Source: a virus. Taken from it: a stretch of 64,000 nucleotides of DNA. The notes beneath the pieces were generated by a model. The model ran no database searches. It was not told the DNA's origin and saw only the letters and a list, made by a program, of their open reading frames with translations. This document shows positions 1 through 64,000 of the stretch, one piece after another. The stretch spans positions 64,001-128,000 of IMG/VR virus record IMGVR_UViG_3300033802_000463. The stretch is one strand, 5' to 3'. Within the stretch, counting starts at the first letter, position 1. Each line of letters begins with the position of its first letter. A program made the position numbers and the translations under genes.

Positions 1-3000
1 AAATAAGGCCGCGTTCATAGTAATCTTGAATCATTGCGGAGTGGGCATATACACGAGATTGCTTGGCCAAATCGGATTCGTTGCGCCGCACTTTCAAGTC
101 ATCATCCAAGTCCCGCTTCACTCCAGACAAGACGGTAACTTGATTGCGAACCAATCGCCTGGCCAGTTTATTTGCTTCTTCAAATTCTCCTTTTTGAATC
201 GCCTCAACCATATTTCGATAATTCCATTGGTCGTTTTCAGCCATGAGTTTGGGATCTGTCAGCATCATCGCCAATTTCTCGACCGAAGAAATCTGACGAT
301 TCTCTCTATTGATGCGAATCACATCAGTTACCGCATTAAGATGCTGGTTTCCATACACAAGCGTTCCTTGCCGGCTGACAAGCGGCACGACCATTTCAAA
401 CGCTTTCGGATGGGCCTCGTTTGATCCTGAAATCAGATGACGCATGACACTCATGCTGTCCTCTTTGTTGAACATGGTAATGATAGCTTGCGTCCCTTCC
501 CTGTTCATGGAAAGAACCGTCTGCATGCCTGGATTGATTTGGTTCAGATGACTGATGATTTGCTCCACGGCTTTACGGTTATTTGGATTCAATCCTGTAA
601 TCGGATGTCTGCGATCCAACTGATTGAAGATTTCCCCGATGTCGCCTTGAGACAAATCGGGCCTTACAACAAATCCATTATCAATCAAATATCCTTGCAT
701 GCCGCGCGCTTGCCCAATCACCGACTGAATCATTTGATGACCGGCTTGTTTGGATATTCGCTCTACGGATTCTCGCTTGCGAAGCGACTGTTCCGTGATG
801 TTTTGCATCATCAAACGCTGATTTTCCATGAGATCAAGCGCCAGGATTTGAATGGATTGCGGGATGGTCAGATTTCGCCCATGATAATCCCGGATGAGAT
901 TTTGCATGTATTCGTCTTCGATGATGCCTGAATCGTTTAGCGAAGCAAGCAAGGTCTTGAACCGTTCTTCCCGTACCACCAATTTTTCGGACTCGGACAA
1001 ATCAGCAGTATCGCTATTTACATATGAGCTTAATTGATTGATAGTATAATTCACATTTTGCAAGGTTACATTTCTACTCTTCCCTGTGATGCGGTCGCGG
1101 AATGTAAAACCGCGCTGCTCATAAGGAAGCGGTTCCCGAATCTCTTTATGATCTCCCGCAATTTCTTTTACTTGCTCGTGAAACAAAGCCCAGGCAACAC
1201 TCTTTTTCTGCTCATCCAATCCGCTTTTGTCGATGGCGTCGATTGCACTTTGATACAGCTGCCGTTCTGACATCAATCTTGGCAGCATGCGCCAAAATGC
1301 TCTTTCCTCTGCTTCGTTGTATACCCATGTTTTTGATACCGAATCCCAAAGCGAGTTAAAGTCCATCAGCTCTCTCATTTCGTCCTTGTTGATCCGTTTC
1401 TTGAGCAACCTGCCAATAATTTTTTCACGGGCCTGCTCATATTTCTCTGGAGTCCAATGACGGATAAATTGTCCGTTCTTGATTGTCAGCTCGTCAAGAC
1501 GCCGGGAGGCTTCAGCCTCAATGGCGCTCCACCGGCCGGCAGCAAATTTTTCATAGACCGCTGCATTTGCATACATGCGTCGAGCAGCCCGAAATCCTTT
1601 GGTCGCACTGTCATCCAAACTAAACAAGTTCTCATAGCGGCGACGTGCCAAATCGGATTCTCGACGATACTCAATCATTTTCCGCATTTTCTTGCTCAGG
1701 TTACTCACAGGCATGAAACTTCGGTGATAGAAATCCGCGATTTCATATGCTGCATTTTCGCCTTCACGCACCACAAAAGAACGAAGCGTTGGATTATCCG
1801 CGTTGACAAACTCGATGGCCCATCTTGGAATCCCGCCGGACGATAGGTCACGAATGCCGGCTACGCGATAAAACGATTCCGCGTTGATGACATTCTGATT
1901 AAATCCCGGTCGGAAGATTCGATATGTCCCATCTTCGGCCAACTCCGCCATGTAATCCAAATGACTGCCTTTATAGTTGCTGACTGCCCGGGTGGCAAAC
2001 AACAGATCATTTGTCGTTAGCGGTTGATTGGAGTACATCAAGTAAGGAAACCGTTGTCCTAATTTTCTCGCCTTGTACCGCTCGTTCACTTCCATGTGCG
2101 GCAGCATGCGGTCAAAATATTCCCAGGTATTTGCCACGACACCGCCAACCCCATGCATGCCTGTATCCGCTGAAGCCGCGTGTGCATCTCCCGTATCCAA
2201 TCCGAGCGTTCTGCGCCACTCTTGCAGCGTCCATGGACCTTCGACAAATGGCATGTCTTTTGTCCGGCCATAGATATCATGCAAATCTATAGGATTGCGG
2301 ATGATGGATTGCATGACAGCTTGATAATCCATATGATATTTTGGACCTTGAATCTTGAGACCAACACGATCCGCCCATCGCTGCAGCGTCGGCAAGTCAA
2401 AACGATCACCGTTCATGGTGACAAAATAACTGTTGCGATGCCTGGAAAGAAATTCATTGTATTCATTAATGACTTCTTCATATCCAGCGCCATTCGCAAT
2501 CAAGTTTTGCAGACCGCTGCGCATATGGCGAACAAACCGGTTTACATCTTGACTCAGAACGATTTGCTGAATTTCCTTGCCATGCAACACGCTGTGAATC
2601 AAGCTGTTGTGTCTGACCTCTTTTCCAAAGGATGCGGCCGTATATCCCTCCTCCGCGATCGAGGAATAACGAATCAAGTCCACCAGCGTTCGCTGTTGGC
2701 TAGGATTCAACTCATGAAAACGGCCGGTACGATACATGTAAATCAGATGATTCAATTCCCGCTGCATGATTTCATCCGGCCTAATCAATCGATTAAAACG
2801 AAGCCGTTTTGATTCTCCAATAACTTTGCCGCTTCGCATATTGATGGCATTTGCGGATATTTCTGACACAAAAAATTTATCGGATGCCGTATCTCCAAGT
2901 GTTTCAATATCCAATCCAAAGAATCGTGCATTTTTTAGCGTTCTTGTTCGCTCTGCAAAATGACGAAAAGTTTCGATATGACGTTGTGCATCGAATCGAT

Positions 3001-3298
3001 AATCACTGTAAGGATCAGCATTGCTTACAGGATTCAAAAAACTCCAAATGGTGGTGCCGCCCATATTAATGACGCCATTCTTCAGCGGCAGCGCAGGTAT
3101 TTTATTGATCGCATCGTTCAATTCAACAAGTGAAGGATTAATCTCATTGCTTCGTGTTGTCTTTGGTTTGTTAAACGAACCGTAAGCGGAGAGCACCACC
3201 CGTTTATGGCGATCGGCCGGCACATATTGCAAGCCGGCCTCGATCCCTTTGTTCACATTCTGAAATAACCTGTCATAATTCGTTTCATTTGTCGCCAT
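1..3298 (-). CDS. Giant (>1099 aa, truncated at window edge) tail-region/virion protein with N-terminal DEDDh 3'-5' exonuclease-like domain
   Basis: Absent from the ORF track, presumably because it runs off the edge. ATG at 3298 follows GGAGGTG. I translated about 2130-3298 and the last 60 nt by hand and both are open in the same frame (MATNETNYDRLF ... SRVYAHSAMIQDYYERGLI). Motifs: FGLDIETLG, TMNGDRFD, DAHAASAD. Confidence 0.85.
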   Translation of the reverse strand, partial: MATNETNYDRLFQNVNKGIEAGLQYVPADRHKRVVLSAYGSFNKPKTTRSNEINPSLVELNDAINKIPALPLKNGVINMGGTTIWSFLNPVSNADPYSDYRFDAQRHIETFRHFAERTRTLKNARFFGLDIETLGDTASDKFFVSEISANAINMRSGKVIGESKRLRFNRLIRPDEIMQRELNHLIYMYRTGRFHELNPSQQRTLVDLIRYSSIAEEGYTAASFGKEVRHNSLIHSVLHGKEIQQIVLSQDVNRFVRHMRSGLQNLIANGAGYEEVINEYNEFLSRHRNSYFVTMNGDRFDLPTLQRWADRVGLKIQGPKYHMDYQAVMQSIIRNPIDLHDIYGRTKDMPFVEGPWTLQEWRRTLGLDTGDAHAASADTGMHGVGGVVANTWEYFDRMLPHMEVNERYKARKLGQRFPYLMYSNQPLTTNDLLFATRAVSNYKGSHLDYMAELAEDGTYRIFRPGFNQNVINAESFYRVAGIRDLSSGGIPRWAIEFVNADNPTLRSFVVREGENAAYEIADFYHRSFMPVSNLSKKMRKMIEYRRESDLARRRYENLFSLDDSATKGFRAARRMYANAAVYEKFAAGRWSAIEAEASRRLDELTIKNGQFIRHWTPEKYEQAREKIIGRLLKKRINKDEMRELMDFNSLWDSVSKTWVYNEAEERAFWRMLPRLMSERQLYQSAIDAIDKSGLDEQKKSVAWALFHEQVKEIAGDHKEIREPLPYEQRGFTFRDRITGKSRNVTLQNVNYTINQLSSYVNSDTADLSESEKLVVREERFKTLLASLNDSGIIEDEYMQNLIRDYHGRNLTIPQSIQILALDLMENQRLMMQNITEQSLRKRESVERISKQAGHQMIQSVIGQARGMQGYLIDNGFVVRPDLSQGDIGEIFNQLDRRHPITGLNPNNRKAVEQIISHLNQINPGMQTVLSMNREGTQAIITMFNKEDSMSVMRHLISGSNEAHPKAFEMVVPLVSRQGTLVYGNQHLNAVTDVIRINRENRQISSVEKLAMMLTDPKLMAENDQWNYRNMVEAIQKGEFEEANKLARRLVRNQVTVLSGVKRDLDDDLKVRRNESDLAKQSRVYAHSAMIQDYYERGLI

Positions 3299-3313
3299 GT
3301 TTTGCACCTCCAC

Positions 3314-6300
3314 TTACATCAATGATGCCATGTTGTATCTTAAATAATTGTCGATCTCATCGCTGCGATCTTGCTGGTATTGGATCCCAATCCGTGTTGT
3401 GGATCCGGTATTGGGAGTCACCATGACATTGACATTTTTTAACCCTTGTCCTTCCAACACTTCTTGGATAGTGCGGCGCACTCTTTTGTAGCTGAATCCT
3501 TCGTTCTGATACAGATCATTTCCATAAGGCGTTAGATCTGGCGCCAGACGGGAGGCTTCAACATCATCCGGCCAAAAGTTAAAGTCGGAGAGATCCAGTT
3601 GCTGATTTTGAACCACTTTCAATTTGATGCTCTCCAAGTCAAATTCTGGCCGCCATCCTTCCCAATCTGCATCTGGAAGCACGTACTTTTGGAAGTATTC
3701 TTCAAGCGGCGGAACTTCTTCATCTCCATAGCCCCACAATGCTTTGTATATCCGCCTTTGATTTCTCGGAACAAGTTCCAGAATCCTCTCCCGGTCCCGC
3801 TCCGGCGCATTTACAAATTCGTCGAAAAACCACCGATCTTTCGTTGGAAAGGCGCGGGCAACCTTCATGCGATCGTCATACGGATCGATAGCATATAAGG
3901 TTTCTTCACTTTTCTCCTTATATTGTAACGCTTGACGTACAATATCGGGAAGTATTAATTCATCCCAACGGCTCTCTTGAATTTGAGCAAGCTCCTGATT
4001 GATTTCTCTTCGGCGTTCCTCCCAACCTTTGGGCTGAGTAATATACAGCCGCCGCTTTTCTTGCTCCAACTCATATCGGCGCTGCTTAACTTCAGCTTCT
4101 TTTTGTTCAATGTCTGCGAGTAGTGCTTCAACATCATAACCTTGTGCAGCGGCTTCTCGCTTAGCAGCCTCATACAAGCCAGTATATTTCATATACTTCA
4201 AGATGTCGAAGTATTCATTGATGTCATGCTCGATCCGTCTCCGTTTCGGGATCCATACTTCTCCATCATGAGTATATTCGTAGTGCCTTGCATATGCATG
4301 GCCGAGACCGCCAATCAGTGCTCCAACGATGGCTCCCGCGCTAGTGCGTCTTTTACCGCCTCCGCCCAGCACGGCCATAATCACCCCGCCGATTAAACCG
4401 CCGCGCATCATCGACTCCAGCAGATCGTGACGAAACGCAGCCTGGAAGCTTGGGATCAAGTAGTCACTTGTCAGGAAGTTGCGCCAAGTTGCCCAATCCT
4501 TTCCGTAAATCTGGTCTCGCTCGTATTCTTCAAGCGCTGTGCGCACTTGCAGAAATTTGGTATTTAGCGCCGATTCAAAATGCGCGATGGATTCCCATCT
4601 TGCTCCTTCAGCGATCTCATCAGTTGTAAAGCGCGCGTGAACCGCCGGCGCCGAGAAATCCGTCAGATTCTCTTTCATCAGGCCGCGGCGCAGGATTTCC
4701 TGGTTGATGTTTTTCAAGCCATCAAAGACAACGGCGCGCATCGTCTGATACGTATCATCTGATATTCGCCGGCTTTGATCCGCATCAACACCGATTGTGA
4801 TTTTATCCCCTACACTGATATAAGATTGCAAAACACCTTCCGCATTCGGCCGATAATCTACGCCGGCAAGCCGAATTGGCGTATCCCCAAATTCCTTCGT
4901 GAGAAACGTGTAATCATCCAGGAACTTGGTCACAGTTACTTGATATTTTTCAATATCTGCATATTTGAATCGGTAATCCACAAATTCATATTTTTGTTTT
5001 CGCCTCGCAACTTGCCGTTTAATCTCGGCGATTTGTTTACGAAGTTCCGGATCCGTAACGTTGGCCACCACATAATCGCGCCAAAATTTATATTCATCAC
5101 TCCATGGCGCCACATCAGCCAGAATTTTGAACTTGTCGAATGCACCGTAACGTCCGGTTTCATCCGGATGCAGCGTATTCAGTTTTTCATATGCTTCACC
5201 GGGCAAGCGATATTCTCCATGCTCAATTTTCGTGTAGGGATCGCCTACCTGGAAATTGATAAAGTAATTTGCTCCGGGGAGCCAATCTGGCATTGTGTTG
5301 CGAACCGGATTATAAGTATCCAGCTGCCCGTCATCGCGTCGAATGAAACGCCGGCCAATTTCGGAGACTGGTCCTCCGAGCGAACCAAGATTCATTCCCC
5401 AAAAACGGTTTGACAGGTTATTGGCTGCATCCGCTTTTTGGATGACCATTTCGCCTGCATAGGTGTTGTCTCCGACGACCTCCTCAAACATCCACTTGTA
5501 AACCCCAAGCGGTTCTGTCCAGTTTTGCGCAGTTTCTTGGATTCGCCAATTGAGACTTGTCGGATCATTCAATTCGCGCAGTTTTCGATTACGCACTTCG
5601 TTTTTGTACGCAAACTCCTCGGTTCTAAGTGCGCGCGGACTTGTATCCAATATGGGCTCGATTGGAGCAGCCATTGCAAACAGCTGATCAATGGAATAGT
5701 CTTCTTTTGCAATGCTGGACGGCACATAGATTGCTTGTCCGCTGGCGATTTCTTGCGCCACATAGGCACCTGTCGGATTTCCTTGGTCGTCTAATTCATT
5801 GGCGACAAAATATCGGATACCTTGCTCTTGACCGATTGTTTCCTCAGCTCCAGTCAAACCCGCAGCATAAGAGGATCCGTAATCGGTTGGTCCCGCATAA
5901 ACGATATGTTCAATTCGGCCGGCTGGAGATATGCGAGTCACAACCGGTGCCGTCGGTCGATCACCAAGTTCCTGATTTTCAGCATCAACCAAGACGGGAT
6001 CGCCCCAATACTCCGGATGCATATAGCGCGATGGCTTGATCAGCTGTCCGATCGTCGCATTCCCAATATCACCAAAAAACATCGTGTTCGGGTTAAACAG
6101 AGAACCGGTAATCAAGTAAGGGCGATCATAGTAGTGTTTTTGTTCCCAGTAATATTCATTTCCGTTCAGGACTCGTTTGAAGATCCCAAGCGGGTTTTCA
6201 AAGGTCGGCAAAATGTTCATTTCACCGTACCGTTCTTCGCCCGTCAGGTTTGTATTGGAATGTTCCCAATCACTCATCGCCAAACGCCATGCATTCGGTC

Positions 6301-9214
6301 TGAACTCTGTAATGCGATCGCCGCGATAAGCGGACTTGGAGCCCCACAGCCACCACCGGCTCTTACGCACCTCATCCACGCCATTCATCAGATAATCCGC
6401 GTACTCTTCAGCCGTGTACGTATCCTTCTCATCGATCGGCACAGTATTGCCCGTCAGAATATTGCCAATTGCTTCGATGGGGCTTCCGGATGTAAAGACA
6501 GCACCAAGAACATGCCCAGGTCCAAATTCACCAATCCCGGGCAAATACCATTCAGGCATCGCATCAAAATGCTCAATGCCCGGGTAAAGCATGCGTCTTC
6601 GAGCAAGGTCATCATTGACACCCATAGCATCTCTTGCCATGGCTGCCTCCAGATTTTCTCTTGCCCGCATGTTCTGCCATCTTGCTGTGATTCCCATGCC
6701 GGTATGTTTCTGCAGCTCATAATCGGCATATTGATAAGCTTCATACCCCAGATAAATTGGCAAAAATCGCTTCAAGAACAGAGATGATACGGTTTTCAGC
6801 GGACTGGACAGTGAATCCTGCGAAAAGCCAAGCCCCCAATCGCCGAGCGCATCCTGCAGACGGAACCATGGATACTGGCCGCCAAAAATCGAAAGTGTTG
6901 TGAAATCCTCCATATTTCGCCGGCCTGTGGTCCAGCTGAGCTGCTTCGCAATATCTTTGATGGTGTTGATGCCATCCCATCCGTTAAAGGCCTTGTTGAC
7001 ATATAAAAACTCGTCATTCACCAGGTTCGGCGGCTTCTGTCCTGTGAATTTTTCATAAATCGGATTCGTGCGTCGTACCGCTCTTAATACATCTTCACGA
7101 AATTCTTGAGAAAATGTGCCTTGTCCTAAAATCAAATGATTGACACTATCAACGGCAAAGGCTGGATTATCGTAAAACTGTGAGCTGGCTCGACGCAGCA
7201 GATGATGATTGAGCAGGAAATTTGCGTTTTGCGCATCGGCCGACAAAATGTCTCCGCTCCGATACAAGTCATTGAAGATCTTTCTGAGATTTAGATTGGG
7301 ATGACTTGCGTTATTCTCCGTTATCTGACGAATCAGCTCAAGACTAACTTCTCTCCGGATCCGATCGTGTCCGCTTTGAATCCGGGTATACTCATCAACA
7401 AGTAAGTTGCTCTCGCCAATCGGCCGCTTCGCCGCAAGGAACGAGTCCGGATCACGGCTGTACTTGCGCCAGATTTGGCGAATGACTTCTCCGGATTGAC
7501 TTTCCTGATAATTTTCTCCGAAGAATCGAAACAGCTTCATGATATGTTCTTCATTGGAGAAATTAATGCCGTTCTTCTCTAAGAATTGCTGAATATGCCC
7601 CGGCAGATACGTGCGAATCCTATTTAGCACACGCGGCGACAGCTCAACACTGTATTTATCAAAATAGCCGCGAAGCGCGCGCAAGCTCTCCTCATCAACA
7701 CCGCGATGCATGGCAGTGGTTACGATATTGCGCTCCCATTCTGGGTTCCAAATCTTTGTGATTTGGCTAAGCAGCTTGGGGCCAATCGCATCCTTGTCTT
7801 GCCGACCCAAATCGAATAACTTTTTGAATCGGCCGCGCGTATCTTCTTCGATATCCATAATGCCGCCTGTGCTGCGGTGAATTTTTGCGATCGTACCGAA
7901 GCGAGAGGATGTTGCATACATCTTTCGATGAGGATTAAGAATCTCCAAGGCTCGGGTTGGATCATTGACGGCCGCGGTATCCATCAATCTCACAAAGTCT
8001 CCGTTGATGAATACCAGATCCTCGTCCAGCGTACTGTTGATGTCTTTTCCCATTTGTGCAAGAAGGCTTTGATGGCGCGCTCCCATCGATACAACACGAA
8101 AGCTTCCGACTTCCCTTGCTTCCCGGATATTGATTTGATCCCGCAGGTGAAGCAGTCCGCCGGGCACCGTATTAGCTGCCTTTTTCTTTAGACCGAACAT
8201 CATCTCGTCGAATACTTTGTAATCCGTATAATCAATGATGTTTCCTGCGCTGTCGGTTTTGACATACAAATTGGCATCGAAGATTTGTTTGCGAAAATCA
8301 TCATGCCGGCGAATCATGTCATTAAGTTGGGCGACGGAATCCGCATCCAGCTGTATTCTTCCCGAGCTGTGCATAGCAAGAACATCTTCAACGGTTGCTT
8401 GCCGCTGTCCGCGAATATACCGGCTGAATGCAAATTCCCGCTTTACGACACCTTCTGCATTTGCTGCTGCCATTGTTTTAAGTTTGTCTTGCATGACATT
8501 AACGTATTGGCGAAACTCATCGCTGGTTCGGTAATTTACATTTCGCAATGCGTTCCGTGCATCCAATGCATGATCGATCAGGCTTTGTTCAATGCCCTGC
8601 TGATGCAAGAGTCCGCGAAGCTGATCGTCAGTATAATGACTCAAAAATCCAGGATCTTCCCGCCAACCAACCTTCATTGCCTCACGAACACGCTGCATGG
8701 GCGCGTTGCCAGCGCGCCGTTCCAGCTCCAGCATTACATCGCGGAAGCGAAGCCGATTTTCAATGCGGTAAGGGATATCATTTTGCAGCCGCTGATTGAC
8801 TTGCCGAATATACCGCAGCATATCGTATTCATTTTCCGGATCCCGCGCAGTAGCAAAATCGCTAAATTTGGACCTACGTTCATCCACGATGCGCCGGCGC
8901 CGCTCTGCAAAGTCACGCATCATTCTATCCAGGCGAGAAACGCTCATATCTTGACGCAACGCTCCCTGATGATCGAGCGTTTCTCGCAGGGCTAGAAGCG
9001 ACCCCTTTCCTTCAATCTCAAGAAATCGAGCAAACCGTTTCAGTGCTCCGATTCGATGCAGGACCGCTAATGCACCGACGCCAATGGCGGCATTAACAAG
9101 CAATGAACGAGCAGGCGATTGATCATCTTCGTCACTTGTCAAGAAGCGCGTAAGAGGCCGTTCATCTGTGCCATAATACTGCGCATACCTGGATTGTCCT
9201 GTTTCATCCGCCAT
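3314..9214 (-). CDS. Giant tape-measure-position virion protein (~1966 aa) with SNase/thermonuclease-like domain and hydrophobic segments
   Basis: Lies directly downstream of two chaperone-like genes. Contains VTKFLDDYTF...IRLAGVD...DTYQTMRAVV...NQEILRRGL and Gly-rich hydrophobic stretches. Start placed at ATG 9214 from the AGGTG RBS. Confidence 0.7.
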   Translation of the reverse strand: MADETGQSRYAQYYGTDERPLTRFLTSDEDDQSPARSLLVNAAIGVGALAVLHRIGALKRFARFLEIEGKGSLLALRETLDHQGALRQDMSVSRLDRMMRDFAERRRRIVDERRSKFSDFATARDPENEYDMLRYIRQVNQRLQNDIPYRIENRLRFRDVMLELERRAGNAPMQRVREAMKVGWREDPGFLSHYTDDQLRGLLHQQGIEQSLIDHALDARNALRNVNYRTSDEFRQYVNVMQDKLKTMAAANAEGVVKREFAFSRYIRGQRQATVEDVLAMHSSGRIQLDADSVAQLNDMIRRHDDFRKQIFDANLYVKTDSAGNIIDYTDYKVFDEMMFGLKKKAANTVPGGLLHLRDQINIREAREVGSFRVVSMGARHQSLLAQMGKDINSTLDEDLVFINGDFVRLMDTAAVNDPTRALEILNPHRKMYATSSRFGTIAKIHRSTGGIMDIEEDTRGRFKKLFDLGRQDKDAIGPKLLSQITKIWNPEWERNIVTTAMHRGVDEESLRALRGYFDKYSVELSPRVLNRIRTYLPGHIQQFLEKNGINFSNEEHIMKLFRFFGENYQESQSGEVIRQIWRKYSRDPDSFLAAKRPIGESNLLVDEYTRIQSGHDRIRREVSLELIRQITENNASHPNLNLRKIFNDLYRSGDILSADAQNANFLLNHHLLRRASSQFYDNPAFAVDSVNHLILGQGTFSQEFREDVLRAVRRTNPIYEKFTGQKPPNLVNDEFLYVNKAFNGWDGINTIKDIAKQLSWTTGRRNMEDFTTLSIFGGQYPWFRLQDALGDWGLGFSQDSLSSPLKTVSSLFLKRFLPIYLGYEAYQYADYELQKHTGMGITARWQNMRARENLEAAMARDAMGVNDDLARRRMLYPGIEHFDAMPEWYLPGIGEFGPGHVLGAVFTSGSPIEAIGNILTGNTVPIDEKDTYTAEEYADYLMNGVDEVRKSRWWLWGSKSAYRGDRITEFRPNAWRLAMSDWEHSNTNLTGEERYGEMNILPTFENPLGIFKRVLNGNEYYWEQKHYYDRPYLITGSLFNPNTMFFGDIGNATIGQLIKPSRYMHPEYWGDPVLVDAENQELGDRPTAPVVTRISPAGRIEHIVYAGPTDYGSSYAAGLTGAEETIGQEQGIRYFVANELDDQGNPTGAYVAQEIASGQAIYVPSSIAKEDYSIDQLFAMAAPIEPILDTSPRALRTEEFAYKNEVRNRKLRELNDPTSLNWRIQETAQNWTEPLGVYKWMFEEVVGDNTYAGEMVIQKADAANNLSNRFWGMNLGSLGGPVSEIGRRFIRRDDGQLDTYNPVRNTMPDWLPGANYFINFQVGDPYTKIEHGEYRLPGEAYEKLNTLHPDETGRYGAFDKFKILADVAPWSDEYKFWRDYVVANVTDPELRKQIAEIKRQVARRKQKYEFVDYRFKYADIEKYQVTVTKFLDDYTFLTKEFGDTPIRLAGVDYRPNAEGVLQSYISVGDKITIGVDADQSRRISDDTYQTMRAVVFDGLKNINQEILRRGLMKENLTDFSAPAVHARFTTDEIAEGARWESIAHFESALNTKFLQVRTALEEYERDQIYGKDWATWRNFLTSDYLIPSFQAAFRHDLLESMMRGGLIGGVIMAVLGGGGKRRTSAGAIVGALIGGLGHAYARHYEYTHDGEVWIPKRRRIEHDINEYFDILKYMKYTGLYEAAKREAAAQGYDVEALLADIEQKEAEVKQRRYELEQEKRRLYITQPKGWEERRREINQELAQIQESRWDELILPDIVRQALQYKEKSEETLYAIDPYDDRMKVARAFPTKDRWFFDEFVNAPERDRERILELVPRNQRRIYKALWGYGDEEVPPLEEYFQKYVLPDADWEGWRPEFDLESIKLKVVQNQQLDLSDFNFWPDDVEASRLAPDLTPYGNDLYQNEGFSYKRVRRTIQEVLEGQGLKNVNVMVTPNTGSTTRIGIQYQQDRSDEIDNYLRYNMASLM

Positions 9215-9238
9215 AACATTCACCTGCTTTTCTTTGCA

Positions 9239-9967
9239 TTATTCAAAATCCCCTTTCAGCTCCTCCTCTGCTCGGAACCAAGCCAGCTCTGGGAATATGT
9301 CATTCATCGTGTTCGGTTGATCCAAATTGACGGGTCTCCCTTCGGCTTGCGATAACATCCTCTCCACTTCTTCTTTGGAAAGCTGTTGATTTTTAGGGGA
9401 AACAGAATTAGTTTCTTGGACCGGCGGAGGGCTTACCGTATGTTGTTGCGGCTGCGCACCCGATCCAGGTTGATGATTTGCACTTGTCTCCTGTTCAATC
9501 GGAACCAGCTGCACGCCTCTCAAATTCACCAGTACCCATTCTGCCCGCGCAAGATAATACATCATTTTCTTGACGGACCAACTCTGAATTTCTTCCATTG
9601 AGATGTTCGGGAAAGCTTCATGAATAATCACGTCGGCTTGATAATCGAATATTGTCATATCTTGACGATATTGTTCCAGCAGCGCCTTCGCTTGGCCCTC
9701 TTGCAATCCGGATGCTTCAAGAATGAAATTGCTGATCGTTTCAGCAATTCCGGCAACATTATCAACAAAGTCATATGCTTGAGGATACAGTACTGCCTTT
9801 TGGCAAATAGCTTCCTGCATATCACTTATATTTTCTACGGAAAGAAGAATCTCTTTATATTCTTCTCGGCCAATGACCCGGAACACAAACTGTTGCTCCA
9901 GAATCGTTACTAAATAAACTTCCTCATACATGGATTTCCATTGTGCAATCTGTTCGTCACTCAGCAT
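9239..9967 (-). CDS. Putative tail assembly chaperone
   Basis: Sits between tube-like genes and the giant protein. N-terminus (IAQWKSMYEEVY...FVFRVIGREEY...VLYP) is paralogous to the neighbouring gene. Confidence 0.55.
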   Translation of the reverse strand: MLSDEQIAQWKSMYEEVYLVTILEQQFVFRVIGREEYKEILLSVENISDMQEAICQKAVLYPQAYDFVDNVAGIAETISNFILEASGLQEGQAKALLEQYRQDMTIFDYQADVIIHEAFPNISMEEIQSWSVKKMMYYLARAEWVLVNLRGVQLVPIEQETSANHQPGSGAQPQQHTVSPPPVQETNSVSPKNQQLSKEEVERMLSQAEGRPVNLDQPNTMNDIFPELAWFRAEEELKGDFE

Positions 9968-10028
9968 ATCGATCCGCCCTTATATAAAAATCAAGCAGGA
10001 CTCGACAGCCCTGCTTCGTTCTCATTGT

Positions 10029-10481
10029 TTAGAGTTTGATCGGCGCACTTTGGGCGACGAAACCGGATTTATCCATGATATTTTCAGACAGCAAACTTGG
10101 AACGCCGGCTTTTTCCGTCTGCAGCATTTCCCGTGTCAAATTGCGCGGATACAATACGCACATCACCGTGATTTCTTCTTCCCGGTCCATGGTGGTCAAG
10201 CTTTTATTATTAATGAGCGCATTGTATTCCCTGCGCTCCAGTACGCGCCAAATGTACACTTCATTTTCAATCGGCGTGAAATAGACGCCTTTGGGATATT
10301 TTTGTTTCCATTCTTCAACTTCCCGTCGCGTTGGACCGAATCCATCGAAGATGGGCGAGTTCCATTCTTCCTCTGTGTATCCAAATTCATTTACCGGCTC
10401 TTGCCTTTCTTGCTGATTTGCATTCCCGTTCTCAGGCTCTTTATTGGGATCCATGGGCGATTTCACTTGCTCCTCTTTCAT
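10029..10481 (-). CDS. Putative tail assembly chaperone
   Basis: VEEWKQKYPKGVY...YIWRVLERREY...CVLYP; RBS GAGGAAGGGG before ATG 10481. Confidence 0.55.
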   Translation of the reverse strand: MKEEQVKSPMDPNKEPENGNANQQERQEPVNEFGYTEEEWNSPIFDGFGPTRREVEEWKQKYPKGVYFTPIENEVYIWRVLERREYNALINNKSLTTMDREEEITVMCVLYPRNLTREMLQTEKAGVPSLLSENIMDKSGFVAQSAPIKL

Positions 10482-10545
10482 TTTCGTTCCCCTTCCTCGA
10501 ATCATTTTGTAATGCATTATTTTATTTTTATTATACTTGATTATT

Positions 10546-11325
10546 CTAGCGATATAAAGGCCCATTTAAGTCTCTTGCAATAAAGCCATAGTATTCGACG
10601 ATTGGCATCCCTTGCGCATCCGTTCCAATCCCGTGTTTGATCATGCTGTTAATTTGAACCCCATTTATGGTCTCCACCGTGATATTTGGCGGTTTGCGGC
10701 TGAGACTTGTTGTTGCGAAATTGGGCAGATTCGGATTCATGGCTTCGGATACTGCGCCATAATTGATTTTAATGTCAAACCCGATCGGATCGTGACGGAA
10801 GTACGTACTTGCGCTGGATGACAGCAGATTCTTCTCATCATCTTTCAAACCCCATAATGCCCGCTCATAATCATCGGCAATCTGATCGAAACTCTCTTTT
10901 CCGTACATGCTCAAAATCTCATCGAGCTTATATTTTTTGAAGTCATCCGGTTTGATGACACCTTCTTTTTGAGCGCTTTGCACTGCATACATCACGGCAT
11001 TGGCGTTTTCTAAAATCTGCTGCAGATATCCGACTTGCTTGAAGTTAATGCCAAATGATCCTTGAATCAGTCGGCGACCGCGCGCAACTGCATCAAACGT
11101 ATAAGAAGCATATCCATAGATCGGTAATACTTCTTCCTGCAGCTGAAAATTGAGTGATATGGCCTCATCCACCCAAATATCCCCGAAGAACAAATTCACA
11201 TCTGCACCGGAAAAATAATCCTCCGAAAACAATTGGTATTCCAGCCTTGTGTCCGGCCGTCGATACAAATTTCCTTGCGGAGCCGGTTTCATGCCTCGAA
11301 AGTTACCGTATAAATTGTATGCCAT
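10546..11325 (-). CDS. Tail tube-like virion structural protein (paralog 3)
   Basis: YFSGADV...PIYGY...ARGRRLIQGS motifs shared with 11892-12620. Confidence 0.6.
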   Translation of the reverse strand: MAYNLYGNFRGMKPAPQGNLYRRPDTRLEYQLFSEDYFSGADVNLFFGDIWVDEAISLNFQLQEEVLPIYGYASYTFDAVARGRRLIQGSFGINFKQVGYLQQILENANAVMYAVQSAQKEGVIKPDDFKKYKLDEILSMYGKESFDQIADDYERALWGLKDDEKNLLSSSASTYFRHDPIGFDIKINYGAVSEAMNPNLPNFATTSLSRKPPNITVETINGVQINSMIKHGIGTDAQGMPIVEYYGFIARDLNGPLYR

Positions 11326-11826
11326 TACATACCCGCTCCTTGTCTGATCCTTGTCAAAGGATCAATATCGAGTGCATAAAACTCATAAGTGTTTTCGATC
11401 AAAAGGTTGTTGGCGGACAATACTTTGCCCTCAGTATAGGTGGTGATGCCGTAGATCGTCATCTTGCTTCGCTGCCCATATTCGTTTGCCATACTGATGG
11501 TGACATCAAACATTGGCATTTCATCCATCAGCATTCGATAGCCTTGTGCAGCCACTTCTTCCATCGCCCGATAAACGATTGTCTCATCGAAGACGGTGAA
11601 ACTGAGAATCCCGGTAATTGTCCGCGCGCCGCGGGTAAATCCTTTCATGGTATGGCGACCGAGCGCTCGAACAGGATATTTTTCTCTGAATACGGAATAC
11701 GAAATCGTTGACAGCTCGCCAAATACAACCGGACCTTGGCCTGGAATATTTAACGTCGCAACCATGTCGGTTCCGCCATAACTGGTGAATGTTCGCATGT
11801 ATTCGCTCGGCATGATTCTTGCCATG
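11325..11826 (-). CDS. Tail tube-like virion structural protein (paralog 2)
   Basis: TFTSYGGTDMVAT...GELSTISYSV...RGARTITGILSFT...ISMANEYGQ; clear paralog of 11892-12620. Confidence 0.65.
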
Positions 11827-11891
11827 ATTCTCACCTCTTTCCGGTATGTAAAATGGGACAGCCGTACAGCTGCCCCATTGAAATTGGCGGC

Positions 11892-12620
11892 TTATGCGAA
11901 CAAGTTTTTGAAGTAGTTCCCAACCGTCCCGTTGTAGGAGTCTTCGCCGGAGTTGCGGAGGTTCTCCTTTGGCGTAACTCCTTTGATCTTGCGGGCAACC
12001 CAAGTATATGCTTTTGCCGAAACGACATCATCAACAGAGAATCCGGAACCTTCGTTCAAAATTTGAACGCCATAGATCTCCATGCCTGCACGTTGGCCGA
12101 ACTCGTTTGCCATCGAGATCGAGATATTGAACGGCATCAATTGGTCTGCATACTCCGGAGTATAAAACCCGGTAATTGCAGCATCATTGAACTGACCTTC
12201 GCCTTGAACGTTCGCATAACCCAATTGCGTCATCACATCATCCCAGGCTCTTACGCCGTAGCCGCGCTCGGTCCCCTTGAGTCCTGAGAGGATCGCATTC
12301 TCGTATGGATCCATATTGGCGACAAATTGCTGGAATGTTTGCATGATCGGCGCGCCCTGATATTGCTTTTTCATTTCATCCATCAATGCATCGCGGTCAA
12401 ACTGGGTGAAAATCAGTGAACCGCTGATTCCCCTTTTGCCGCGGCTAAAGCTTCTTGGATCCGGAGAACCCATCGTGTAAATTGGGGCCACTTCACGGAC
12501 AACTGAATAGCTGATGGCTTGCAATTCGCCAATCACCCGGCCGTTAAAGGTTGCCACAATATCCGCTCCGGAAAAAGAACTGAACGTTCGAGTATATCCT
12601 TCCATGTTCGGTCCAGCCAT
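11892..12620 (-). CDS. Tail tube protein
   Basis: Immediately downstream of the sheath; TFSSFSGADIVATF...GELQAISYSV...SRGKRGISGSLIFT. Confidence 0.7.
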   Translation of the reverse strand: MAGPNMEGYTRTFSSFSGADIVATFNGRVIGELQAISYSVVREVAPIYTMGSPDPRSFSRGKRGISGSLIFTQFDRDALMDEMKKQYQGAPIMQTFQQFVANMDPYENAILSGLKGTERGYGVRAWDDVMTQLGYANVQGEGQFNDAAITGFYTPEYADQLMPFNISISMANEFGQRAGMEIYGVQILNEGSGFSVDDVVSAKAYTWVARKIKGVTPKENLRNSGEDSYNGTVGNYFKNLFA

Positions 12621-12716
12621 AATGATTTCACTCCTTTGGTTTAATTCATGCGGGAGCTCTACAGCCCCCGCATGGTTGTATCATTTTGGTGTTGTTTATT
12701 AAACTAAACCAAACCT

Positions 12717-15515
12717 TTAGGAAGCTTTCAGCACAACTGAGGTCAAGAACTTCCTCGTTTCAAATTGCGGCACAAGCTCCAGCGTGACAAATGCATTGCC
12801 AAGCACGGCATCTTGTACAGAGCTGTAGATCGTGAACTTGAAGCGCTGAATGACACCAAGCTCCTTCAGGCGATCCAGTCCTGCCTGGATTTCGGCCGAC
12901 AGCGCATTTCGCTGTGCCAGACCATTTGGCAATCCGATGAACGGGTCAGCCTTTTTGCGGATGAGTTGAACCGCTGTGTGCGTGATTCGGAGCGTGGAAA
13001 GACGAGTGTAATCCGAAGTCGGGCTTGCTGCCGTGATGCCGTCTTTTACCACAAACCGAGATGAGTTCCCGGCATTGCCGCCGAAAATCTTACGGTCAAA
13101 CGTCACGTATCGACCGCCTACAAGCTGATTGTGCTGCGCTTCCGACAAAATGTAACGGAGTCCGGTCACTGAATCCAATGCTTGGTTCGTAGTTGCCACT
13201 TCCGGATTCAATGTCGTAATCAGAGCGCCGTAGATTGTTGCCCCGCTCGTAACATAATTGCCGAGCTTGTCGCTCGATTGGCCAATCTCAGGTCCGAACA
13301 AAACGCTGATATAGCGGCCGACATCAATTCGATTGCCTTCATCATCCAGGACATATTCGAAGTTGGCCTCGTTGTACATGTAGTGTTCGTTCGTATAATC
13401 CAGGCGGATACCTTGCTCTTTGTACAAAGCTTGCCGGTCATCGCTGAGGCTTTGCGGCGAGATGGCGCCCGTCAGCAAATCTACGTACTCTTGTACGGCC
13501 ACCAGGCTGGAATCCAGAGCCGGTGCGACGCCGATTACCCCGATGGTCTCCCACGTTTTGGCCGTGACCACCGCGCAGTGTTGTGCCAGCTGTGTTGCGA
13601 AGTTCTTGTTCGGCTGCTCGCTATCAACAACCGTGTTTGCATAAGCATCCAACAGCACGATAACATCCACGACATAGTTCTCCAAGCTGGAGTAGATGCC
13701 TTGCTTAACCAGCTTGGTTTCACCCTTCGCATTTTGTTCGTATACGCCGCCCAGTTTTTCAAACAGCTTTTTCATGTCCTCTTCTTTGGTAACATCGAAA
13801 ATGCCGTCTTGGCCAAGCCACGGATAACGTTCAGGCGTATGCTGCGGAGCCGAAGGATCTTCTTTCAGGACACTCGGTGCCTCTTGTCCAAGATAGACTG
13901 CTTCCGGAATAGCCCCTTCGCCGGTTTGCAGCAATCCTTTAATCGGTACACTGCCAAATGCGTTGTCGCAAGACAAGTACACGATATTGTTCATCGGGTC
14001 ATTGTTGACATGCTTGATGAACTCGCGCATCGTGCGCACTTTGACTTTTGCCAGATCAGCCGTCTTGTACACCAATGCTTCATCCGATGCATACAGTTTC
14101 TTTTCTTCCGGTTTGAAGAACGTGATAATCTTTTCATTGTCAGCCGCATGCTCCGGATCGATTTCAACTTTCACGGATACACCGCGAATAGATTCGGGAT
14201 CATAAATATCCGTCAGGCTGCCGTAAATGGAACCCGGATATTTCCCTTCAACGACCAGTTTCGGATCCTGCACAGTGCTCGCCGAAGTCTTATAGGAAGC
14301 AAACAATTGCGCTCCGACCGGAACCGCACCGGCAAATACCGTCACTTTCTTGTTGATCGCGCTGTAAGAGAAATCAACGCCTTCAACAAGCTCGTATTTG
14401 TTTGTGCCAACCATGTAGTAGACCTTGAAATTTTCCGCTTGCGGCGTGTAGTTCAGGTCATACTCGGCATCAACACCCGGGATTCGCTCCGTCACTGAAT
14501 TTTCATTGATCAGCGACGTATACCAGGCATATTCCACCATGACCTGCACGTTGCCGGTAATGCTTGGATACGTCCCTTTTGCCACTTCTGCATCATAAGC
14601 AGCTGTGAAGAAAATTCCGCCGTCCGCATAATCTTGATCAGACCATGGATCTCTCAGCGGATCCGCCACTTGACCTTTACCCACGCGATAGATATACTCG
14701 CCGGTCGGCGTCATAGATGGAATGGTATACACTTCATTATTCGTCAGGTCTTTCACCACGACGGTTGGGATATGGCCGCTTTCCAGCTTATTGGACCAAT
14801 TGCGGCGAGACGAATAGAAGTAGTGCGTATTCACGGTGTCCCGTGTCAGCGTATAGTCCGGATCGCTGTAGTCCGGGATGTCGCCTGAATCTCTCTTCGG
14901 AACCAGCGTATAGCTTCTGGTTTCGTAATTGTAGGTCACTTTAACATCATCCATCGGCCGCATTTTATTGGCATAAAAGTAAGCCTTCTCTTGGCCGGGC
15001 GTGCGATCCACATAATCCAGGGCATTCGCAATAACCGTCGAATTGTTTTCCTTGTCGATCGCTTCGATCTTTGTAATTTCAACGAGCTCACCTCCGGCCG
15101 GAACATTCAGATTCACGCTAAACGCCGTGTTGCCGCCCGCATAATCAAGGAACTGCTCCATGTTGCGCGCAATATCTTTGGCCTTCAGTTCCGTCCGCGC
15201 GGATACGCCATCGATGCGCAGCAAACGAACATCTTCGTTGCCGGCGCGAATCGCTTCATACATGCCACGAATCAGGCTTGCTCTGACCGGTTCTTTCGTT
15301 CTGCGGTCCACCAGTCCGCCGAACAGTTTTTCAGCGGATTTGATGCCGATATCACGAACCGAGATCGGTTCTCCTACAGGACCATCCACCGCACTGCCAA
15401 TGAGCAAAATCGATTGCGTATTTGCTGCAAGGCGCTGATCACCAGCATAAAGATTCCCATCTTCATAAGTGACTTTGACACCAGGGAGATTTTGATACTT
15501 CTCTGTCTGTGCCAT
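12717..15515 (-). CDS. Tail sheath protein
   Basis: N-terminal LPGVKV and LLIGSAVDGPVGEP; C-terminal YTRLSTLRI...PFIGLPN...LELVPQFE. This is typical sheath architecture. Confidence 0.85.
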   Translation of the reverse strand: MAQTEKYQNLPGVKVTYEDGNLYAGDQRLAANTQSILLIGSAVDGPVGEPISVRDIGIKSAEKLFGGLVDRRTKEPVRASLIRGMYEAIRAGNEDVRLLRIDGVSARTELKAKDIARNMEQFLDYAGGNTAFSVNLNVPAGGELVEITKIEAIDKENNSTVIANALDYVDRTPGQEKAYFYANKMRPMDDVKVTYNYETRSYTLVPKRDSGDIPDYSDPDYTLTRDTVNTHYFYSSRRNWSNKLESGHIPTVVVKDLTNNEVYTIPSMTPTGEYIYRVGKGQVADPLRDPWSDQDYADGGIFFTAAYDAEVAKGTYPSITGNVQVMVEYAWYTSLINENSVTERIPGVDAEYDLNYTPQAENFKVYYMVGTNKYELVEGVDFSYSAINKKVTVFAGAVPVGAQLFASYKTSASTVQDPKLVVEGKYPGSIYGSLTDIYDPESIRGVSVKVEIDPEHAADNEKIITFFKPEEKKLYASDEALVYKTADLAKVKVRTMREFIKHVNNDPMNNIVYLSCDNAFGSVPIKGLLQTGEGAIPEAVYLGQEAPSVLKEDPSAPQHTPERYPWLGQDGIFDVTKEEDMKKLFEKLGGVYEQNAKGETKLVKQGIYSSLENYVVDVIVLLDAYANTVVDSEQPNKNFATQLAQHCAVVTAKTWETIGVIGVAPALDSSLVAVQEYVDLLTGAISPQSLSDDRQALYKEQGIRLDYTNEHYMYNEANFEYVLDDEGNRIDVGRYISVLFGPEIGQSSDKLGNYVTSGATIYGALITTLNPEVATTNQALDSVTGLRYILSEAQHNQLVGGRYVTFDRKIFGGNAGNSSRFVVKDGITAASPTSDYTRLSTLRITHTAVQLIRKKADPFIGLPNGLAQRNALSAEIQAGLDRLKELGVIQRFKFTIYSSVQDAVLGNAFVTLELVPQFETRKFLTSVVLKAS

Positions 15516-15533
15516 GTTTTTCTCCTCCTTTAA

Positions 15534-16142
15534 TTAAGCTTGGGGCTTGACTGCTTTTGCTTGAGCAAGGATCTGCTCAATTTGATTTAGGAATACAGGG
15601 GTGACTTTTTCAAACCGCATTGTATATTGGATCGGCCTAACGGCAATTGGGAACCGATAGTCCGTGATCACCTTATCAGATTCTTGGGCGTAAAAAAGCA
15701 TTTCTTGAACACCGTTTCGCTTGAAATAGCCTTTATACATCTGAATAAAGTCATCAAGCTCATCTACGATGTAATCCGCATCTTCTGCGGACGTGGAATA
15801 AACGGTAAACTCCACCCAAACATCAAAAATTTGACCATAGAGTTGAACATATTGATCTGGAACATAAGGATGACGAATCGTTGTTCGAATCCTTGGTTTA
15901 ATATCCTTGAAATCCTGATTCACCAGGCGCCGCAAAATCTTGAATGTAATCAAAGGAAATTCAGCTTCATCATCCAATGGTGTGTCCCGCTTAATGATTC
16001 CAGGCTTGCCAGCCAACTTCCATAGTCGATTCAGATCGTCAATGAAGCTTAGGAATGTGGCGGCTTTTTCCGATCGGAGCCGAGCATCAAGGTAAGGATC
16101 TTGCTCCGGATCATAGCCGTCTGCATAGATTTCCTGATTCAT
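15534..16142 (-). CDS. Putative tail terminator/neck protein
   Basis: Position upstream of the sheath; FPLITF...FDVWVEFTVYSTSAEDAD. Confidence 0.45.
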   Translation of the reverse strand: MNQEIYADGYDPEQDPYLDARLRSEKAATFLSFIDDLNRLWKLAGKPGIIKRDTPLDDEAEFPLITFKILRRLVNQDFKDIKPRIRTTIRHPYVPDQYVQLYGQIFDVWVEFTVYSTSAEDADYIVDELDDFIQMYKGYFKRNGVQEMLFYAQESDKVITDYRFPIAVRPIQYTMRFEKVTPVFLNQIEQILAQAKAVKPQA

Positions 16143-17173
16143 CTTCTCACCCTCACTTGTACCGTAGAACTCATGCGATACACCGAAAATATAGGCACAA
16201 TCTCAATATCGGTGCGCATATAAGGACCATCAGCATAGACTTCAAAAGTTCCAGATGTAATGCGATTCAAATCAATATAAGATTGAATCGTACTTGCAGC
16301 AATGAGCCGCAAATCCTCAAGAACAGGAATATATCCAACGCGCCCCACCAAAAGATCCTGCTTCTCGGCAATCTCTTGAATAAGCCATTGTGCGATTCGA
16401 AAATTCGCAATGTGCTTATGCGCACTGCCTGGTGTGGAGACCGCACAGCTTGATGTTGCACATACAACGCCTTTCTTGAATGTTTTTTTGAAACACACAA
16501 TTCCGGCCGCACCAAGCTCATCTATTTCTTTATTGCTATATTCGGTTGCGAGTTCTACATCAAGAGTTTTATTAACAGGACTGATTTCAGGATTCAGTGA
16601 AGACAAGAACCCGGCATATACCGCGGCAGCTTTCTTCTCCTTCATCTGATCAGCAACGACGGAAAGATATTTTCCTTGCTCCTCGATGCCATCTTCAACA
16701 GGAACTGACAATTTCATGATTGGAATATATAACTCCCGAAGGTTGTCCATTTCCTTTGATCCAGCATCGAAAAAACCATGGATGAGCTGCCCCATCTCCT
16801 CTTTTTCTTTGGCGAACGCAATAAACGATGAAATCAGCGAACCTGCTTCTGAAAAAGTGAGCCCATCATTGTAAATCAGGTCGAATGGAAATTTAATCAG
16901 ATAACCCCATGCTTTTTGAAAAGCATTTGGTTCAATCCTCATCAGATAAACCCCAGAACTGTTGCCGGCAGCCACATCATTCAGACGATCGATCAGCGGA
17001 CCAGAGCCAAATACTGCCTTGGCAATCTCTACATTAGAGATGGGAATTGGGTTGTATAATTCGCCTTGGGTTGACTCGCCAAGAAGCACAAGTCGCTTTC
17101 CTGTCGGCAAATACGTGGAGAAGTAGCTGTTTGGCAACTGGATATACTCAATGCTCTGTGAGGGCTGCATCAT
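16139..17173 (-). CDS. Short sheath-like paralog
   Basis: LVLLGESTQGELYNPIPI...AKAVFGSG and C-terminal IANFRI...IEIVPIF mirror the N- and C-termini of the main sheath. Confidence 0.6.
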   Translation of the reverse strand: MMQPSQSIEYIQLPNSYFSTYLPTGKRLVLLGESTQGELYNPIPISNVEIAKAVFGSGPLIDRLNDVAAGNSSGVYLMRIEPNAFQKAWGYLIKFPFDLIYNDGLTFSEAGSLISSFIAFAKEKEEMGQLIHGFFDAGSKEMDNLRELYIPIMKLSVPVEDGIEEQGKYLSVVADQMKEKKAAAVYAGFLSSLNPEISPVNKTLDVELATEYSNKEIDELGAAGIVCFKKTFKKGVVCATSSCAVSTPGSAHKHIANFRIAQWLIQEIAEKQDLLVGRVGYIPVLEDLRLIAASTIQSYIDLNRITSGTFEVYADGPYMRTDIEIVPIFSVYRMSSTVQVRVRR

Positions 17174-17630
17174 CTTCACTACCTTTGTAGATCGACCGTG
17201 TATACACCTGATAAAATTCGACCCGACCATTCTTCCCTCGCTTCACTGCTGAATAACTAATTTCCTGTTTATCCAAAATGCGAATCGGGTTGTTTCCTTT
17301 CCATTCAATTTCGAGGATCAAATCGTTATCTTTTGGGTTCACATCATGCTCGAAATAGTAGATGTATGCTTTGGGAACCAGTCGGCCCGCCGGCGTCCCC
17401 TGGTTCACCCCTGAAAGCGTCATCGGCTCTGAATTGGGTCTTCGGAACGTTCGGATCTTATGAATGGTCACGCAATAACCGGTCCCGTAGCATTTGGGGC
17501 ATCCACCTCCAGACTCCCCGCTTCTTTCCACATAACATTCGCATCGAAACCTTATGTCACGCCTTACATAGATCACCGGATAACCGACTTGATCCAGAAG
17601 CTTGGCAAGATCAGCGCGCAAATCACGCAT
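17148..17630 (-). CDS. Head-tail joining/closure protein (Cys-containing)
   Basis: CEC...CPKCYGTGY; located in the neck cluster. Confidence 0.45.
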   Translation of the reverse strand: MRDLRADLAKLLDQVGYPVIYVRRDIRFRCECYVERSGESGGGCPKCYGTGYCVTIHKIRTFRRPNSEPMTLSGVNQGTPAGRLVPKAYIYYFEHDVNPKDNDLILEIEWKGNNPIRILDKQEISYSAVKRGKNGRVEFYQVYTRSIYKGSEDDAALTEH

Positions 17631-18424
17631 CAGAATCCACCCCTATCATCTGGCGTTACCGTGTTTCTTCGGAATCCAGCAGAAATCGGAGCTGCGTATC
17701 CACGGCGATCACGGTTCATCAAATGATCCGTCCAGTATTTCGTTTGCAATTCCACTTCATTCATCATGGCCTTAATCGCATCCAAGACCCCGGCCCCGAT
17801 CAGCTTCGGATCCGCTTTCTCGGAAACGCTCAAATCGCCAAGTGAAGTCATCAGTTCGCTGGAAATACTGAACTCAGGATCGCCAAGTTTCATTTTCTCA
17901 GCAAGCCGAATGTAGAGCGTTCCAAGCAAAAATCTGGCTGCCTCATAAGGCACATATCGCGTGACACCAAAATATTCGGTCCTTGAATCCAGGAGCGGCC
18001 GAAAACGCGGACTATTCACGTCAGGATGCATATTCAGAAGCACATAAGCCTTTTGTCCGGCGTCTCGAAGCGCAACATACACTTCATGAATCGTAAAATA
18101 ATCACACAAACTCTTCATGATGTTTTGCACTTCAAGGAGCTGGTTGCCAAAAAGAGGACCATACTGACTGGTAAAGATCTTCTTGATCTTTTCCTTCGGG
18201 CTTAGTCCAGATTCTGACTTCACAGATGTATCTACAACAACCGTATAGGTATGGTTGTACTGGAAGCCGTCTCTTGGCCTGAAAACCAGTTTCCTTGCCT
18301 TAACATCGGACAGCTTTGCATCCTCTAAAGTCATTCTTGTGCCATCTGCGGTTTCCACATAAATAGTGCCCGGCATTCCATATACTGCAGAAGGTGTGAA
18401 TGATTCAACAGGAATATTTAACAT
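17630..18424 (-). CDS. Neck/head-tail adaptor-like protein with N-terminal Ig-like segment
   Basis: GGAGGTG RBS before ATG 18424; FRPRDGFQYNHTYTVVVD is Ig-like. Confidence 0.45.
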   Translation of the reverse strand: MLNIPVESFTPSAVYGMPGTIYVETADGTRMTLEDAKLSDVKARKLVFRPRDGFQYNHTYTVVVDTSVKSESGLSPKEKIKKIFTSQYGPLFGNQLLEVQNIMKSLCDYFTIHEVYVALRDAGQKAYVLLNMHPDVNSPRFRPLLDSRTEYFGVTRYVPYEAARFLLGTLYIRLAEKMKLGDPEFSISSELMTSLGDLSVSEKADPKLIGAGVLDAIKAMMNEVELQTKYWTDHLMNRDRRGYAAPISAGFRRNTVTPDDRGGF

Positions 18425-18755
18425 ACTGCCATCACCTCCCATGAAATTTCGGCTTGAATCTTTTGGCGATGGCGATGTAATCACCGGGCAAAAACATAAA
18501 AACAGCCTGAAAGCAGATTCTTTGGCCTGTTTCTTCCAGTGTAACACGCGCAACGCCATAATGACTATTTTCATCAAAATAATTCAAGGGATACCGTACA
18601 TGCAAAATCATTGGAATCACAGCAATATCCTAGCTTTAGTCAATAATTCTAAAATAATCATTGAGTTTTTGCTGTATTCTCGAACGATTTCACTGCACCA
18701 TCACCCTTCTTCATCGTTATGTAACGCTCTCCAAAACACTTGGAGAGCATAATTG

Positions 18756-19667
18756 TTAATTCCTTTGAGCTATGACATAAAAGCTGCTGCTGTTAATGGT
18801 GGACAGATCCAGATCGTCATCAAACTCAACCACGATCTCAGTTAACGGATTATTCGTGATGTCATACGAGATAGGAACGTTCACTTCCTGATCGGCCGGC
18901 GTCATTGAAACAACGTTGAGTGATTCCTCTTCTTCTTCTGAGCCGCCAAGTTCATCTTTGATCTGTTCCAACTCCTCATCGAGACCATCCGAACAACCCG
19001 GATCGGATCCATTTGGAGGCTCAGGATCTGGATGTTGATGCTGTGAGGATTTCTCCACATAGAACTGGATCGGCTTGGAGTACGAACTTTTCTCTCCGCT
19101 GTGATTCACCGTGCGGATACGTGCATAATAGTTGCCAGGCTCATAAGAAATATCGGGAGTTACTTGTGTCTCATAAACGCGTGATTCGCCCCGCGGCCAT
19201 ACCAACACATCAAATGTATTGCTCCGAGAAATCTCCAACTCATAGAAGTAAGCTTTTTCTGCCGCATTCCAGGCAAACGACACAGGACCGGTCAAGGAGG
19301 TTTGATGTGCAGGAGCGGTAAGTACCGGCGGCTTAATGTGATCAACGTCGGCAGTATAAAACTCAAAAAGATAGGATTGTTCAAGGAACCGGCCAGTAAT
19401 ATCCTTAATCCCGTTCTTACCCCCAACAAGCTCAATCTGATAGTGCGTATTTGGACTAAGCTTGTTTTCGGGCTTAATCAGGAGAACTTTATTCCGGTAT
19501 TCAAGTGTAATCGATTCGCTTCTTTGCTCTTCGACATTAAGCAAGATCACATTTTGCGGCAAAATGGTATCTGTAACAATGTCGATGACAAAGTAAATCT
19601 CTATCGTAACATCTTGCGGGACGGCCACCGCGAGATGATTGGGAAAAGTTCTTAATACGAACTTCAT
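18756..19667 (-). CDS. Ig-like (Big_5-type)/FN3-like virion protein
   Basis: LLIKPENKLSPNTHYQIEL...GIKDITG; FAWNAAEKAYFYELEIS...YYARIR. Confidence 0.6.
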   Translation of the reverse strand: MKFVLRTFPNHLAVAVPQDVTIEIYFVIDIVTDTILPQNVILLNVEEQRSESITLEYRNKVLLIKPENKLSPNTHYQIELVGGKNGIKDITGRFLEQSYLFEFYTADVDHIKPPVLTAPAHQTSLTGPVSFAWNAAEKAYFYELEISRSNTFDVLVWPRGESRVYETQVTPDISYEPGNYYARIRTVNHSGEKSSYSKPIQFYVEKSSQHQHPDPEPPNGSDPGCSDGLDEELEQIKDELGGSEEEEESLNVVSMTPADQEVNVPISYDITNNPLTEIVVEFDDDLDLSTINSSSFYVIAQRN

Positions 19668-19975
19668 TGCTGCGGATCCATGGTTTTATAGTTTACGACG
19701 ATCACCGCACGATCAGATGGCGCTTCAGCAAAGACAATGACCTTTCCATTGATCACATAGTCTTTATCTACGCCACGCATCATGAACATGCCGTCTTTGA
19801 AGATTTGTTCACTTTGCGGGATCGGCGTGTTACTCAAAACAAATTGCTTATTTTCGCCGTCTTTTACACCCATTGGCTCTTCCTGGCTGATCTGACGGGT
19901 GCCTGAAAACTCTGGCATAACGCCAATTTTCACACGATACTGCGGGAACCTATCATGCTGAACGACTCTTGCCAT
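19664..19975 (-). CDS. Small structural protein
   Basis: GVKDGENKQFVL...DYVINGKVIVFAEAP is a beta-rich module also present in 22305-24401. Confidence 0.5.
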   Translation of the reverse strand: MARVVQHDRFPQYRVKIGVMPEFSGTRQISQEEPMGVKDGENKQFVLSNTPIPQSEQIFKDGMFMMRGVDKDYVINGKVIVFAEAPSDRAVIVVNYKTMDPQQ

Positions 19976-19987
19976 ATCCTTCCCTCC

Positions 19988-20500
19988 CTATTTCCACTGT
20001 ACGCAGAAATCGTAAACAACCGGCCGAACTGTTCCTTTATACAAGCAATCGACCTTGATCTGAAGAAATTTGGTCGGCGCCGGCAAATAAATGGGTTCGT
20101 CCAAATTGCACGGAATCCATGGGCCGGCCGACCCTGTTCGATAATTGAATTGGACCTTCGCATCATTGGCCGGATCTTCTTCAATATTGCCGTACAGGTA
20201 AATTTCGCTTGTTGGAGCAGGCAGTTCCAAGAGGGTAGTGATCCAAGAGTCGGCATTAATCGAGTACGACAGTGGGTTTAGCACTGCCGTACTCGACGGA
20301 TCGCGACGACTCGTATCGATGAAGGGTTCGGCGAAGTACATTTGATAAGGCGACACCATCAGCAACATGTCATAGCGCTCATACATGGTTTTGAGCTTGA
20401 TCGCTTGTGAGATGTTGGATTGCATGGTATTCAGATGGAAGTCATGCAATACCTGGCCATCCAGAAAGCTGATCCGCTTCATGTAGTTGCCTGTTGCCAT
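19988..20500 (-). CDS. Hypothetical virion protein
   Basis: RBS GGTGAAGG; coupled within the structural operon. Confidence 0.5.
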   Translation of the reverse strand: MATGNYMKRISFLDGQVLHDFHLNTMQSNISQAIKLKTMYERYDMLLMVSPYQMYFAEPFIDTSRRDPSSTAVLNPLSYSINADSWITTLLELPAPTSEIYLYGNIEEDPANDAKVQFNYRTGSAGPWIPCNLDEPIYLPAPTKFLQIKVDCLYKGTVRPVVYDFCVQWK

Positions 20501-20518
20501 TATCCTTCACCGCCTATC

Positions 20519-22285
20519 TTAGAATGTGACCGACCACGTAATCCGCATGCCTGTGTTTTTATCTTTGGTAACCGGACCAATACCGGAAATATTGAACATC
20601 TTGCCTGCTGTTTGCTCAGTGAACATGGCCACTTGATAAATGTCGTGGGTCTCTTTGTACCACTTGTAGGAGATCGCCAGCGTATCACCTGTCGCTACAG
20701 CAATATTCAGGATGATTTGCGCTCCATCTGCAGACAGATTGTAGTCTGTGCCTTCAGTAAGCTCGGTCGTTCCTTTTTTGACCGAATCGATAACGAATTT
20801 CCCGCTTCCGTCTTTCGCTACCGGATGCTGCAGCGAATACGTGGTTTGCCCTGTGTTCATCGGAATTAATTCCTGATGGCTTGTGAGCATCGGGCCGGGA
20901 ATCCCCTTCGGGAAGTCCGCGACAAATTGAACAGTTGTGCCGGAGTTAATCCGATATTGGAACGTGAGCTGCCCAGGCTTATCGACAGGCGGCGCAGGAT
21001 TTAGCGGGTCTTTCCCTTTGGGTTCTGTTGAGAACTGCACAATGCCTTTGCTCGGGTTGAGCAGCCATACATCCCCATTTCCAACCACAAGACCGCCATT
21101 AGTGATTTGATAGGCTGTTACCTTGCCATTCAAATCTTCGTGCGTCACGCTGATCAGTTCCAAAACCGGACCTTGCGACAAACTAAAGATGGTGTAGTTC
21201 ACATTCTCTCGGACCTTGTAACGCACCTCAATGACGTTGCCTTCCGTCAGTTCCGTGTTAAATTTGATAGTTGCCCTATTTGCATCTTGAATGGCTACAT
21301 TCTCGGTAAGATCAACCGGATTTTCCGAATCGGTTACATCTGTCACGCTGACCAAATCGGTCAGCAGCCTGCCGGCCGCACCGGAGAGTACATATGTGTC
21401 TTCTGTCGTTGCAGTGATTGTGTCTGTTACTTCAACCTTGGCCATGACTTGCGTCGGAAATACTTCCACTTCCGGCTCACCGGTGCCAATCGGAGCGGGA
21501 TAACGAATCAGTTGACGGCAGCCTTCAAATTCGGCATCCATAAACGTCTTCATTTTGTCGAGATTCGAAAATTCCACCGGTTTGTAATCCGGGTGACCTT
21601 CCGGCTTGCCGCCAAGCCCCATGAACCCGAGACCATAAGCAACTTTGTACACGTAGCTGACCGATACACCCGATTTCGCAGATTCAAAATAAACTTTGCC
21701 GGCGCCGTAATCGATTGTGTACGTTTTGTTTGCATCCGATGGTTCGGTTCCGCGCATGTAAGCCACTCCGCCAACCGTGACCGTTTCTGTACCGGCCACA
21801 ATCTCCACATAGGGATTGTATACGCGCCGGTACTCAACGGTAACTCGGCCTTTGGGCGCGACAGCAAAATACAGGATACCCGCATCTGCATCTTTCAGAA
21901 ATACATCCTGATCGATGACTTGCTCCACATCGTCCACGAGAACTTTCTTGAGCTGAACGATATTGGTTACATTCGTCAGCACCAAATCTTGATTCGTATT
22001 CGTGGAACCCAAATCGACGGTATAGCTGCCATCGATTTGCGGCTGCAGCGACAAGTTGAAGCAATATTTCCCGTCCGGATCGGCCGTCAGATTGGATGAA
22101 CCTTCATCCGTCTGATTGGCCCGAACCGTTTTCTTGGGATCCGCAAAAGCGGCACCCACAATTTCATTTGCCGAAAGCACGACAAGGTTTTTCTTTTCTT
22201 TGGTGAAGAACACTTCACCATTCTCGTCGTAGAGCTCAAGCTTTACGTGTCCCTTTGCGTTAATGAAAGCATCGTCTCTCAACAT
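20519..22285 (-). CDS. Beta-rich virion structural protein (paralog of 22305-24401)
   Basis: Shared termini KGHVKLE...NLVV and FVADFP...GMRITWSV. Confidence 0.6.
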   Translation of the reverse strand: MLRDDAFINAKGHVKLELYDENGEVFFTKEKKNLVVLSANEIVGAAFADPKKTVRANQTDEGSSNLTADPDGKYCFNLSLQPQIDGSYTVDLGSTNTNQDLVLTNVTNIVQLKKVLVDDVEQVIDQDVFLKDADAGILYFAVAPKGRVTVEYRRVYNPYVEIVAGTETVTVGGVAYMRGTEPSDANKTYTIDYGAGKVYFESAKSGVSVSYVYKVAYGLGFMGLGGKPEGHPDYKPVEFSNLDKMKTFMDAEFEGCRQLIRYPAPIGTGEPEVEVFPTQVMAKVEVTDTITATTEDTYVLSGAAGRLLTDLVSVTDVTDSENPVDLTENVAIQDANRATIKFNTELTEGNVIEVRYKVRENVNYTIFSLSQGPVLELISVTHEDLNGKVTAYQITNGGLVVGNGDVWLLNPSKGIVQFSTEPKGKDPLNPAPPVDKPGQLTFQYRINSGTTVQFVADFPKGIPGPMLTSHQELIPMNTGQTTYSLQHPVAKDGSGKFVIDSVKKGTTELTEGTDYNLSADGAQIILNIAVATGDTLAISYKWYKETHDIYQVAMFTEQTAGKMFNISGIGPVTKDKNTGMRITWSVTF

Positions 22286-22304
22286 GGATATGTCCCCTCC
22301 TGTA

Positions 22305-24401
22305 TTAGAATCCGCCAGTAAACGGTTGTCCATCTTTATTGAGCAGCGTGATTGTCCACGTTACGCGGATGCCCGTAGATACTTCTTTGCGAGTTTCGCC
22401 GACGCGCACCAAGGAAAATGCATCAACCGGATAATTATTGAACCCTTCGATTTTGTCATCGGCACGCGGCCCGTCAAACAAACCCATTTCACGGATCGTA
22501 ACTTGATAATTCGGCACATTCTCCGGAAACTCCGCGATGAAGCTGACCGAACCTTTGTCCAGCTGATACCACGGATACGCCGTTCCGGCTTTCGGCTTCT
22601 CGATAACCGCACGGGCATAGCCAGTAGGCACACCAGGGACTTCATCCGATGTCATGAAGATCTCATAAGCCGCAATTTCATTACCTTCGCTGTTGCGATT
22701 GCTTACAATGATCTTTTTGTTGTTTGCATCGACCTTGAATGTACCCTTGCCAAACTGATTATCGTCGGTTACCAGAGTAAGCTCTTTTCCGGTCCCGTAC
22801 TCCAACACCTGAACCGTATTTGGCACATGCTCCAAATCAATTTCTTTGGAAGGTGTTGTGTTTTGATAGTCAACCAGCAGTGATTCACCTGCTTTCGGCT
22901 TCTTATTCTCATTAAAGGTGATCTTGCCGTTTGCGTTGTCCACCACATAATCCGAAGGTGCCACAATTACCGGTTCTTCACTGTCTGCAGGGATTTTTCG
23001 AACCACAACACTTCCTGCAACCAAATTTTGATTGGCCAGCGTAAAGACGCGGTTCACGCCATCGATAACACCTTGCGGCTCTTCTCCTTCCACAGAACGT
23101 GTTACCATTCCGGAAGTGAGCCCAGAAGCTTGCCGGGTCAGATAGAGTTCTCCGGTCACGTTGTAGGTGACGAGCAGATTGGACAACGAACGGTTGAAGT
23201 AGACCTTTCCATACTTTGGATCGACATAGTATTTCCCTTCAGCCAATTCTGACAGATCGTTGACCGGTTCCAGCTTCACAGAGTTATATTCAACATTCAA
23301 GCTTTCCGGAACAATCGGGAAATGCTCCAGCTGAATATAGAACGGGGCCACCGTCGTAGTACTGTAAAAAGTCGGCGTATCAAACGTTCGGGTGAAAGAC
23401 TCGAACTCATGAATGAGGGCGTTCATGTCCTTGCTCAGCGCATCAAAACGAAGAGAAGTGATCACCACTTTCGGCTCAGCCACGGATTCGTCAGCGCCGC
23501 TAAATACGATGTTGATTTCTGTTTCTGCTTCATGGTTCAACGCATTGTATTCTTTGAACCCTTCCACCGGCTCATCCAGGGTTGAGTCCAGCGTTTCAAT
23601 GGTATCTTTCAGCACGCCGTTGATATATACGCTGATCTGGCCACCTGTATTGGACTTCTGATAGCCAAGCACAAAGTTGCTGATTTTCTCCTTGAACGAA
23701 AGGCTTTCTCCCATCTCAGCAGCAACTTTATGGCCATCTTCATCCGACCAATTTGCGGAATAGGTCAGGCGAGTGTCGCTCAAATCAACAGCATAGTTTT
23801 TGCCGTCGCCGATACCGATAAACAAGTTGGTGTGCGTGCTGTAGATCTCCGAACCGATCGGAATGCAGCCTGAAACATCATTCTTGGCGTGAATCGTAAA
23901 GGCCTTCTTGCCAACTTCGGATACATCCGGCGTTTCTTCTTTGAGGTATACCGTGTGCGGCCGGTAACTGTAAAACACGTCGAAATCCTTGTCATCGACA
24001 ACGCGCCAGAAAATGTTCGGCGCAAAGTTCAGCTGATCAACGCCGTTTTCGACTCTGGAGATGGTATCGCTAAGGCCGATATGATATTTCGGTGAAACGC
24101 CGTTTTTCGGAATGCGAACTTTGTACAGGATCTGATCGGGATCTCCGGAAAATGCGCGCAGCAAAATTTCTTCTGCACCCTTCACGACCAGGTTTGCTTG
24201 ATCGGCAAGTACGCCCGTCACATGGCCGTTCGAGTCAATGGTTTCAATTTTAATATGTCCCTTCGGCGCAAACTCAAATGTGTCATGAAGTCCCGTTTTT
24301 GCTTTACCGCCAACAACTTGATTGAATTTGGCCATGAGCTCCCTCTTTTTCTCACCTTCAGGAAGCATGCCGATCAACTTTTTGATGACATTGAGGTTCA
24401 T
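22305..24401 (-). CDS. Beta-rich virion structural protein
   Basis: KGHIKIE...NLVV; FIAEFP...IREMGLF...GIRVTWTI. Confidence 0.6.
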   Translation of the reverse strand: MNLNVIKKLIGMLPEGEKKRELMAKFNQVVGGKAKTGLHDTFEFAPKGHIKIETIDSNGHVTGVLADQANLVVKGAEEILLRAFSGDPDQILYKVRIPKNGVSPKYHIGLSDTISRVENGVDQLNFAPNIFWRVVDDKDFDVFYSYRPHTVYLKEETPDVSEVGKKAFTIHAKNDVSGCIPIGSEIYSTHTNLFIGIGDGKNYAVDLSDTRLTYSANWSDEDGHKVAAEMGESLSFKEKISNFVLGYQKSNTGGQISVYINGVLKDTIETLDSTLDEPVEGFKEYNALNHEAETEINIVFSGADESVAEPKVVITSLRFDALSKDMNALIHEFESFTRTFDTPTFYSTTTVAPFYIQLEHFPIVPESLNVEYNSVKLEPVNDLSELAEGKYYVDPKYGKVYFNRSLSNLLVTYNVTGELYLTRQASGLTSGMVTRSVEGEEPQGVIDGVNRVFTLANQNLVAGSVVVRKIPADSEEPVIVAPSDYVVDNANGKITFNENKKPKAGESLLVDYQNTTPSKEIDLEHVPNTVQVLEYGTGKELTLVTDDNQFGKGTFKVDANNKKIIVSNRNSEGNEIAAYEIFMTSDEVPGVPTGYARAVIEKPKAGTAYPWYQLDKGSVSFIAEFPENVPNYQVTIREMGLFDGPRADDKIEGFNNYPVDAFSLVRVGETRKEVSTGIRVTWTITLLNKDGQPFTGGF

Positions 24402-26494
24402 CAGGAAGTACCTCCCTTTAGTGTATTGGTGCCAATTTTGAATTTACCAAGCGGCCATCCTGTATCCGACATTTCACCAAGGGCGTACAAGACCCGCTCC
24501 TTGCCGTTCAACTCATACTTGTCTTTAATATCGGACAACATCAGAATGTCGCATGATTCCTGTTTATCTCGACCATAACTGTCCTTTGGATGGGGCAGAT
24601 ATGTCGGTGAAACATTTCGAGAAAACGTCATCTGCAAATATTCAGATGGTGAGGAAACCAGATCGAAATGCTTTTCAATTCGCTCTTCCGGACCAATATC
24701 AAAATAGTCATAGAGGCTGGATATGAGATCAAGACGACCAGACACGCTATCGAAAGATTCAAATGTCAATTCATCCAGCATCTGCTTTTGAGTCCAGGGG
24801 CGGATATACAGCAAATCATCCAATTTCATATTAAGATGATCCGACAATGATTGGGTAAGTGTCGGGGAAATATTCAGGATTTCACCATTTAACAACGAAA
24901 GCACTTCGTTCTTGCTCGGAGAAAAATCCGGCAGCAAGTCGGTTTCATCTTGCAAATCGAACGCGATATCTTCTTTTTGATCTGCAAAAATCGCGTTATA
25001 ATGCGCAGCAAATTGCTCTCCCATGAGCGATATGCAATCAAAGTATTCAATCCAATGATTGTTGATATAAAGCGCAGTCCGATCTGTCACCAAACGGATC
25101 AGTTCATCGATGAGCTCGATTTCATAGGAGCGGCGAAGATGCACATCATTCAAGAGCAACGTCTTGACCATATCACGAACCAGCAGGGTTCTGAATATGC
25201 CATCTTCTGATTCCAAATCATACTCCACAACAGCATCATCAACTTGAACCTTGTCTCTGGTATCATCAAGATCGATGGTAATTTCGGCCAGCCGCTGATC
25301 CACGATCAGGTGCGGCACATACAAATCCTTCATGATCATGCGAAGGAATTTGGAAATTTCCTCAGATGGATGAACCTCTAAGGTTTCGCTGACAAGCTTT
25401 TTGAATAAAAGCAGCGATTGCCGCAAAGAGCTGATCATCTGGTAATCCATCGATTCACGAGCCACGGGTTCTGCTATTAATTGTACCGTACTGGTTGCGT
25501 TAAGGAAAAAGCGATCTTCAGGCATTAAGGTATAGGAGTGACGCAAGAGTTCTCCTTTTATATCGAAATTGTAATGCCCTTCTAAATAAATCTGCTGATT
25601 TTCCTCATTATCTAAGAAGACTTCAATCTTGGTCGATTGAACAACCTTCTCTATGGCTTCTTCCAGATAATGCTGAACAAGAAGACCTGCCAAGTCACTG
25701 AGGCTCTGCGTAAACACATCCTGCCTTTGATACCTTTTGAGAATATTCGAGTCTTCGTTTATTGTTGTGCAAAGCATTTCCTTAAATGATTCATGGAGCT
25801 TCGAGCTTATATGTTGCATCATCCCTTCAATGCGTGCAACAAACTTCTCGTCTACTCCGGGTATCGCTTGATTGCTTGTTGTTTTAATCTGCTCTTGTAA
25901 ATAATGCTCAACTTGCTCAAGCGAATCCAGTCCCAATGCATACAGAGGCGACCCCTCTTGGAACAAGATTGCATGAAAGGAATCCTGCACAAGCGTTGTC
26001 AAAAAAGTTTCCAGCTCGTCATCATATACCATTGCTGCCAAATCCAGAATATCATGCAGCAGCTGGAAGATTTCGAGGCGATTTTCTCGATCGCGAAGCT
26101 CGGAATACACCCAATCCGTATACCAGCCTTGTTTCGTGACGCCGCGAACCCGGTACTGATTATGATCTTGAATCAGATCCGCATAATCCTGATGATGCAT
26201 GGTGAGCCAGTATGATTCGGACACGCCATCAATGGACTCACTTAACACTGCTTTAATTCGGAATCGTTTCCCATCAACATTCTCAATCGGAATGCCTGTT
26301 TCAACAGCCCTCCGGATAACCGTACTCAATGTTTTTAGATTTTTACCCTTAGCCCGGATCCGATAGGTGCCAACCGTTCCAGGAAAGACAACTTGCCGAT
26401 AGAGACGATCATCGGATTGATCCTTGAAATCAACAGGGAAAGGCACGGCTCTTGCTGTCGCGCTTGCCGCTATGGACAGTTTTGACTCAAGCAT
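24401..26494 (-). CDS. Hypothetical acidic protein in structural cluster
   Basis: 697-aa ORF coupled to the next gene. Confidence 0.55.
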   Translation of the reverse strand: MLESKLSIAASATARAVPFPVDFKDQSDDRLYRQVVFPGTVGTYRIRAKGKNLKTLSTVIRRAVETGIPIENVDGKRFRIKAVLSESIDGVSESYWLTMHHQDYADLIQDHNQYRVRGVTKQGWYTDWVYSELRDRENRLEIFQLLHDILDLAAMVYDDELETFLTTLVQDSFHAILFQEGSPLYALGLDSLEQVEHYLQEQIKTTSNQAIPGVDEKFVARIEGMMQHISSKLHESFKEMLCTTINEDSNILKRYQRQDVFTQSLSDLAGLLVQHYLEEAIEKVVQSTKIEVFLDNEENQQIYLEGHYNFDIKGELLRHSYTLMPEDRFFLNATSTVQLIAEPVARESMDYQMISSLRQSLLLFKKLVSETLEVHPSEEISKFLRMIMKDLYVPHLIVDQRLAEITIDLDDTRDKVQVDDAVVEYDLESEDGIFRTLLVRDMVKTLLLNDVHLRRSYEIELIDELIRLVTDRTALYINNHWIEYFDCISLMGEQFAAHYNAIFADQKEDIAFDLQDETDLLPDFSPSKNEVLSLLNGEILNISPTLTQSLSDHLNMKLDDLLYIRPWTQKQMLDELTFESFDSVSGRLDLISSLYDYFDIGPEERIEKHFDLVSSPSEYLQMTFSRNVSPTYLPHPKDSYGRDKQESCDILMLSDIKDKYELNGKERVLYALGEMSDTGWPLGKFKIGTNTLKGGTS

Positions 26495-26517
26495 AGCGAT
26501 CCCTGCCTTTCACCGGA

Positions 26518-27063
26518 TTATTGTTTGCGCCCACGTCTGCTGCTCTTTTTCACTTCTTCTTGGGAATCTTCTTCATTTTCTTCTTGTTCTGCAAAGTCAT
26601 TTGCTTCTTGTTCTGCAAAGTCATTTGCTTCTTGTTCTGGGTTTTCTTCAGCGCCTACATCTGACGACTGATTTTCCAGGTCCAAAGCAAGTTCAGCGTC
26701 ACCAACAGATTGCGGCGTAATCGCATCAGCAGGATTTGTTTTCACTTGACCGAAACCTTGCGAGCTCACGTCTGACACCGGTGGCCTTTCGATTCCTGCA
26801 ATATGGTCAGCTCTTGCCTTAGCCTGCCGGCCAGCAAGGTCAAATTTCGCCTTATATGCATCAACAGCCGCTTGCGGCAATTCACCTTCATAAAGTTTGA
26901 GCGCCGGAGCAGATCCCAAAATAGCATGCGCAATCCCCGAGAGATCGGTGCTTCCATCAAAACGGATCACTTGAACCGGATTGCTTGGCGTAATGTAGGT
27001 GTTTGTTTTTGGATCATAATAGCTTCCAGATGGCGAAGACAATCCAACTTTGATTTCAGGCAT
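26518..27063 (-). CDS. Post-capsid protein with acidic tail
   Basis: RBS AAGGAGG; follows the major capsid gene; EQEANDFA repeat. Confidence 0.6.
   Translation of the reverse strand: MPEIKVGLSSPSGSYYDPKTNTYITPSNPVQVIRFDGSTDLSGIAHAILGSAPALKLYEGELPQAAVDAYKAKFDLAGRQAKARADHIAGIERPPVSDVSSQGFGQVKTNPADAITPQSVGDAELALDLENQSSDVGAEENPEQEANDFAEQEANDFAEQEENEEDSQEEVKKSSRRGRKQ
26581..26639. repeat. 24-bp in-frame tandem repeat (about 2.5 copies)
   Basis: TTCTTGTTCTGCAAAGTCATTTGC x2 plus 11 nt. Confidence 0.9.
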
Positions 27064-27096
27064 GGTAGTATCCTCCTTTAATCATGATCAACATTA

Positions 27097-27133
27097 GAAA
27101 AGGCAGGCGAACAGACATCTATTCGCCCGCCTT
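27097..27133 (-). terminator. Intrinsic terminator after major capsid gene
   Basis: AAGGCGGGCGAATAG-loop-CTGTTCGCCTGCCTT followed by TTCT on the minus strand. Confidence 0.7.
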
Positions 27134-27149
27134 GAGATCAAGAGCAGTA

Positions 27150-28235
27150 TTAAGATACGATCTTCATGCGATCCGGTTGCGGATAAGACTTCGCAAACGC
27201 CAGGTTGCGGGCTGTTGCAACAGCTTTTCCTTCATTCAGGATGCCGATGCCGTAGCGCTCTTTTACTTTGATCGTTTGGATGTCGCGCGTCGGATCGTCA
27301 AACTGCTCGGTCGAAAGCGGATCTTTCACAAGCAGAATGCCGATATTGTTGCGGTCAACAACGTACATGTCGAATTTCTTGGTTTCAAAGTTGAACGGCG
27401 CAAACGGCGTGAAATTGATATTGATCGCAAATGGGATGCGTCCTTGAACCTGCTCCGGATTGATTTGCAGATTCGTAATTTGGCTGCCGCCAAGAGCTGC
27501 ATAGCTCAGCGAGCTGATCAAATCGTTCTTGAAGAACACGCTCCAGGTCAGCGGATGCATGATGATGTCGCTTGGCGTGAAGCCATTGGCCATAACTGCA
27601 ATGAACAGGTCGATCAAATCTTCCGTGCTCATCGTGTTATTGAAGTTGCCGTCGATATCGCAGCCGGTCGTACCTGCTTCCGGATATTTCTGACGGATAT
27701 CGTTGTCAAATACGATATGTCCGTGCTTGGAGAACTGGATAAAGATCTTCTCCTCTTTCAAGCGCGCCATCGCTTCCCCGGCTTTGCGAACCAAGATCCC
27801 GATTACGTCCCATTGCGAATCGTTGATCATTTCATCCGTAACCCGGACGACCATACCGGACTTGCCAACCTTCACCTCTTGCGTCCGATGCAGTTGGAAG
27901 TCCACCGTTTCTTCAAGGTACGATTGGCTTTCACCAATATCATGCGCCCGCATCGCGCCGATGGATGGGAACTCAATGGAGCGGCCTTCCGTGAGCCGTA
28001 CCGTTTGCAGAAGCTGCGTGCCGATATACATCGGTTCTGCCGCCTCGCGCATCATTCCGGTAATAACACGCGGGATCAAGATGGAAGCGTCCTGGGTTGT
28101 CAGAGCTTCTTTTACGGTCACCAGTTCATTTTTTGGAATTTGTGTCCAGTCTTCAGAAAGATTCAACTGGCGCTGCATGCGCTTAAGGACATTCATGGAT
28201 TGTTCGCTAAGTTTCAGATCATTTACATTAATCAT
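27150..28235 (-). CDS. Major capsid protein (HK97-like)
   Basis: ILIPRVI...GESQSYLE...KVGKSGMVVRVTDEMINDSQWD...IKVKERYGIGIL; downstream of the protease. Confidence 0.85.
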   Translation of the reverse strand: MINVNDLKLSEQSMNVLKRMQRQLNLSEDWTQIPKNELVTVKEALTTQDASILIPRVITGMMREAAEPMYIGTQLLQTVRLTEGRSIEFPSIGAMRAHDIGESQSYLEETVDFQLHRTQEVKVGKSGMVVRVTDEMINDSQWDVIGILVRKAGEAMARLKEEKIFIQFSKHGHIVFDNDIRQKYPEAGTTGCDIDGNFNNTMSTEDLIDLFIAVMANGFTPSDIIMHPLTWSVFFKNDLISSLSYAALGGSQITNLQINPEQVQGRIPFAININFTPFAPFNFETKKFDMYVVDRNNIGILLVKDPLSTEQFDDPTRDIQTIKVKERYGIGILNEGKAVATARNLAFAKSYPQPDRMKIVS

Positions 28236-28257
28236 GGCTCCTCAGACCTCCCTTTCT

Positions 28258-29490
28258 TTATTTTTGAAGCAGGATGCGAACGGCACCTACGGAGCCTTTC
28301 CAATCCCAGTTGGTTGGTACGCCTGGAATTTGTCCCGTCGCTTTGAACGTAGCCTTGATGTCAACCGGAGCCGAACCAGACGAGTTGTCATAGTTCACAA
28401 CAACAAGACCCGTTTCATAGTCCACATAGGCCGGCTGGATCGGAGTTCCGTTTGCGGTCAGCGTCAAGGAACCTTCAACAATCGGCACTTGCCAGATGCG
28501 GAAATCATGGCGACCAGATTGACCTGGCTGAACGGTGCCGATGACAATATCGGTGAACGGTACTTCGATATTGGCGCCGTTGGTCAAACCAGGAATAGCG
28601 CGAGGGAAGTATTTCGCACCTTCCATATTTCGGTACGTTTTTTCATATGGATAGCCCGGGAATCCATCTTGCGCGCCGATGTCCTGCGGGCGGAAGCCGC
28701 TGTTGTTGATCCATCTGTCATCTTGCCGCATGTCTTCCATGGACCAAGTAACCCATTTCAACCAGCCTTGCGGAGGCAGATTCGTTTCAACGGACCATAC
28801 TTGGCCGATGACTTGTTCCTGCAAACGGCCGAGCTCTTTGACCAGCTTGTTGTATTCAACCAGGTCGCCGGCTGCTGCGGCAGCGTCAAGCTGTGCATAG
28901 ATTTTCTCAAACGGTGCTTTGATAAAGCGGCCGTTTTCGTCGGACATTACAAAGTCGCCGTTTTTCACAGGGTCGCTCAAATCGTAGTCGTAGAAGCTGC
29001 CCCATTCGATTTCTTCTGCGTCTTCTTTTTTCGGAATGTACGGCAGCTCGATGTAAATTTCATTCTCGATGGTCGGCTGCATGCCGTTGAAGCCATCGAC
29101 AAATTCCTCATACAAGTTGCCGTAAGCCACCCCAATAGCCCTGTTCGCCTTGCGAACGTGCTGCGTGCCGTCTTTTCCGATTTCGGTTACATCCTTGCCG
29201 CCATTGGCCAGGGTAAGAACCGGACGCTTTACATTGCCGTCAAAATCATGCATCACACCGTCTTGGTTTTCACCGAAATTATCGGTCGCCGGCGCCACGA
29301 TGCGTCCCTTTGGAATGACTACCCAGCCATCGCCGCCGAAGTGGTAACGGAACAAACGTTTCAGCCGCGGGTCAACCAGGAATTTTTCACCTGGGGAATC
29401 GTGCGTACCAGCTTGAAGCTTGGTATTTGTGCGCATATATTGGTCTGGGGTCGATTTAATTGGACCGGCAATACCACGAAATAGTGCCAT
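28258..29490 (-). CDS. Head decoration/minor capsid-like protein
   Basis: Between scaffold and major capsid; VVIPKGRIVA...AIGVAYGN. Confidence 0.5.
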   Translation of the reverse strand: MALFRGIAGPIKSTPDQYMRTNTKLQAGTHDSPGEKFLVDPRLKRLFRYHFGGDGWVVIPKGRIVAPATDNFGENQDGVMHDFDGNVKRPVLTLANGGKDVTEIGKDGTQHVRKANRAIGVAYGNLYEEFVDGFNGMQPTIENEIYIELPYIPKKEDAEEIEWGSFYDYDLSDPVKNGDFVMSDENGRFIKAPFEKIYAQLDAAAAAGDLVEYNKLVKELGRLQEQVIGQVWSVETNLPPQGWLKWVTWSMEDMRQDDRWINNSGFRPQDIGAQDGFPGYPYEKTYRNMEGAKYFPRAIPGLTNGANIEVPFTDIVIGTVQPGQSGRHDFRIWQVPIVEGSLTLTANGTPIQPAYVDYETGLVVVNYDNSSGSAPVDIKATFKATGQIPGVPTNWDWKGSVGAVRILLQK

Positions 29491-29517
29491 TTGAACTCAC
29501 TCCTCATTCAAAATGTG

Positions 29518-31011
29518 TTATTTTCTTTTTCTTTTGCTGCTGAACATGCTGGAGATGATGCTTTCAGCTTCGGCTACCGTGTAGGTTTTGTCGTTTTCGT
29601 TTTCCTCGCCGGACCAACCAGGATTTGTGACACTTCCTGGCGCCGGACGCTGGCTTTTCATTTCCAGCTGCAGATCTGCGAGTGTATTTTCGAGCGACTC
29701 TTTTGTACGCTCCGCATGAGCCGCAATTGCCGCTTCACGCTCAACGCCAATCACATCCGGTTTGTTCAAGCTTCGCTTGAGATCAACCACTTTTTCCGCC
29801 AAGTTGCGATGGAGTTTTGCAAGCAGTTCAGCATTTTCAGCCAACAGCCGCTGTGTTTCTTGCTCTGCAGTCGAGACGCGCGTCGCCAGACGTTGGTTTT
29901 CCATTACCAGGTTGGTAATCGTCCCTTGCATCTCGGTGACCTTTGTGCGAAGCGCAGTCAGGTCATTTTCTTGAACAGATGTCGCAGGAGGCGTTGCTGC
30001 AGGTTCAGCCGGATTTGCCGGTGATTGTTGCCCTTCTTGCACAACAGGAGGTTCACCTTCCTGCTCCGGAGGCGCAGACTGTTGCTGCTGTCCTTCCTGA
30101 ACAGGCGTTTCAGTCGGATTGTTTGCAGGCACCGGGGGTTCAGGAGCTTGTTGTCCTTCTTGAACCGGTACTTGCTGATTTTGATTTTCAGGTTCAGGGT
30201 CCATCTTTGGATCGCTCCTTTCTGCGGTCACAAGACCTGTGATGAGTCGCCTTACATTTTCATTCAGCTGATGATACAGATTCACATCAGGCTGGCGTAT
30301 ATTTTGAAACAGCCCTTCGGCGATTTGGTAAATCTCCATATACGCCGATTCATTCGAGCTGGAAGGTTGCTGGTTGTCGCCTTCAACAACAGACACGCTG
30401 ATGTTTCCAGCATCTTGGTCTGCGGGTACATTCACATAAGAGACTTCGCGCCCATAAGTGGTTCCAATAATGAAATGTGCGGTTTGTCCATCGTATTCTT
30501 CCCCTGGATAGTGATCACACCACTCTTGAGTGCGGTCTGTACCGCAAATGTTACACGTTACTTTATCCGTCGTAGCCCCAATTGAGACGGTTTGGTAACG
30601 CCCATCGAGCACCTTCTCGATGGCCTCGGGATCCGTAATCTCACATGTGAATACCAGACCTGCCCGGCCGGATTTTGTTGTTTCATGAAATTCAGCCTTC
30701 AGAATGCGGCCGATCGGCTCTCCGAAATAATCGTTATGATGGGTGAGAACCGGTTTATTGTACGGCGTCGTCCAACTGGTAAGTCCTGCACTTAGCCCCT
30801 CTTTCGTGTAGTACGTGTAGTTGGCCGTCCGTCCAACGTGAATCGCCTCCATCTGAACGATCAGCTTCCGTTTGCCGGCGTTTTTCGCCGATTCATTCAG
30901 CTGCTGGACAGCTTCCTTCGAGAGCTTCGGAATGGAGCATACATACTCGGTGACGCTTCTCGGGACCAGCTTCCTGGATTGATGCTCTGCAAGAGAATAC
31001 AAGTGCTTCAA
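29518..31011 (-). CDS. Prohead protease-scaffold fusion
   Basis: PVLTHHND...PIGRI...VSIGA...EVSYVNVPAD, then a Pro/Gln linker and a coiled-coil C-terminus. Confidence 0.8.
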   Translation of the reverse strand: MKHLYSLAEHQSRKLVPRSVTEYVCSIPKLSKEAVQQLNESAKNAGKRKLIVQMEAIHVGRTANYTYYTKEGLSAGLTSWTTPYNKPVLTHHNDYFGEPIGRILKAEFHETTKSGRAGLVFTCEITDPEAIEKVLDGRYQTVSIGATTDKVTCNICGTDRTQEWCDHYPGEEYDGQTAHFIIGTTYGREVSYVNVPADQDAGNISVSVVEGDNQQPSSSNESAYMEIYQIAEGLFQNIRQPDVNLYHQLNENVRRLITGLVTAERSDPKMDPEPENQNQQVPVQEGQQAPEPPVPANNPTETPVQEGQQQQSAPPEQEGEPPVVQEGQQSPANPAEPAATPPATSVQENDLTALRTKVTEMQGTITNLVMENQRLATRVSTAEQETQRLLAENAELLAKLHRNLAEKVVDLKRSLNKPDVIGVEREAAIAAHAERTKESLENTLADLQLEMKSQRPAPGSVTNPGWSGEENENDKTYTVAEAESIISSMFSSKRKRK

Positions 31012-31026
31012 AACAGTTCACCTCCT

Positions 31027-33225
31027 TCAATCATGGCGCCCAATCTCCTTTTCATCTGATAAAGCTTCATCCGAATGGATCGTCAGATCGCACTCGCAGT
31101 TTGTATGAAACGGCGGAATCTGATGAAACAGGATGGCTTCATCAATTTTGCCGGGATTGGATATATCAATCGGGATCTTCGATTTTTCGTGACAATGCAT
31201 GCATTCGCTTGCGGAAGCCTTCGGATATAACGTGGTTTCCCCGTAACGAATCATTGCCAGTGCATACCCGTAATGATGGGTCTTCATCAAAATCGATTTG
31301 GAGATCGATGCAAGCCGATGCCTGATCGACTGGAACGCGCCTTTCACAGCCAATATGGAATCAAGGAGATTATCTGTTCCTTCAAGTCGCTTAACCAGAA
31401 GTTCATGAAGGTTTTTTTCGATGAGATCAATCGAGTTCATCGCTGATTCGTTAATCAAACGCAGTGCCATCGAAGCATCGATCGCTGCGAGCTTTGTTCG
31501 TCTCGCATCTTCCATTGCCCGATGAACGCCAGTTTGCAAGATGGAATATGCTTCTTTTTGGATCAGCTGCTTCATGCGATCTTTTCCGAAGTAGATCGAA
31601 GATACCATTTGCTTCACGTTGTGAAGCGGGAACGCTTTTCGTTCACTGTAGCGTTTAAGCTCTTGAATCACATCGGTTTCCATTTGCTGATAGATGGATT
31701 CCAATGCGTTGGTCAGATCAGTGATACTCTGCCTTGGAATCTTATCCAAGGCGGATTCTTTGAGACTTTCAAGAACAATCGATTCTGTACTTCGTTTTGG
31801 ACCTGATCGCTTGCCATGCTGATTCTCTGGCTGCTGCTTGTTATTGGTTTCACTATTTCCGGCTTCGGTAGTTTTGGCGCCGGCCAGAAGCTTTGGAATC
31901 TCGATCATATTCAGATATAGGCGAGATTCATCGACTACCGGTTCCATCGACATGTTCTTGCGTGTTTCTTCGAAGGTCTGAATATTGTGCTCGAACTTGT
32001 AAATTTCGTGTGTATCGAGCTTGATCCGCATTTCAGCTTCGATCTCGTTGAACACGAAGTTAACTGCGAAATCAGGATTGACAACTGGATCAAATCCGCC
32101 TTCGATCAACAGCTCATCAATGATGAGGTTTGTAATTTGATATTGAAGAGCTTGCTGCCATCCTTTTACCCGGTCGGCTTTGATGCCGGTCATAGCATCT
32201 GCCGTGTTTCGGTTTGCGGTATCCCCGCGGCCCATGTCCACAGAAGACATGCCCATTCCGGTAAAGACCCGCTGCTCGAAATAATCAAGATACGGCTTAC
32301 CGTCAATTGCAGTGAGCTTGACCGCCTCAATCTTATGGCGCTCCGGCAAGAGAATGGCGCCATCGGTTGGCATATCCTCAATCACGGATCGAAGCTGTTC
32401 AAGCTCTGTATCAGTTGCCTCATATCCAGGCTTATCAATACCGACCGTGTAAGCCAAAAGCGGAAAAATATGTCGATACAGCAATAACGCGGCATTTTCT
32501 TCTATCTTTCGCAGAAGTCGTACATCATCAAGCACGGGAGCCAGCCACGGGAGCCCAAACGCCTCACCGGACGGCACATTGACTTTGATATGAACGACAT
32601 CTTCAGGCCTGAATGTCAGTTTGGTTTGCTGGCCAGGCACCTCCTGTTGATAGGAGAGAACCGTACCGTTTGCATCTCTGGCAATCTGAATCGTAGATGG
32701 CGGTAACAAAAAGTACCCGGCAATCGGATCTTTGGCCGGCGGCACTGCCGTTACAGAAATCCCCGGCATGAGCCCTTTTCCGCCTTTGGCCCTTGCTTTT
32801 ACAATAAAGGCGTTCGAATATCGGACCACATCTCGTGCAATTCCATGCCACAATTCTTCCGTTTGAACCCCTGTCGCAATGGCCATAGCTTCCAGGCGAA
32901 GCCTTAAATATTCAAGGGCTTGGTCGTTTTTCGCCTGATAAGAATATCCGGACTTAAAGATCAATTCTTCATATTTCATAACCCCTTGCATGATATAACT
33001 ATCACGCTCGATAGCGGTTTGAATAACCGAAAAATCAACCTTTGGCCCTTCAAAATTGTCTCGTCCGCTGCCTCCGCCTTGCGAGTTGGAGATTTGATAG
33101 CCAACTCGCTTGACGCCGATCGCTTTCGGGTCACGCTGGATGGCTCCTCCGCCGCCGCCTTTTTTGGGAGCGGGTGCATTTTTGAAGCCAAATTTTGATA
33201 TGAAGCGATCGAACAATTTAGCCAA
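31027..33225 (-). CDS. Portal protein with C-terminal MuF-like domain
   Basis: RDVVRYSNAFIVK...FRPEDVVHIK...AFGLPWLAP portal motifs; C-terminal CMHC...IPPFHTNCEC. TTG start chosen from the RBS. Confidence 0.75.
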   Translation of the reverse strand: MAKLFDRFISKFGFKNAPAPKKGGGGGAIQRDPKAIGVKRVGYQISNSQGGGSGRDNFEGPKVDFSVIQTAIERDSYIMQGVMKYEELIFKSGYSYQAKNDQALEYLRLRLEAMAIATGVQTEELWHGIARDVVRYSNAFIVKARAKGGKGLMPGISVTAVPPAKDPIAGYFLLPPSTIQIARDANGTVLSYQQEVPGQQTKLTFRPEDVVHIKVNVPSGEAFGLPWLAPVLDDVRLLRKIEENAALLLYRHIFPLLAYTVGIDKPGYEATDTELEQLRSVIEDMPTDGAILLPERHKIEAVKLTAIDGKPYLDYFEQRVFTGMGMSSVDMGRGDTANRNTADAMTGIKADRVKGWQQALQYQITNLIIDELLIEGGFDPVVNPDFAVNFVFNEIEAEMRIKLDTHEIYKFEHNIQTFEETRKNMSMEPVVDESRLYLNMIEIPKLLAGAKTTEAGNSETNNKQQPENQHGKRSGPKRSTESIVLESLKESALDKIPRQSITDLTNALESIYQQMETDVIQELKRYSERKAFPLHNVKQMVSSIYFGKDRMKQLIQKEAYSILQTGVHRAMEDARRTKLAAIDASMALRLINESAMNSIDLIEKNLHELLVKRLEGTDNLLDSILAVKGAFQSIRHRLASISKSILMKTHHYGYALAMIRYGETTLYPKASASECMHCHEKSKIPIDISNPGKIDEAILFHQIPPFHTNCECDLTIHSDEALSDEKEIGRHD

Positions 33226-33307
33226 ATGCTCTCCCCCTTCCCCAATTTGGCGCATAGATATGTCTTCATCAATTATAAACCGAAATTGTAAAGCATTACA
33301 CTTTTAA

Positions 33308-34552
33308 TCAGGCATCGTATCCGTGATCTGATACATACTCGTCAACCCATTCTGCCGTGATTGCATTCGCATCTTGCAAATCCTCTATTATTCTAAAAAA
33401 TTGTCGGATTTGCTCTTTCTTCTGGATCATCATGATCTGCTTTTCATAAAAAAACGACTCTTGTTGGTAAAATTTCAGCATATCGATTACGCTGGAATCG
33501 TATTTTTCTTGATTCTTTTGAATCGAATCGACCAGGATGCTGGCAAATGAATCGAAAGCAGGGCTTCCTTCTGTTTGATTGTACAGCCAGGTGGTGATCG
33601 AATGCGTGCTTTCTGTTTTCACTTTCTGATGAAACCACTGCTGGCGATTCACAAATTGCTCCATCTGATCATCAATCATGACAAACTGCGCCTTGCTGGC
33701 TTGATGTGTTTGCTTGATATCCGCAAAACTAAGCATCAAATGGGCTTTTGCCGATCCAAGATCACTGAGCGTGGACAGCCGCAGCACAAACTCCTTCATC
33801 CCGGACGGCATCACCACCTGCGGGGCTTGTACCAACATGCGAATAGTGTTCAAGATGCCGGCAAACATGACGGTCCGATTTCGATGTACATAAGCAGTGT
33901 CCGCCAGTGTCGTATGGAAGCTTTCCATATGACGCTTATTGATTTCGGTCGCAAGCAATGCTTTTTCTATAGCCGCAACCGCTGCGCTGTACTCTTCCGA
34001 ATCGTCTTCATGCCCAAAAGAGGATTTCAGCTGGTCTGATAGCATAATGAACTGCTGCTCCAGATCAATCCAGTTATCAATGCTTTGGTATTCCGCCTCA
34101 GTGATCTCTTTGCTGTCGGTTCGATCCGTGATCTGTGTTCGAAAATGTTCATCGACAAACGAGCGGCGCAGCTCGCATGACTTCTTCATGCGATAAAGAA
34201 TGGTGTAAATCTCCATGTCGCCCGATCCTCGAATCCCGCTAAACGCTTCTTCATCGTCGATGATGTCTTTGTAGGATCCGGCCTGCAAATGTTGCAGGTA
34301 TGAAGCAAATGCCTCTGTCTGGTTGCGCTTCTCAATGATAGCCATCAGCGCTTCAATTTCTTGGATCAGCTGATCATAATCCATTAAGGTTCGGGCGATC
34401 GTAAAGTCTCTGGAGCGCTCAATTTTCTGAATGATCTTGGGATCGATTCGCATATCATGACGATTTTTCTGAGGCTTCAGCTCTGGCCGGTATTCGATCT
34501 TTTCTCGTTCATATGGCGTATCAATCCCTTGTTTTCCGTATAGATCCTCCAA
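33308..34552 (-). CDS. Hypothetical helical protein between terL and portal
   Basis: RBS GGAGTG before TTG 34552. The longer track start overlaps a structured non-coding region. Confidence 0.6.
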   Translation of the reverse strand: MEDLYGKQGIDTPYEREKIEYRPELKPQKNRHDMRIDPKIIQKIERSRDFTIARTLMDYDQLIQEIEALMAIIEKRNQTEAFASYLQHLQAGSYKDIIDDEEAFSGIRGSGDMEIYTILYRMKKSCELRRSFVDEHFRTQITDRTDSKEITEAEYQSIDNWIDLEQQFIMLSDQLKSSFGHEDDSEEYSAAVAAIEKALLATEINKRHMESFHTTLADTAYVHRNRTVMFAGILNTIRMLVQAPQVVMPSGMKEFVLRLSTLSDLGSAKAHLMLSFADIKQTHQASKAQFVMIDDQMEQFVNRQQWFHQKVKTESTHSITTWLYNQTEGSPAFDSFASILVDSIQKNQEKYDSSVIDMLKFYQQESFFYEKQIMMIQKKEQIRQFFRIIEDLQDANAITAEWVDEYVSDHGYDA

Positions 34553-34580
34553 AGCAATCACTCCAGTACACGTATGTAAA

Positions 34581-34760
34581 GCGCGGTGTTTCCACCGCGC
34601 CCCCAGGGAAGGAGAGATGAAGATGAGCCTTGCCACAAGAAAGGATACAGGGGATGATTTGCCTTCCACCTATTCGGGCCCGGCAACCGAACAGGGTCAA
34701 CGCATTACTTCAGGCGTTCCAATCCTTTCTTTTGGCGGGTATTCGGATTTCATGGAAGAA
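34581..34760 (-). ncRNA. Candidate structured ncRNA
   Basis: Closing stem GCCAAAAGAAAGGAT/ATCCTTTCTTGTGGC encloses two hairpins, followed by GCGCGGTG-GAAA-CACCGCGC-TTT. Confidence 0.4.
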
Positions 34761-34805
34761 ATCACCATTTCGATTTCCAGTAGTTTGTTTCGCTATTTGA
34801 TCATA

Positions 34806-34997
34806 CTACGCCATAAAGTATCCTTGTTTCTGTACTGTTTCCCACTCTTTTTCTCCAAACCATCGAGTATATTCACGTTCGTTTCCGTAACAATTTGCGA
34901 TTAAAGTAACTTCTACATATGAATGCTTCATCCAATCCACTTGTTTTACAGGTCTGACACTTATCACGCGCTTAATGTAATGTTTAAGCAAGTTCAC
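34806..34997 (-). CDS. Small hypothetical protein
   Basis: 63 aa; RBS AAGGAGTG. Confidence 0.5.
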   Translation of the reverse strand: MNLLKHYIKRVISVRPVKQVDWMKHSYVEVTLIANCYGNEREYTRWFGEKEWETVQKQGYFMA

Positions 34998-35045
34998 AGG
35001 TTCACTCCTTCCGCCAATTGGTTAAGTTAAATAAACTTAACTAAA

Positions 35046-35843
35046 CTAGAATTTAGCACGAGTCGGCTTGTACCGCGTATTGCCGCGCCCCCAAGGCGAC
35101 GCTGCTGCAGCGCGCTTGGAATAACCAAGCGGAACCTTATTCCAATGCCATGCCGGATTGTCTTTTGGCTCTCTTTCTCTCGTTTTTTGCTGCGGCTTAA
35201 ACACATCGCGTGCGCCGCCAAATACTTTTTCGGCAATTTTTTCTTCCGTTTTGCTTTTGATTGGAATGGTTTTACGAGCCACTTTGACTTCTTCCAGAAT
35301 CTTTGTGATGTCCGGAAACTCCAGCGTAAATCCAAGAATGGTAAGCATGAAGGCATCAAGCGCGTGCTCGTTTTCAGATGTGTAAATTGGTCGCCCGTTT
35401 TGTGTGATTTTGACGACCTGATAATCCATCATTTGCTTCCAGATCATCTCATCGAAAGGCGAGAGCAGGATTTGATCCCGATCCAACAAAATGGAAGTCT
35501 GATTCACCATGAACGGTTTGACATCTTTCATGTCCACTTCCCGGGTTCCAGGGTCGCGAATTTCAATCTTTGAACCAAAGTGAATGCCTTTGACCTTTCG
35601 ATCCAGTCCTGATCTTGGATTTTCCCGGCCGTGCAGCCGCAGCATTTCAATCTGATATTCACCGAAACCGCGGTCAATGTAAATGAATTTTGGATCATAA
35701 ATCTCGTTTAATTCGATGATCTTTTTCACTGCGTTGTCCAGCGTAAATTCGCCGCGCGTGATCTCTGCGCGCATACAAACTCTGAACTTTTTGTAAAGCT
35801 CATCAAATTCAGTCACAACAATTTGAGTGGCTGCACCATATTT
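35046..35843 (-). CDS. terL: Terminase large subunit, exon 2 (nuclease domain)
   Basis: KYGAATQIVV...IYIDRGFG...EHALDAF; in frame after the intron's terminal G. Confidence 0.85.
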   Translation of the reverse strand, partial: KYGAATQIVVTEFDELYKKFRVCMRAEITRGEFTLDNAVKKIIELNEIYDPKFIYIDRGFGEYQIEMLRLHGRENPRSGLDRKVKGIHFGSKIEIRDPGTREVDMKDVKPFMVNQTSILLDRDQILLSPFDEMIWKQMMDYQVVKITQNGRPIYTSENEHALDAFMLTILGFTLEFPDITKILEEVKVARKTIPIKSKTEEKIAEKVFGGARDVFKPQQKTREREPKDNPAWHWNKVPLGYSKRAAAASPWGRGNTRYKPTRAKF

Positions 35844-36791
35844 CAGTTGTGTTACGTCCCACCCGCTTCCGATAGGACTCTGCATGTTTCCATGCAGCTC
35901 AGACTATATCATCACCCTCTTTTGAGGGGCCGGGCGCTTCGAGCTCGCTTGAACCCTACTCCCTTGCGGGATAGTCGTTGCACCTTCCTGCCTTCTGGCA
36001 GGCTTGGCTCAGGATTGCCCTCGTCTTTACGTTAGGGGTTTCCCTGAGTTCACCCGGTTTTATTCGACGGGATTACTCCCGAAGGGGACTTAAATTGTTA
36101 ACATATCGCTCGAACTTTTCGAGCTTTCGGTGAAGATAGATTGTTGATCCATCGTACAAATACCGATGCATTTTCTCAACATTCTCTCTGGAATGAATGC
36201 TTAACATCCATGCTTGGCTTTTCACGTTTTGATCCATTGCTTTCTCGGATAATGAAACCCCAGCTTCTGTCTCTAACGTATTAGCCAATTTTTCAAGAAA
36301 CTTCTTGCCGCCAATAAAATCAATTCTTGCTCTGTTGCCATAGAGCTTGATGCTACCATCACCATCGAAGAACCCTCGAACATAGTGTCTCATCAAGCCA
36401 CCATGAAGATCAGGAAAATGATCATTGAGTGTTTTCTGAGGCACGATTCCTTGGTGCATCAAAGCCTCACAGAATGGCTTAGAATTGATTTTAACTGTGC
36501 AGCTCGTGTATTCTTTTCCGTTTGCTCTAATGAGCTTGTCGGACACCTTATAGGTTGAATCCACGGCTTCGTTGAATTTTATCAAATGATCTTTATCCTT
36601 ACCAGATAAATTCATTTGAAAGCGGTAGGTGGTTTCCTGGATGTAAATGCATCCATCTGCCTGAATGAATCCCAGCCAATATGCTTTTGCCTCAGAATCA
36701 ATCGCTTTGAAGTAATCTTCATTCACATGATTTCTTCTGGCATTTGCATTATAGCCTCGACCCATTCGTTTCACCTCTATGCCACTTTTCT
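35844..36791 (-). mobile_element. Group I intron in terL
   Basis: P GAACTCAGGGAAACC, Q AATCCTGAGC, R GTGCAACGACTA, S GATGATATAGTCT. Exon 1 ends in U (GGGAU) and pairs with IGS GUCCC; the intron ends in G. Splicing restores IIGVDWD|KYG. Confidence 0.92.
36073..36765 (-). CDS. Intron-encoded LAGLIDADG homing endonuclease
   Basis: Two motifs YWLGFIQADGC and YVRGFFDGDGS; own RBS GAGGTG. Confidence 0.9.
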   Translation of the reverse strand: MGRGYNANARRNHVNEDYFKAIDSEAKAYWLGFIQADGCIYIQETTYRFQMNLSGKDKDHLIKFNEAVDSTYKVSDKLIRANGKEYTSCTVKINSKPFCEALMHQGIVPQKTLNDHFPDLHGGLMRHYVRGFFDGDGSIKLYGNRARIDFIGGKKFLEKLANTLETEAGVSLSEKAMDQNVKSQAWMLSIHSRENVEKMHRYLYDGSTIYLHRKLEKFERYVNNLSPLRE

Positions 36792-37748
36792 ATCCCAGTC
36801 TACCCCGATAATGCGATAAGCTGGAGGTGCGGGCTTATTTTTAGTATAAGGCCCAAAGTACACAATGTCATCCAGATTTATCCCTTGATTGCTGTACTGT
36901 TCCTTCTCCCACTCATTTAATTCACGATAAGAATACAAGTATTGCGATTTTGCTCGCTCTACCGCGGATTTATTGAAAACTCCAACCGTCTCTTCACCAA
37001 ATTCAGCCAACACCTCATGAATGTAGGCCTGTTCGGTCATTGTCGCACGCAGCTCGCCTTCGAACTTGGGATCCCAGTCAGGGTTTACCATCGAAGGAAA
37101 GTAGTATGATTTATAGCCGGTTTTCGGATTTGTGCAGATCTCATAGAAGAAGTCGCGTTTTCCTGTCGGCGTGGACGAACACCATATGCCGATCCGCTTC
37201 GGATCTTCGTTGGCGATCGCCGTTGTGGCGTCAATACCATTCCGATCCATATAGTCGCATTCATCAAGAAACAACCAATCTGCCCGCTGACCGCGGATGG
37301 AAGCGCCAGCATTACCGCTGGTTGCGCCGACCGTGAACCCCATGATCGTGGAACCATTCGCAAACTGAATGATGAAAGGATTCTTGGTTCTCGACACCTG
37401 GGAGCTCAGCAGCTCTTCGCAGCCATCGATCATTTCAGCAAGACGCATGAAGATCAAGCGAACTTGGTTTTCATATGGGGCCGCAATGATAAGCCTTGCA
37501 TTTTCGTGATGGAACGCATACCAGAGACAGAATACGACCATGGTTTCCGTCTTTCCTACCCGCCGCCCCATACGAACAGCAAGACGCCTTACACCCTTCA
37601 TGATGTCTCGAATGAGCTTCTTTTGATACCATCTGGCTTTCCATGGATTTCCCTTTGGGTCTTTCAGTTTCCAATAGGCCCACTTTACAGGGTCAGAACG
37701 TATTTCCAGTTCAAGTTTTTCAAGATCCTGTTCCTGGATTGCATTCAT
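36792..37748 (-). CDS. terL: Terminase large subunit, exon 1 (ATPase domain)
   Basis: RMGRRVGKT Walker A, RGQRADWLFLDE Walker B, SSTP motif III, ends IIGVDWD. Confidence 0.9.
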
Positions 37749-37760
37749 AAATGCTCACCG

Positions 37761-38132
37761 TCATCGCAGGACTCGGCCAGTTGAAGACTGCTTCACTCCG
37801 TCTGATGCGCCTCCGCCTATCGTGACCGTTCCAAGTTCATTTCTGATTACGGTAGCGCCAGCGTCTCCCCCGGCTTGCGACGCTTTCCATTTCCGATGTG
37901 CCTCCCGCAAAGCATCCCAATCTTTATCACTGGCTGCGACCTGTGATGCCCGGCTTGCGACGCTTTCGCCAATTGCTTGAGCCCGCTGCGCGGTTCTGCT
38001 AAAGAGCCCTTTGATTGCGTGGCGGTTTCGATACCCAAGGAAGCCGGCACCGGCTACCGCGGCCATTCCGAAGATGCCGCTCCACGAAATTCCTTGATCT
38101 GCTGATTGATACGGTTGATTACTTTGAAGCAT
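37761..38132 (-). CDS. Small Gly/Ala-rich protein with hydrophobic segment
   Basis: RBS GGAGG; GIFGMAAVAGAGFLG. Confidence 0.55.
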   Translation of the reverse strand: MLQSNQPYQSADQGISWSGIFGMAAVAGAGFLGYRNRHAIKGLFSRTAQRAQAIGESVASRASQVAASDKDWDALREAHRKWKASQAGGDAGATVIRNELGTVTIGGGASDGVKQSSTGRVLR

Positions 38133-38165
38133 TGGACCTCATCCTCCTTTTGTCTTGGCTACGAA

Positions 38166-38603
38166 TCAATAAGGCTTTGCGGCGCCGCGGGCGTGATTAG
38201 CCATGATCGCGGAAGCGTTCTGTCGAGCACTCATGACATTGCTAAGCCCCATTTGCTTCATGTATTGTTGACCTTCGTTTTGTGTGAATCCGCCGCTAAA
38301 GCCAATGCTCTTGGCGCCGATTCCTGATTTCATCTGATCAAAGCTTCTGGCGACTTCGGGGGCTACTTGAAGGGCTGCCAAACCAAGCATCGTGGCAAAT
38401 CCGCCAGGCACCATATTCCACAATGCGTTGGTGACCAACGCCTTGCCAATCGCCACCGGCGCTGATTTTCCCTCTCTCATGCTCATGTATGCATCTATCC
38501 CGATGAAGCCATAGCCGGCTATGCTGCCGATGGATTTCATGATGCCGCCTTTCGCGGTAGCAGGAATCGGATTTTGAGTGTTGGCATTCGGGTTTTTTGC
38601 CAT
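38166..38603 (-). CDS. Small Gly/Ala-rich protein
   Basis: RBS GGAGG; amphipathic Gly/Ala-rich sequence. Confidence 0.6.
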   Translation of the reverse strand: MAKNPNANTQNPIPATAKGGIMKSIGSIAGYGFIGIDAYMSMREGKSAPVAIGKALVTNALWNMVPGGFATMLGLAALQVAPEVARSFDQMKSGIGAKSIGFSGGFTQNEGQQYMKQMGLSNVMSARQNASAIMANHARGAAKPY

Positions 38604-38609
38604 GACTCA

Positions 38610-38978
38610 TCATCCTCCATGCCTTAAATTATGAAGTGCAAAAACCAGATCTCCGGAAGCGACTACTGGATCGAAGGATTCTACTCTTTGACCACTGCTT
38701 TCGCCGCGCCTTTGATATGCGGCCGGATACATTACGCCGTCTGCTGTCGTTTGCGGCAGCGCATAAATATTCGGATCCAGATTATAAACCAGAGCTGTGT
38801 CACGATGATATTGGTTCTTCTGAGAGATCCCAGTGCCAACCGCATAGGCGCTGATCCCCGTAAACGCGATTGCTTTTCCTTTTCCGGATAAACCAATCCC
38901 GGTCCACAGATTGTTTACGTTTCTTGGATTTCCTGTCTCGAACAAACTACGTATGAATTTCCCGTTAAATCTCGCCAT
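38610..38978 (-). CDS. Small hypothetical protein
   Basis: Ends ASGDLVFALHNLRHGG; in operon. Confidence 0.6.
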   Translation of the reverse strand: MARFNGKFIRSLFETGNPRNVNNLWTGIGLSGKGKAIAFTGISAYAVGTGISQKNQYHRDTALVYNLDPNIYALPQTTADGVMYPAAYQRRGESSGQRVESFDPVVASGDLVFALHNLRHGG

Positions 38979-38992
38979 CTGAATCCACCGCC

Positions 38993-39337
38993 TTAAATGA
39001 GCGGCAAGCCGACTAAATCCCGTCGCCCTGATGCATTTCTAGTAACGCTGCCTCCGGATGCAACCCTTCCGACCGCATCCAAGACAGCATATCCGCCCAG
39101 TCCAACTGCCGCTACACGGCCCATGCTAAAGCTTCCTGGACCATAAGTGAACTCGTCGGCTGTCCCATTGCGCACCGCAGCGCGATAAGCCGCTTTGGCT
39201 TTTTCATTGCGCAAAATGTACGTCAGGTTGTTGAACGAAGCATCTCCGCGCCAAGTTCGTTGCGCATCCAGAGCAAAACGCTTGGCGCTTCTTGAAATTC
39301 CATTCCAAGCATTCAGGGCAATGTTTGCTTTTGTCAT
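38993..39337 (-). CDS. Small Gly/Ala-rich basic protein
   Basis: RBS GGAAGG; in operon. Confidence 0.55.
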   Translation of the reverse strand: MTKANIALNAWNGISRSAKRFALDAQRTWRGDASFNNLTYILRNEKAKAAYRAAVRNGTADEFTYGPGSFSMGRVAAVGLGGYAVLDAVGRVASGGSVTRNASGRRDLVGLPLI

Positions 39338-39377
39338 TTCAATCCTTCCTTTCCGTGTGGTGTGGTTTTATGAGAAC

Positions 39378-40121
39378 TTATTCGGTCTCATCCAATCCAA
39401 TCGGTTCCACATCAATGATCGTATTATTGCTTTGAGCCATTCGACGGTAATACGCCTCTTCAGCTTCTTGTTCCTCTTCTTCCAATTTTTTAAGATCGTT
39501 TTGCAGCTTGAGCATTTCTGCTGCCCGCTGAGAGGCATCCAGCACAAAGGTTGTCTTGCTGCCTTCCCGATCCTTCCGTGTGCTGTTTAAGAGCTGAAGC
39601 GTTTTGTGTTTCGAAGCCAGAAGCTTTTGTTTGTATTCAACGGCCGGATGGAGTTCGGATCGGGTAAGAGCGTCCCCGTCTTCTGTAACGCTAACGGTAT
39701 TCTCAATAATAAAGTCAGCATCAATGGCCATTTTATTATCACAACGGAGAATCTGGATATCCAGATCTACAACCTCTTTCACCATAATCAAATCCACCGT
39801 GCTGTTCGGATCATCCCGATCAATCTTCAGCGCCGTGATATACCGGTCAAACAAGTCTTCGATCGCTGCAATTTCAATCGGACATTTTTCCCCGTGCGGC
39901 GCCAGCTGCATTTGAAACAGTTGACAAGAATCTTTATAAGGACAGCCATTGGATTTGCATATAATCGGAACGCTGGCATAAAGGCCGTGCTTTGTATTGC
40001 GCAATCGTTTGGCCACTTCAATGGCCTGAACCGCATTCGGGTTTTGCGTCCATGCGGTTGGGTTCAGATTTTGGGACACCACAAGCTTTCCCGCTTCTGT
40101 TTTCGGCCCTGTTCTGCTCAT
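39378..40121 (-). CDS. Putative terminase small subunit/DNA-packaging protein
   Basis: TGPKTEAGK...KHGLYA, Cys cluster, ELHPAV; first gene of the packaging operon. Confidence 0.45.
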   Translation of the reverse strand: MSRTGPKTEAGKLVVSQNLNPTAWTQNPNAVQAIEVAKRLRNTKHGLYASVPIICKSNGCPYKDSCQLFQMQLAPHGEKCPIEIAAIEDLFDRYITALKIDRDDPNSTVDLIMVKEVVDLDIQILRCDNKMAIDADFIIENTVSVTEDGDALTRSELHPAVEYKQKLLASKHKTLQLLNSTRKDREGSKTTFVLDASQRAAEMLKLQNDLKKLEEEEQEAEEAYYRRMAQSNNTIIDVEPIGLDETE

Positions 40122-40303
40122 CGGTCATCCTCCCTCCAAAAGCAATAAGAGGTAGCACCATGCCCCCTCTATGTCCGAATCGGTGCTTTATAGGCGGTCT
40201 ACCCCTTATAAATTATTGTACATATTATTGAGACTGTACCCGAATGCAATCAAAGATGATCACAAAAAAGGAGCCACATCTAGGAGCTCCAATGAATCAT
40301 ATC

Positions 40304-40480
40304 TTATCCGGTTTCGTTGTTTTTCTTTACATTCCTGAAATTACCTCTTAATTTTTCGTCTGCCTCAAGTCCAAGAAGCATAAGCCGTCTTGCCTCGTGG
40401 GCTTGATCGCCTTTTGCGATGGGTTTGAAATGATCTCTTAACTTACTGTCTGATTCGCGCAATGTAACCTGAAGTCTCAT
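40304..40480 (-). CDS. ParR-like ribbon-helix-helix adaptor (58 aa, below track cut-off)
   Basis: Hand-translated MRLQVTLRESDSKLRDHFKPIAKGDQAHEARRLMLLGL...; ATGA overlap with the parM stop. Confidence 0.6.
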   Translation of the reverse strand: MRLQVTLRESDSKLRDHFKPIAKGDQAHEARRLMLLGLEADEKLRGNFRNVKKNNETG

Positions 40481-41676
40481 GCCGCATTCGCTCCAAATAC
40501 CGGAATTACATATTGTTCAAACGCTGCCGTCTCTCCGATCATTTTGGATTGCACCAATGCGCCAACCATATAGAATCCAATGACGTTCGCAAATTGCGGA
40601 TTTTCGAGCGATACCAAGATGTCGATGCCTTTCTCGGCAAGCAATTCGCGGATCGCATTGTCGAAAATATGCGCGCCGCCTCCGGTGAGGTAGATCGCAT
40701 TCAAGCGGAACACTTCGTCTCCCCAGGCATCCAGCACAGCTTTGACAATGATCGGCGCAACTTCATCAACGGCCGCTTTGATTTCTTCCTCAACCGGAAC
40801 GGGTTTGTTCAGATGAATAATTTCTTTTGTTCGGATGGCTTGATCCAAATCTTCATCCGTTACTTTGATCCGTTTGCCCATGCTGTCAAATTTGGCAACA
40901 ATCAGTTTGCGCAGGGCGTCGTATACTGCCGTGGTGGCCACCGTAGAAATAATGTGGTCTTTCCGGCGATCATCGATGGTTCCGTTAATGAACAGTGCCG
41001 CATCGGTTGTACCATGACCAATATCGATGACACCCAGGTTTTTGTGCTTCACATTGTTGATGATAAAATTCACCGGGTCGAACACAAAGCTGTCGTAGGT
41101 GACTGATCCTTCTGGCTGGCGAAGAACCAGATTTCCAACAATATTGATCTTTTTCCTGACGGTAATCGGCTTCTTTTGATGGCGATCATAGCCAACGTGG
41201 AAATCAATTTCATAGCTTCCGGTCAAAAACTCTTCGAGATCCGCCCGGATGTTCAAATCATAATCTTCGTTTGGAACGCCTGTAACGACAAACACATCAT
41301 ATTCGCCTTCTTCGTGAGGAACACTCATGGCGATCGCTGTCTTAAACAGAACGCGGCTGACAGGATCTTTGGCGCGGTTCCGGTCGCGCGTCCGGTTTGA
41401 AGCCCCCATGTCTACCTGAAGCGCCTGAAGTCCGACGTAATGCGTTTCACCATCAATGGTCACAAGCAGCTCGTCTTTATGTATCCTTCCGCTGAATCCG
41501 CTTGCCCCTTCTGCCCTTCCGGACATCGCTGTGCTCGGGAAGTTGTCCCCGTCCGTGACATAATTGGAAAGAAACTTGGTAATCCCAAATCCGATGTCGA
41601 TTCCAGCCAAATAAGGATACGTTTGCTTTGTCCCTTCTTCCCTGGCGATACCCGCTTGTTTGATCTTGGACGGCAT
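40477..41676 (-). CDS. parM: ParM/StbA-family actin-like ATPase
   Basis: GIDIGFGITK, VTGVP, QPEG, VIDIGHGTTD, YLTGGGA, FANVIG. Confidence 0.88.
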   Translation of the reverse strand: MPSKIKQAGIAREEGTKQTYPYLAGIDIGFGITKFLSNYVTDGDNFPSTAMSGRAEGASGFSGRIHKDELLVTIDGETHYVGLQALQVDMGASNRTRDRNRAKDPVSRVLFKTAIAMSVPHEEGEYDVFVVTGVPNEDYDLNIRADLEEFLTGSYEIDFHVGYDRHQKKPITVRKKINIVGNLVLRQPEGSVTYDSFVFDPVNFIINNVKHKNLGVIDIGHGTTDAALFINGTIDDRRKDHIISTVATTAVYDALRKLIVAKFDSMGKRIKVTDEDLDQAIRTKEIIHLNKPVPVEEEIKAAVDEVAPIIVKAVLDAWGDEVFRLNAIYLTGGGAHIFDNAIRELLAEKGIDILVSLENPQFANVIGFYMVGALVQSKMIGETAAFEQYVIPVFGANAA

Positions 41677-41690
41677 AAATTTTCCTCCTC

Positions 41691-41760
41691 GTTACTCAAA
41701 TATACTCAAAATTACTCTTTATGAGTAAATTCTATCATGTTTCTTTTATAAAAACAAGAA
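41691..41760 (-). promoter_or_regulatory. parM promoter with parC-like 10-bp-phased repeats
   Basis: TTGTTT-17-TAGAAT (extended TG) on the minus strand; repeats GTTACTCAAA/TATACTCAAA/ATTACTCTTT plus an inverted TGAGTAA. Confidence 0.55.
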
Positions 41761-41925
41761 ATACTTTCCTCTATAAATCTTGCAAAATCTCTATTTTTCT
41801 ACAAAATGAAGCAGCCTGCAGATGTGCCGTTTCTGCAGGCTGCTTCATGATGTGCGGGGTTGTCACGAAAGGTGGAGATCCTTCGCAAGTGACTATTTCA
41901 AGCCTTTCGGCTCAAAATACAATGA

Positions 41926-42120
41926 TTATTCGGTTTGCTCGATATCTTCTTCGGGTTCAGCGGCCAGGCAAGACTCACATGGTTCATTTGCCTGCTCTTG
42001 CGTGCTTTTAGGAGATCCGACACAATAATCGCTGATGACCTTAATCAGATTTCCGCAGACCGGGCAGATGACTTCTCTGCGCCATGGCCATACGTTTCGA
42101 TCAATGGGCATCGGAATCAC
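41926..42120 (-). CDS. Small Zn-ribbon protein
   Basis: CPVC...CESC; RBS GAGGGTG. Confidence 0.45.
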   Translation of the reverse strand: MIPMPIDRNVWPWRREVICPVCGNLIKVISDYCVGSPKSTQEQANEPCESCLAAEPEEDIEQTE

Positions 42121-42135
42121 CCTCTTAAACGTTTA

Positions 42136-42213
42136 TGGTCGGGACGGCAGGACTCGAACCTGCGATCCCGCGCTCCCAAGGCGTGTGCGCTAACCAAGCT
42201 GCGCTACGTCCCG
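42136..42213 (-). tRNA. tRNA-Pro(TGG)
   Basis: Cloverleaf, CT-TGG-GA loop, CCA encoded. Confidence 0.9.
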
Positions 42214-42219
42214 CTATGA

Positions 42220-42308
42220 ATCAGGAGGAGGATTCGAACCGCCGATATTGACACCCATTCTCTTCGCGAGCAGGAATCGAACCTGCGTGTCAATACCCCA
42301 TGCCTGAT
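42220..42308 (-). ncRNA. tRNA-like element with two T-arms and no anticodon arm
   Basis: ATCAGG/CCTGAT closing stem; GTATTGACAC/GTGTCAATAT stem; GCAGG-TTCGATT-CCTGC and GGCGG-TTCGAAT-CCTCC. Confidence 0.5.
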
Positions 42309-42309
42309 A

Positions 42310-42398
42310 TGGCGGATGGAGAGGGATTCGAACCCCCGTAGACTTTCGCCCTAACGGTTTTCAAGACCGCCCCGTTATGACCACTTCGGTATCCATCC
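42310..42398 (-). tRNA. tRNA-Ser(TGA)
   Basis: Long variable arm, CT-TGA-AA loop, GCCA end. Confidence 0.92.
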
Positions 42399-42401
42399 GA
42401 A

Positions 42402-42474
42402 TGCTGCCGAGAGGAATCGAACCTCCAACCTGCTGATTACAAGTCAGCTGCTCTGCCTGTTGAGCTACAGCAGC
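42402..42474 (-). tRNA. tRNA-Thr(TGT)
   Basis: CT-TGT-AA loop; CCA not encoded. Confidence 0.9.
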
Positions 42475-42480
42475 AGATTA

Positions 42481-42556
42481 TGGCGGAACCGACGGGATTT
42501 GAACCCGCGATCTCCTGCGTGACAGGCAGGTATGCTAACCGCTGCACCACGGTTCC
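42481..42556 (-). tRNA. tRNA-Asp(GTC)
   Basis: CT-GTC-AC loop, GCCA end. Confidence 0.92.
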
Positions 42557-42566
42557 GAATGAAGAA

Positions 42567-42639
42567 TGGATCCTGCAGGACTTGAACCTACAACCAACCG
42601 GTTATGAGCCGGCTGCTCTACCAGTTAAGCTAAGGATCC
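42567..42639 (-). tRNA. tRNA(CAT), probably Ile2 rather than Met
   Basis: CT-CAT-AA loop; body resembles Bacillus-type Ile2; lacks initiator features; CCA not encoded. Confidence 0.8.
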
Positions 42640-42640
42640 A

Positions 42641-42716
42641 TGGCTCCCCGAACAGGACTCGAACCTGTGACCCGCAGATTAACAGTCCGCTGCTCTACCG
42701 ACTGAGCTATCAGGGA
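42641..42716 (-). tRNA. tRNA-Asn(GTT)
   Basis: CT-GTT-AA loop, GCCA end. Confidence 0.92.
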
Positions 42717-42717
42717 A

Positions 42718-42792
42718 TGGCACCGGCTCAGGGATTCGAACCCCGACTGACGGTTTTGGAGACCGCTGTTCTGCCAATTAAACTAATCCGAT
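42718..42792 (-). tRNA. tRNA-Trp(CCA)
   Basis: CT-CCA-AA loop, GCCA end, one acceptor-stem mismatch. Confidence 0.85.
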
Positions 42793-42802
42793 TTGATGAA
42801 AA

Positions 42803-42888
42803 TGGGAAAGGAGAGATTCGAACTCCCTGCGTTTCTAATGTGCCGGATTTACAGTCCGGTGCCACTCCGCCATTGTGACCGCTTTCCC
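42803..42888 (-). tRNA. tRNA-Tyr(GTA)
   Basis: CT-GTA-AA loop, long variable arm; CCA not encoded. Confidence 0.85.
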
Positions 42889-42893
42889 ATGGA

Positions 42894-43035
42894 TTCATGT
42901 TCCTCTCCTCTCGCAACTTTCTCCATGAACACTCTCATTATGTATGCACCGCCCCTGCTGTGGATTGGCGGCGAAACAGGGGCGGTGCGTCGTCAGATAC
43001 CGTCCAAAAACCGAGAGAGGAGAGGCTATCATGAA
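42894..43035 (-). ncRNA. Rod-shaped structured RNA heading the tRNA operon (6S-like shape)
   Basis: CCTCTCCTCTC/GAGAGGAGAGG closing stem, GU-rich middle, internal bubble, GCACCGCCCCTG/CAGGGGCGGTGC apical stem. Confidence 0.45.
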
Positions 43036-43062
43036 CAGCCCAGGCATCGCTGCCTGTTTCTT

Positions 43063-43092
43063 ATTATACACATATTGTAATGCATTACAATA
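43063..43092 (-). promoter_or_regulatory. sigmaA-like promoter of the tRNA cluster overlapped by a 20-bp palindrome
   Basis: TTGTAA-16-TATAAT; TATTGTAATGCATTACAATA at 43073-43092. Confidence 0.65.
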
Positions 43093-43119
43093 CATTTTTT
43101 GTGTTTTTCTTCAACTTCC

Positions 43120-43830
43120 TCACCAATCCATAACCATAGCATTGCGATGCGGCTCATTCTCGCTCGCTTCCACATCGCACATGTATTCCATCCGCCAAAC
43201 TTGATCACTCATATACCGTCTGGATTCCTGCATGGCCTCATATAGGGACGGAAACATATTTCCCGTAATCGTCGTTACATAACCGCCCATCATTTGTGCA
43301 TACCGATGATACTGCTTAAATACGGTATCTTCTCGCCTGACCATCGAACCGGCCATCACTACGTCGCTATTCAGCTGATTAAGATATCGAATCATCGTAT
43401 TCATGTTCCCGATGCCGCGGCGGATCTCCGGCTCATCAAAAAGCAGCTGCTTATTGCTCCGATAGGACGAAACGTAGCCTTCCAGCGAATGCTCAATATG
43501 AATGAAATGGTCATTGACGTAAAGTTCCATCATGTCATTACTGTCTCGTGTGATCTGAGCGTCCATGTCCATTTCCAAGATCAATCGGCACAGCATATCA
43601 AAATAATGGCGCCTTAATTGACTGGACGGCACAATGAGTATTGCATCTTTATCTTTCTTTAGAATCGCCCGTTTCATAAGCGCCGTGGTCTTCCCGCTCT
43701 TGCGGCAGGCGATGGCCGAAATGCAACGCGCATCACTGTTGATGAAGTCATCCCAAATCCTATACTCGCCCTCGCCTCGATACGGCGGAAGACCGGGATG
43801 CACCTCCAAATACTGGGCTAACAGATCCAT
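43120..43830 (-). CDS. Stand-alone terminase-like ATPase domain protein
   Basis: ACRKSGKTT Walker A, LLFDE Walker B, C-terminal WRMEYMCD; ATG 43830 after AGGTG. Confidence 0.6.
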   Translation of the reverse strand: MDLLAQYLEVHPGLPPYRGEGEYRIWDDFINSDARCISAIACRKSGKTTALMKRAILKKDKDAILIVPSSQLRRHYFDMLCRLILEMDMDAQITRDSNDMMELYVNDHFIHIEHSLEGYVSSYRSNKQLLFDEPEIRRGIGNMNTMIRYLNQLNSDVVMAGSMVRREDTVFKQYHRYAQMMGGYVTTITGNMFPSLYEAMQESRRYMSDQVWRMEYMCDVEASENEPHRNAMVMDW

Positions 43831-44047
43831 GCGAATCACCTGCCTCGATAAAGCGCGGACCTCTGTATCCGTCTTTGTTGATTTCTTCAAACCACATCGA
43901 AAGCGGCCGGAAAAACAGCTCACCTTCTTCATTTGTGTAAGACACCATATCTTCCATCGTTTCTGAATGCTTTCCAATTCCAATGACCCTGTACACCTTG
44001 CCGTTCTTCCAATGGCGATACAGAGCCCCAATCCTTGGTGTTCTCAT
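43760..44047 (-). CDS. DUF1653-family protein
   Basis: YRHWKNGKVYRVIGIGKHSETMEDMVSY...FRPLSMW. Confidence 0.75.
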   Translation of the reverse strand: MRTPRIGALYRHWKNGKVYRVIGIGKHSETMEDMVSYTNEEGELFFRPLSMWFEEINKDGYRGPRFIEAGDSHGSVSPVFGGASRSSAVSRRGRV

Positions 44048-44255
44048 GGTCCTATTCTCCTTATAAAAAAAGGCCGTGGGCCTTCAATGTTTCTTTTCTT
44101 CTGAGTTTCCCAATGTTGTTTGAGCTTGCCTTTTATCGAAATAGCCGTCACAGATCTTCGTATCATGAATGACGGTTTTCTTTCTGCAGCAGAAACCAAT
44201 GAACTCGGGAGTATACCGGTCTTGACACAACTCCACACATAATAAGCATGACTCT

Positions 44256-44441
44256 TCATGTTCGGCTTTCATAATAAACACCTGCCGCTTGCAGAAGCTC
44301 GCGGGCAAGTGAAAATCGGCCAAACCAATAATCATCTGAGGTCCGTACTTCTGCGTTTTTATATTCGTTTTTAATTCTGTCAATCAGTTCCTGGAACTTT
44401 TGCGGATCCATGTGCATCCTCCTGTCAATTGTGATAAACAA
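44256..44441 (-). CDS. Small hypothetical protein
   Basis: ORF in operon; true start probably at MDPQKF after GGAGG. Confidence 0.45.
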   Translation of the reverse strand: MFITIDRRMHMDPQKFQELIDRIKNEYKNAEVRTSDDYWFGRFSLARELLQAAGVYYESRT

Positions 44442-44808
44442 TCCAATCGTCAGCCATCATATCGTCGCCATCTGCCGTGTATTCTGTCGGCTCATGTCCC
44501 GGAATCACGATCTGCTCCATGATCGTTCCCGTATTTTCATCCAGATACAGATAAGAATTGATTTTACTAAATCGTGTTACTTTCCATCCAGACTTGACCA
44601 ATGTCAGTGCGATGCTGAAATCAAAGTGCCTCAGATACTGAAGATCTTCATTATTCGGAACAATAATCAGCACTTTGCTGTCGCCAAATTGCTCTTGCCA
44701 TGCTTCGGCAAACCGAGCTGCATCTTCATAGGGCATATCGCCGGCTTTAAGAACATAAACCCCCTGAACATACTGAGCCCGATGAATATACTCTTGCAAG
44801 AGCTCCAT
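44425..44808 (-). CDS. DUF2829/Tad2-like domain protein
   Basis: FDFSIALTLVKSGWKVTR...DDMMADDWIV. Confidence 0.55.
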   Translation of the reverse strand: MELLQEYIHRAQYVQGVYVLKAGDMPYEDAARFAEAWQEQFGDSKVLIIVPNNEDLQYLRHFDFSIALTLVKSGWKVTRFSKINSYLYLDENTGTIMEQIVIPGHEPTEYTADGDDMMADDWIVYHN

Positions 44809-45002
44809 TCGGTCACCGACACCTCCAGGAGCACGCTAGTAGCCGTTTCATGATAACCTCTCCCCTGTCACAGCCAGTCTTCTTCCATCAATTGAGCTGT
44901 GGATTGTCCGCTGTCCGGCAGCTTTAATTCGATCAAAGCCTTGAAACGCATAACGAAACAGTGGATTTGCTGTTACCGCCTTGTTACTAAAAAGCACCGC
45001 AA

Positions 45003-45368
45003 TCACCTCCTTTCGGATTCGTTGCGGTTTCCTGCCTTTCTCTTTAACCGACTATTCTTTTTGTACTGGCTTCGCTTCACTTTACAGGATGAACAATAGA
45101 CCGTCGTGCGGTCATTTTCTTTCCCGCACATGACGCAGAGTCCTTTCTCCAATCTGTCTTGATATTGCTTTTTCTGATAGTGCTTTTGGCAAAGACCTGC
45201 GCCAAATGCTTTGCGGTTGCATTCCGGCTCACTGCATGTACCCGCTTCTTTTCGCATGACCGCATTCGCATCCCCATAACGAAGCTCACGCCTGTAGTGC
45301 TTCCAACACTTCCCCCTGGCGACAACTTTTTCTTCTGTGCATCCTTCGACACTGCAGCCCATCTCCAT
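45003..45368 (-). CDS. Cys/His-rich Zn-finger repeat protein
   Basis: CSVEGC...CWKHY, CSEPEC...CQKHY, CVMC...CSSC. Confidence 0.65.
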   Translation of the reverse strand: MEMGCSVEGCTEEKVVARGKCWKHYRRELRYGDANAVMRKEAGTCSEPECNRKAFGAGLCQKHYQKKQYQDRLEKGLCVMCGKENDRTTVYCSSCKVKRSQYKKNSRLKRKAGNRNESERR

Positions 45369-45374
45369 CCCCCT

Positions 45375-45548
45375 TTACTCAAATACATCATCTCTACATT
45401 GTTGTTCTTTGATACTCCTTACACGGATTCGAATCTTCTTGTCAGCTTGGATCTTCTTCTCAGCCTCCTCTCCTGAAGAAGCCTCAACAAGTGCGAAATA
45501 AATCGCTCTCAATGGCGGAATTTCGTATTCCACACCGTAGGTACGCAT
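45375..45548 (-). CDS. Small hypothetical protein (first gene of left arm)
   Basis: RBS GAGGGTGG; MRTYGVEYEIPP...; downstream of TTGTCA-18-TACAAT. Confidence 0.5.
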   Translation of the reverse strand: MRTYGVEYEIPPLRAIYFALVEASSGEEAEKKIQADKKIRIRVRSIKEQQCRDDVFE

Positions 45549-45572
45549 CACTTTTACCACCCTCTTTATCTT

Positions 45573-45602
45573 ATTGTAATGCATTACATTACACTTTGAC
45601 AA
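45573..45602 (-). promoter_or_regulatory. Leftward sigmaA-like promoter overlapped by TGTAATGCATTACA
   Basis: TTGTCA-18-TACAAT on the minus strand; palindrome at 45575-45588. Confidence 0.55.
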
Positions 45603-45720
45603 GACAGAAAAAACCCTATATAGCCCCAAATTTTTATAAAAAAATTTTGGGCCAAGCCTCTTCATTTGACACTCTGGAAAAAACCCCATATAGGGCCATT
45701 TTTATAAAAAAAAATTGCGC
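45595..45720 (+). repeat. Imperfect 70-bp-period tandem duplication at the strand switch
   Basis: Two copies of TTTGACA-N17-TATAG-GC-rich-TTTTTATAAAAAAA(A)TT. Confidence 0.7.
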
Positions 45721-45809
45721 GTGGTAGTAGGTTTCCTTGAGTTGGGTATGGGCGGCGTTCGGAGCCCCACCCACCTCTAATACCAAATACGATGAAAGGA
45801 TGATTTCGC

Positions 45810-45992
45810 ATGGCACAACAAAAACAAAGACTGAAACTGATCATGGAGTATCTGAAGGAGAACGGGAAAGCTGTTCGATTTGGTGACCTGATGAGACAAG
45901 GATTCTATTCCTTTGTCATCAAGATGGTGGCTGAAGAAGTGGGAGCAAAGCTTGATTATGACGATCAAGGGTACAGCATCATCGCCTTCTGA
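45810..45992 (+). CDS. Small hypothetical protein (first gene of right arm)
   Basis: RBS AAAGGA; 60 aa. Confidence 0.6.
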   Translation: MAQQKQRLKLIMEYLKENGKAVRFGDLMRQGFYSFVIKMVAEEVGAKLDYDDQGYSIIAF

Positions 45993-46008
45993 TGATGCTC
46001 CCTCTCTT

Positions 46009-46063
46009 GCCTGCACCGTGCTGGCCTCCCCGTGGCGCAGGTGGATACCCAACCAACAGCACG
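46009..46063 (+). ncRNA. Minimal HDV-like (theta-type architecture) self-cleaving ribozyme
   Basis: P1 GCCUGC/GCAGGU with G1-U wobble; J1/2 AC; P2 CGUGCUG/CAGCACG; P3 GCC/GGC; L3 UCCCCGU; GG for P1.1; J4/2 CCAA. Confidence 0.85.
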
Positions 46064-46164
46064 ATTGGCACGCTGATGACAGTATGCGTGTTCAATTAAA
46101 ACCTGTCACACCAATCAGGGTTGGCAGTGATCCCGCAAAACTGACCATAAGAAAGGAGTTTAAC

Positions 46165-46698
46165 ATGAAAAACGCAGCAGCAAACATCAAATTCGGTTAT
46201 GAGCTGAAGAACGCCCTGGGCAAGATTGTGGTTATGCCAAGGGCACACAAGGCAATGGTAATCGGCAAGTCTGTAAGCAAGGGCAAGATGGTTTTCGATG
46301 CAGTTGTGACCTATGGTGGCAAGGCTCTGAACGCCGTATGGAAAGGCATCAAGTGGACCGGACGCATGCTCTGGAGGAATCGTGCAGCGATTACCATTGG
46401 TGCAGTGTCGGCTATTGCAGCCGGCGCCATGACGAGTAGCATGACAGGTGCAGTCATGGCAGCTTCAGCAATTGCTCCCGCAGCGATGATGGCATGGGAT
46501 TCGATTATTGCATCGATCCGGGAACGCAAGATGCAATTCCGCTTGAATCTGAGGAGGATGTTGAATGCATCCATTGCGGGATCCATGTTCCCTTGCTTGT
46601 TTATCTATGGCTTCTTTGGCCTGGCGCTTGCTTTGGATTATGCCTTCTATGCTGCACTGGATGGGCTGTTCTATAGCCTGGTGCTGTTCTACCTGTAA
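46165..46698 (+). CDS. Membrane protein
   Basis: RBS AAAGGAG; several hydrophobic helices. Confidence 0.7.
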   Translation: MKNAAANIKFGYELKNALGKIVVMPRAHKAMVIGKSVSKGKMVFDAVVTYGGKALNAVWKGIKWTGRMLWRNRAAITIGAVSAIAAGAMTSSMTGAVMAASAIAPAAMMAWDSIIASIRERKMQFRLNLRRMLNASIAGSMFPCLFIYGFFGLALALDYAFYAALDGLFYSLVLFYL

Positions 46699-46975
46699 TT
46701 AGGTAGACAGTACAGGTGATGATGCATATGCCTGACGTGATGACGACGGATGAAGGCATGGTGTAGGCGTCACCAGGCGCGGCGCAGGCATGCGCGCCCT
46801 ATAAATACATGGCTGTTGGATTGATGCCTCCATTACCGGCATCCGCAGTGATGACAAGCGCATTGTTATCCGTATTGGCCACTCGTCATGATGGCCCGCA
46901 GTAGCGCCGGCGATATAGGTGCTCTTTGTCGTTTAGTGGGAATCACCCGCCGGCATCGTACCCGTCATTTGCAGA

Positions 46976-47003
46976 GGTTTCATCCTCTTGGCGGGACTCA
47001 TGC
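46976..47003. repeat. Left arm of 28-nt long-range inverted repeat
   Basis: GGTTTCATCCTCTTGGCGGGACTCATGC; 27/28 reverse complement of 51320-51347. Confidence 0.9.
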
Positions 47004-47108
47004 TTGATCACTTGCAGTATATAAGCTGCTTTTTCTAATTTTCTATTTTTCTGCTTTTATATCAATTTTCAAGATCAACAAATTCACATAAAAGGAGAAT
47101 GATTCACT

Positions 47109-50100
47109 ATGCAACAAAATCAAATCAACAAGTTCATGTCTGCAGCTGATGTTCTTGGTGCTTTGGCTTCCTTCCCGGGCATCCGTGAAGGCGGCAAGAA
47201 CTTTGATCTCGTAACCAGTGCTATGACGGAGGGGAACAATATCTTGAACATTCTGCGTGACCCGGTTGGTATTGCAGGGATTGCGCCTCAGCAAGCGCAT
47301 CATTTCGCTCGCTTTGTTGAAACCTACAAGGATCAGCTTCCAGAACGCTTGATGCCGAAGAAGCGGGATTCCATCCAAATCCTGATTGCAGACATCAACT
47401 TCATGAAGCGAGATGAAGATGGATGGATGGTGTCCACATTTAAGTACAATGATCCAACGAAAGACAACGGATTTGACTTCAAGAGTGAGAATCAAATGGC
47501 TGATGTATTTGCATCGGAGCCGGTTATTCTGCAAATTCGCCGCAAGTTTAACAAAGGCGAGATGGTTGTAGAGAAGCGTGCTCGTCTGATGCATGACATT
47601 GTAACGGTCAACATGAACTGGGTCCTGGAGGAAGGCCAATCCGAGCCGACCGCCGAGCAGCTGGCCATCCAAGCGGAGCTGATGGAAAAAGGCTTCAAGA
47701 TCATGATGAATGGTGAAGCTAAGTATTGCAAAATGATTCAGCAAACCAACAGCCAGGCACGCCAAGTTATGGCCAATTTCTTGGTTTGCGACAATGAGTT
47801 TGATGCTGTTCCTGAGTTCTTCATGAAGCTGGGACACAACCTTGTTGCTTATGGAAAGAAGAATGCAGATGGAACCATTACGATTGATTGCACCAAATAT
47901 ATGAGCCGTATTGGTCTGTCTGGAACCAGCTCCATCCTCTGCCGCGCCATTCAAATCGGAGATCAGATTCAAGAGAATGGAGATGGCAGCTATTCCATCC
48001 TGGGTGGCAATATGACGATGCGTGTTCAGCCGGATGTGCATGTCATGGTTCGCATCGGCAAATATAAAGTCATCAATGCACAAACCAAAGAGTTTGAAGT
48101 CTTCGATGCTTCCGAACATCCGGTAAAGATGGTGGCTGGCGATGGCCTGATCTTTGTAAACAAGCGTATGTATAAGGCACTCGTTGCTGAACATGGCGTT
48201 AATGTCGATGCTTGGCAAGTTCGGATTACGCCGTTTGGCAAAGGGCTGGCTGTCTATGTCCCTGGCCTGGAGAAAACATTCGAGGAAGATATTGTGGCAT
48301 TTAGCTCCGCCATCAAAGGTGACTTCCGCGATGTTGTAGGCGTACACAAGATCCAATTCCGTGTCGCACTTTTCAATAAGCCGGCCAAGAAGATTAAGAA
48401 GTATACGGAGTATCCGTATCAATTTGTCCATGGAACCAGCCTGACTGCTGAAGATATGATGAATCTGGTAAAACCTCATATGGAGAAAGTCAAGGCAATG
48501 CTTGAAGATCCGGAGCTTCTGATGGATTATCTTGGCATGGATCGTCTGGAAGGTGCATCCGACGAAGAACTGGACAAGGCACTGGTGACAACGTTGATGA
48601 CATTCCTGCATGAGGCGCCGTTCACTTACAAGGATGTCCAAATGAAGAAGTATGCAATGCAACACATTATGGACATGATCAAGAACTGGGTTGTCGGTTC
48701 GATCCCTGTTGAAGCCAATTACAAGTTCATGGTTCATGATCCGCTGGCCATCCTGGAGACGCTGCGCTTGGATCGCTTGCTCCCAGGCAAGCTGCGTGAT
48801 GAAGATGGCGATCTTGTTATTCCTCCGAATGTGGGCTTGCCTGCAGGTACGGTTGTCGTTCGTGATATGAATGACGAGTATCTTGAAGGTGAAATTGGCA
48901 TGCAGCGCAATCCGTTGATTGCCAAGAGTGAATCTGCGGTTGCTGTGGCTATGAAAGATCCGAAATATGTTCGTGTCGGCCATTTCCGTAATCTTTGCGT
49001 CATGAGCGTTCATGACTTCAATACCGCAAAGCAAGGTGGAGCCGACAATGACGGTGACAAAACACTGGTTATTAAGGATCCTGTGATCATCAATGCCATC
49101 AAGCGCAATGCTCACCTTCCTGCCCTGCTGGATATTCATGTGGTTGAATATGTGGATGGTCAACCGGTATTCGATAGCGGCTGCCCGAAATCCTGGAGCG
49201 CGAAGCCAGAGAATGTGTATTCCATTCCCGCTCCCATGATTGTTAAGCAAGACGGCTTCAAAGTGACATTCGCTAAGGATCAGTATAATGAAACGCTCAT
49301 TAATGAGCTTCATAAACTAACCAAGGATTACATCACTCGCACACTGAAGCCGAACCAAATCGGCTTGTTGACCAATTATGCCACGAAGCTTGCAGATGCC
49401 GTGCGTTCACTTGGTTATCAATACAAGCTTGGCGTAGACAAGGATGGTCTGCCGCTTTCTCAGAAAGATAAGCAAGACATTCTGAATAAGATCAAACAAT
49501 TCGAAGAATGGATTGATCTTCTCCGCCTGTGCCAAGGATGGGAGATTGACGCCGCGAAGCATGGCGGTGCATTCTGGGAGGCGCTTGAGAATGAGCTGAG
49601 CTTCATCAAGAATCCGCCGGAGGAAGTTGGATACGTTAGCGAGAAGACCAGCAGGACTGTATGGTATACGCCGGACTGGATGGCTGAGCGCAATAACAAA
49701 GAATTTGGTGTATACACCGGTTCGGTTCTTTCCCGCTTGTTTGTCGATATGGTGAAAGAACGCGCTGACATCTCGAAGTTTGTTGATGAAATGGACAAGC
49801 GTTCTGAAGGAGCCAACATTTACGGTGAGCTGAATGCAGCGATTTCCATGTCTCCGGAACGTTATGAAATGATCAAGGCACATGTGGTAGACATCGATCG
49901 TGAGTATCGCATGGGTATGCAGAACCTTATCAAGAAAGAATCCGAAGCAATAGATCGCGCGGTCGCTCTGGCTGAAGGCAACAAGCACAAGCTGGAGTAT
50001 CTCATGGAAATGGTTCATACCAAGATGAAAGAGGAACGAGCTTTGCTCATTGAGTCCTGCGCCGCGCAGCTGGAGAAGCTGGAAGATGTATTTGCGCCGG

Positions 50101-50540
50101 AAGAGATCGGATTCGTGGCTTACAAGCTCACTTATATTGACTCCAAGTCTGAATCCACTTCTTTCCCGTGGACCGTAGCTAAGCGTCAGTTCCTGGCAAC
50201 TTGCCAAGTTGCGGCCGGCAAAAATCCATCCCGTCTGCCGAAGATCGCAACACGCAAGGCCGACGCGGAGATTAACCTGATGCTGGTGAATCCGAAGCAT
50301 GCAGAGTTGATCGATCGGGCAACGCGCAATGGTTATATGGACGTGAAGTTGGTGCAAGATCAATTAACCGGCAATCTGGTGTATGCCGTTGGCGTCGAGA
50401 ATGTCCTGCTTGGCTATGTATACAACAAGTCGGCCATTTGGTTCTCTGGCGCAGCGCAAGCTCGTGTATATTTCTCTGAACATCGCTACATGTCTCAGAA
50501 GTCGGCTGCAATCAGAGCAACCACTATCAATCTTGCTTAA
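47109..50540 (+). CDS. Single-chain two-barrel RNA polymerase, YonO/eukaryotic-RdRP family
   Basis: GDGLIFV...AWQVRITPFGKG, QRNPLI, catalytic GGADNDGDK, IGLLTN, EIDAAKHG; RBS AAAGGAG. Confidence 0.85.
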   Translation: MQQNQINKFMSAADVLGALASFPGIREGGKNFDLVTSAMTEGNNILNILRDPVGIAGIAPQQAHHFARFVETYKDQLPERLMPKKRDSIQILIADINFMKRDEDGWMVSTFKYNDPTKDNGFDFKSENQMADVFASEPVILQIRRKFNKGEMVVEKRARLMHDIVTVNMNWVLEEGQSEPTAEQLAIQAELMEKGFKIMMNGEAKYCKMIQQTNSQARQVMANFLVCDNEFDAVPEFFMKLGHNLVAYGKKNADGTITIDCTKYMSRIGLSGTSSILCRAIQIGDQIQENGDGSYSILGGNMTMRVQPDVHVMVRIGKYKVINAQTKEFEVFDASEHPVKMVAGDGLIFVNKRMYKALVAEHGVNVDAWQVRITPFGKGLAVYVPGLEKTFEEDIVAFSSAIKGDFRDVVGVHKIQFRVALFNKPAKKIKKYTEYPYQFVHGTSLTAEDMMNLVKPHMEKVKAMLEDPELLMDYLGMDRLEGASDEELDKALVTTLMTFLHEAPFTYKDVQMKKYAMQHIMDMIKNWVVGSIPVEANYKFMVHDPLAILETLRLDRLLPGKLRDEDGDLVIPPNVGLPAGTVVVRDMNDEYLEGEIGMQRNPLIAKSESAVAVAMKDPKYVRVGHFRNLCVMSVHDFNTAKQGGADNDGDKTLVIKDPVIINAIKRNAHLPALLDIHVVEYVDGQPVFDSGCPKSWSAKPENVYSIPAPMIVKQDGFKVTFAKDQYNETLINELHKLTKDYITRTLKPNQIGLLTNYATKLADAVRSLGYQYKLGVDKDGLPLSQKDKQDILNKIKQFEEWIDLLRLCQGWEIDAAKHGGAFWEALENELSFIKNPPEEVGYVSEKTSRTVWYTPDWMAERNNKEFGVYTGSVLSRLFVDMVKERADISKFVDEMDKRSEGANIYGELNAAISMSPERYEMIKAHVVDIDREYRMGMQNLIKKESEAIDRAVALAEGNKHKLEYLMEMVHTKMKEERALLIESCAAQLEKLEDVFAPEEIGFVAYKLTYIDSKSESTSFPWTVAKRQFLATCQVAAGKNPSRLPKIATRKADAEINLMLVNPKHAELIDRATRNGYMDVKLVQDQLTGNLVYAVGVENVLLGYVYNKSAIWFSGAAQARVYFSEHRYMSQKSAAIRATTINLA

Positions 50541-50545
50541 TGCAT

Positions 50546-50574
50546 GAAGGGGAGAGTGACAAGCTCTCCCCTTC
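50546..50574 (+). terminator. Hairpin after the RNAP gene (weak U-tract)
   Basis: GAAGGGGAGAG/CTCTCCCCTTC. Confidence 0.45.
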
Positions 50575-50607
50575 TCTATATTCATTATTCATTTAGGAGG
50601 AATCAAT

Positions 50608-51252
50608 ATGGCAACTTTGTACAATCGTGTGGCAGCATGGATCAATCCCAAGCATATCAAGGTCCGCCGGGATGGCAATACGGTATACATCAATATTGCA
50701 GGAAAGGAACACACCATAACATTCTACAATCTTCAAGAGCCGGTGGAGTTGGAAGTCTCCGCCCATGTCGTAGAGTTTGTGAATGTATCCTATTTCCGCC
50801 GCACAGGAAAGCGTATTGAGAGATCCTATTATTCGACGGTGATTGCATTTGAAAATAAACTTAACGAGGATCACCGCATTTCCCCTTACAAGTTGTGCGA
50901 GTTTCGCACTGATATCCAAGACGCATTGAACGCATTAAAGTCGCTTGCCGATCTTCCGATGCCGACTGATAAACAACTTCAGCTTCTTGTTTATCAAGCA
51001 TTGATTCAAGCTTGCAAAGAGAGCAAGTACAAGACAGCTACTTATACTCAATGGGAAAGCACATGGTTTAATCTGCTTGATCAATTCGATATGGTTTACT
51101 TGCCGCGAGACATTTTCAAAACATTAGCTGCAAAGTATCTTGAAGCCGGTTATGCAGATGCTATTGAACGAAATGGTCAGTATGGATCATTTAATGTCTT
51201 CAAGCCATCCCAAAAAGGATTGACTCGTTGGAATCAGCATACAGGTCAATGA
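50608..51252 (+). CDS. Hypothetical protein enclosed with RNAP by the inverted repeat
   Basis: RBS AGGAGG; 214 aa. Confidence 0.75.
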   Translation: MATLYNRVAAWINPKHIKVRRDGNTVYINIAGKEHTITFYNLQEPVELEVSAHVVEFVNVSYFRRTGKRIERSYYSTVIAFENKLNEDHRISPYKLCEFRTDIQDALNALKSLADLPMPTDKQLQLLVYQALIQACKESKYKTATYTQWESTWFNLLDQFDMVYLPRDIFKTLAAKYLEAGYADAIERNGQYGSFNVFKPSQKGLTRWNQHTGQ

Positions 51253-51319
51253 GGCCCTTCGGGCACGGGTGCGGCGGTCATAACTGCAGCTGCCGCACCA
51301 CTGCAACATCGTGACACTT

Positions 51320-51347
51320 GCATGAGTCCCGCCAAGAGCATGAAACC
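51320..51347. repeat. Right arm of 28-nt long-range inverted repeat
   Basis: GCATGAGTCCCGCCAAGAGCATGAAACC. Confidence 0.9.
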
Positions 51348-51813
51348 CAGCCACTGCATATTTGATCCTCTTTATCTCTCCATGACTTCTCCTCTATTTC
51401 TCTCCCCTCTTTCCTCATGATGCTCATCATGCTCATATATCCAATTATGCGAATCATCTCTCCTCTGCCCCATCAACATCAAACCTGAGGTATTTCAGCA
51501 TTATTCTTGCTCCCCTAACCATCTGCTCCCGGAACGGGGTTTTGTAAGCTCCTCCTCCCTCCTCACACTGTTCTTTCACATCATAATAGCTTCTCTTCGC
51601 TGGAAATTTTCTCCCTAAGTTATACCTTCGGCATGATGCTATTCTTATTTATGTTTCATGCATGTGTAATGCGTTACGAATCTCTCCCGTGCTTTATTTG
51701 ATGCTTATAAGTATCAATGTTGCTTGGTTTCGTTCGTGCTATTAGGATGACTAGAGGTGCGCCTGACGGCGCGCTTCACTGCAGATAAATTTTTCTTTCA
51801 AGGAGGAACTACG

Positions 51814-52254
51814 ATGAAAGAAGTTACGATTTACACTGACGGCGCCTGCTCCGGCAATCCTGGTCCTGGAGGCTGGGGAGCCGTTCTAACATATAAAGAC
51901 AAGCAAAAGACGGCTTTTGGCTACGAGCCGCATACGACAAACAATCGTATGGAGCTTGTAGCCGTTATTGAGTCGTTGAAGCTTTTGAACCAACCCTGCC
52001 ACGTCCAAGTGTATAGCGATTCAGCCTACTTGGTGAATTGCTTCAACAACAATTGGATCGAGGGTTGGCAAAAGAACGGCTGGAGAACCAGCAAAAATCA
52101 ACCGGTGGAAAACCGGGAATTGTGGGAGGCGTTGCTTGAACTAATGAAGATTCATCAAGTTGAATACTTCAAAGTCAAGGGGCACTCCCACGTTACATTA
52201 AACGAAATGGCTGATCGGTTAGCGCGTGAAGCCATTAAACGACATCGTTCTTGA
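51814..52254 (+). CDS. rnhA: Ribonuclease HI (copy 1)
   Basis: YTDGACSGNPGPGGWG, NNRMEL, SDSAY, KGH...NEMAD. Confidence 0.92.
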   Translation: MKEVTIYTDGACSGNPGPGGWGAVLTYKDKQKTAFGYEPHTTNNRMELVAVIESLKLLNQPCHVQVYSDSAYLVNCFNNNWIEGWQKNGWRTSKNQPVENRELWEALLELMKIHQVEYFKVKGHSHVTLNEMADRLAREAIKRHRS

Positions 52255-52293
52255 TTTTACTGGCGGCATGTTTTTGCCGCCAGTGTGTGTTTA

Positions 52294-52350
52294 TCTCTGT
52301 CTGCAGAGTAACAGCTGCACTGATGAGTCTTATTGGAGACGAAATAGAGA
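52294..52350 (+). ncRNA. Type III hammerhead ribozyme
   Basis: UCUCUGUC^UGCAG-loop-CUGCA CUGAUGA GUCUU-AUUG-GAGAC GAAA UAGAGA; GUC cleavage predicted after 52301. Confidence 0.9.
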
Positions 52351-52372
52351 ATCTATCATGGAGGCAATGCGA

Positions 52373-52835
52373 ATGGCTGATCCGTCTATTTTTTTCTTAT
52401 CAGAGATTGATTCTGCGAGTTTATATACTCGTGAAAATATTAAACGTGTAAAGGAGATGTTTGTTGAAGGGCTAAAAGCAGATGTAGAATCAAACCATAT
52501 TGATCGTCAATTGGCGAATAAATGGTTTCGTATGATGATTCAGAATAAGATGGCTTTCGCCATTGCCCTTGGGTCCGACTTTAAGGGTTTCCGTGTTGCT
52601 AAGAGCAAGTCAGATTTTCATCCTTATACGGAGAATCTGGCAATATGGCCCAGACAGCTTTTTTTATGATCGTTTGTCTAATTACGATCTTATTTACCAA
52701 GAAGTATATTCATGGAGAGGTGATAAGTTTAAGAGTGACACATTATACTTTATGTCTCGTAAGTTGAGGTTAGATGTTGGTTTGATAGGATCCCCTCGGA
52801 CGATGGTCCGGCCGCCTATTCAATTTGAAGACTGA
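52373..52835 (+). pseudogene. Hypothetical gene apparently frameshifted at a T7 run (52659-52665)
   Basis: RBS GGAGG. Removing one T joins ...WPRQLF to YDRLSNYDL..., which ends at the terminator. Confidence 0.4.
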
Positions 52836-52870
52836 GGAGATATGATTCTTTTATCTCCTCTTTTTTATTT
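52834..52870 (+). terminator. Intrinsic terminator
   Basis: GAGGAGATA/TATCTCCTC followed by TTTTTT. Confidence 0.75.
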
Positions 52871-53025
52871 TCCTTCTCCTGTCCCGCTTCCACTTCACCT
52901 CCATTGAATGATGTTACTTTTTTATGTTCGACGTAAAAGATCATGCCAGGAGCGGCTGACGCCGCATTTCCATCACAGATGTAGGCGAAACTTCTACATC
53001 AATCTTAGTCGTGGAGGTATTGCTT

Positions 53026-53202
53026 ATGGTGGAGCAAGAGATCATGGAAATCATTCCAAGAGGAAACATGAAGCAATCGCAATATGATCTGCTTGTGAAA
53101 CTGATAGGGATCTACTATCGTGCAAATGGATTAATGCTTCACATTGTTCCTGCTCCTGATACACGTAACAAGAAATTGCGATTGATACGTGGGGATAAAT
53201 GA
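53026..53202 (+). CDS. Small hypothetical protein
   Basis: RBS GGAGGT before ATG 53026. Confidence 0.55.
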   Translation: MVEQEIMEIIPRGNMKQSQYDLLVKLIGIYYRANGLMLHIVPAPDTRNKKLRLIRGDK

Positions 53203-53262
53203 TGCATGAATGCCTGACGGCATAATTCATTATCCAGCGTTGATTCACAAGGAGATGATATT

Positions 53263-53493
53263 GTGGAGTTGATCGATCCATGTCGTCGTCTTCATCTGCT
53301 TCGGCCAGGCAACCTGGTTGTAATTCAAGGCACTGTCATTGGCTGTTTAGGTGCGGAAGGAAAAATTGGTGTGATTACCGATGAGCCTAATCAGTCTGGA
53401 TTATTGTCTCATAAGCCCGGTGTGAATGTAAAGCTTGATGCAGGCTTCGTATGGCTTGTCAACAAAGATGCTGTAAAACCTTTTGGCAAGTGA
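53263..53493 (+). CDS. Small SH3-like hypothetical protein
   Basis: RBS AAGGAG; GNLVVI...GKIGVI...VNVKL. Confidence 0.5.
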   Translation: MELIDPCRRLHLLRPGNLVVIQGTVIGCLGAEGKIGVITDEPNQSGLLSHKPGVNVKLDAGFVWLVNKDAVKPFGK

Positions 53494-53517
53494 ATATTGA
53501 GGAAGGATGTGCATGGA

Positions 53518-53952
53518 ATGAAATATGAGATCTATCAGATCAAGGATGAGTATCGCAGGCAATATGGTTTTGCAAACTTGGATATATTGCCGATGAGATA
53601 TAGAGAGGATACGGATCATCCTGTATTGATTTCAAATGGTGTTGTTCCTGTTCTAAATATCGATGCTTATAACAAGGTGTATGAGGGTGATACTGCATCT
53701 ATTGGTGGTATTGATCGTTTTGTTATTAACGATCCGGCCAACCCGATGCATAAGCAGCAAATGAGGTTGCTTGAGCATATGTTTGAAGTGTTTAATCTTT
53801 ATCATCCTTCGGATTATCGCGCCCCCTCTATGAGTGTAGGCGATCTTGTTGTATTGTATCCGTATGATGATAGTAACAGGGAAGCATTCTTTTGCGACAG
53901 CTTTTCCTGGAAACCAATTGAGTTAATGTCCCGCTCCGGGTCATGGAGTTGA
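53518..53952 (+). CDS. YodL-like domain protein
   Basis: YEIYQI...YNKVYEG...FEVFNLYHPSDY...SMSVGDLVVL...FFCDSF. Confidence 0.75.
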   Translation: MKYEIYQIKDEYRRQYGFANLDILPMRYREDTDHPVLISNGVVPVLNIDAYNKVYEGDTASIGGIDRFVINDPANPMHKQQMRLLEHMFEVFNLYHPSDYRAPSMSVGDLVVLYPYDDSNREAFFCDSFSWKPIELMSRSGSWS

Positions 53953-53957
53953 TCATT

Positions 53958-54137
53958 ATGTACAAAGCAACAATTTATTATCGATCGGGTCATACGGCGA
54001 CTATTCGTTGTGACTCTATTTCTCTTGCACGTATGTATCTGTTTGGCCGTGGTGTGGATCATATTGTAATGGCCATGCCCGGCCGCCCCTCTCTCCCTCC
54101 TATTATCCTTCGTCATTCATCCGATTCATGCGGCTGA
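53958..54137 (+). CDS. Small hypothetical protein
   Basis: RBS GGAG; its stop codon is the loop of a hairpin motif copy. Confidence 0.4.
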   Translation: MYKATIYYRSGHTATIRCDSISLARMYLFGRGVDHIVMAMPGRPSLPPIILRHSSDSCG

Positions 54138-54384
54138 TGCCGCTTTTCATTTTGATGTGCTATAATACTGCTTGCATGAGGAGGATACAGAATGTTTAAA
54201 AAGAAACCAACGCTTAATAACGCATGACTGGCAGCCGGTTGATTCCCAAGGCTATGGGATGGAATGCTCCAATTGCGGCAAATACATCTCTGCATTTGAG
54301 CCGGACGCTTGGAAGGCCGGCCAGGAGTCGCTTTGCATCCCGACGGCACGACTACAGAAGAGAAAATACGGAGGTGATATTCAG

Positions 54385-54582
54385 ATGACAAAACCGGAAG
54401 GCGCATATTATTTTGACCAAGAATCAGGACTGTGGGTTACGGATGGAAAGCATGACAAACAGCATTATTTTTGGTATTTGGAACATAGGCTAGGTTTTTC
54501 GCAAGAAGCAATATCTGCCATGAGCGATGAAGATCATTTCAATATGGCAGATATGTACGCGGCTGATTATTTATCATTTTGA
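54385..54582 (+). CDS. Small hypothetical protein
   Basis: RBS GGAGGTG; MTKPEGAYYF... Confidence 0.55.
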   Translation: MTKPEGAYYFDQESGLWVTDGKHDKQHYFWYLEHRLGFSQEAISAMSDEDHFNMADMYAADYLSF

Positions 54583-54600
54583 TGCTTTTGGGCTGATTCC

Positions 54601-54894
54601 ATGCAGTGTTCCGTTTGTCGGAATAAAATTCAGTGTCCTTATACTTCGCTGCGCGGCAAGCTCTTTTGCATGTTTTTCACCAATAAAAATAAAGAGCTTG
54701 TCGCTCGCGGCGTCGTTGACTTCATGTTCATGGTTATGTATGATCAGCTGCCTTCGGATATTCAGAAACGCGTGCAAAAAATCATCGAAGGCAAGATTTC
54801 TCGTTTCGGCGTCTCCTTTGAGGAGATCGTGCAACAATATGCCGATATCGAAAAGACGTACCAGGAGTGGCTATTCAGAGAAAAATATGCTTGA
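54601..54894 (+). CDS. Hypothetical protein
   Basis: 97-aa ORF in the operon. Confidence 0.55.
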   Translation: MQCSVCRNKIQCPYTSLRGKLFCMFFTNKNKELVARGVVDFMFMVMYDQLPSDIQKRVQKIIEGKISRFGVSFEEIVQQYADIEKTYQEWLFREKYA

Positions 54895-54959
54895 TAAGCC
54901 TGTCGGCTTGATTTCTGTAAATGGTTAATGCACACAACATTTAAGGAGGCATATGGTCT

Positions 54960-55400
54960 ATGCATGCAAGATTCAATGCAAAATTCACATGCTGCCCGGA
55001 ATGTTCTAACGTATGGCTTTTACCCGCGTTTGTGAAAGATTCCGATGTTCGATGGAAACTGTGCCCCAAATGCCGCGCAAGAAAGCGTGCGTTTTATGCG
55101 GTATTTTGGGGGAAGTATGTAAAAGCCATGCAAAATGGTGATTTAACCGAAGACGGTCTTATGGTTGCTCGCATCGATGGTGAGCATTACGTTATTGGTC
55201 CTGAAAATACTGTCGGCTTCCGAGGCTTCAGCGGACGCCGCTTTGTCATTCGGTTTACGGTTGGCCCGCATGCCGGCGAGATTGTGGAGACTACGAATCT
55301 GTGGCATCAAGGCACGATCTCACATGGATACGAGAAGATCCTGCATGACAATGCAGTGTTTGTGCCGCAAGAGTATCCTTCGTTGATCTCGGTATCATAG
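54960..55400 (+). CDS. Zn-ribbon hypothetical protein
   Basis: RBS AAGGAGG; CPEC...CPKC; TTNLWHQG. Confidence 0.65.
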   Translation: MHARFNAKFTCCPECSNVWLLPAFVKDSDVRWKLCPKCRARKRAFYAVFWGKYVKAMQNGDLTEDGLMVARIDGEHYVIGPENTVGFRGFSGRRFVIRFTVGPHAGEIVETTNLWHQGTISHGYEKILHDNAVFVPQEYPSLISVS

Positions 55401-55426
55401 CATTTTCAAGCGGCTTACAATGCCGC

Positions 55427-55481
55427 TGCTGTCGTAGGGTTGTGCCCTGCCTGATGATGGCTTCTCTAAGCCGAAACAGCA
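55427..55481 (+). ncRNA. Type III hammerhead ribozyme (extra U after A9)
   Basis: UGCUGUC^GUAGGG-UUGUG-CCCUGC CUGAUGA U GGCUU-CUCU-AAGCC GAAA CAGCA; cleavage predicted after 55433. Confidence 0.88.
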
Positions 55482-55511
55482 AAACGATTATACTATGTGG
55501 AGGTTGATAAA

Positions 55512-55733
55512 ATGCCTTATCAGCATACTTTGGAAGATCGCATTTACATCCTGCAGAAAACCAATCTTCCGGATGATCTTTCCTATATGCTTCAACAGGC
55601 AGATCAGTATTATGTTCAATATCTGGACAAACAAGCTGAAGAGTTGGTTGCTCAAATTGAAAAAGAGTGTGTCGCAAGGAATATCAAATTGTTTAAGCCG
55701 CTTAATTGTTTTGCGGAGCTCATTTACACATAA
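55512..55733 (+). CDS. Small hypothetical protein
   Basis: RBS GGAGGT just downstream of the hammerhead. Confidence 0.6.
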   Translation: MPYQHTLEDRIYILQKTNLPDDLSYMLQQADQYYVQYLDKQAEELVAQIEKECVARNIKLFKPLNCFAELIYT

Positions 55734-55816
55734 TTTTTGTTGAGCATTACAACATGATCTTTTTTTATACATAACAATGAATACCGTAAATATTTCGTTT
55801 GAAAGGATGATTAATT

Positions 55817-55990
55817 GTGCTTCAACGGTTTTTCATTCGTCCGTCTGGATCGGAATTTGCAATTATCGCGGTTGTCGGCGGCGTGGAGACGGAGGTCGAG
55901 CGCGGCGCAAAGGCGCTTATTCGAGGCAAGTTTTTGCATTACGTGAAGAATCGATCGGCACTTATTGAGAAAATTGGTGATCTGGCATGA
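55817..55990 (+). CDS. 57-aa hypothetical protein
   Basis: Hand-translated from GTG after AAAGGA; ATGA overlap with the next gene. Confidence 0.5.
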   Translation: MLQRFFIRPSGSEFAIIAVVGGVETEVERGAKALIRGKFLHYVKNRSALIEKIGDLA

Positions 55991-56160
55991 GGCGTCATCT
56001 TGCTTTTTGGATTGCCGTCGGCCTGTTGCTTCTCTTTACCATCCGCATCTGGCTTCCAGTTCTGATTGGATTGGCGCTTGCTATCATCGCCATTTGCTTT
56101 GTGGTCAAAGTATTTGCAGACGGTTATGATTTATGGAGGACTCTTTCTCGCAAGCGGTGA
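55987..56160 (+). CDS. 57-aa membrane peptide
   Basis: Hand-translated MRRHLAFWIAVGLLLLFTIRIWLPVLIGLALAIIAICFVV... Confidence 0.55.
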   Translation: MRRHLAFWIAVGLLLLFTIRIWLPVLIGLALAIIAICFVVKVFADGYDLWRTLSRKR

Positions 56161-56587
56161 CGCTTGCTTCTTGCCCTCCCCCGGGATCAGACCATTGCAT
56201 CCTATTGGGGCCACCCTGGCCCCCCTTTAAGAGGGCATACTTCCCCCAAAGGTATGAAGGTGCATGTTTTGGAACAATCAGCGATTCTTGATTGACTGTC
56301 ATGCTGCTTTTGCCGTATAGTGAGAAATGCTTCATGGCATCTATCAAGATTCTTTTTAGCGCTGTTCATTTTCCATTTTTGGAATCTTGTTCCATGTTTA
56401 TTCGTGCCATTTCTCACTTGCTTGCTGCATGATTAAAAATGCACCTATAAATTATACATAGCGGAAAACCTGGGGTATTTTAACCCCAGTTATTTCCATC
56501 TGGTATATTTCACAAAATTGTCACATTTTGTTCGCATTTTTTATCTATTATGGCTGACGCCATGTTTCCTTTTGGGGTGAGTTTTCC

Positions 56588-57109
56588 ATGTATGTAATAC
56601 AGTATCGTGATCACGCATCATTCGGTGAACTCCGCGTCGATCAAGTTCAGACTGAATCAGAATTGTACGGATTCTTTCGAGAAGATGGCGGCGCTATCGA
56701 TGTTATTCATTATTGGGAGATCCCTGGTACTGCAAATTTGTTTCGCCTAATTGTTGCAGGCAGCCGCGATTTCAATGATTACCCTCTACTCTGCTCCAAG
56801 CTTGATTATTTGCTTCAGAGACAGCCGTATACAATCATCGTATCGGGCGCAGCTCGCGGAGCTGATTCGCTTGGAGAAAGGTATGCACGAGAACACGGTC
56901 TGCCGATTGATCAATATCCTGCAGATTGGGTCAATTTAGGGAAGCGTGCAGGATATGTTCGAAACGAACAAATGGCGAAAGTGGCGAATGCATGTGTTTG
57001 CTTTTGGGATGGAGTTTCCCCTGGCACAAAAAGTATGATCAAGCTTGCCCGCCAGTATAATTTGGATACGCGCGTGATCATATATAAAAACAATCTTATC
57101 ACAAATTAA
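56588..57109 (+). CDS. SLOG-superfamily (DUF2493/YspA-like) protein
   Basis: LIVAGSRDFNDY...IVSGAARGADSLGERYA...AGYVRNEQM...FWDGVSPGT. Confidence 0.8.
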   Translation: MYVIQYRDHASFGELRVDQVQTESELYGFFREDGGAIDVIHYWEIPGTANLFRLIVAGSRDFNDYPLLCSKLDYLLQRQPYTIIVSGAARGADSLGERYAREHGLPIDQYPADWVNLGKRAGYVRNEQMAKVANACVCFWDGVSPGTKSMIKLARQYNLDTRVIIYKNNLITN

Positions 57110-57126
57110 TTTTTGGAGGCATTTGG

Positions 57127-57660
57127 ATGATACAAAACCCTTCCATGCAACGAGAAGATATTGAACGTTTTCTCTCTATTTGTCGTGAAAGTACGCCGGC
57201 TCTGCTTCAAGCAGCCGGCGTTTTTGTTGATTATTCAGAAGAATCGTTATCGCATTGCGAGGACTTTATCAATGCGATTTATCCGGTTGGACACATCCCG
57301 CATCCAACGACGGTCCTCCCTTTCGGCTATTACTTGGGAGAAACGATCATACGGAACATTCCAGATTCAAAGTGGGATGTTGATACACCAGCTGAAACGG
57401 TTTGGGATATTGGCGTCAAAATTGAAATACCTTTTGCAAGCGAAGACATGCCTCGAACACAAATCGTTCGGCCGTTTATGCGTGCTCAGAAGTTTTGGCG
57501 AGATCGATCGGATGGTCTTCGCGCCATGTACATACTTGTCAATCAATTGTCACTTGGATTTGTTGATCCCACGAAAGCCAAACCTGGCGAATGGATAGAA
57601 TTGCCTGTTGGCATCAAATTCCGTTACACAATTGCAATCAAGGAGGATTTAACAGAGTGA
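57127..57660 (+). CDS. Hypothetical protein (immunity-protein-like pattern)
   Basis: DYSEESL...FGYYLGETI...W; RBS GGAGG. Confidence 0.55.
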   Translation: MIQNPSMQREDIERFLSICRESTPALLQAAGVFVDYSEESLSHCEDFINAIYPVGHIPHPTTVLPFGYYLGETIIRNIPDSKWDVDTPAETVWDIGVKIEIPFASEDMPRTQIVRPFMRAQKFWRDRSDGLRAMYILVNQLSLGFVDPTKAKPGEWIELPVGIKFRYTIAIKEDLTE

Positions 57661-58097
57661 AAGAAGTAACGATCTATACAGATGGCGCATGCAGCGGCAA
57701 TCCTGGCCCAGGGGGCTGGGGTGCCGTTTTAATTTATGGAGAAATAACGGAGCAACTCAGTGGTTACGAACCGCATGCAACCAACAATCGCATGGAGCTG
57801 ATCGCAGTTATTGAATCACTAAAAGCGCTCAAAGAGCCTTGCCGCGTAAAAATCATCAGCGATTCGGCTTATGTCGTCAATTGCTTCAAACACAAATGGT
57901 ACGAATCCTGGATTGCAAAAGGCTGGAAAAACTCTCAAGGCAAGAAGGTCGAAAACCAGGAGCTTTGGGAGGAACTCCTGCATCTGATGACAATTCATCA
58001 GGTATTCTACCAAAAAACAAGAGGTCATGCTGATGATCAGTACAATAATCTAGCTGATCAGCTGGCTCGAAATGCAATTAAACAGCATGGTGCCTGA
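57657..58097 (+). CDS. rnhA: Ribonuclease HI (copy 2)
   Basis: All catalytic motifs present; GTG start after GGAGG. Confidence 0.92.
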   Translation: MKEVTIYTDGACSGNPGPGGWGAVLIYGEITEQLSGYEPHATNNRMELIAVIESLKALKEPCRVKIISDSAYVVNCFKHKWYESWIAKGWKNSQGKKVENQELWEELLHLMTIHQVFYQKTRGHADDQYNNLADQLARNAIKQHGA

Positions 58098-58172
58098 CGG
58101 CACAATTCGCTTCAGATTCCATCAGTTTTCATCAGATCACATCATATTCTATTCAAATTGGAGGTTTTTACC

Positions 58173-58361
58173 ATGAAACTCAGCTATTCCGTAAAAGATT
58201 TGCAAGTGAATATCCCGCTGCCAGAAGAGTTCACCGGTGCAGACGAACTTCTTTCCGTCAACATTCATATTGGCGAATTGAATTATTCTCTTGAAGATGT
58301 GACGGTTACTGATTTGGTCAGTGGCTTGAAGGAGATTATTTCCCTATTTCTTGACAAATAA
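58173..58361 (+). CDS. Small acidic protein
   Basis: RBS GGAGG. Confidence 0.55.
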   Translation: MKLSYSVKDLQVNIPLPEEFTGADELLSVNIHIGELNYSLEDVTVTDLVSGLKEIISLFLDK

Positions 58362-58419
58362 AAACTGGCCGCATTTTCCACTTCTTTGATTCATAACAAG
58401 GAGAGTAGAAGCCATAAAC

Positions 58420-58734
58420 TTGATTGATACAATTCTAAATCATGGGGTCGAGAACGTCTTCTTTCTCGCAAAGGCACGGCCGTTGAGGAAAGTCCTTTTT
58501 GTCTCCTACACATCTTCAAGCGATCCGGCAATTGAAATGATGTGCAAGATCGACACTAGCCGGTATAAGCTCGAAGACCAATACAAGATTACCATTGCTC
58601 CGATCTATGTAGGGTATGCTAAAGAAGATTACTATGTTACTGACTTGCAATCCATGCTGAATCGAGGATATGCCAAAATGTTGGTTCAGCTGCCTGTTGA
58701 GATACCGGCCAGGAAAACACTGCCGGTTATTTGA
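58420..58734 (+). CDS. Hypothetical protein
   Basis: RBS AAGGAG; 104 aa. Confidence 0.55.
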   Translation: MIDTILNHGVENVFFLAKARPLRKVLFVSYTSSSDPAIEMMCKIDTSRYKLEDQYKITIAPIYVGYAKEDYYVTDLQSMLNRGYAKMLVQLPVEIPARKTLPVI

Positions 58735-58835
58735 TTTTCATATTCCCTATTTTTCATAGAAAATATATTCTTATATGCTTATTATTGATGTTTATATATC
58801 ATATGTGTATTTGAATATATTTTCTAATGAACAAT

Positions 58836-58874
58836 GAAATAGGCGACATCCGAATCATGGGTGTCGCCTATTTC
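58836..58874. terminator. Hairpin between convergent genes
   Basis: GAAATAGGCGACATC/GGTGTCGCCTATTTC. Confidence 0.6.
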
Positions 58875-59710
58875 TTAATAAACCATCTTACGAAGAATGG
58901 AAGCGAGTTGATTATCTCCTGTTTCATTTCTTGCCTTAATTGTTTATCTTCCAGTCTTTGATTCAATTGTTCCATCAACACTCTGTCTCGGACTTCAACA
59001 TCTTGCCGCATGGTATTTACGGCATGATCGATGAGCTCCTTTTGCTTCTCATCTGAAGCCATGCTTTGCAAGGCGTTCATTGTTTCTGCTATTTTTTCTA
59101 TTTTTTCTTGCATCTCATCAATCCGGCTATCTCCTGGAAGCATAAGCATCTTCTCTTCCAATCGCTTATCGATGAGTGCGTTCATCCATTCCGTCAATTT
59201 TTGGATTTGTTCCTCGCTGGCTCCAGCGAACGGATCGGCCAGGTTCGTGTCGCGTCTTGGTTCGTCATCGTAGTCATCCCGATCAATGATGCGAAATGCA
59301 TCTGCCGAAACGATGCCAACCAGCTCCGCACAGCGCGACAGTTTGATGTTGTGGTGTTTTCGAAGCAGCAGCGCCATTTTGAGGCGAAAGACGGCTTGGT
59401 AGTCCATGATGACTGTGCGTCCACTCATCCGTGCCTCTATGTAATGGTTGAGCTGCTTTTGCCAGCTCCTCATGGTTGAAGGCTTGCAAAGGAAGTTGAT
59501 CGCCTGCTCATGGGTGCAGTACCACTCTTCAAAATCTGTAGTGGTATAGTCTGCCCCCTCTTTCAGGTTCTCGATGTAGTCGTCAAACAGATATTCAACA
59601 AGATCAAGCTTCACTATGAGCTTGAACAGTGGATCTTGCTTAAATTCTTGGCTCAATCGCTCACTCATGGGCATGCTAAGCGATGATGGTCGAATATGTT
59701 CATCCATCAA
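58868..59710 (-). CDS. MerR-like HTH plus coiled-coil protein (RacA/DUF3967-like architecture)
   Basis: AINFLCKPSTMRSWQKQL HTH; coiled coil; C-terminal amphipathic PFFVRWFIKK. Confidence 0.55.
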   Translation of the reverse strand: MMDEHIRPSSLSMPMSERLSQEFKQDPLFKLIVKLDLVEYLFDDYIENLKEGADYTTTDFEEWYCTHEQAINFLCKPSTMRSWQKQLNHYIEARMSGRTVIMDYQAVFRLKMALLLRKHHNIKLSRCAELVGIVSADAFRIIDRDDYDDEPRRDTNLADPFAGASEEQIQKLTEWMNALIDKRLEEKMLMLPGDSRIDEMQEKIEKIAETMNALQSMASDEKQKELIDHAVNTMRQDVEVRDRVLMEQLNQRLEDKQLRQEMKQEIINSLPFFVRWFIKK

Positions 59711-59956
59711 ATCAGATCACCTCAAATTTTATTCTAACCCAATGTGGCCTGATCTGTCACGATTTAGCTTTGTTTACCTTTTATCATATTTCATCAGATT
59801 TTATCAGGTTTTATTATTCTTTGTTTTTCTATTGTATTCTGATATGTTCTGATTGATTCTGTTAGTTTATGTTTCATTATTTATCCATTTAGAACATATC
59901 AGATCAAATCTGATAATTTTCCGATGAAATCTGATGTGGAAGAGAGGAGGATTTCA

Positions 59957-60556
59957 TTGAAACCGACAACATTGGGTGGAATCTACACCTCAATATTACT
60001 GTTAGTCGGATACGTGTTAAATTATCTTATCGTTCCAATTGCTTTATTATCTGCCGCGGTCGTAATCGCCGCGAGTTACTTTATTTTCAGCCGATTCACA
60101 TGGCAAAAGGATGCCAAAATCGATCAGCTAACCGGCTGCCACAATCGCGCTGCTTTAGAATCCTACCTGGAATCTTTCAACGGTCGGCAAGCATGCGTCA
60201 TGATGATCGACATTGACGATTTCAAGATGATCAATGACACCTTCGGTCATGATGCGGGTGATCGGATCCTCCGTGAGGTTGGCTACTTGCTTTCCAGTTA
60301 CGTGCGACCTGGCGAAGTATATCGATATGGGGGAGAGGAGTTTGCCATCATCATGAAAGATGTTCCGAATCACCATGTGTATGAGATTGCCGACCGGATC
60401 CGGAAAGCTGTTGAGCATAACGTAAACATCAATGGCCATCCGATCACTGTTTCCATTGGCATTGCATGTAGTGTGAATCCAAAAGTAGCACTGAAAGCAG
60501 CTGACGAGTTTCTTTATATATCCAAACGCAAAGGCAAAAACACAATTACCTATTGA
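59957..60556 (+). CDS. Membrane-anchored GGDEF diguanylate cyclase
   Basis: DQLTGCHNR, DIDDFKMINDTFGHDAGD, RYGGEEF, SIGIA; two TM helices; TTG start after GGAGG. Confidence 0.9.
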   Translation: MKPTTLGGIYTSILLLVGYVLNYLIVPIALLSAAVVIAASYFIFSRFTWQKDAKIDQLTGCHNRAALESYLESFNGRQACVMMIDIDDFKMINDTFGHDAGDRILREVGYLLSSYVRPGEVYRYGGEEFAIIMKDVPNHHVYEIADRIRKAVEHNVNINGHPITVSIGIACSVNPKVALKAADEFLYISKRKGKNTITY

Positions 60557-60633
60557 GCCTGACGACTCGCTTCATTTTAGAGAGTCGCAAATGCGGTTCT
60601 TTTTTGATTTCAAGAGAAAGGAGGTTGTTACGA

Positions 60634-61143
60634 TTGGCCGCTCTGTCTGGAAAATTCCACTACGATAAACTCCGTGTGGAAATGTGGGTGTCAGGTACAG
60701 CAGGAGAGGATGGTGCTGGTGGTTATTGCGCTCATTTGCACAGTGTGCTGGATGGGAACAAGTACACCAAAACTATCGCAGGCTTTGGGATTGGCGTGAC
60801 GCCGACTCGAATGACGCTGAAGGCCGTTCTGGAAGGCCTCAAGCAGATCAAGAATAAATGTTTTATCCATATTTACACCGGTATTCCGCAAGTGAGTGTT
60901 GGTTTGAACAAACATATTCATAGCTGGGCTAAAAAAGACTTCAAGCGATTGAATGGCGAAGACCTTCAACATGAAGATCTCTGGCGTCAAATCTACCATT
61001 TGCTTCAGGAAAAGGCGATCAGCTACAAAGTGCATTATTTGGGTGATTCGCCGATACCGGACAACAATGTAATGGTGATTCATACGGCCAGTCAATATGC
61101 CCAGCGCGCCAGAAAAAACTTCATGGAGGTGTCTTTATCTTGA
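60634..61143 (+). CDS. Degenerate RNase H-fold protein
   Basis: Aligns by eye to RNase HI, but the catalytic acidic residues are replaced (WVSG, RMTL, YTGI). Confidence 0.7.
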   Translation: MAALSGKFHYDKLRVEMWVSGTAGEDGAGGYCAHLHSVLDGNKYTKTIAGFGIGVTPTRMTLKAVLEGLKQIKNKCFIHIYTGIPQVSVGLNKHIHSWAKKDFKRLNGEDLQHEDLWRQIYHLLQEKAISYKVHYLGDSPIPDNNVMVIHTASQYAQRARKNFMEVSLS

Positions 61144-61397
61144 ACATGAATCGAATCGGTCCTATTATCGATCGAATTGCCGACAGCAATCGTCTGCTCA
61201 TACTTGTCTTTATTATCATTTTAGGTTTGTCATTGCTTATGGGTATCTATGCAGTCGTTTTGTTTATCGGGATTTCTATCTTGATGTATAGCTACATTCG
61301 CTGGTCGATCAATCAGGAAGCTGCCGAAGAGGAGAGTGAGCTGCATGAAACAAGTCAAAACCACTTGCAACAAATGCAAAACCGAAATCACGCTTGA
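61140..61397 (+). CDS. Small membrane protein
   Basis: Two hydrophobic helices; RBS GGAGGT. Confidence 0.55.
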   Translation: MNMNRIGPIIDRIADSNRLLILVFIIILGLSLLMGIYAVVLFIGISILMYSYIRWSINQEAAEEESELHETSQNHLQQMQNRNHA

Positions 61398-61560
61398 TTT
61401 TACCGGTCTTTCCTATGAAGAAGCGATTCGTCAAGTTGAGCGACTCGATAACCTTCCAAAAGAATGTCCAGGATTTCATGTTGAAATCGGCGGATGGAGA
61501 AAACGCTGGAATATGGATGAAGCCCTTCGGCAGGCTTATCCGGAGCAATACAAAAATTGA
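61345..61560 (+). CDS. Small Zn-binding hypothetical protein
   Basis: CNKC...ECPGFH. Confidence 0.5.
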   Translation: MKQVKTTCNKCKTEITLDFTGLSYEEAIRQVERLDNLPKECPGFHVEIGGWRKRWNMDEALRQAYPEQYKN

Positions 61561-61613
61561 GCCTGACGGCTCGCTTCATTGTAGAAAAATTAATCCGAGA
61601 GGAGATCATTTCT

Positions 61614-61877
61614 ATGCAGAATGTTGCCAATCAAATAATTGCGGCCGGCAGTGCAAAGGAAGTTCGTATGGCTATTTCGTCGCTCACTCCTGAACAACAA
61701 TATGAAGCGCTGAAAATGTCGGCCGAGCAAATTCTCGTCTCTGTTGAAGTCAACATCGCGCAGAAAAATCACCAAATCGCAATTTGGGAGCTGTCCAAAC
61801 TTGCGATTGTGGAAGATGAATTGCTCAAGGCTGAACGCCGCATGAACAACATTGTATCGGCTGGTGTTCACTTCTAA
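61614..61877 (+). CDS. Hypothetical helical protein
   Basis: RBS GAGGAG before ATG 61614. Confidence 0.55.
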   Translation: MQNVANQIIAAGSAKEVRMAISSLTPEQQYEALKMSAEQILVSVEVNIAQKNHQIAIWELSKLAIVEDELLKAERRMNNIVSAGVHF

Positions 61878-62020
61878 TGTTTTGGTTTTTTCTATTCTGC
61901 TTCATTGTTTTATCGGGGCAAATACAGTATCTGCCCCTTCTCTTTATTTTTTACTTCGTGGTCATGGCTTACAAGAAAACGAATTGAACATCATTCAAAC
62001 AAAACAATGGAGGGATTCAC

Positions 62021-63058
62021 ATGTTGGATCAAGTAAAAGCAATTGTCGAAAACGGTGTTAAAGTTGAAGTTCGCGATCAAAATCAATACTCGCAATATCC
62101 GGTCATTGTTACCGATGTTGCTCCGGAGTCCATCACAAACGGCTGGTTTTTGACGTACTATCCGCGTCTGATTACGAAAGGAAATCCGCGGCTGTACGAC
62201 GGTAAGGAAGCATTCTCGTCGCTGACGATTACCCATTTCAAGCGACTCTATGATCGGCTGATGGAGATCGACGCGCGATTTGCTTCCGGCGAAGGCGTAA
62301 CGGTTGGTGCGAACAATCAACGTACCGCGACTTATGAGTTCCCGGGTAAAGCTCGTTTCCATGTGCGCCAATTCAATGACAGCGTGACGATCAGTCTGTC
62401 GATTACGGATCCCGCTTCGCCGTTCCACATGCTGGCGATCAATTTCCGGATCGTGAACAGCAAGAAGGAGCAAGGCAAGCGGCATCTGATCGGCTCGGAG
62501 TCCCAATGGGATCTGAATACTGACTCGTTTGTGGAGCACAATGCGATTCTGTCTCCGAAGAAGAAACGCTATCTGCAAGTGTTCCAGGAGGATCAAAACA
62601 CGATCCCGTATGTTAAGGCGCCGAGCCGACCTGGTATGAATGGAACGACGCAAGTGGATCCGAACAACAGCGAGTTCCTGTATCTCATGGATATCGACAA
62701 TGCATACCGCGCACTTGCGTTCATCTATGAGCAAACGATTCTGGAACATGCAATGGCTGTAGCACTGCCTCTGGTACAAGCAAAACAAGCTCCGGCTTCC
62801 AATGCATTCGGCGCTCCTGCAACTGGCGGCTTCGATGGACAACATGCATTCGGCGCACCGGCGCAAACGGGATTCGGCTTCCCGGCTGCAGGCTTTGGCG
62901 ATCAAGCTGCTTCGTTCCAAAATCAAGCTTTTGGCGTTCAAGCGCAAGCACCAGCCAACAATCAATCGCAAAACGGGTTTGTGAAAGAGCCAGTAATGCA
63001 AAGCAGCAACCCGTTTATGCAAAAAGTAAATTGGGGCGATAATGACCGGGTATTCTAA
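62021..63058 (+). CDS. Hypothetical protein with low-complexity FG/Q-rich C-terminus (possibly ssDNA-binding)
   Basis: RBS GGAGGG; AFGAP repeats; acidic/aromatic end GDNDRVF. Confidence 0.6.
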   Translation: MLDQVKAIVENGVKVEVRDQNQYSQYPVIVTDVAPESITNGWFLTYYPRLITKGNPRLYDGKEAFSSLTITHFKRLYDRLMEIDARFASGEGVTVGANNQRTATYEFPGKARFHVRQFNDSVTISLSITDPASPFHMLAINFRIVNSKKEQGKRHLIGSESQWDLNTDSFVEHNAILSPKKKRYLQVFQEDQNTIPYVKAPSRPGMNGTTQVDPNNSEFLYLMDIDNAYRALAFIYEQTILEHAMAVALPLVQAKQAPASNAFGAPATGGFDGQHAFGAPAQTGFGFPAAGFGDQAASFQNQAFGVQAQAPANNQSQNGFVKEPVMQSSNPFMQKVNWGDNDRVF

Positions 63059-63076
63059 TGCCCGGCCATTATCCTT

Positions 63077-63113
63077 AAAAAAAGAGAGCAGATTTTCTCT
63101 GCTCTCTTTTTTT
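63077..63113. terminator. Bidirectional intrinsic terminator
   Basis: A7-GAGAGCAGA/TCTGCTCTC-T7. Confidence 0.8.
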
Positions 63114-63321
63114 ATAAAAGATTACCCCCCCAGGGATGCGCCCCCCTCAGATGCAGCGATGTCTTGAAATTTATTTCAACAAGCTGTTATAAATGTATTG
63201 TTGTGGGCCGCTTTCTGATGGTATATTTGTATTTCTGATATATTTCTGCAATAGTTTGGGATTTACTGTGATTTTTCTTTAGAATTTGGTATACTATTTA
63301 TATTGGAAAGGAGGGAATCGG

Positions 63322-64000
63322 ATGATACAAGTGCGAATGCAGTACGGTAATATTTATCTGAAGATTCTCGACAGCATGGAAACATTCGATCATACACTTG
63401 AAAAAGTTCGCATGATTCGAAACCGCGGTTTTAACCTGGAAACCGGCGAATGGATGTTTGACCGGGAATACATCGGCGATTTGCTTGTGCTGTTTGGCAA
63501 TCAGATTACATGGATGACGCCTCTGCACGAAATTGTCAACGGTCTCTCCCTGGATCATGAACTGGTGCAAAAGCATCTTCAATGGGAAGCGGATAACGAA
63601 TTTAAGAACTTTTTGCTGCCCATGTATCCTTATCAGAAAGTGGGCGCGAACTTTTTGATTGACCGAGGCTGCGCAGCAATTTTTGACGGTTGCGGCCTGG
63701 GCAAAACCCCCCAGCTCATAGGCGCATGCGAAAAGCTGTATGAACAGGGACTTGCAAAAAAAATGCTGATTATCACGCTCAGTTCGCTCAAGCGCCAGTG
63801 GGTCAAGGAGATTGAGAAATTTACCGGCAAGCCGGCCATTGCGGTAACCGGCACTCCTTCGAGACGAGCTTCGTTAATCAAAGAGTTTGCGAAGAAGAAA
63901 GATGTGCAGTACTTGGTCATCAATTACGAAATCCTTTGGAACGATACATTGCGCAAGTTGATTAAAAATACACCATTTGATGTGGTAGCGCTCGATGAGG
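63322..64000 (+). CDS. SNF2-family helicase (truncated at window edge)
   Basis: Hand-translated MYPYQKVG...FDGCGLGKT...QWVKEIEKF...INYE...VVALDE. Confidence 0.85.
   Translation, partial: MIQVRMQYGNIYLKILDSMETFDHTLEKVRMIRNRGFNLETGEWMFDREYIGDLLVLFGNQITWMTPLHEIVNGLSLDHELVQKHLQWEADNEFKNFLLPMYPYQKVGANFLIDRGCAAIFDGCGLGKTPQLIGACEKLYEQGLAKKMLIITLSSLKRQWVKEIEKFTGKPAIAVTGTPSRRASLIKEFAKKKDVQYLVINYEILWNDTLRKLIKNTPFDVVALDE

Follow-up and report, generated by a model that had tools for sequence, protein, structure and literature searches.

Ribozyme folds around the YonO-type RNA polymerase gene of a large phage and their probable role in cutting its messages

Three self-cleaving ribozyme folds lie around the gene which a phage carries for its own RNA polymerase. 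This raises the question of what they do to the messages of the region, and whether the resulting pieces would remain linear or be closed into circles. The window, i.e. the whole stretch of DNA analysed here, comprises 64,000 nt of the 136,063-bp record IMGVR_UViG_3300033802_000463, which is 69% complete. The phage is large and its host probably Paenibacillus-like, as the closest relative of its polymerase is named from Paenibacillus; the host is probably a member of the Bacillales. DNA of this phage occurs in phyllosphere, bioreactor and manure samples, and a search for RNA runs containing the stretch found none. Our analysis suggests that the plus-strand messages around the polymerase gene are most likely cut into separately stabilised pieces and that the arrangement belongs to an already known kind and is not a new system.

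Three ribozyme folds on the coding strand

The original prediction had described three ribozyme folds on the coding strand, one HDV-like and two of the hammerhead class, and all of them were found again at the same coordinates. Each fold is intergenic and sense to the genes, with a hairpin on its 5' side and an RBS on its 3' side. The features of the region, all on the plus strand, are as follows.

45596-45692, plus strand: two tandem promoter-like boxes of ~70 nt (TTGACA...CCYATATA...T/A-rich) at the head of the plus block
45810-45992, plus strand: 60-aa ORF, first cistron of the plus block
45975-45999, plus strand: 9-bp hairpin (-12.1 kcal/mol) within which the 60-aa ORF has its stop codon
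46009-46063, plus strand: minimal P4-less HDV-like ribozyme, predicted cut 5' of G46009, candidate catalytic C46053
46118-46158, plus strand: membrane-protein leader, GGGTTGGCAGTGATCCC ... AAAACTG ... GAAAGGAG RBS, kept in L002, L008 and L013
46165-46698, plus strand: gene of a small two-TM membrane protein of 177 aa, positional partner of the polymerase gene
46976-47003, plus strand: upstream arm of the panhandle, 28 nt, inverted repeat
47109-50540, plus strand: YonO/RdRP-family two-barrel RNA polymerase of 1143 aa (Pfam PF05183)
50546-50574, plus strand: 12-bp terminator-like hairpin just 3' of the polymerase stop codon
50608-51252, plus strand: 214-aa ORF, function not assigned by family, a facultative insertion within the panhandle
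51320-51347, plus strand: downstream arm of the panhandle, complementary to 46976-47003 at 27 of 28 nt (96%)
51814-52254, plus strand: RNase HI gene (Pfam RNase_H, 161.8 bits)
52258-52285, plus strand: 11-bp GC-rich terminator-like hairpin with a weak T tail (-20.6 kcal/mol, z = -6.7)
52294-52350, plus strand: type III hammerhead 1, predicted cut after C52301 (Rfam and descriptor)
52373-52669, plus strand: 98-aa ORF 3' of hammerhead 1, with GGAGG at 52360-52364
54960-55400, plus strand: 146-aa ORF 5' of hammerhead 2; its L002 homolog at 17451-17870 is 57% identical
55410-55426, plus strand: 5-bp GC hairpin (-8.6 kcal/mol) which abuts hammerhead 2 and is not significant alone
55427-55481, plus strand: type III hammerhead 2, predicted cut after C55433 (Rfam, descriptor and ortholog)
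55512-55733, plus strand: 73-aa ORF 3' of hammerhead 2, with GGAGG at 55499-55503; L002 homolog at 18020-18193

The HDV-like element forms a nested double pseudoknot of P1, P1.1, P2 and P3, with the predicted cut 5' of a G1.U wobble. P1 (6 bp, including G1.U) is joined by J1/2 (AC) to a P2 of 7 bp, P3 has 3 bp, L3 reads UCCCCGU, P1.1 is made by CC paired to GG, and an unpaired 8-nt linker is present in place of P4. J4/2 (CCAA) fits C-N-R-A and holds the candidate catalytic C. The Rfam models HDV_ribozyme (15.3 bits, threshold 50) and drz-agam-1 (13.5 bits, threshold 37) both score it below gathering; these models include P4 and cannot score pseudoknots. Our HDV descriptor has one match in the record, which is this element, and on shuffled genomes it has a mean of 1.27 matches per genome (0.23 with a P2 of at least 7 bp), so that the match is not significant alone.

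A comparative set was therefore taken from IMG/VR, consisting of sites which share P3-L3-P3' and UGG (81 sites from 80 of at least 119 stretches). Among the matches listed, P1, P2 and CNRA are also present in 15 of the 81 core-sharing sites, where the random-position rate of 263/240,000 gives an expectation of 0.09; full HDV-like folds are thus enriched ~170-fold, and the 15 sites represent 11 distinct P1/P2 combinations. Also among the matches listed, the linker AUAAMCAA, which the pattern does not require, is common to 5 of 81 sites, and 15 sites pass with C at the J4/2 position as compared to 4 with A, 2 with G and 4 with T as decoys, only 2 sites passing with a decoy base alone. Membership in the HDV-like family was accepted because this comparative enrichment outweighs the weak single-sequence score. 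A strict theta ribozyme, defined by a cleavage site within 5 nt on either side of a phage tRNA 3' end (PMC10879173), was considered and rejected, as the nearest tRNAs lie at 42139-42871 on the minus strand; the element belongs with the "isolated" (non-tRNA) group of that study.

Hammerhead 1 has the canonical core CUGAUGA...GAAA, the cleavage triplet GUC and stems I/II/III of 5/5/7 bp with stem III open. Rfam Hammerhead_3 scores it at 38.0 bits (E = 2e-5 in a 10-kb scan and 6.5e-8 in the whole-record scan), below the gathering score of 48.5. No ortholog was found, L002 being without a counterpart, and the lone IMG/VR pattern match sits in an unrelated context. The 98-aa ORF behind it has no family match in Pfam or PHROG.

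An extra nucleotide after A9 does occur in active natural hammerheads. Hammerhead 2 has one such additional U in its CUGAUGA...GAAA core, again with a GUC triplet, and stems I/II/III of 7/5/6 bp with stem III open. In both hammerheads the pairs 1.1-2.1, 10.1-11.1 and 15.1-16.1 close the helices on the core. Hammerhead 2 was detected only in the search of a 141-nt stretch (27.3 bits, also below 48.5), and an ortholog is present in L002 at 17917-17969, from which it differs by two double compensatory changes and one U.G to C-G change with 0 of 17 pairs broken. The type III copies of relatives likewise remain below the 48.5-bit threshold (42.7-44.2 bits). On both strands of the record, the type III descriptor matches exactly two sites, namely hammerheads 1 and 2. 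Among 100 dinucleotide shuffles at least one match was seen in 23 genomes and two or more in none, while 400 further shuffled genomes gave 43 matches whose stem sum reaches 15 at most, as compared to 17 and 18 for the real hammerheads. Both hammerhead folds exceed chance expectation. Our analysis supports the assignment of the three folds as true members of their ribozyme families, of the hammerhead and HDV-like classes.

The surroundings of the three folds are similar. The hairpin at 45975-45999 ends 9 nt ahead of the HDV-like cleavage site, where the 40 nt 5' of the element fold with z = -5.2, and the hairpin at 52258-52285 ends 16 nt ahead of the hammerhead 1 cut. At the position equivalent to 55410-55426, L002 has a hairpin of different sequence. 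A hairpin ending 0-16 nt 5' of the element is present in all six cases of type III or HDV-like elements, and in hammerheads of types I and II the upstream fragment would end in the ribozyme's own stem III. RBS-like GGAGG/AAGGAG sequences follow 10 nt after hammerhead 1, 18 nt after hammerhead 2 and 87 nt after the HDV-like element.

The polymerase region in related phages

The polymerase matches the Pfam RdRP family (36.1 bits, cut-off 23.8), shares 76% identity with a protein whose name refers to Paenibacillus sp. and carries the motif GGADxDGD (G643 G644 A645 D646 D648 G649 D650), which is invariant in 12 sequences. By sequence, the family profile has no match among solved structures. ORFs of 161-215 aa with a hydrophobic profile similar to that of the 177-aa membrane protein are found directly 5' of the polymerase gene in L002-L006, L008, L013 and L014, and also in L007. 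The membrane protein itself has no Pfam or PHROG match and its BLASTP comparison with the L014 counterpart is not significant (E = 1.2); its homology across the relatives is suggested by architecture and position only.

Thirteen full-length relatives (the L-series), each carrying a related polymerase, were compared. A scan of such relatives had been proposed as a check for ribozymes, and hammerheads do adjoin the polymerase gene in 7 of the 13. The eight credible hammerheads in the relatives are all on the polymerase strand and in short gaps between ORFs. Whole-record scans with three Rfam hammerhead models, covering 5 records per model (G000-G005 between them), gave matches above 20 bits which all adjoin the polymerase gene, save hammerhead 1 of the window. 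By descriptors or Rfam at E <= 0.5, no ribozyme was detected in the remaining six (L003, L004, L009-L012); the Rfam scan of relatives is of low sensitivity because the L002 hammerhead was missed too.

The slot occupied by the HDV-like element is filled by type II hammerheads in four relatives (L005, L006, L007 and L014). Between L007 and L014 these show three double changes with 0 of 20 pairs broken, the L006 copy carries a U3/A8 core covariation, which has been reported for natural hammerheads (PMC3088659), and the L005 copy has a stem II of only 3 bp. A slot ribozyme is present where a cistron intervenes, i.e. in the window and in these four relatives, and absent where the promoter-like boxes abut the leader (L002, L004, L008 and L013); this rule covers nine phages which, being related, do not count as independent events. 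The intervening 60-aa ORF of the window has homologs in L005, L006 and L011 (tblastn, E = 1e-10 to 3e-8). The box motif has only two copies in the record and is kept in L002, and in L004, L008 and L013 it immediately precedes the leader of the membrane-protein gene. The boxes at 45596-45692 were not picked up by a generic sigma-70 scan and are putative promoters. It is plausible that the region is an early one, which fits the divergent gene junction. L002 is the closest relative and is without two of the three ribozymes, which are therefore dispensable.

The panhandle around the polymerase gene, also part of the original prediction, proved to be real and to recur in relatives. Its score is 24.5, whereas shuffles reach 13 at most. 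The L002 copy shows two compensatory double changes and that of L014 is unrelated in sequence, and the scores for L002, L014 and L004 are higher than those of all 30 shuffles. The 214-aa ORF, for which no Pfam or PHROG family match was found, is missing between the arms in L002, and in one contig of run X5 position 50572 is followed directly by 51311.

Transcript cutting and its alternatives

YonO is reported to be highly processive with little pausing and to read the late genes of SPbeta as a single operon (PMC5467207); processive transcription of this type provides a rationale for post-transcriptional cutting. We consider it likely that the three folds would work as ribozymes which cut multi-gene plus-strand transcripts during synthesis and separate cistrons with ends of their own. 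Cleavage would leave an upstream RNA ending a few bases past a stable hairpin and a downstream RNA beginning with the folded ribozyme, paired from its first nucleotide, shortly before the next RBS. The separated cistrons would each obtain their own end structures, stability and translation context. The slot ribozyme before the membrane-protein/polymerase pair would give the conserved leader a new 5' end in those cases where another gene intervenes between promoter and leader. The 28-bp long-range duplex would be a separate RNA-level signal around the polymerase gene, most likely a stem for double-strand-specific (RNase III-type) processing or for protection. The sequences show the folds, their families, their positions and the pattern among relatives, and we infer that the elements cut in vivo, that neighbouring genes share a transcript, that stability is affected and that RNase III takes part.

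Before accepting transcript cutting, it has to be asked whether one or more of the folds are chance matches or decayed relics which do not cleave. All three are below the Rfam gathering scores, the HDV descriptor alone readily matches shuffled genomes, hammerhead 2 has its inserted core nucleotide and the related L005 copy a short stem II. However, no shuffle attains the observed hammerhead quality, hammerhead 2 and the type II hammerheads both show covariation, and full HDV-like folds are strongly enriched at core-sharing sites among the matches listed, which makes such look-alikes very improbable. That the ribozymes ride with inserted cassettes (morons) as selfish or neutral passengers, marking recombination joints without benefit to the phage, appears unlikely. 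This reading draws on the ~330-nt module of 60-aa ORF, hairpin and HDV-like element, which is a single indel missing from L002, on the 214-aa ORF as another indel, on the genes which separate the polymerase gene from the 146-aa ORF and which are entirely different in L002, and on the occurrence of the same HDV-like family in many unrelated phages. Against it, compensatory changes preserve helices among diverged relatives, two ribozyme classes fill one slot, and all the elements are sense and intergenic; it also overlaps the preferred reading, because a ribozyme which insulates an insertion lets the insertion persist. The cuts could instead trigger decay by exposing 5'-OH ends to RNase J1, thereby lowering or time-limiting downstream expression. 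The original prediction had assumed that a 5'-OH end protects, a premise not supported by the 5'-OH product of glmS, which is degraded by RNase J1 in B. subtilis (PMC3328962). By analogy, a cut might destabilise rather than stabilise in a Firmicute, and the host here is a probable member of the Bacillales. We nonetheless regard a decay trigger as distinctly unlikely, as in each of the three elements the first nucleotide after the cut forms a base pair (G1 in P1; 1.1 in stem I), which leaves no single-stranded 5' tail and would confer resistance to RNase J1. The downstream genes also include the phage's own polymerase with its conserved leader, and constitutive self-destruction of such a message seems unlikely.

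RtcB joins 2',3'-cyclic phosphate ends to 5'-OH ends. The predicted cuts would leave these very ends (PMC8782182) and delimit unit 1 (46009-52301, ~6.3 kb) and unit 2 (52302-55433, ~3.1 kb), which an RtcB-type ligase could close end to end into exonuclease-proof mRNAs. The near symmetry of the panhandle arms, 967 and 954 nt from the ends of unit 1, favours this idea, yet the ends of the units come from unlike ribozymes (HDV-like and hammerhead 1; hammerheads 1 and 2) and the stem III strands of the two hammerheads are not complementary. Self-ligation by the ribozymes is impossible because each unit ends in two different ribozymes. No RtcB, Rnl-type or LigT-type gene was found in the 69%-complete record, a weak Rnl1 match being rejected as it lies in a DnaB-type helicase, and neither B. 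subtilis nor Lactococcus lactis was among the RtcB-holding control genomes. A ligase may nevertheless be encoded by the host or in the remaining part of the phage genome. Five TGAC mini-hairpin repeats lie inside the units, one in unit 1 and four in unit 2. These may be internal promoters or processing sites, and read-through across the ribozymes therefore remains putative. For comparable prophage arrangements, circular or spliced products were sought and not found, according to PMC3088659. Circularisation is thus most improbable. There is hardly any likelihood either that a host ligase of the RtcB type seals the polymerase unit, already looped by the panhandle, into a translatable mRNA of circular or pseudo-circular form, with which the phage would possess a polymerase message proof against exonucleases. 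Transcript cutting stood as the best-supported part of the original prediction, as relatives hold ribozymes of varying class at the same junctions, while the circles found no support.

Comparison with known systems

The combination of features in this region had been thought to match no described phage system, but prophage operons with several hammerheads have been published (PMC3088659), as have minimal HDV-like ribozymes of phages (PMC10879173). Perreault et al. 2011 (PMC3088659) described several hammerheads flanking genes in prophage operons, proposed that they process long transcripts and reported cleavage in vitro for three arrangements. In both cases same-strand elements flank single genes or short blocks, and U3/A8-type core variants occur. 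In contrast to those hammerheads, the present set counts one HDV-like element among its three, is conserved beside a YonO-type polymerase gene within a family of phages and has one slot at which the ribozyme class changes from relative to relative. The polymerase gene is also enclosed by a long-range duplex, and the arrangement is known here from sequence alone. Bacterial ribozymes of different class are often close together (2019 review).

Minimal HDV-like ribozymes without P4 are present in phage intergenic regions, 526 of them in the non-tRNA "isolated" group (Kienbeck et al. 2024, PMC10879173). Our element shares with those of Caudoviricetes the nested double pseudoknot without P4 and the intergenic position sense to its neighbours. 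By eye, it resembles drz-Mtgn-1 of the same source in its 6-bp P1 with G.U, 3-bp P3, 7-nt L3 (U-Y-C-C-C-G-U), short linker and C-N-A-A junction. Theta ribozymes were found in that study to belong to gut phages in more than 80% of cases, and ~90% of the predicted hosts are Bacteroidota (PMC10879173); unlike these, the present element is not beside a tRNA, and its phage comes from phyllosphere, bioreactor and manure samples.

The polymerase resembles YonO of SPbeta in its PF05183 family, its invariant metal-binding motif of the GGADxDGD type, its phage origin and its Bacillales setting (PMC5467207); ribozymes and a flanking duplex are present here, whereas none came up in the part of that paper at hand. 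A literature search pairing YonO with ribozyme gave no paper on the subject by title or abstract. The glmS ribozyme of Bacillus (PMC3328962) likewise lies in a Firmicute 5' leader and leaves a 5'-OH on the coding fragment. It is, by that account, metabolite-dependent and its cut leads to RNase J1 decay, whereas no ligand is known for the present elements, whose new 5' end is paired.

RNase III stems formed by long-range pairing are known from rRNA genes and from T7 polycistronic mRNAs. The panhandle is similar to them in being a 28-33-bp duplex with arms kilobases apart which bracket one gene, and roles of RNase III in RNA processing have been described (PMC3328962). It differs in that the repeat here might work as DNA, or might serve as a closure which protects. 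RiboJ is a synthetic ribozyme insulator placed before an RBS, where it removes upstream RNA context. The elements described here, which are also self-cleaving folds ahead of an RBS, would be the natural counterpart of that engineered device.

Polymerase region and ribozyme folds of the window

The window spans bases 64001-128000 of a 136,063-bp IMG/VR virus record with a CheckV completeness of 69%. On a crude ORF map, a long minus-strand block is followed by a plus-strand block of about 22 kb, which starts at a divergent junction near 45.7 kb of the window and carries the ribozyme region in its first 10 kb. The 1143-aa protein encoded at 47109-50540 matches the Pfam RdRP family PF05183 above cut-off and its GGADxDGD motif is invariant in 12 homologs, so the polymerase-family assignment of the original prediction stands. 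Comparison of the polymerase-family profile with solved structures, by sequence, gave no match. The closest homolog (76% identity) carries the name of a Paenibacillus strain and the host is therefore probably a member of the Bacillales.

None of 50,697 phage records was matched by 45700-55800 in megablast and a search with the single polymerase protein as query retrieved no relatives, while an alignment of polymerase homologs as query retrieved 13 full-length relatives from IMG/VR (L002-L014). A scan of genome contigs yielded distant partial matches only, with 23-34% identity over parts of the polymerase. The closest relative, L002, is a provirus whose polymerase matches a protein listed by NCBI under the name of a Paenibacillus strain; a culturable system may therefore exist.

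Several other features were recorded in these genomes. Two RNase HI paralogs are present in the plus-strand block (51814-52254, which was Pfam-scanned, and 57591-58097). An array of 8 tRNA genes was located by Rfam at 42139-42871 on the minus strand, and minus-strand tRNA arrays a few kb upstream of the polymerase gene also occur in L002, L003, L004 and L009-L012, representing conserved synteny. A group I intron at 35880-36130 (minus strand) scores 92 Rfam bits, exceeding the gathering score. In L009 and L012, a match to the ROOL RNA (RF03087) lies beside a tRNA at 2320-2830 on the minus strand (86.5 bits, E = 5.7e-16), short of the gathering score of 99.1.

The ribozyme folds, hairpins, ribosome-binding sites (RBS) and polymerase-flanking inverted repeat described in the original prediction could all be confirmed.

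Ribozyme folds of the window and the hairpins preceding them; an RBS follows each ribozyme
45975-45999, plus strand, hairpin
46009-46063, plus strand, HDV-like element
52258-52285, plus strand, hairpin
52294-52350, plus strand, hammerhead 1
55410-55426, plus strand, hairpin
55427-55481, plus strand, hammerhead 2

At gathering thresholds, an Rfam scan of the whole window returned the group I intron and the 8 tRNAs only, and no self-cleaving ribozyme. At a permissive threshold, the Hammerhead_3 model matches 52294-52350 with 38.0 bits (E = 2e-5), and it matches 55426-55482 with 27.3 bits in a search of only 141 nt. Both hammerheads possess the full CUGAUGA...GAAA core, the GUC triplet and three uninterrupted helices, with one additional U after A9 in hammerhead 2. 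Our own hammerhead descriptor, run on both strands of the whole record, found exactly these two sites. At least one match was obtained in 23 of 100 dinucleotide shuffles and two matches in none, and the top stem sum in 400 further shuffles was 15 as compared to 17 and 18 at the real sites. An ortholog of hammerhead 2 is present in L002, flanked by homologs of the same two genes. MAFFT aligned the ribozymes out of structural register, since their helices and loops are of unequal length, and pair changes were taken from explicit helix decompositions instead; across the hammerhead orthologs, these helix tables contain compensatory changes and no broken pair, as well as a U3/A8 core covariation in L006. 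Contigs from four DNA runs represent near-identical strains with no informative variation within the hammerheads. A search of IMG/VR with the core and stem II of hammerhead 1 gave a single match, in an unrelated AT-rich phage with no genes in common. In a further 23-nt pair with 78% complementarity (51378-51400 and 52341-52363), the second arm overlaps the 3' strand of hammerhead 1 together with the RBS and the beginning of the following gene. This pair could provide an alternative fold in which hammerhead 1 is masked, or be a chance occurrence; the inverted-repeat search gave many repeats of this quality.

The two HDV-family models gave 15.3 and 13.5 bits only on 46006-46074. Our double-pseudoknot descriptor found the HDV-like element as the one site in the record, with 1.27 matches per shuffled genome, or 0.23 if P2 is at least 7 bp. 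Because the element is weak alone, IMG/VR was searched for its core, using a pattern made of P3-L3-P3' and the U-G-G at the end of P1 and start of P1.1, which leaves the 5' strands of P1 and P2, the linker and the junction unspecified. At least 119 stretches match, and 80 listed loci comprising 81 sites were analysed. Among these listed sites, 15 of 81 have a full P1 (6-7 bp), a P2 of at least 5 bp and a C-N-R-A junction, as compared to 0.09 expected per 81 sites from random positions in the same loci (263 of 240,000 pass). When the junction C was swapped for A, G or T, 4, 2 and 4 of the listed sites passed, nearly all of them the same true sites re-registered, and 2 among the 81 listed passed through a decoy junction alone. 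It is this enrichment that supports the set, and not the percentage of pairing, which is 100% by selection.

The P1 and P2 sequences vary from site to site among the listed matches. The linker AUAAMCAA, which is absent from the search pattern, directly follows P1.1 in 5 of the 81 listed sites, all within the 15 complete folds; the window element has AUACCCAA at this position, and other listed members have a P4 hairpin in place of the linker. A TTCGA tail is seen at 26 of the 81 listed sites, which resemble tRNA genes, and some listed members adjoin tRNAs (L108, directly after tRNA-Asp) while others do not. Minimal HDV-like ribozymes devoid of P4 are a published class in Caudoviricetes (PMC10879173), and the drz-Mtgn-1 sequence given there is by eye nearly identical in layout to the window element. 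Judged by sequence, 46009-46063 is a true minimal member of the HDV-like family, of the 'isolated' type that is not tRNA-linked. In DNA sequencing run X5, a single low-depth contig end with a 9-letter loose end at 46018 would shorten J1/2 and change the first P2 pair from C-G to U.G, and another contig aligns only from 46024 on, preceded by 187 unlike letters. This variant may be a related element of another phage in the sample.

The junction ahead of the polymerase in related phages

Descriptor scans identified eight credible hammerheads in seven of the 13 relatives (L002, L005, L006, L007, L008 with two, L013 and L014). Each of them is on the same strand as the polymerase gene and lies between ORFs. 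Three Rfam hammerhead models were also run on whole records, five per model and G000-G005 overall, including a 229-kb record rated 100% complete; every match above 20 bits adjoins the polymerase gene, except hammerhead 1 of the window. An Rfam scan at E <= 0.5 found no ribozyme in L002-L004 and L009-L012, which is weak evidence of absence because the same scan missed the known L002 hammerhead. Hammerhead-like descriptor matches in L009 (stem sum 13, spans above 140 nt, AT-rich) and weak matches in L038, L040 and L066 were discarded as spurious.

A small gene for a two-TM membrane protein is located immediately before the polymerase gene in nine relatives (L002-L008, L013 and L014); L009-L012 have a comparable gene farther upstream, separated from the polymerase gene by others. 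BLASTP of the window protein against that of L014 was not significant, and therefore the membrane proteins are grouped by architecture and position only. The junction ahead of this gene pair differs in content.

Content of the junction ahead of the membrane-protein/polymerase pair
Window: HDV-like element
L005, L006, L007 and L014: type II hammerhead
L002, L004, L008 and L013: no ribozyme; promoter-like boxes directly before the conserved leader
L003: upstream gene followed by a long irregular hairpin at 6460-6570 (105 nt, -49.8 kcal/mol)

A ribozyme is present in the five genomes which have a gene between the promoter-like boxes and the leader, and absent from the four in which the boxes abut it. 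L005, L006 and the window share the 60-aa ORF that precedes their ribozyme. No recognised ribozyme was found at this junction of L003, before the RBS of the membrane-protein gene, and the hairpin may be an RNase III-type stand-in for one. L009-L012, with a different layout, fall outside this rule. The rule points to selection for a newly made, clean 5' end, irrespective of which class of ribozyme provides it.

Well-formed ribozymes were also observed in distant phages with a partial polymerase match, on the strand opposite that match.

Ribozymes of distant phages
L037, 267-341, minus strand, HDV-like fold with a 24-nt segment between P1.1 and J4/2
L058, 2499-2562 and 3230-3288, minus strand, two type I hammerheads
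L047, 155-212, minus strand, type III hammerhead

Hairpins and inverted repeats around the ribozymes

Two of the hairpins preceding the window ribozymes are strong (z = -5.2 and -6.7); the third, a short GC stem, does not reach significance alone. The same layout is seen at the type III hammerheads of L002, L008 and L013, and thus at all six type III or HDV-like sites. In hammerheads of types I and II, their own stem III hairpin closes the upstream fragment, which explains why a separate hairpin is found only before elements cutting near their 5' edge.

Small repeated hairpins and polymerase-flanking inverted repeat
51759-61572 of the window and 132945 of the genome (outside the window), mini-hairpins of a 5-bp stem, TGAC loop and stem, with TTC 2-3 nt later
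46976-47003 and 51320-51347, arms of the panhandle, a 28-nt inverted repeat with 96% complementarity

On the plus strand, the mini-hairpin occurs in 9 perfect copies and in 3 with a single mismatch; the minus strand has 2 copies, each with one mismatch. Every perfect copy is located downstream of the polymerase gene. Most of them precede a start codon by 40-55 nt, and their stems covary. L002 carries 6 covarying copies downstream of its polymerase gene (11828-19153) and L014 has 4 copies with TGTC or TGAT loops. The mini-hairpin could serve the phage polymerase as a promoter, or else terminate transcription or direct RNA processing.

Both panhandle arms are also present in L002, tight around the polymerase gene; compared with the window, two of the base pairs carry double compensatory changes, a G-C pair has become G.U and there is one additional mismatch. 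The same geometry is found in L014 (34% protein identity) with a 33-nt arm pair of unrelated sequence, and L004 has a perfect 17-nt arm pair. The inverted repeats of the window, L002, L014 and L004 beat 30 of 30 shuffles; in nine other loci the inverted repeat does not exceed all 30 shuffles, and L012 is without the downstream flank. The most likely reading of the panhandle is a putative stem for RNase III-type processing or for protection; RNase III has roles in rRNA and polycistronic mRNA processing (PMC3328962).

A 214-aa ORF lies inside the panhandle in the window and is absent from L002, and one X5 contig joins 50572 to 51311, omitting it. This ORF is an optional insert that separates the hairpin behind the polymerase gene from the downstream arm of the panhandle. 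The 411-nt gap before the polymerase gene (46699-47108), which contains the upstream arm, is without a conserved ORF and about 73% identical to L002 DNA within one long alignment; it may hold further RNA structure.

Probable cistron separation, proposed circular RNAs and known systems

The simplest and most likely reading of the ribozymes is separation of cistrons, with cleavage in vivo, co-transcription and stability inferred. Transcripts crossing a gene junction would be cut by the ribozyme, leaving an upstream piece that ends a few bases past its hairpin and a downstream piece that opens with a fully paired ribozyme fold shortly ahead of the RBS. Selection would act on the clean 5' end of the membrane-protein/polymerase leader, supplied by either class. 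YonO has been described as highly processive with little pausing, as lacking the domains through which hairpins cause pausing and termination, and as transcribing the SPbeta late genes as one operon (PMC5467207). Given these properties, post-transcriptional cutting would be a reasonable companion of this type of polymerase.

The original prediction had further proposed that the cuts release two units, of about 6.3 kb (46009-52301, with the polymerase gene) and 3.1 kb (52302-55433), as stabilised mRNAs or circles. The comparative evidence supports its processing half, and circular RNAs are not borne out. Each unit is bounded by two unlike ribozymes, which excludes religation by a ribozyme, and genes of the RtcB, Rnl or LigT type were not found in the 69%-complete record. 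A weak match to T4-type RNA ligase 1 (15.5 bits) lies in a DnaB-like helicase and was rejected as a ligase. One TGAC mini-hairpin lies in the first unit and four in the second, making simple uninterrupted RNAs unlikely, whether the mini-hairpins are promoters or processing sites. The idea that a 5'-OH end protects an RNA cannot be carried over to Firmicutes, where RNase J1 degrades the 5'-OH product of glmS (PMC3328962); any protection must therefore come from the paired 5' end.

The claim that no such phage system had been described is not supported. Perreault et al. 2011 (PMC3088659) reported prophages in which multiple hammerheads, with cleavage shown in vitro, flank genes, and proposed the processing of long phage transcripts; circular or spliced products were considered there and none detected. 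Kienbeck et al. 2024 (PMC10879173) described minimal HDV-like phage ribozymes, 526 of them not tRNA-linked, mostly intergenic and in sense orientation, and its lists of isolated and minimal ribozymes (Supplementary Data 2, 4) may already include the sequence or family of the window element. According to a 2019 review, bacterial ribozymes often occur close together with 'largely elusive' roles, and their part in processing polycistronic transcripts calls for further study. Of 4 papers found in full text that mention both 'YonO' and 'ribozyme', none is on the subject by title or abstract, and within our searches the link to this polymerase family, the swap of ribozyme class at one junction and the presence/absence rule were not found in print.

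This phage family provides a natural comparison that bears on what the many self-cleaving ribozymes of bacteria and phages do, with a hammerhead, an HDV-like ribozyme or nothing at one conserved junction, and through this pattern the function of such ribozymes can be put to the test. The elements add further members to known classes, and their arrangement is of a known kind; neither the ribozymes themselves nor ribozyme-punctuated phage operons are new, and the pattern links putative ribozyme processing to phages with a highly processive YonO-type polymerase.

Follow-up and report, generated by a model that had tools for sequence, protein, structure and literature searches.

A predicted minimal HDV-like ribozyme between two phage cistrons and its possible role in mRNA processing

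What could a minimal HDV-like ribozyme do when it follows a protein-coding gene of a phage instead of a tRNA? This question is raised by positions 46009-46063 of the window, by which we mean the whole stretch of DNA analysed here (64,000 nucleotides, bases 64001-128000 of a 136,063-bp virus record with a CheckV completeness of 69%). A sequence-only reading of this DNA had described a nested double pseudoknot at that place, with a 6-bp P1 ending in a G1-U pair, an AC linker, a 7-bp P2, a 3-bp P3, the L3 loop UCCCCGU and a CCAA junction, and each of these elements was found where it had been placed:

46009..46063, plus strand: predicted minimal (P4-less) HDV-like ribozyme, 55 nt, from sequence, descriptor and covariance model
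46009-46014 with 46037-46042, plus strand: P1, 6 bp
Between the 5' strands of P1 and P2, plus strand: J1/2, AC, 2 nt, from sequence
46017-46023 with 46057-46063, plus strand: P2, 7 Watson-Crick pairs
46024-46026 with 46034-46036, plus strand: P3, 3 bp
46027-46033, plus strand: L3, UCCCCGU, 7 nt
C46028/C46029 with G46044/G46043, plus strand: P1.1, formed by the CC at positions 2-3 of L3 and the GG after P1
46045-46052, plus strand: L4, AUACCCAA, 8 nt, in which no helix is possible
46053-46056, plus strand: J4/2, CCAA, its first base being the predicted catalytic C46053

The plus strand of 46009-46063 reads GCCUGC-AC-CGUGCUG-GCC-UCCCCGU-GGC-GCAGGU-GG-AUACCCAA-CCAA-CAGCACG. P1 and P2 cross each other, P3 lies inside both and the 2-bp P1.1 joins L3 to the strand that follows P1, all helices being perfect. 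The basal pair of P1 is the wobble G46009-U46042 (G1-U), next to the predicted scissile bond, and the base at -1 is U46008; the cut is placed between U46008 and G46009 from the architecture of HDV ribozymes, which cleave 5' of G1. The pseudoknot-free fold of the 55 nt was ordinary (z -0.41), as is expected of a double pseudoknot, and was not counted as evidence. A CAGUAUG at 46080-46086, with an in-frame ATG at 46084, could take the place of the 3' strand of P2 in a helix that includes two GU pairs; this may be a competing fold, or only chance.

The site was the only one of its kind in the virus record. A strict descriptor applied to both strands of the 136,063 bp returned 46009-46063 as its single match, and zero matches in the whole record when the catalytic C was swapped to A, G or U. 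A looser scanner again gave 46009-46063 as the sole site of the whole record, and its single match with an A decoy was this same site, read with a distal, weaker and GU-containing alternative strand of P2. In 300 block-shuffled genomes the looser scanner found 0.023 sites per genome (at least one site in 7 of the 300 shuffles, and a P2 of at least 7 bp in none). Such a rate still yields chance matches over very many windows, and therefore comparative evidence was regarded as decisive. No HDV-type family of Rfam 15 matched at gathering score over the window, or at E ≤ 10 over 45850-46250, where the weak matches obtained (miRNA, snoRNA, and 2dG-II on the opposite strand) were dismissed as noise. 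Comparison of the 55 nt with phages by blastn gave only chance-level matches, and exact patterns of 22 and 33 nt were absent from viral contigs.

Relatives of the element were sought with the window's own P3-L3-P3 core (GCC-UCCCCGU-GGC), leaving the P1 strand free; the identity of P3 and P1.1, neither of which varies among the aligned members, is thus given by construction of the search pattern. This core occurred 35 times in 34 loci (2 metagenome loci and 32 viral-contig loci). P1 fitted in 23 of the 35 matches and the complete fold was present in 18, as compared to a mean of 0.39 (maximum 4) in 2000 trials with shuffled flanks. The five extra matches with P1 only look like P4-bearing versions of the ribozyme, and around ten matches of high GC content, located inside coding sequence, correspond to chance. 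Among the 16 members that were aligned, 98.9% of the cells form standard pairs, in contrast with 28-47% when the partners were slid. As these rows were picked for pairing, the comparison with shuffled flanks is the fairer one to rely on. Changes on both sides were present in five of the six P1 pairs and in all seven P2 pairs (12 of 13 together). The basal P1 pair was GU in 15 members and GC in one (L001), a proportion partly due to construction, as the U belonged to the pattern used on viral contigs. Some of the family members are close kin (L011, L012a and L027; L006 and L024).

The junction that carries the predicted catalytic base could be assessed independently of the pattern. When P2 was located with no constraint on J4/2, a perfect P2 of at least 5 bp was present in 19 of the 21 distinct P1-fitting matches, and the bases preceding its 3' strand were a C at -4 in 18 of these 19, a purine at -2 in all 19 and an A at -1 in all 19. 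A first decoy control left the J4/2 register free and was hence uninformative (fits with C 18, A 21, G 2 and T 7). L4 (AUACCCAA) and the CCAA of the window agree with the family consensus (AUAACCAA followed by CNRA), neither of them having been part of the viral-contig pattern; among the other 15 aligned members, 8 had an identical L4 or one that differed by 1 nt. In addition, a covariance model (R2) built from 15 members, with the window left out and with P2 and P3 as structure, found 46009-46062 at 53.5 bits (E 1.5e-11) as its sole match in the window and in the whole record. From these comparisons it is strongly supported that 46009-46063 belongs to a real phage-borne family of minimal HDV-like ribozymes for which Rfam 15 holds no model. 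Family covariation and the window-free model likewise back the theta-type identity and the catalytic C46053 that had been proposed at the outset, and we consider it very probable that the element is a genuine minimal HDV-like ('isolated theta-type') ribozyme, its self-cleavage being predicted.

The positions essential in HDV-type ribozymes comprise G1-U, the U and G of L3, P1.1, the C-N-R-A junction and the -1 base. In the window G1-U, both L3 bases, the CC/GG of P1.1, C-N-R-A and a U at -1 are all intact, and the helices carry none of the mismatches that a decayed copy should show. For these reasons it appears highly improbable that the element is only a ribozyme-derived or ribozyme-like structure with nil or negligible cleavage, serving as a structured spacer or devoid of function. 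The same explanation draws some credit from L001, where G1-C replaces G1-U and the family thus tolerates drift, and from the published rates of minimal ribozymes, which span three orders of magnitude (drz-Mtgn-3 vs. drz-Mtgn-4; bioRxiv version).

Kienbeck et al. (2024, Nat Commun, PMC10879173) define theta ribozymes as matches of a refined minimal-HDV motif, which goes back to the minimal motif described by Riccitelli et al. in 2014. According to that account, 742 of 1281 occurrences have a tRNA 3' end within ±5 nt, whereas 526 do not; of the latter, 493 are located in non-coding regions and more than 96% have the sense orientation relative to their nearest gene (PMC10879173). The premise of the sequence-only reading, that these ribozymes are typically found 3' of tRNAs, was therefore overstated. 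Its remark that the present element is not attached to a tRNA is right, the predicted cut falling outside ±5 nt of any tRNA 3' end, but this does not make the site unusual, as it falls in the published 'isolated' class, whose members 'likely serve unknown biological functions' in the words of the authors (PMC10879173). The element shares with isolated theta ribozymes the P4-less nested double pseudoknot of about 55 nt with the catalytic C first in J4/2, as well as a phage-borne (Caudoviricetes), intergenic location sense to its neighbours (PMC10879173). Hosts seem to differ: more than 80% of the theta matches reported come from gut phages and about 90% from phages of Bacteroidota (PMC10879173), whereas the kin of the window phage point to Paenibacillus/Bacillales. 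Compared to tRNA-associated theta ribozymes, the fold is the same and a stable helix likewise stands a few nt before the cut (the tRNA acceptor stem there, a plain hairpin here), but the nearest tRNA is 3.1 kb away and on the opposite strand. HDV and the P4-bearing HDV-like ribozymes (RF00094; Ackermannviridae, C. briggsae) share the P1/P1.1/P2/P3 topology and the G1-U wobble (PMC13635239), and differ by their P4 helix, which the window site lacks; no Rfam model matched the site at E ≤ 10. In those ribozymes a cytosine is reported to act as general acid, activity depends on metal ions and the mutants C58U and C57U are inactive (PMC13635239).

None of the 22 family loci scanned contained a called tRNA ending at the cut. 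At L026 a tRNA-like 3' half resembling a T-arm and an acceptor 3' strand, with no ARAGORN call, lies just upstream of the cut. Two family copies, at L026:3707-3773 and at L029 around 505-600, both on the minus strand, are followed within a few bases by the 5' end of a called tRNA, tRNA-Gly and tRNA-Thr, respectively. The neighbouring genes at ten family loci gave one weak match to a major head protein and nothing else, and pointed to no common function.

The surroundings of the ribozyme in the window are as follows:

42136-42889, minus strand: cluster of eight tRNAs, 3.1 kb from the ribozyme
45810..45992, plus strand: orf60, upstream cistron, 60 aa, first plus-strand ORF of the right arm
45975..45999, plus strand: hairpin with a 9-bp stem (AGCAUCAUC/GAUGAUGCU) and a 7-nt loop
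46000..46008, plus strand: C/U-rich spacer CCCUCUCUU, up to the predicted scissile bond
46064..46164, plus strand: leader of orf177, 101 nt, with a Shine-Dalgarno (SD) sequence AAGGAG at 46153-46158
46165..46698, plus strand: orf177, downstream cistron, 177 aa, orphan, SD AAGGAG 6 nt before its ATG
47109-50540, plus strand: gene for a YonO/RdRP-type RNA polymerase, 1143 aa, PF05183

The ribozyme is intergenic and sense to these genes, 16 nt past the stop codon of orf60, and the sequence-only reading had placed it correctly, behind the first ORF of the right arm (45810-45992) and on the strand opposite to the tRNA cluster (42136-42889), which is 3.1 kb away. The orf60 product had 13 proteins at E ≤ 1e-3 in a representative library, query included, and no Pfam or PHROG family match; a database search with orf177 returned only itself, as a gene call of 177 aa.

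The frame of orf177 is open upstream as far as a TTG at 45913, and the resulting open frame (45913-46698) spans the ribozyme. The site was nevertheless judged non-coding because of the 177-aa database gene call and of the 1-nt indels that offset each other between the kept part of this leader and that of the closest related phage locus (L091). Both facts, together with the strong SD 6 nt before the ATG at 46165, speak against a chance likeness lying in an N-terminal extension of orf177, as compensating indels do not fit coding sequence. A chance likeness in non-coding spacer meets the low rate of 0.023 sites per shuffled genome, none with a 7-bp P2, and the agreement of L4 and J4/2 with the covarying family beyond the search pattern. 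Even granting the open frame through the site, and that a scan of many windows is bound to meet some chance fits, an accidental origin in either form is scarcely credible.

A stable helix precedes the predicted cut. The UGA stop codon of orf60 (45990-45992) straddles the junction between loop and stem of the hairpin at 45975-45999, and the 45 nt before the cut fold in the window at -17.8 kcal/mol (z -5.65 vs. shuffles). Over 18 distinct family members the median for these 45 nt was -16.6 kcal/mol, in contrast with -9.0 kcal/mol in control windows taken 150-300 nt further upstream of each member (Wilcoxon p 5e-5, a statistic that overstates independence, some members being kin). In most of the family a hairpin ends 0-5 nt before the predicted cut, and in the window the spacer at 46000-46008 separates it from the cut. 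Under a strict rule (hairpin end at most 10 nt from the cut) 14 of the 18 distinct members passed, and the window failed solely through an extra outer segment of the predicted helix. Upstream hairpins, terminators, stem-loops or an mRNA role receive no mention in the main text of the theta paper (PMC10879173), whereas the hairpin was seen here.

Downstream of the cut, an SD and a start codon were found within 50 nt in 9 of 19 family rows; the leader measures 16-47 nt in most members, as compared to 101 nt in the window. The window leader (46064-46164) had no unusual predicted structure (z -0.28), and its fold, too, was left out of the evidence. The motif CTGACG was absent from it, the first plus-strand copy past the ribozyme being at 46732; an internal promoter for a phage polymerase in this leader was accordingly dropped, other promoter types being possible. 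One viral contig (L012) contains two family ribozymes, at 8087-8139 and 8517-8579 on the minus strand, 440 nt apart with a 104-aa ORF between them; a 4-bp P4 is present in one and absent from the other, and each comes after a long hairpin and before an SD and an ATG.

A role of 46009-46063 in mRNA, as had been suggested from its position, is plausible and fits this anatomy. Host RNase III cuts T7 early mRNA between cistrons, and the message upstream of such a cut is left ending in a hairpin. The explanation that we find best, and hold with modest confidence, is that the ribozyme and the hairpin form a host-independent processing site between orf60 and orf177. The early rightward message would start in the divergent region near 45700 and run through the site, and the ribozyme would fold into its nested double pseudoknot while emerging. 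With C46053 and a bound divalent ion, the 2'-OH of U46008 would then attack the U46008-G46009 phosphodiester, and the transcript would be severed between orf60 and orf177. The upstream piece would end in the 45975-45999 hairpin, CCCUCUCUU and a 2',3'-cyclic phosphate, an end that should resist 3' exonucleases, and the downstream piece would begin with a 5'-OH held in a base pair of the compact ribozyme, ahead of the orf177 leader, its SD and the polymerase operon. The fates of the two cistrons would be uncoupled in this way, much as at the RNase III sites of T7. The likeness to T7 would lie in intercistronic cuts in a long phage transcript with a hairpin left upstream; the difference is that T7 depends on a host enzyme and a double-stranded site, whereas the self-cut predicted here would yield a 2',3'-cyclic phosphate and a 5'-OH. 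[quoted passage not shown] Operon processing of the kind proposed would suit such long transcripts. Nothing points to re-ligation or circularisation of the products: RtcB, a PF09414 RNA ligase and a CCA-adding enzyme were not found in the 136-kb record, a genome that is 69% complete according to CheckV.

The effect on the downstream message could also be the opposite. In Bacillus, cleavage by the glmS ribozyme leaves a 5'-OH product that sends the downstream RNA to RNase J1. By the same logic the ribozyme could act as a down-regulator, its 5'-OH letting the host RNase J1 degrade the orf177/polymerase message and limiting read-through from the earliest promoter. The likely Bacillales host, the glmS precedent in Bacillus subtilis and the long leader of the window (101 nt vs. 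16-47 nt in most members) favor this possibility. It is judged distinctly unlikely since the 5' nucleotide is paired in P1 and buried in the double pseudoknot, which would make a poor entry for a 5' exonuclease, and since the SD and start codon that follow closely in many members suggest a downstream RNA meant for translation.

Related phages allowed the history of the locus to be followed. Blastn of 45400-46800 against phages gave no match, single-query searches with orf177 and with the polymerase returned no viral contig, and tblastn of the polymerase against phages had one match only (24.5%, in an SPbeta-like phage). By alignment of polymerase homologs, 18 loci of related phages or prophages were gathered. 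The closest was L091, with a polymerase identity of 76% and a matching protein that NCBI names Paenibacillus sp., on which the likely Bacillales host is based; the other relatives (Alicyclobacillus, Oceanobacillus and uncultured) had polymerase identities of 31-41%. Neither the family model nor the descriptor matched in the 18 loci around the polymerase gene of these relatives, and Rfam at gathering score gave only tRNAs in eight of them. The ribozyme, not being conserved at these loci, is therefore dispensable for the phage group.

In L091 the leader is kept on both sides of a gap, at 45563-45744 of the window (73%) and at 46107-46168, which matches L091 positions 5920-5979 (84%, blastn). Between the kept parts there are about 320 nt in the window vs. 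about 20 nt in L091, the missing block being composed of the SD, orf60, the hairpin, the ribozyme and 43 nt. In a distant relative (L103/L143) an orf60 homolog (55% identity) is encoded upstream of the polymerase gene, and in L103 a hairpin and a C/U tract come after this homolog, with no ribozyme. Since L091 lacks the block and L103 has the gene and the hairpin without the ribozyme, the ribozyme is a lineage-specific addition to a pre-existing arrangement of gene plus hairpin. Within the leader, two kept segments stand out, window 45713-45775 (L091 5836-5900), which reads AAAAAAAUUGCG..GGUAGUAGGU...CGUUCGG.GCCCCACCC, and window 46107-46168 (L091 5920-5979), which reads GGGUUGGCAGUGAUCCC..AAAACUGACCAU; both might belong to the promoter or the leader of the earliest transcript that runs rightward.

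Outside the phage genomes, four public runs were compared as DNA contigs (X2, X5, X6 and X8), and the runs that matched the ribozyme came from phyllosphere, manure and compost. Contigs of X2 and X6 align to the window at 46018-46062 or 46024-46056 only, their flanks being unrelated. At their loose ends the outermost P2 pair was changed on both sides in one contig, and in another the whole P2 was swapped for other complementary strands.

These near-identical copies with unrelated flanks in two other runs, the core-identical copies in many unrelated phage contigs, two of them 440 nt apart in L012, and the absence of the whole block from L091 while its leader persists on either side would all suit a further explanation. 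The ribozyme would be real but a passenger or insulator of an accessory cassette of about 320 nt (SD, orf60, hairpin, ribozyme and about 43 nt), gained here or lost in L091; it would only free the RNA of the inserted gene from the resident leader, sparing the expression of orf177 and the polymerase, and its 55-nt unit would be mobile between phage genomes. We consider this rather unlikely. The orf60 homolog and hairpin without ribozyme in the distant relative indicate that orf60 is not obligatorily tied to the ribozyme, and no repeats, integrase or endonuclease were recognized at the block edges when the sequence was read. The cassette explanation overlaps with intercistronic processing and does not exclude it.

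Two further ribozyme candidates of another class were found on the same strand of the window:

52294-52350, plus strand: candidate type III hammerhead, 38 bits, with the complete core CUGAUGAG ... CGAAA
55426-55482, plus strand: second candidate type III hammerhead, 27.3 bits, with a complete core and one extra U after CUGAUGA

Both score below the Rfam gathering score for hammerheads (48.5). The first has a 9-bp hairpin upstream (52260-52283) and, downstream, GGAGG at 10 nt and an ATG at 52373. The second is preceded by a hairpin at 55409-55427 whose 3' arm overlaps stem III, and GGAGG and an ATG at 55513 follow it; no hammerhead was found at E ≤ 0.1 in the corresponding region of L091.

Taken as a whole, these sites raise a broader proposal, which we put forward tentatively as possible rather than probable: hairpin, self-cleaving ribozyme and SD leader would form a portable, host-independent 'punctuation mark' of phage operons, giving a protective 3' end upstream and a cap-like pseudoknot at the 5' end downstream. 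This phage would use it three times with two unrelated classes (one HDV-like ribozyme and two hammerheads), in transcripts of probably non-terminating phage polymerases, and horizontal transfer would spread the 55-nt HDV unit among unrelated phages. If true, this proposal would provide isolated theta ribozymes with their missing function; of the published phage occurrences of minimal HDV-like ribozymes, about four in ten lie away from tRNAs and are without an assigned function. The RNA type itself is already known. The analysis adds a hairpin that recurs upstream of the cut, a contrast between relatives in which the element is present or absent, and a role in operon processing that can be tested.

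The locus constitutes a clean test case: its ribozyme is perfect, the hairpin upstream is defined and the cistron downstream has a strong ribosome-binding site. It also offers natural contrasts, namely a close relative without the block and a distant one with gene and hairpin and no ribozyme, along with two hammerhead candidates in a similar setting on the same strand. Measured cleavage, together with its effect on both messages, would show whether ribozymes of this kind are operon-processing devices. As a natural insulator part that includes the upstream hairpin, the element might possibly be of use in synthetic biology.

Other features of the window were also noted on the minus strand. A group I intron was found at 35880-36130 (RF00028, 92 bits). 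At 44425-44808 lies the gene for a 127-aa protein with a Thoeris anti-defence Tad2-like domain (PF11195, E 8.5e-07), and this gene adjoins an HNH endonuclease-like ORF at 45003-45368.

Follow-up and report, generated by a model that had tools for sequence, protein, structure and literature searches.

A long-range inverted repeat around a YonO-like RNA polymerase gene in a phage record and its possible role as an RNA stalk

The polymerase locus and its two arms

The stretch of DNA analysed here (the window) comprises 64,000 nucleotides, positions 64,001 to 128,000 of the virus record IMGVR_UViG_3300033802_000463. It carries a gene for a single-chain RNA polymerase, which is bracketed, together with one further gene, by two short complementary arms (Table 1); this gene content between the arms had been described in an earlier note on the same DNA and was found again.

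Table 1. Features at the polymerase locus, in window coordinates
Feature	Position	Strand	Remarks
177-aa Ala-rich gene	46165..46698	+	no assigned function; ribosome-binding site and start kept in L026
Non-coding leader, conserved	46699..46975	+	between 177-aa gene and left arm
Left (5') arm, GGTTTCATCCTCTTGGCGGGACTCATGC	46976..47003	+	105 nt upstream of ATG of polymerase ORF
YonO/RdRP-like single-chain RNA polymerase gene, 1143 aa	47109..50540	+	PF05183, phrog_8308; constant cargo of bracket
12-bp hairpin	50546..50574	+	immediately past polymerase stop codon
214-aa orphan gene	50608..51252	+	no family; optional passenger inside bracket
Tetraloop hairpin GCCC-UUCG-GGC	51254..51264	+	trailer
G+C-rich hairpin GGGTGCGGCGG ... 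CTGCCGCACC	51267..51299	+	just before right arm; partly paired in co-fold
Right (3') arm	51320..51347	+	68 nt past stop of 214-aa ORF
Small hairpin CUGAG-GUAU-UUCAG	51485..51498	+	window copy of motif CUGGG-GUAA-CUCAG
Terminator-like hairpin and T run	51527..51539	+	about 180 nt past right arm; consensus scan only

The polymerase matched the Pfam RdRP profile PF05183 with E = 4.2e-9 and 36.1 bits (cut-off 23.8), and its residues G643, G644, A645, D646, D648, G649 and D650 were invariant in 14 homologues. The profile match and the DxDGD metal-binding motif (D646, D648, G649, D650) together identify it as a YonO-like two-barrel RNA polymerase. The nearest named protein, with 76% identity, bears an NCBI name from Paenibacillus sp. 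UNC496MF. For the 214-aa protein no match was obtained in Pfam, PHROG or NCBIfam, and a search of 5.8 billion clusters returned the protein itself alone; a low-confidence Atlas model suggested a weak winged-helix-like C-terminus. The gene is missing from the bracket of the closest relative, L026, and in one low-depth contig (run X4) of a near-identical strain position 50572 was joined to 51311, so that the gene was skipped.

Read as reverse complements, the arms agree at 27 of 28 positions; a spacer of 4316 nt separates them. The repeat had thus been placed correctly in the earlier note, including the distance of 4.3 kb; 100 dinucleotide-preserving shuffles of the window gave a mean of 0.00 matches and none of them yielded two. 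Exactly two copies of the arm exist in the whole record of 136,063 bases, when up to 3 mismatches are allowed; a profile built from the four arms of the window and L026 gave no further match better than E = 6.5. Both arms lie outside all credible genes, only short antisense ORFs overlapping the right arm, which agrees with the non-coding nature ascribed to them previously. Neither a second long-range helix nor another bracketed gene was found nearby, in positions 45000–64000 of the window.

Recurrence and matched changes in related polymerase loci

Of about 16 distinct loci with related polymerases, 4 have the bracket and the other 12 or so lack it. When 13 loci were scored by strict pairing, values of 63 (window), 59 (L026), 63 (L031) and 69 (L038) were obtained; L032 reached 37 and the other eight loci 25–32, the cross-locus mean being 28.8 (sd 4.4). 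In another 46 loci no score exceeded 40. Among three plasmid records, L149 has the helix of L038 (69), and L150 (31) and L151 (40) have no helix; one bracket locus is situated in the plasmid record of a cultured strain. The four bracket loci belong to two non-sister clades of the polymerase tree and their stem sequences differ. In L026, L031 and L038 the polymerase gene alone is enclosed, with 3626–3827 nt between the arms, and the helices comprise 29–47 pairs, compared with 27 in the window. The left arm precedes the estimated start by 189–221 nt in L031 and L038 (window, 105 nt); the right arm lies 8–86 nt past the polymerase stop in the relatives (8–10 nt in L031 and L038) and 780 nt past it in the window. 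Even in a 229-kb relative which is 100% complete, the arms occur only twice.

Between the window and L026, the arms differ at 6 of 56 bases, the gene being diverged by about 27% and the leader by about 20%. The right arm is an island of similarity, the rest of the downstream flank being unrelated to that of L026. In strain contigs of X2 and X4 the left arm was unchanged, with variation at the adjacent bases 47018 and 47028. The short flanking blocks TGCAG/CTGCA, TCAC/GTGA and TTGCAGT/ACTGCAA, which had been claimed to extend the pairing, were indeed paired in a co-fold of the window sequence, but in L026 the outer pairing is disrupted at 10 to 13 pairs. Judged from this comparison, the conserved feature is the 28-nt core only, without the flank extensions.

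It had been proposed to look for covarying repeats beside homologous polymerases, and these were found: in total six double changes preserve pairing, two between the window and L026 and four between L031 and L038. The two in the core of the window and L026 are at 46996/51327 (AU to GC) and 46981/51342 (CG to UA); the core contains in addition one change from GC to GU and one broken pair. L031 and L038 differ by 4 double and 0 single changes and by 5 broken pairs, which are mostly peripheral. Changes were less frequent at paired than at unpaired positions: they affected 21 of 102 paired and 19 of 43 unpaired positions in one of the two locus comparisons, and 14 of 104 and 7 of 23, respectively, in the other. 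The chance that both changes of the left arm would fall on two of the four changed positions of the right arm, with pairing kept, is about 0.002. Such compensatory change fits pairing in RNA and the co-evolution of two DNA sites with one protein alike.

Transcript context and possible functions

The left arm sits inside a plus-strand string of genes, since the 177-aa gene upstream is co-directional with the polymerase gene. In all four bracket loci the leader is preceded by a gene which has the same direction and a conserved ribosome-binding site, and proteins with weak similarity to the 177-aa product (22–27% identity) are encoded at the corresponding position of L026, L031 and L038. Alignment of positions 46690–47120 with L026 showed 80% identity and indels which are not multiples of three, compared with 73% for the polymerase gene region. 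A consensus scan of the window found no terminator-like site on the plus strand between the 177-aa gene and the left arm. The hairpin directly behind the polymerase stop codon is probably not a terminator, because a similar hairpin in L026 (GGGGAG...CTCCCC) is devoid of a T run; in L031 and L038 the right arm begins so close to the stop (8–10 nt) that no room is left for a terminator before it.

Hairpins with UUCG and GNRA tetraloops accompany the right arm on the plus strand. The same CCCTTCGGG hairpin was seen near the 3' end of the polymerase gene in L026, L031, L038, L028, L034 and L032, and the motif CUGGG-GUAA-CUCAG follows the right arm in each of the four bracket loci (with a GNRA loop in three), its stem showing one-sided changes between loci with pairing retained. 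A hammerhead candidate further along the plus strand suggests that the phage may process its own transcripts. No promoter for the polymerase gene could be placed in our searches; if the main promoter were located in the conserved TATATAAGC / T-rich stretch between left arm and start codon, the 5' arm would be absent from the main mRNA. The cassette is situated at the switch between leftward structural genes and rightward genes. Nine G+C-rich hairpins with a TGAC loop, seven of them with a TTC tail, occur on the plus strand at 51754–68960 and the structural genes have none; neither of the arms coincides with such a hairpin or is directly preceded by one.

Which strand the pairing would prefer can be estimated only weakly from sequence. 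Core helices of the four loci contain 0, 1, 3 and 3 G-U pairs as plus-strand RNA and 0, 0, 1 and 0 as minus-strand RNA, i.e., 7 on the sense strand and 1 on the antisense strand, the window itself having none; counted as independent events, these are about 5 against 1 (one-sided binomial, about 0.11). Duplex energies favour the plus strand in L026 (−49.9 vs −48.6), L031 (−69.9 vs −59.8) and L038 (−74.5 vs −61.9), whereas the duplex of the window is slightly more stable on the minus strand (−53.3 vs −50.7). When 35-nt flanks were included in the fold, both the window and L026 favoured the minus strand. As a whole, the strand signal pointing to RNA is weak.

Recurrence with compensatory changes, the sense-strand bias of G-U pairs, the context and the lack of an encoded recombinase favour an interpretation at the level of RNA, to which we assign a probability of about 0.5: a long-range stem would loop out the polymerase mRNA and host RNase III would probably cut it, as in an rRNA stalk. 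One plus-strand message, with both arms in it, would cover the small upstream genes, the polymerase gene and the trailer. The 3' arm, once transcribed, would pair with its 5' counterpart over 27 pairs, at about −51 kcal/mol, and thereby loop out the entire cistron of the polymerase, together with the 214-aa gene where this optional passenger is present. Host RNase III acts on duplexes of such length. Most probably, the polymerase mRNA would be excised from a polycistronic precursor; its two ends could stay clamped in the remaining half-helix and would then be shielded from 5' and 3' exonucleases, similarly to the leader-trailer stalks of 16S and 23S rRNA. From sequence we infer the joint transcription of both arms, the formation of the helix, its cutting by RNase III, and stabilisation as the consequence rather than decay. 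The earlier note had also preferred an RNA stalk to recombination sites, and a stalk is the best-supported reading here as well; its argument, the bulged flanks, fails, because conservation between the window and L026 does not extend to them.

A serious rival, although we consider it less likely, is that the arms are two copies, in opposite orientation, of one DNA site recognised by a protein, both of which follow the specificity of that protein. They could be a looping pair of operators which silences the polymerase in a carrier state, insulators acting as polar terminators or roadblocks, or start sites of the polymerase. Co-evolution with a protein would account for the matched changes of the two arms no less well than pairing does, and the weak strand signal for RNA, together with the position of the cassette at the switch between leftward structural and rightward genes, would suit such sites. 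Certain blocks are common to both stem families (GTTTCAT / GTTCAT and GGCGGGACT / GGCGGTGACT), which hints at conservation of sequence beyond pairing, and TTTCAT of the arm resembles the TTCAT tail behind the TGAC-loop hairpins. Positions mismatched between the arms also vary between genomes; this is expected equally if they are unconstrained. On the other hand, the arm is not a dyad, unlike the usual operators of dimeric regulators; the complementarity in L031 and L038 is long for a protein site (44–53 nt), and its pairs are kept with bulges at different places. Distances between arms and gene ends vary widely among the loci, and no candidate binding protein is common to them, the 214-aa gene being present in the window only. 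The suggestion of convergent promoters for the polymerase, made in the earlier note, is disfavoured: exactly two copies exist in the record of the window and in the complete 229-kb relative, where a promoter of the polymerase would be expected more often, and a separate candidate start signal, the nine TGAC-loop hairpins, is repeated and does not stand in front of the arms.

As crossover sites for DNA inversion (as in the Mu, P1 and e14 segments), or as terminal inverted repeats for movement of the polymerase cassette, the arms would have a fitting length (28–37 nt, around a segment of 3.6–4.3 kb); the G segment of phage Mu is similar to the polymerase bracket in both repeat and segment length. 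Strains differ in which genes the bracket encloses and, except for the arm, similarity between the window and L026 ends right after the polymerase gene. Nevertheless, inversion or movement appears improbable, and the invertible segment considered in the earlier note found no support: Resolvase (PF00239) and Phage_integrase (PF00589) were absent from all four records, one of them 100% complete, while control genomes matched, although an enzyme of the host could act instead. The orientation relative to the flanks is the same in all four loci; the contigs of four DNA runs which bridge the arms had the reference orientation without exception and contained no strand-changing joint, which is weak evidence owing to low depth. 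In no pair of loci does the left arm coincide with a break of synteny, and in L031/L038 neither arm does; against movement can be said that no target-site duplication is visible and that a polymerase is carried instead of a transposase. Still less probable is a functionless leftover of an old duplication or recombination. Most relatives are without the bracket, as might be expected of a relic, yet between the window and L026 divergence is lower in the arms than around them, the arms show no change in strain contigs with variable flanks, and two clades with unlike stem sequences have retained the bracket, its arms having changed in step. Least probable of all, in our estimate, is a panhandle, i.e., paired RNA ends recognised by the RdRP-related polymerase itself, either for self-amplification, in which the enzyme would use its own mRNA as template, or for setting its own level by binding the helix; RNA-templated copying had been among the alternatives of the earlier note. 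This idea arises because the bracket is tied to the polymerase in two clades, the family includes RNA-dependent polymerases, and no other nearby gene is bracketed; if it were true, no step in a DNA phage of such kind would have been known before to be RNA-templated or RNA-gated.

Significance and comparison with known systems

If the helix of the proposed RNA stalk forms, a large Paenibacillus phage or phage-plasmid would treat the message of its own polymerase like cellular rRNA: the message would be looped from a long precursor by a helix spanning 3.6–4.3 kb and probably be excised with clamped ends. Long-range processing of the RNase III type would then extend from structural RNAs and sub-kilobase duplexes in mRNA to a complete cistron of 3.4 kb. 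A handle could also be gained on how YonO-like polymerases are dosed; the 2017 YonO paper, in the part of its text that is available, left the YonO promoter open. The question is directly testable, since there are four bracket loci, one of them in the plasmid record of a cultured strain.

In the rRNA operons of bacteria, 16S and 23S rRNA are flanked by sequences which pair with one another and which RNase III cleaves. The bracket resembles this leader-trailer stalk in its two unique complementary stretches of about 30 nt, which are kilobases apart and enclose an RNA completely, and in their compensatory change; it differs in its protein-coding cargo, in which the 214-aa gene can be included, and cleavage would be expected by analogy only. 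No boxA stands out near the left arm: the motif is generic and degenerate (144 matches with up to 3 mismatches vs 121 expected) and may not be that of the host, the nearest boxA-like match being at 46920–46932 with 3 mismatches. In the early transcript of phage T7, RNase III sites flank gene 1, which encodes the RNA polymerase, and the remaining stem stabilises the 3' end. There, too, the mRNA of a phage polymerase is cut from a polycistronic early transcript by host RNase III, as would be the case in the stalk proposed here; however, T7 has a separate local hairpin at either side, whereas here one helix would be built from both sides. Phages Mu, P1 and e14 (Gin/Cin/Pin) possess inverted repeats of about 30 bp around an invertible segment of 3–4 kb. 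The bracket is similar in repeat length and segment size, but no invertase gene was found, no alternative orientation was seen, and the enclosed gene is complete, including a ribosome-binding site of its own.

For Bacillus subtilis, the available part of one study (PMC11780869) lists 73 RNase III sites on 45 mRNAs, many in long-range intramolecular duplexes with 2-nt overhangs; the duplexes were analysed there as pairs within 1 kb, with both strands cut. The long-range pairing in mRNA and the host order, Bacillales, are shared with the bracket. As far as that text goes, its duplexes are in cellular mRNAs, not in phage, whereas here the span is 3.6–4.3 kb and a whole cistron is bracketed. Pairing between 5'-UTR and 3'-UTR controls ribonuclease action or translation in the icaR mRNA of Staphylococcus aureus (PMC3868564) and the hbs mRNA of B. 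subtilis (PMC5737220), according to the sections of these papers that are available. The sequence CCUCUCC, at the inner end of the 5' arm of L031 and L038, is also able to pair with the Shine-Dalgarno sequence of the gene itself, which recalls icaR. The icaR and hbs pairings, as presented in these papers, are short and concern small genes, whereas here 27–47 pairs would be formed, which in the window and in L026 lie outside the translation start.

The arm pair and its surroundings

The two arms which bracket the polymerase gene are 4316 nt apart in the window and are reverse complements of each other save for a single mismatch, where C faces C in RNA of the + strand, i.e., the sense strand of the polymerase gene. 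Two matches were reached in 0 of 100 shuffles of the window. The inverted repeat reported in the earlier note was confirmed in this way, and the two ORFs between the arms established that it surrounds the polymerase gene and a gene for 214 amino acids (aa). The whole record comprises 136,063 bases, of which the window is bases 64001-128000, and is estimated to be 69% complete; with up to 3 mismatches allowed, it contained exactly two copies of the arm. A profile made from four arms gave a next best match no better than E = 6.5, and a second long-range helix adjoining the cassette was not found between 45000 and 64000.

Features of the window and corresponding hairpins in related loci (window coordinates unless stated otherwise)
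Feature	Coordinates	Strand	Remarks
First ORF of the + strand string	from 45810	+	60 aa
Upstream gene	46165-46698	+	177 aa; ribosome-binding site kept in L026
Left (5') arm	46976-47003		GGTTTCATCCTCTTGGCGGGACTCATGC
Polymerase gene	47109-50540	+	1143 aa; Pfam RdRP PF05183 above cut-off; phrog_8308
12-bp hairpin			just 3' of the polymerase stop codon
Orphan gene	50608-51252	+	214 aa
Right (3') arm	51320-51347		
AACYTGRGGTAWYTCRGCA hairpin	51485-51498; L026 9607-9620; L031 9774-9787; L038 9830-9843		
TGAC-loop hairpins in the window	51754-51777, 52952-52965, 53210-53223, 54130-54143, 56549-56564, 58090-58103, 61558-61573	+	
TGAC-loop hairpins outside the window	129378-129405, 132943-132960	+	genome coordinates
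Hammerhead type III ribozyme candidate	52294-52350	+	Rfam RF00008; 38 bits, below gathering (48.5); E 2e-5

Genes on the - strand, among them those for tail sheath and portal protein, fill positions 1 to about 45,700; the GC skew switches at about 46,000, and the + strand string follows. Weak similars of the 177-aa protein (22–27% identity) are encoded in the same position in L026, L031 and L038, the related polymerase loci which also carry a bracket. A non-coding leader of 410 nt separates the 177-aa gene from the polymerase gene; it is 80% identical to that of L026, compared with 73% for the coding region, and it contains indels whose lengths are not divisible by three. An RNase H gene follows the right arm after a non-coding stretch of about 400 nt. 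Downstream of the polymerase gene, the arm is the sole similarity between the window and L026.

The 1143-aa protein is a YonO-like single-chain polymerase. Its motif GGA-D-x-DGD (G643 to D650) was invariant across an alignment of 14 homologues, the closest of which is 76% identical and bears the NCBI name Paenibacillus sp. UNC496MF. L026 is located in a provirus record, and its polymerase carries this NCBI name. For the 214-aa ORF no family match was obtained, and a large protein search returned only the query itself; in the Atlas, a poor predicted model (pLDDT 0.58) suggested a weakly winged-helix-like C-terminus (TM 0.36–0.41). The brackets of L026, L031 and L038 hold the polymerase gene alone (inter-arm distances of 3626, 3827 and 3780 nt, respectively), and that of the window holds the 214-aa gene in addition. 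A near-identical strain appears to be without this gene, since one contig from the DNA sequencing run X4 (depth 3.2; shorter side 61 letters) joins 50572 to 51311 and omits 738 nt (50573-51310), including the 214-aa gene. The cargo is variable, and the bracket is retained.

Related loci and evolution of the arms

Loci were gathered via an alignment of homologues and from plasmid records, and 600 nt upstream were scored for pairing with 2500 nt downstream of the polymerase gene. A strict score was adopted, because with a lax one, which was dropped, the background reached the level of the signal; RNAduplex over long flanks produced sprawling structures without meaning. The strict scores were 63 for the window, 59 for L026, 63 for L031, 69 for L038, 37 for L032 and 25–32 for the remaining 8 loci; L036 was omitted, its contig stopping within the gene. 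The mean of 156 cross-locus comparisons was 28.8 (sd 4.4), the high values (41 and 65; 45 and 40) coming from comparisons between relatives, window x L026 and L031 x L038. In a further set of 46 loci, mostly distant YonO-like genes and including L082 (polymerase identical to that of L028) and L084, the score did not exceed 40. Among three plasmid records, L149 (NZ_CP048288.1, Paenibacillus rhizovicinus) has the L038 helix (score 69); L150 (Paenibacillus urinalis, 31) and L151 (Bacillus thuringiensis, 40) were without it.

The borderline pairing in L032 was rejected, being absent from the sister locus L037. Perfect complements of 17 nt in L082 and 18 nt in L151 (each with a score of 40 and no sister locus) were not counted; that in L082, the top score of the 46 loci, lies at 5307-5323, 579 nt before the polymerase gene, and at 10009-10025, 622 nt past it. 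L032, which has no gene-wide bracket, contains just downstream of its polymerase gene a 37-nt inverted repeat (9524-9560 and 9822-9858, 92% complementary) around 261 nt, each arm of which includes a CCCTTCGGG-type hairpin. Upstream of the polymerase region and adjoining tRNA arrays, a partial GOLLD RNA was detected in L030 (1-317, - strand, 127 bits) and a ROOL RNA in L033 (320-830, - strand, 86.5 bits), both below gathering.

The bracket is thus present in 4 of some 16 distinct loci of the close family. In the polymerase tree, the window with L026 and L031 with L038 form fully supported pairs which are not sisters; L029/L030, L028/L082 and L032/L037 are closer to L031/L038, yet have no bracket. 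A single-protein scan of viral contigs yielded no close relatives, a phage collection gave zero matches at DNA and protein level, and clade-specific scans for added members of either stem family returned nothing beyond the loci already known. The arm DNA pattern of the window type matched, in viral contigs, the two arms of L026 and two contigs without a polymerase gene, which were taken as chance. Full-length relatives of the window polymerase are encoded on eight plasmid records (H1-H8) of about 200–260 kb from Paenibacillus and Bacillus species. Elements with this polymerase may be phage-plasmids, since relatives sit on plasmid records and the window encodes a partition-type protein (phrog_691).

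The stem sequences differ by family (GGTTTCATCCTCTTGGCGGGACTCATGC in the window family, GTTCATGGCGAGCTGTAACGAGGCGGTGACT in L031). Between the window and L026, the 28-nt core differs at 2 positions in the left arm and at 4 in the right arm. Both left-arm changes are matched on the right with the pair kept (46981/51342, CG to UA; 46996/51327, AU to GC), a coincidence with a chance of about 0.002 by our own arithmetic; of the other right-arm changes, one leads to G-U and the second abolishes pairing. Core position 9 has the C-C mismatch in both genomes. Between L031 and L038, 4 double changes and not one single change were counted, and 5 pairs, chiefly at the edges, are broken; when the arms were read by eye, two one-sided changes in the core were found at positions unpaired in both genomes. 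The change rate is lower at paired than at unpaired positions (21/102 versus 19/43; 14/104 versus 7/23). The left arm is unchanged in strain contigs from the DNA sequencing runs X2 and X4, with the adjoining positions 47018 and 47028 variable. Complementarity beside homologous polymerases, for which the earlier note had proposed a search, was therefore found in L026, L031 and L038, with matched changes.

Strand of the proposed helix and rival explanations

The best explanation for the arms, with a probability of roughly one half as judged from sequence comparison, is an RNA stalk, i.e., a long-range helix of both arms, with probable processing by RNase III. This was also the reading preferred in the earlier note, although one argument for it fails: the bulged extensions of the pairing are present in the window's own sequence, but were not conserved in L026, where 10–13 pairs are broken.

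Several observations point to RNA of the + strand. Core-helix G-U pairs number 0, 1, 3 and 3 in + strand RNA of the window, L026, L031 and L038, respectively, and 0, 0, 1 and 0 in - strand RNA; the resulting signal of about 5 independent G-U events versus 1 is suggestive only. The + duplex is the more stable one in L026, L031 and L038. The window core, with zero G-U pairs and a slightly more stable - strand duplex, does not favour + strand RNA, and for the window and L026 the - strand is better once 35-nt flanks are included. The distance from the stop codon to the right arm is 8–10 nt in L031 and L038, and transcripts of the polymerase gene must therefore enter it. A C(UUCG)G hairpin adjoins the right arm in all four bracket loci (it precedes the arm in the window and L026 and follows it in L031 and L038), arguing for + strand RNA, as does a small hairpin, AACYTGRGGTAWYTCRGCA (CUGGG-GUAA-CUCAG), which lies 140–270 nt past the right arm in exactly the four bracket loci, whose polymerases are only about 35% identical. 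Its loop is of the GNRA type in 3 of the 4, and one-sided stem changes preserve its pairs. Further points for + strand RNA are the presence of the hammerhead candidate farther along this strand and a consensus scan which detected no terminator-like site on the + strand in the stretch from the upstream gene to the left arm. The candidate directly follows the RNase H gene and a hairpin (52258-52285).

Matched changes in the arms would be equally expected if these were paired DNA sites, operators or roadblocks, which co-evolved with one protein. This is the strongest rival reading, less probable than the stalk. Against it, the complement in L031/L038 is long (44–53 nt) and its bulges shift, yet pairs are kept; moreover, a single arm is not a dyad, the distances from the arms to the gene ends vary widely, and no candidate binding protein is common to the bracket loci. 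Recombination sites flanking an invertible segment, an alternative of the earlier note, are very improbable: none of the four records matched Resolvase or Phage_integrase, although one of them is 100% complete and control genomes did match, the orientation of the bracket is identical in 4 of 4 loci, and the low-depth DNA contigs covering the arms contained neither a strand-changing joint (inverted junction) nor arm variants. It is hardly credible that the arms are a relic.

According to another rival explanation, the arms are start sites of the phage's own polymerase, which the earlier note had considered as convergent promoters. Against it stand the exactly two arm copies even in a complete record of 229 kb and the existence of a different repeated element, nine G+C-rich hairpins with a TGAC loop (once TGAT), none of which lies at the arms or among structural genes. 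They occur on the + strand only, to the right of the polymerase cassette (span 51754-68960), and in 7 of the 9 TTC follows within a few bases. Elsewhere, three were found in L026 and none in L031, L038 and five other loci.

Possible processing and comparison with known systems

For an RNA stalk, a single + strand precursor would carry both arms; the 3' arm would pair with the 5' arm, looping out the polymerase cistron, and the helix would then be cut by the host RNase III. The released mRNA could retain a terminal half-helix, which would shield both ends. Stabilisation as the net effect of cleavage is a guess; the onset of decay is equally possible. A helix of 27 pairs is within the known requirements of RNase III. 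Consensus promoter and terminator scans of the four loci gave counts close to those of shuffles, so that no promoter was placeable; boxA-like motifs were not enriched, and an Rfam search of the flanks of the polymerase gene in 12 relatives detected no ribozyme or other family. In the window, an Rfam search of positions 44000-54000 with E up to 1 gave no match to an HDV-type family. A promoter could be hidden in the conserved TATATAAGC and T-rich stretch from the left arm to the start codon, which would leave the main mRNA without the 5' arm. On the YonO promoter, only one publication was found (PMC5467207, 2017), which, in the portion available, left the promoter open.

Local pairing is possible in L031 (5704-5745) and L038 (about 5767-5853) between CCUCUCC, at the inner end of the 5' arm, and the Shine-Dalgarno sequence of the polymerase gene. 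The long-range helix might free the ribosome-binding site, since the 3' arm carries the matching GGAGAGG; this three-way switch is only a lead, because the local folds do not beat shuffles (z -0.06 and +1.45).

In a limited literature search on long-range UTR pairing and RNase III, no paper on a helix around a phage polymerase gene was found, although one may exist. For B. subtilis RNase III, the available part of one report lists 73 sites, spread over 45 mRNAs; many of the sites are in intramolecular duplexes formed over a long range, with 2-nt overhangs (PMC11780869). Together with the leader-trailer stalks of rRNA and, as far as the partial sources describe them, the 5'-3' UTR pairings of icaR and hbs, these duplexes are among the closest known systems. 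The bracket differs from all of them in its span of 3.6–4.3 kb, the complete cistron inside, a phage polymerase as cargo and the lack of a boxA signal.
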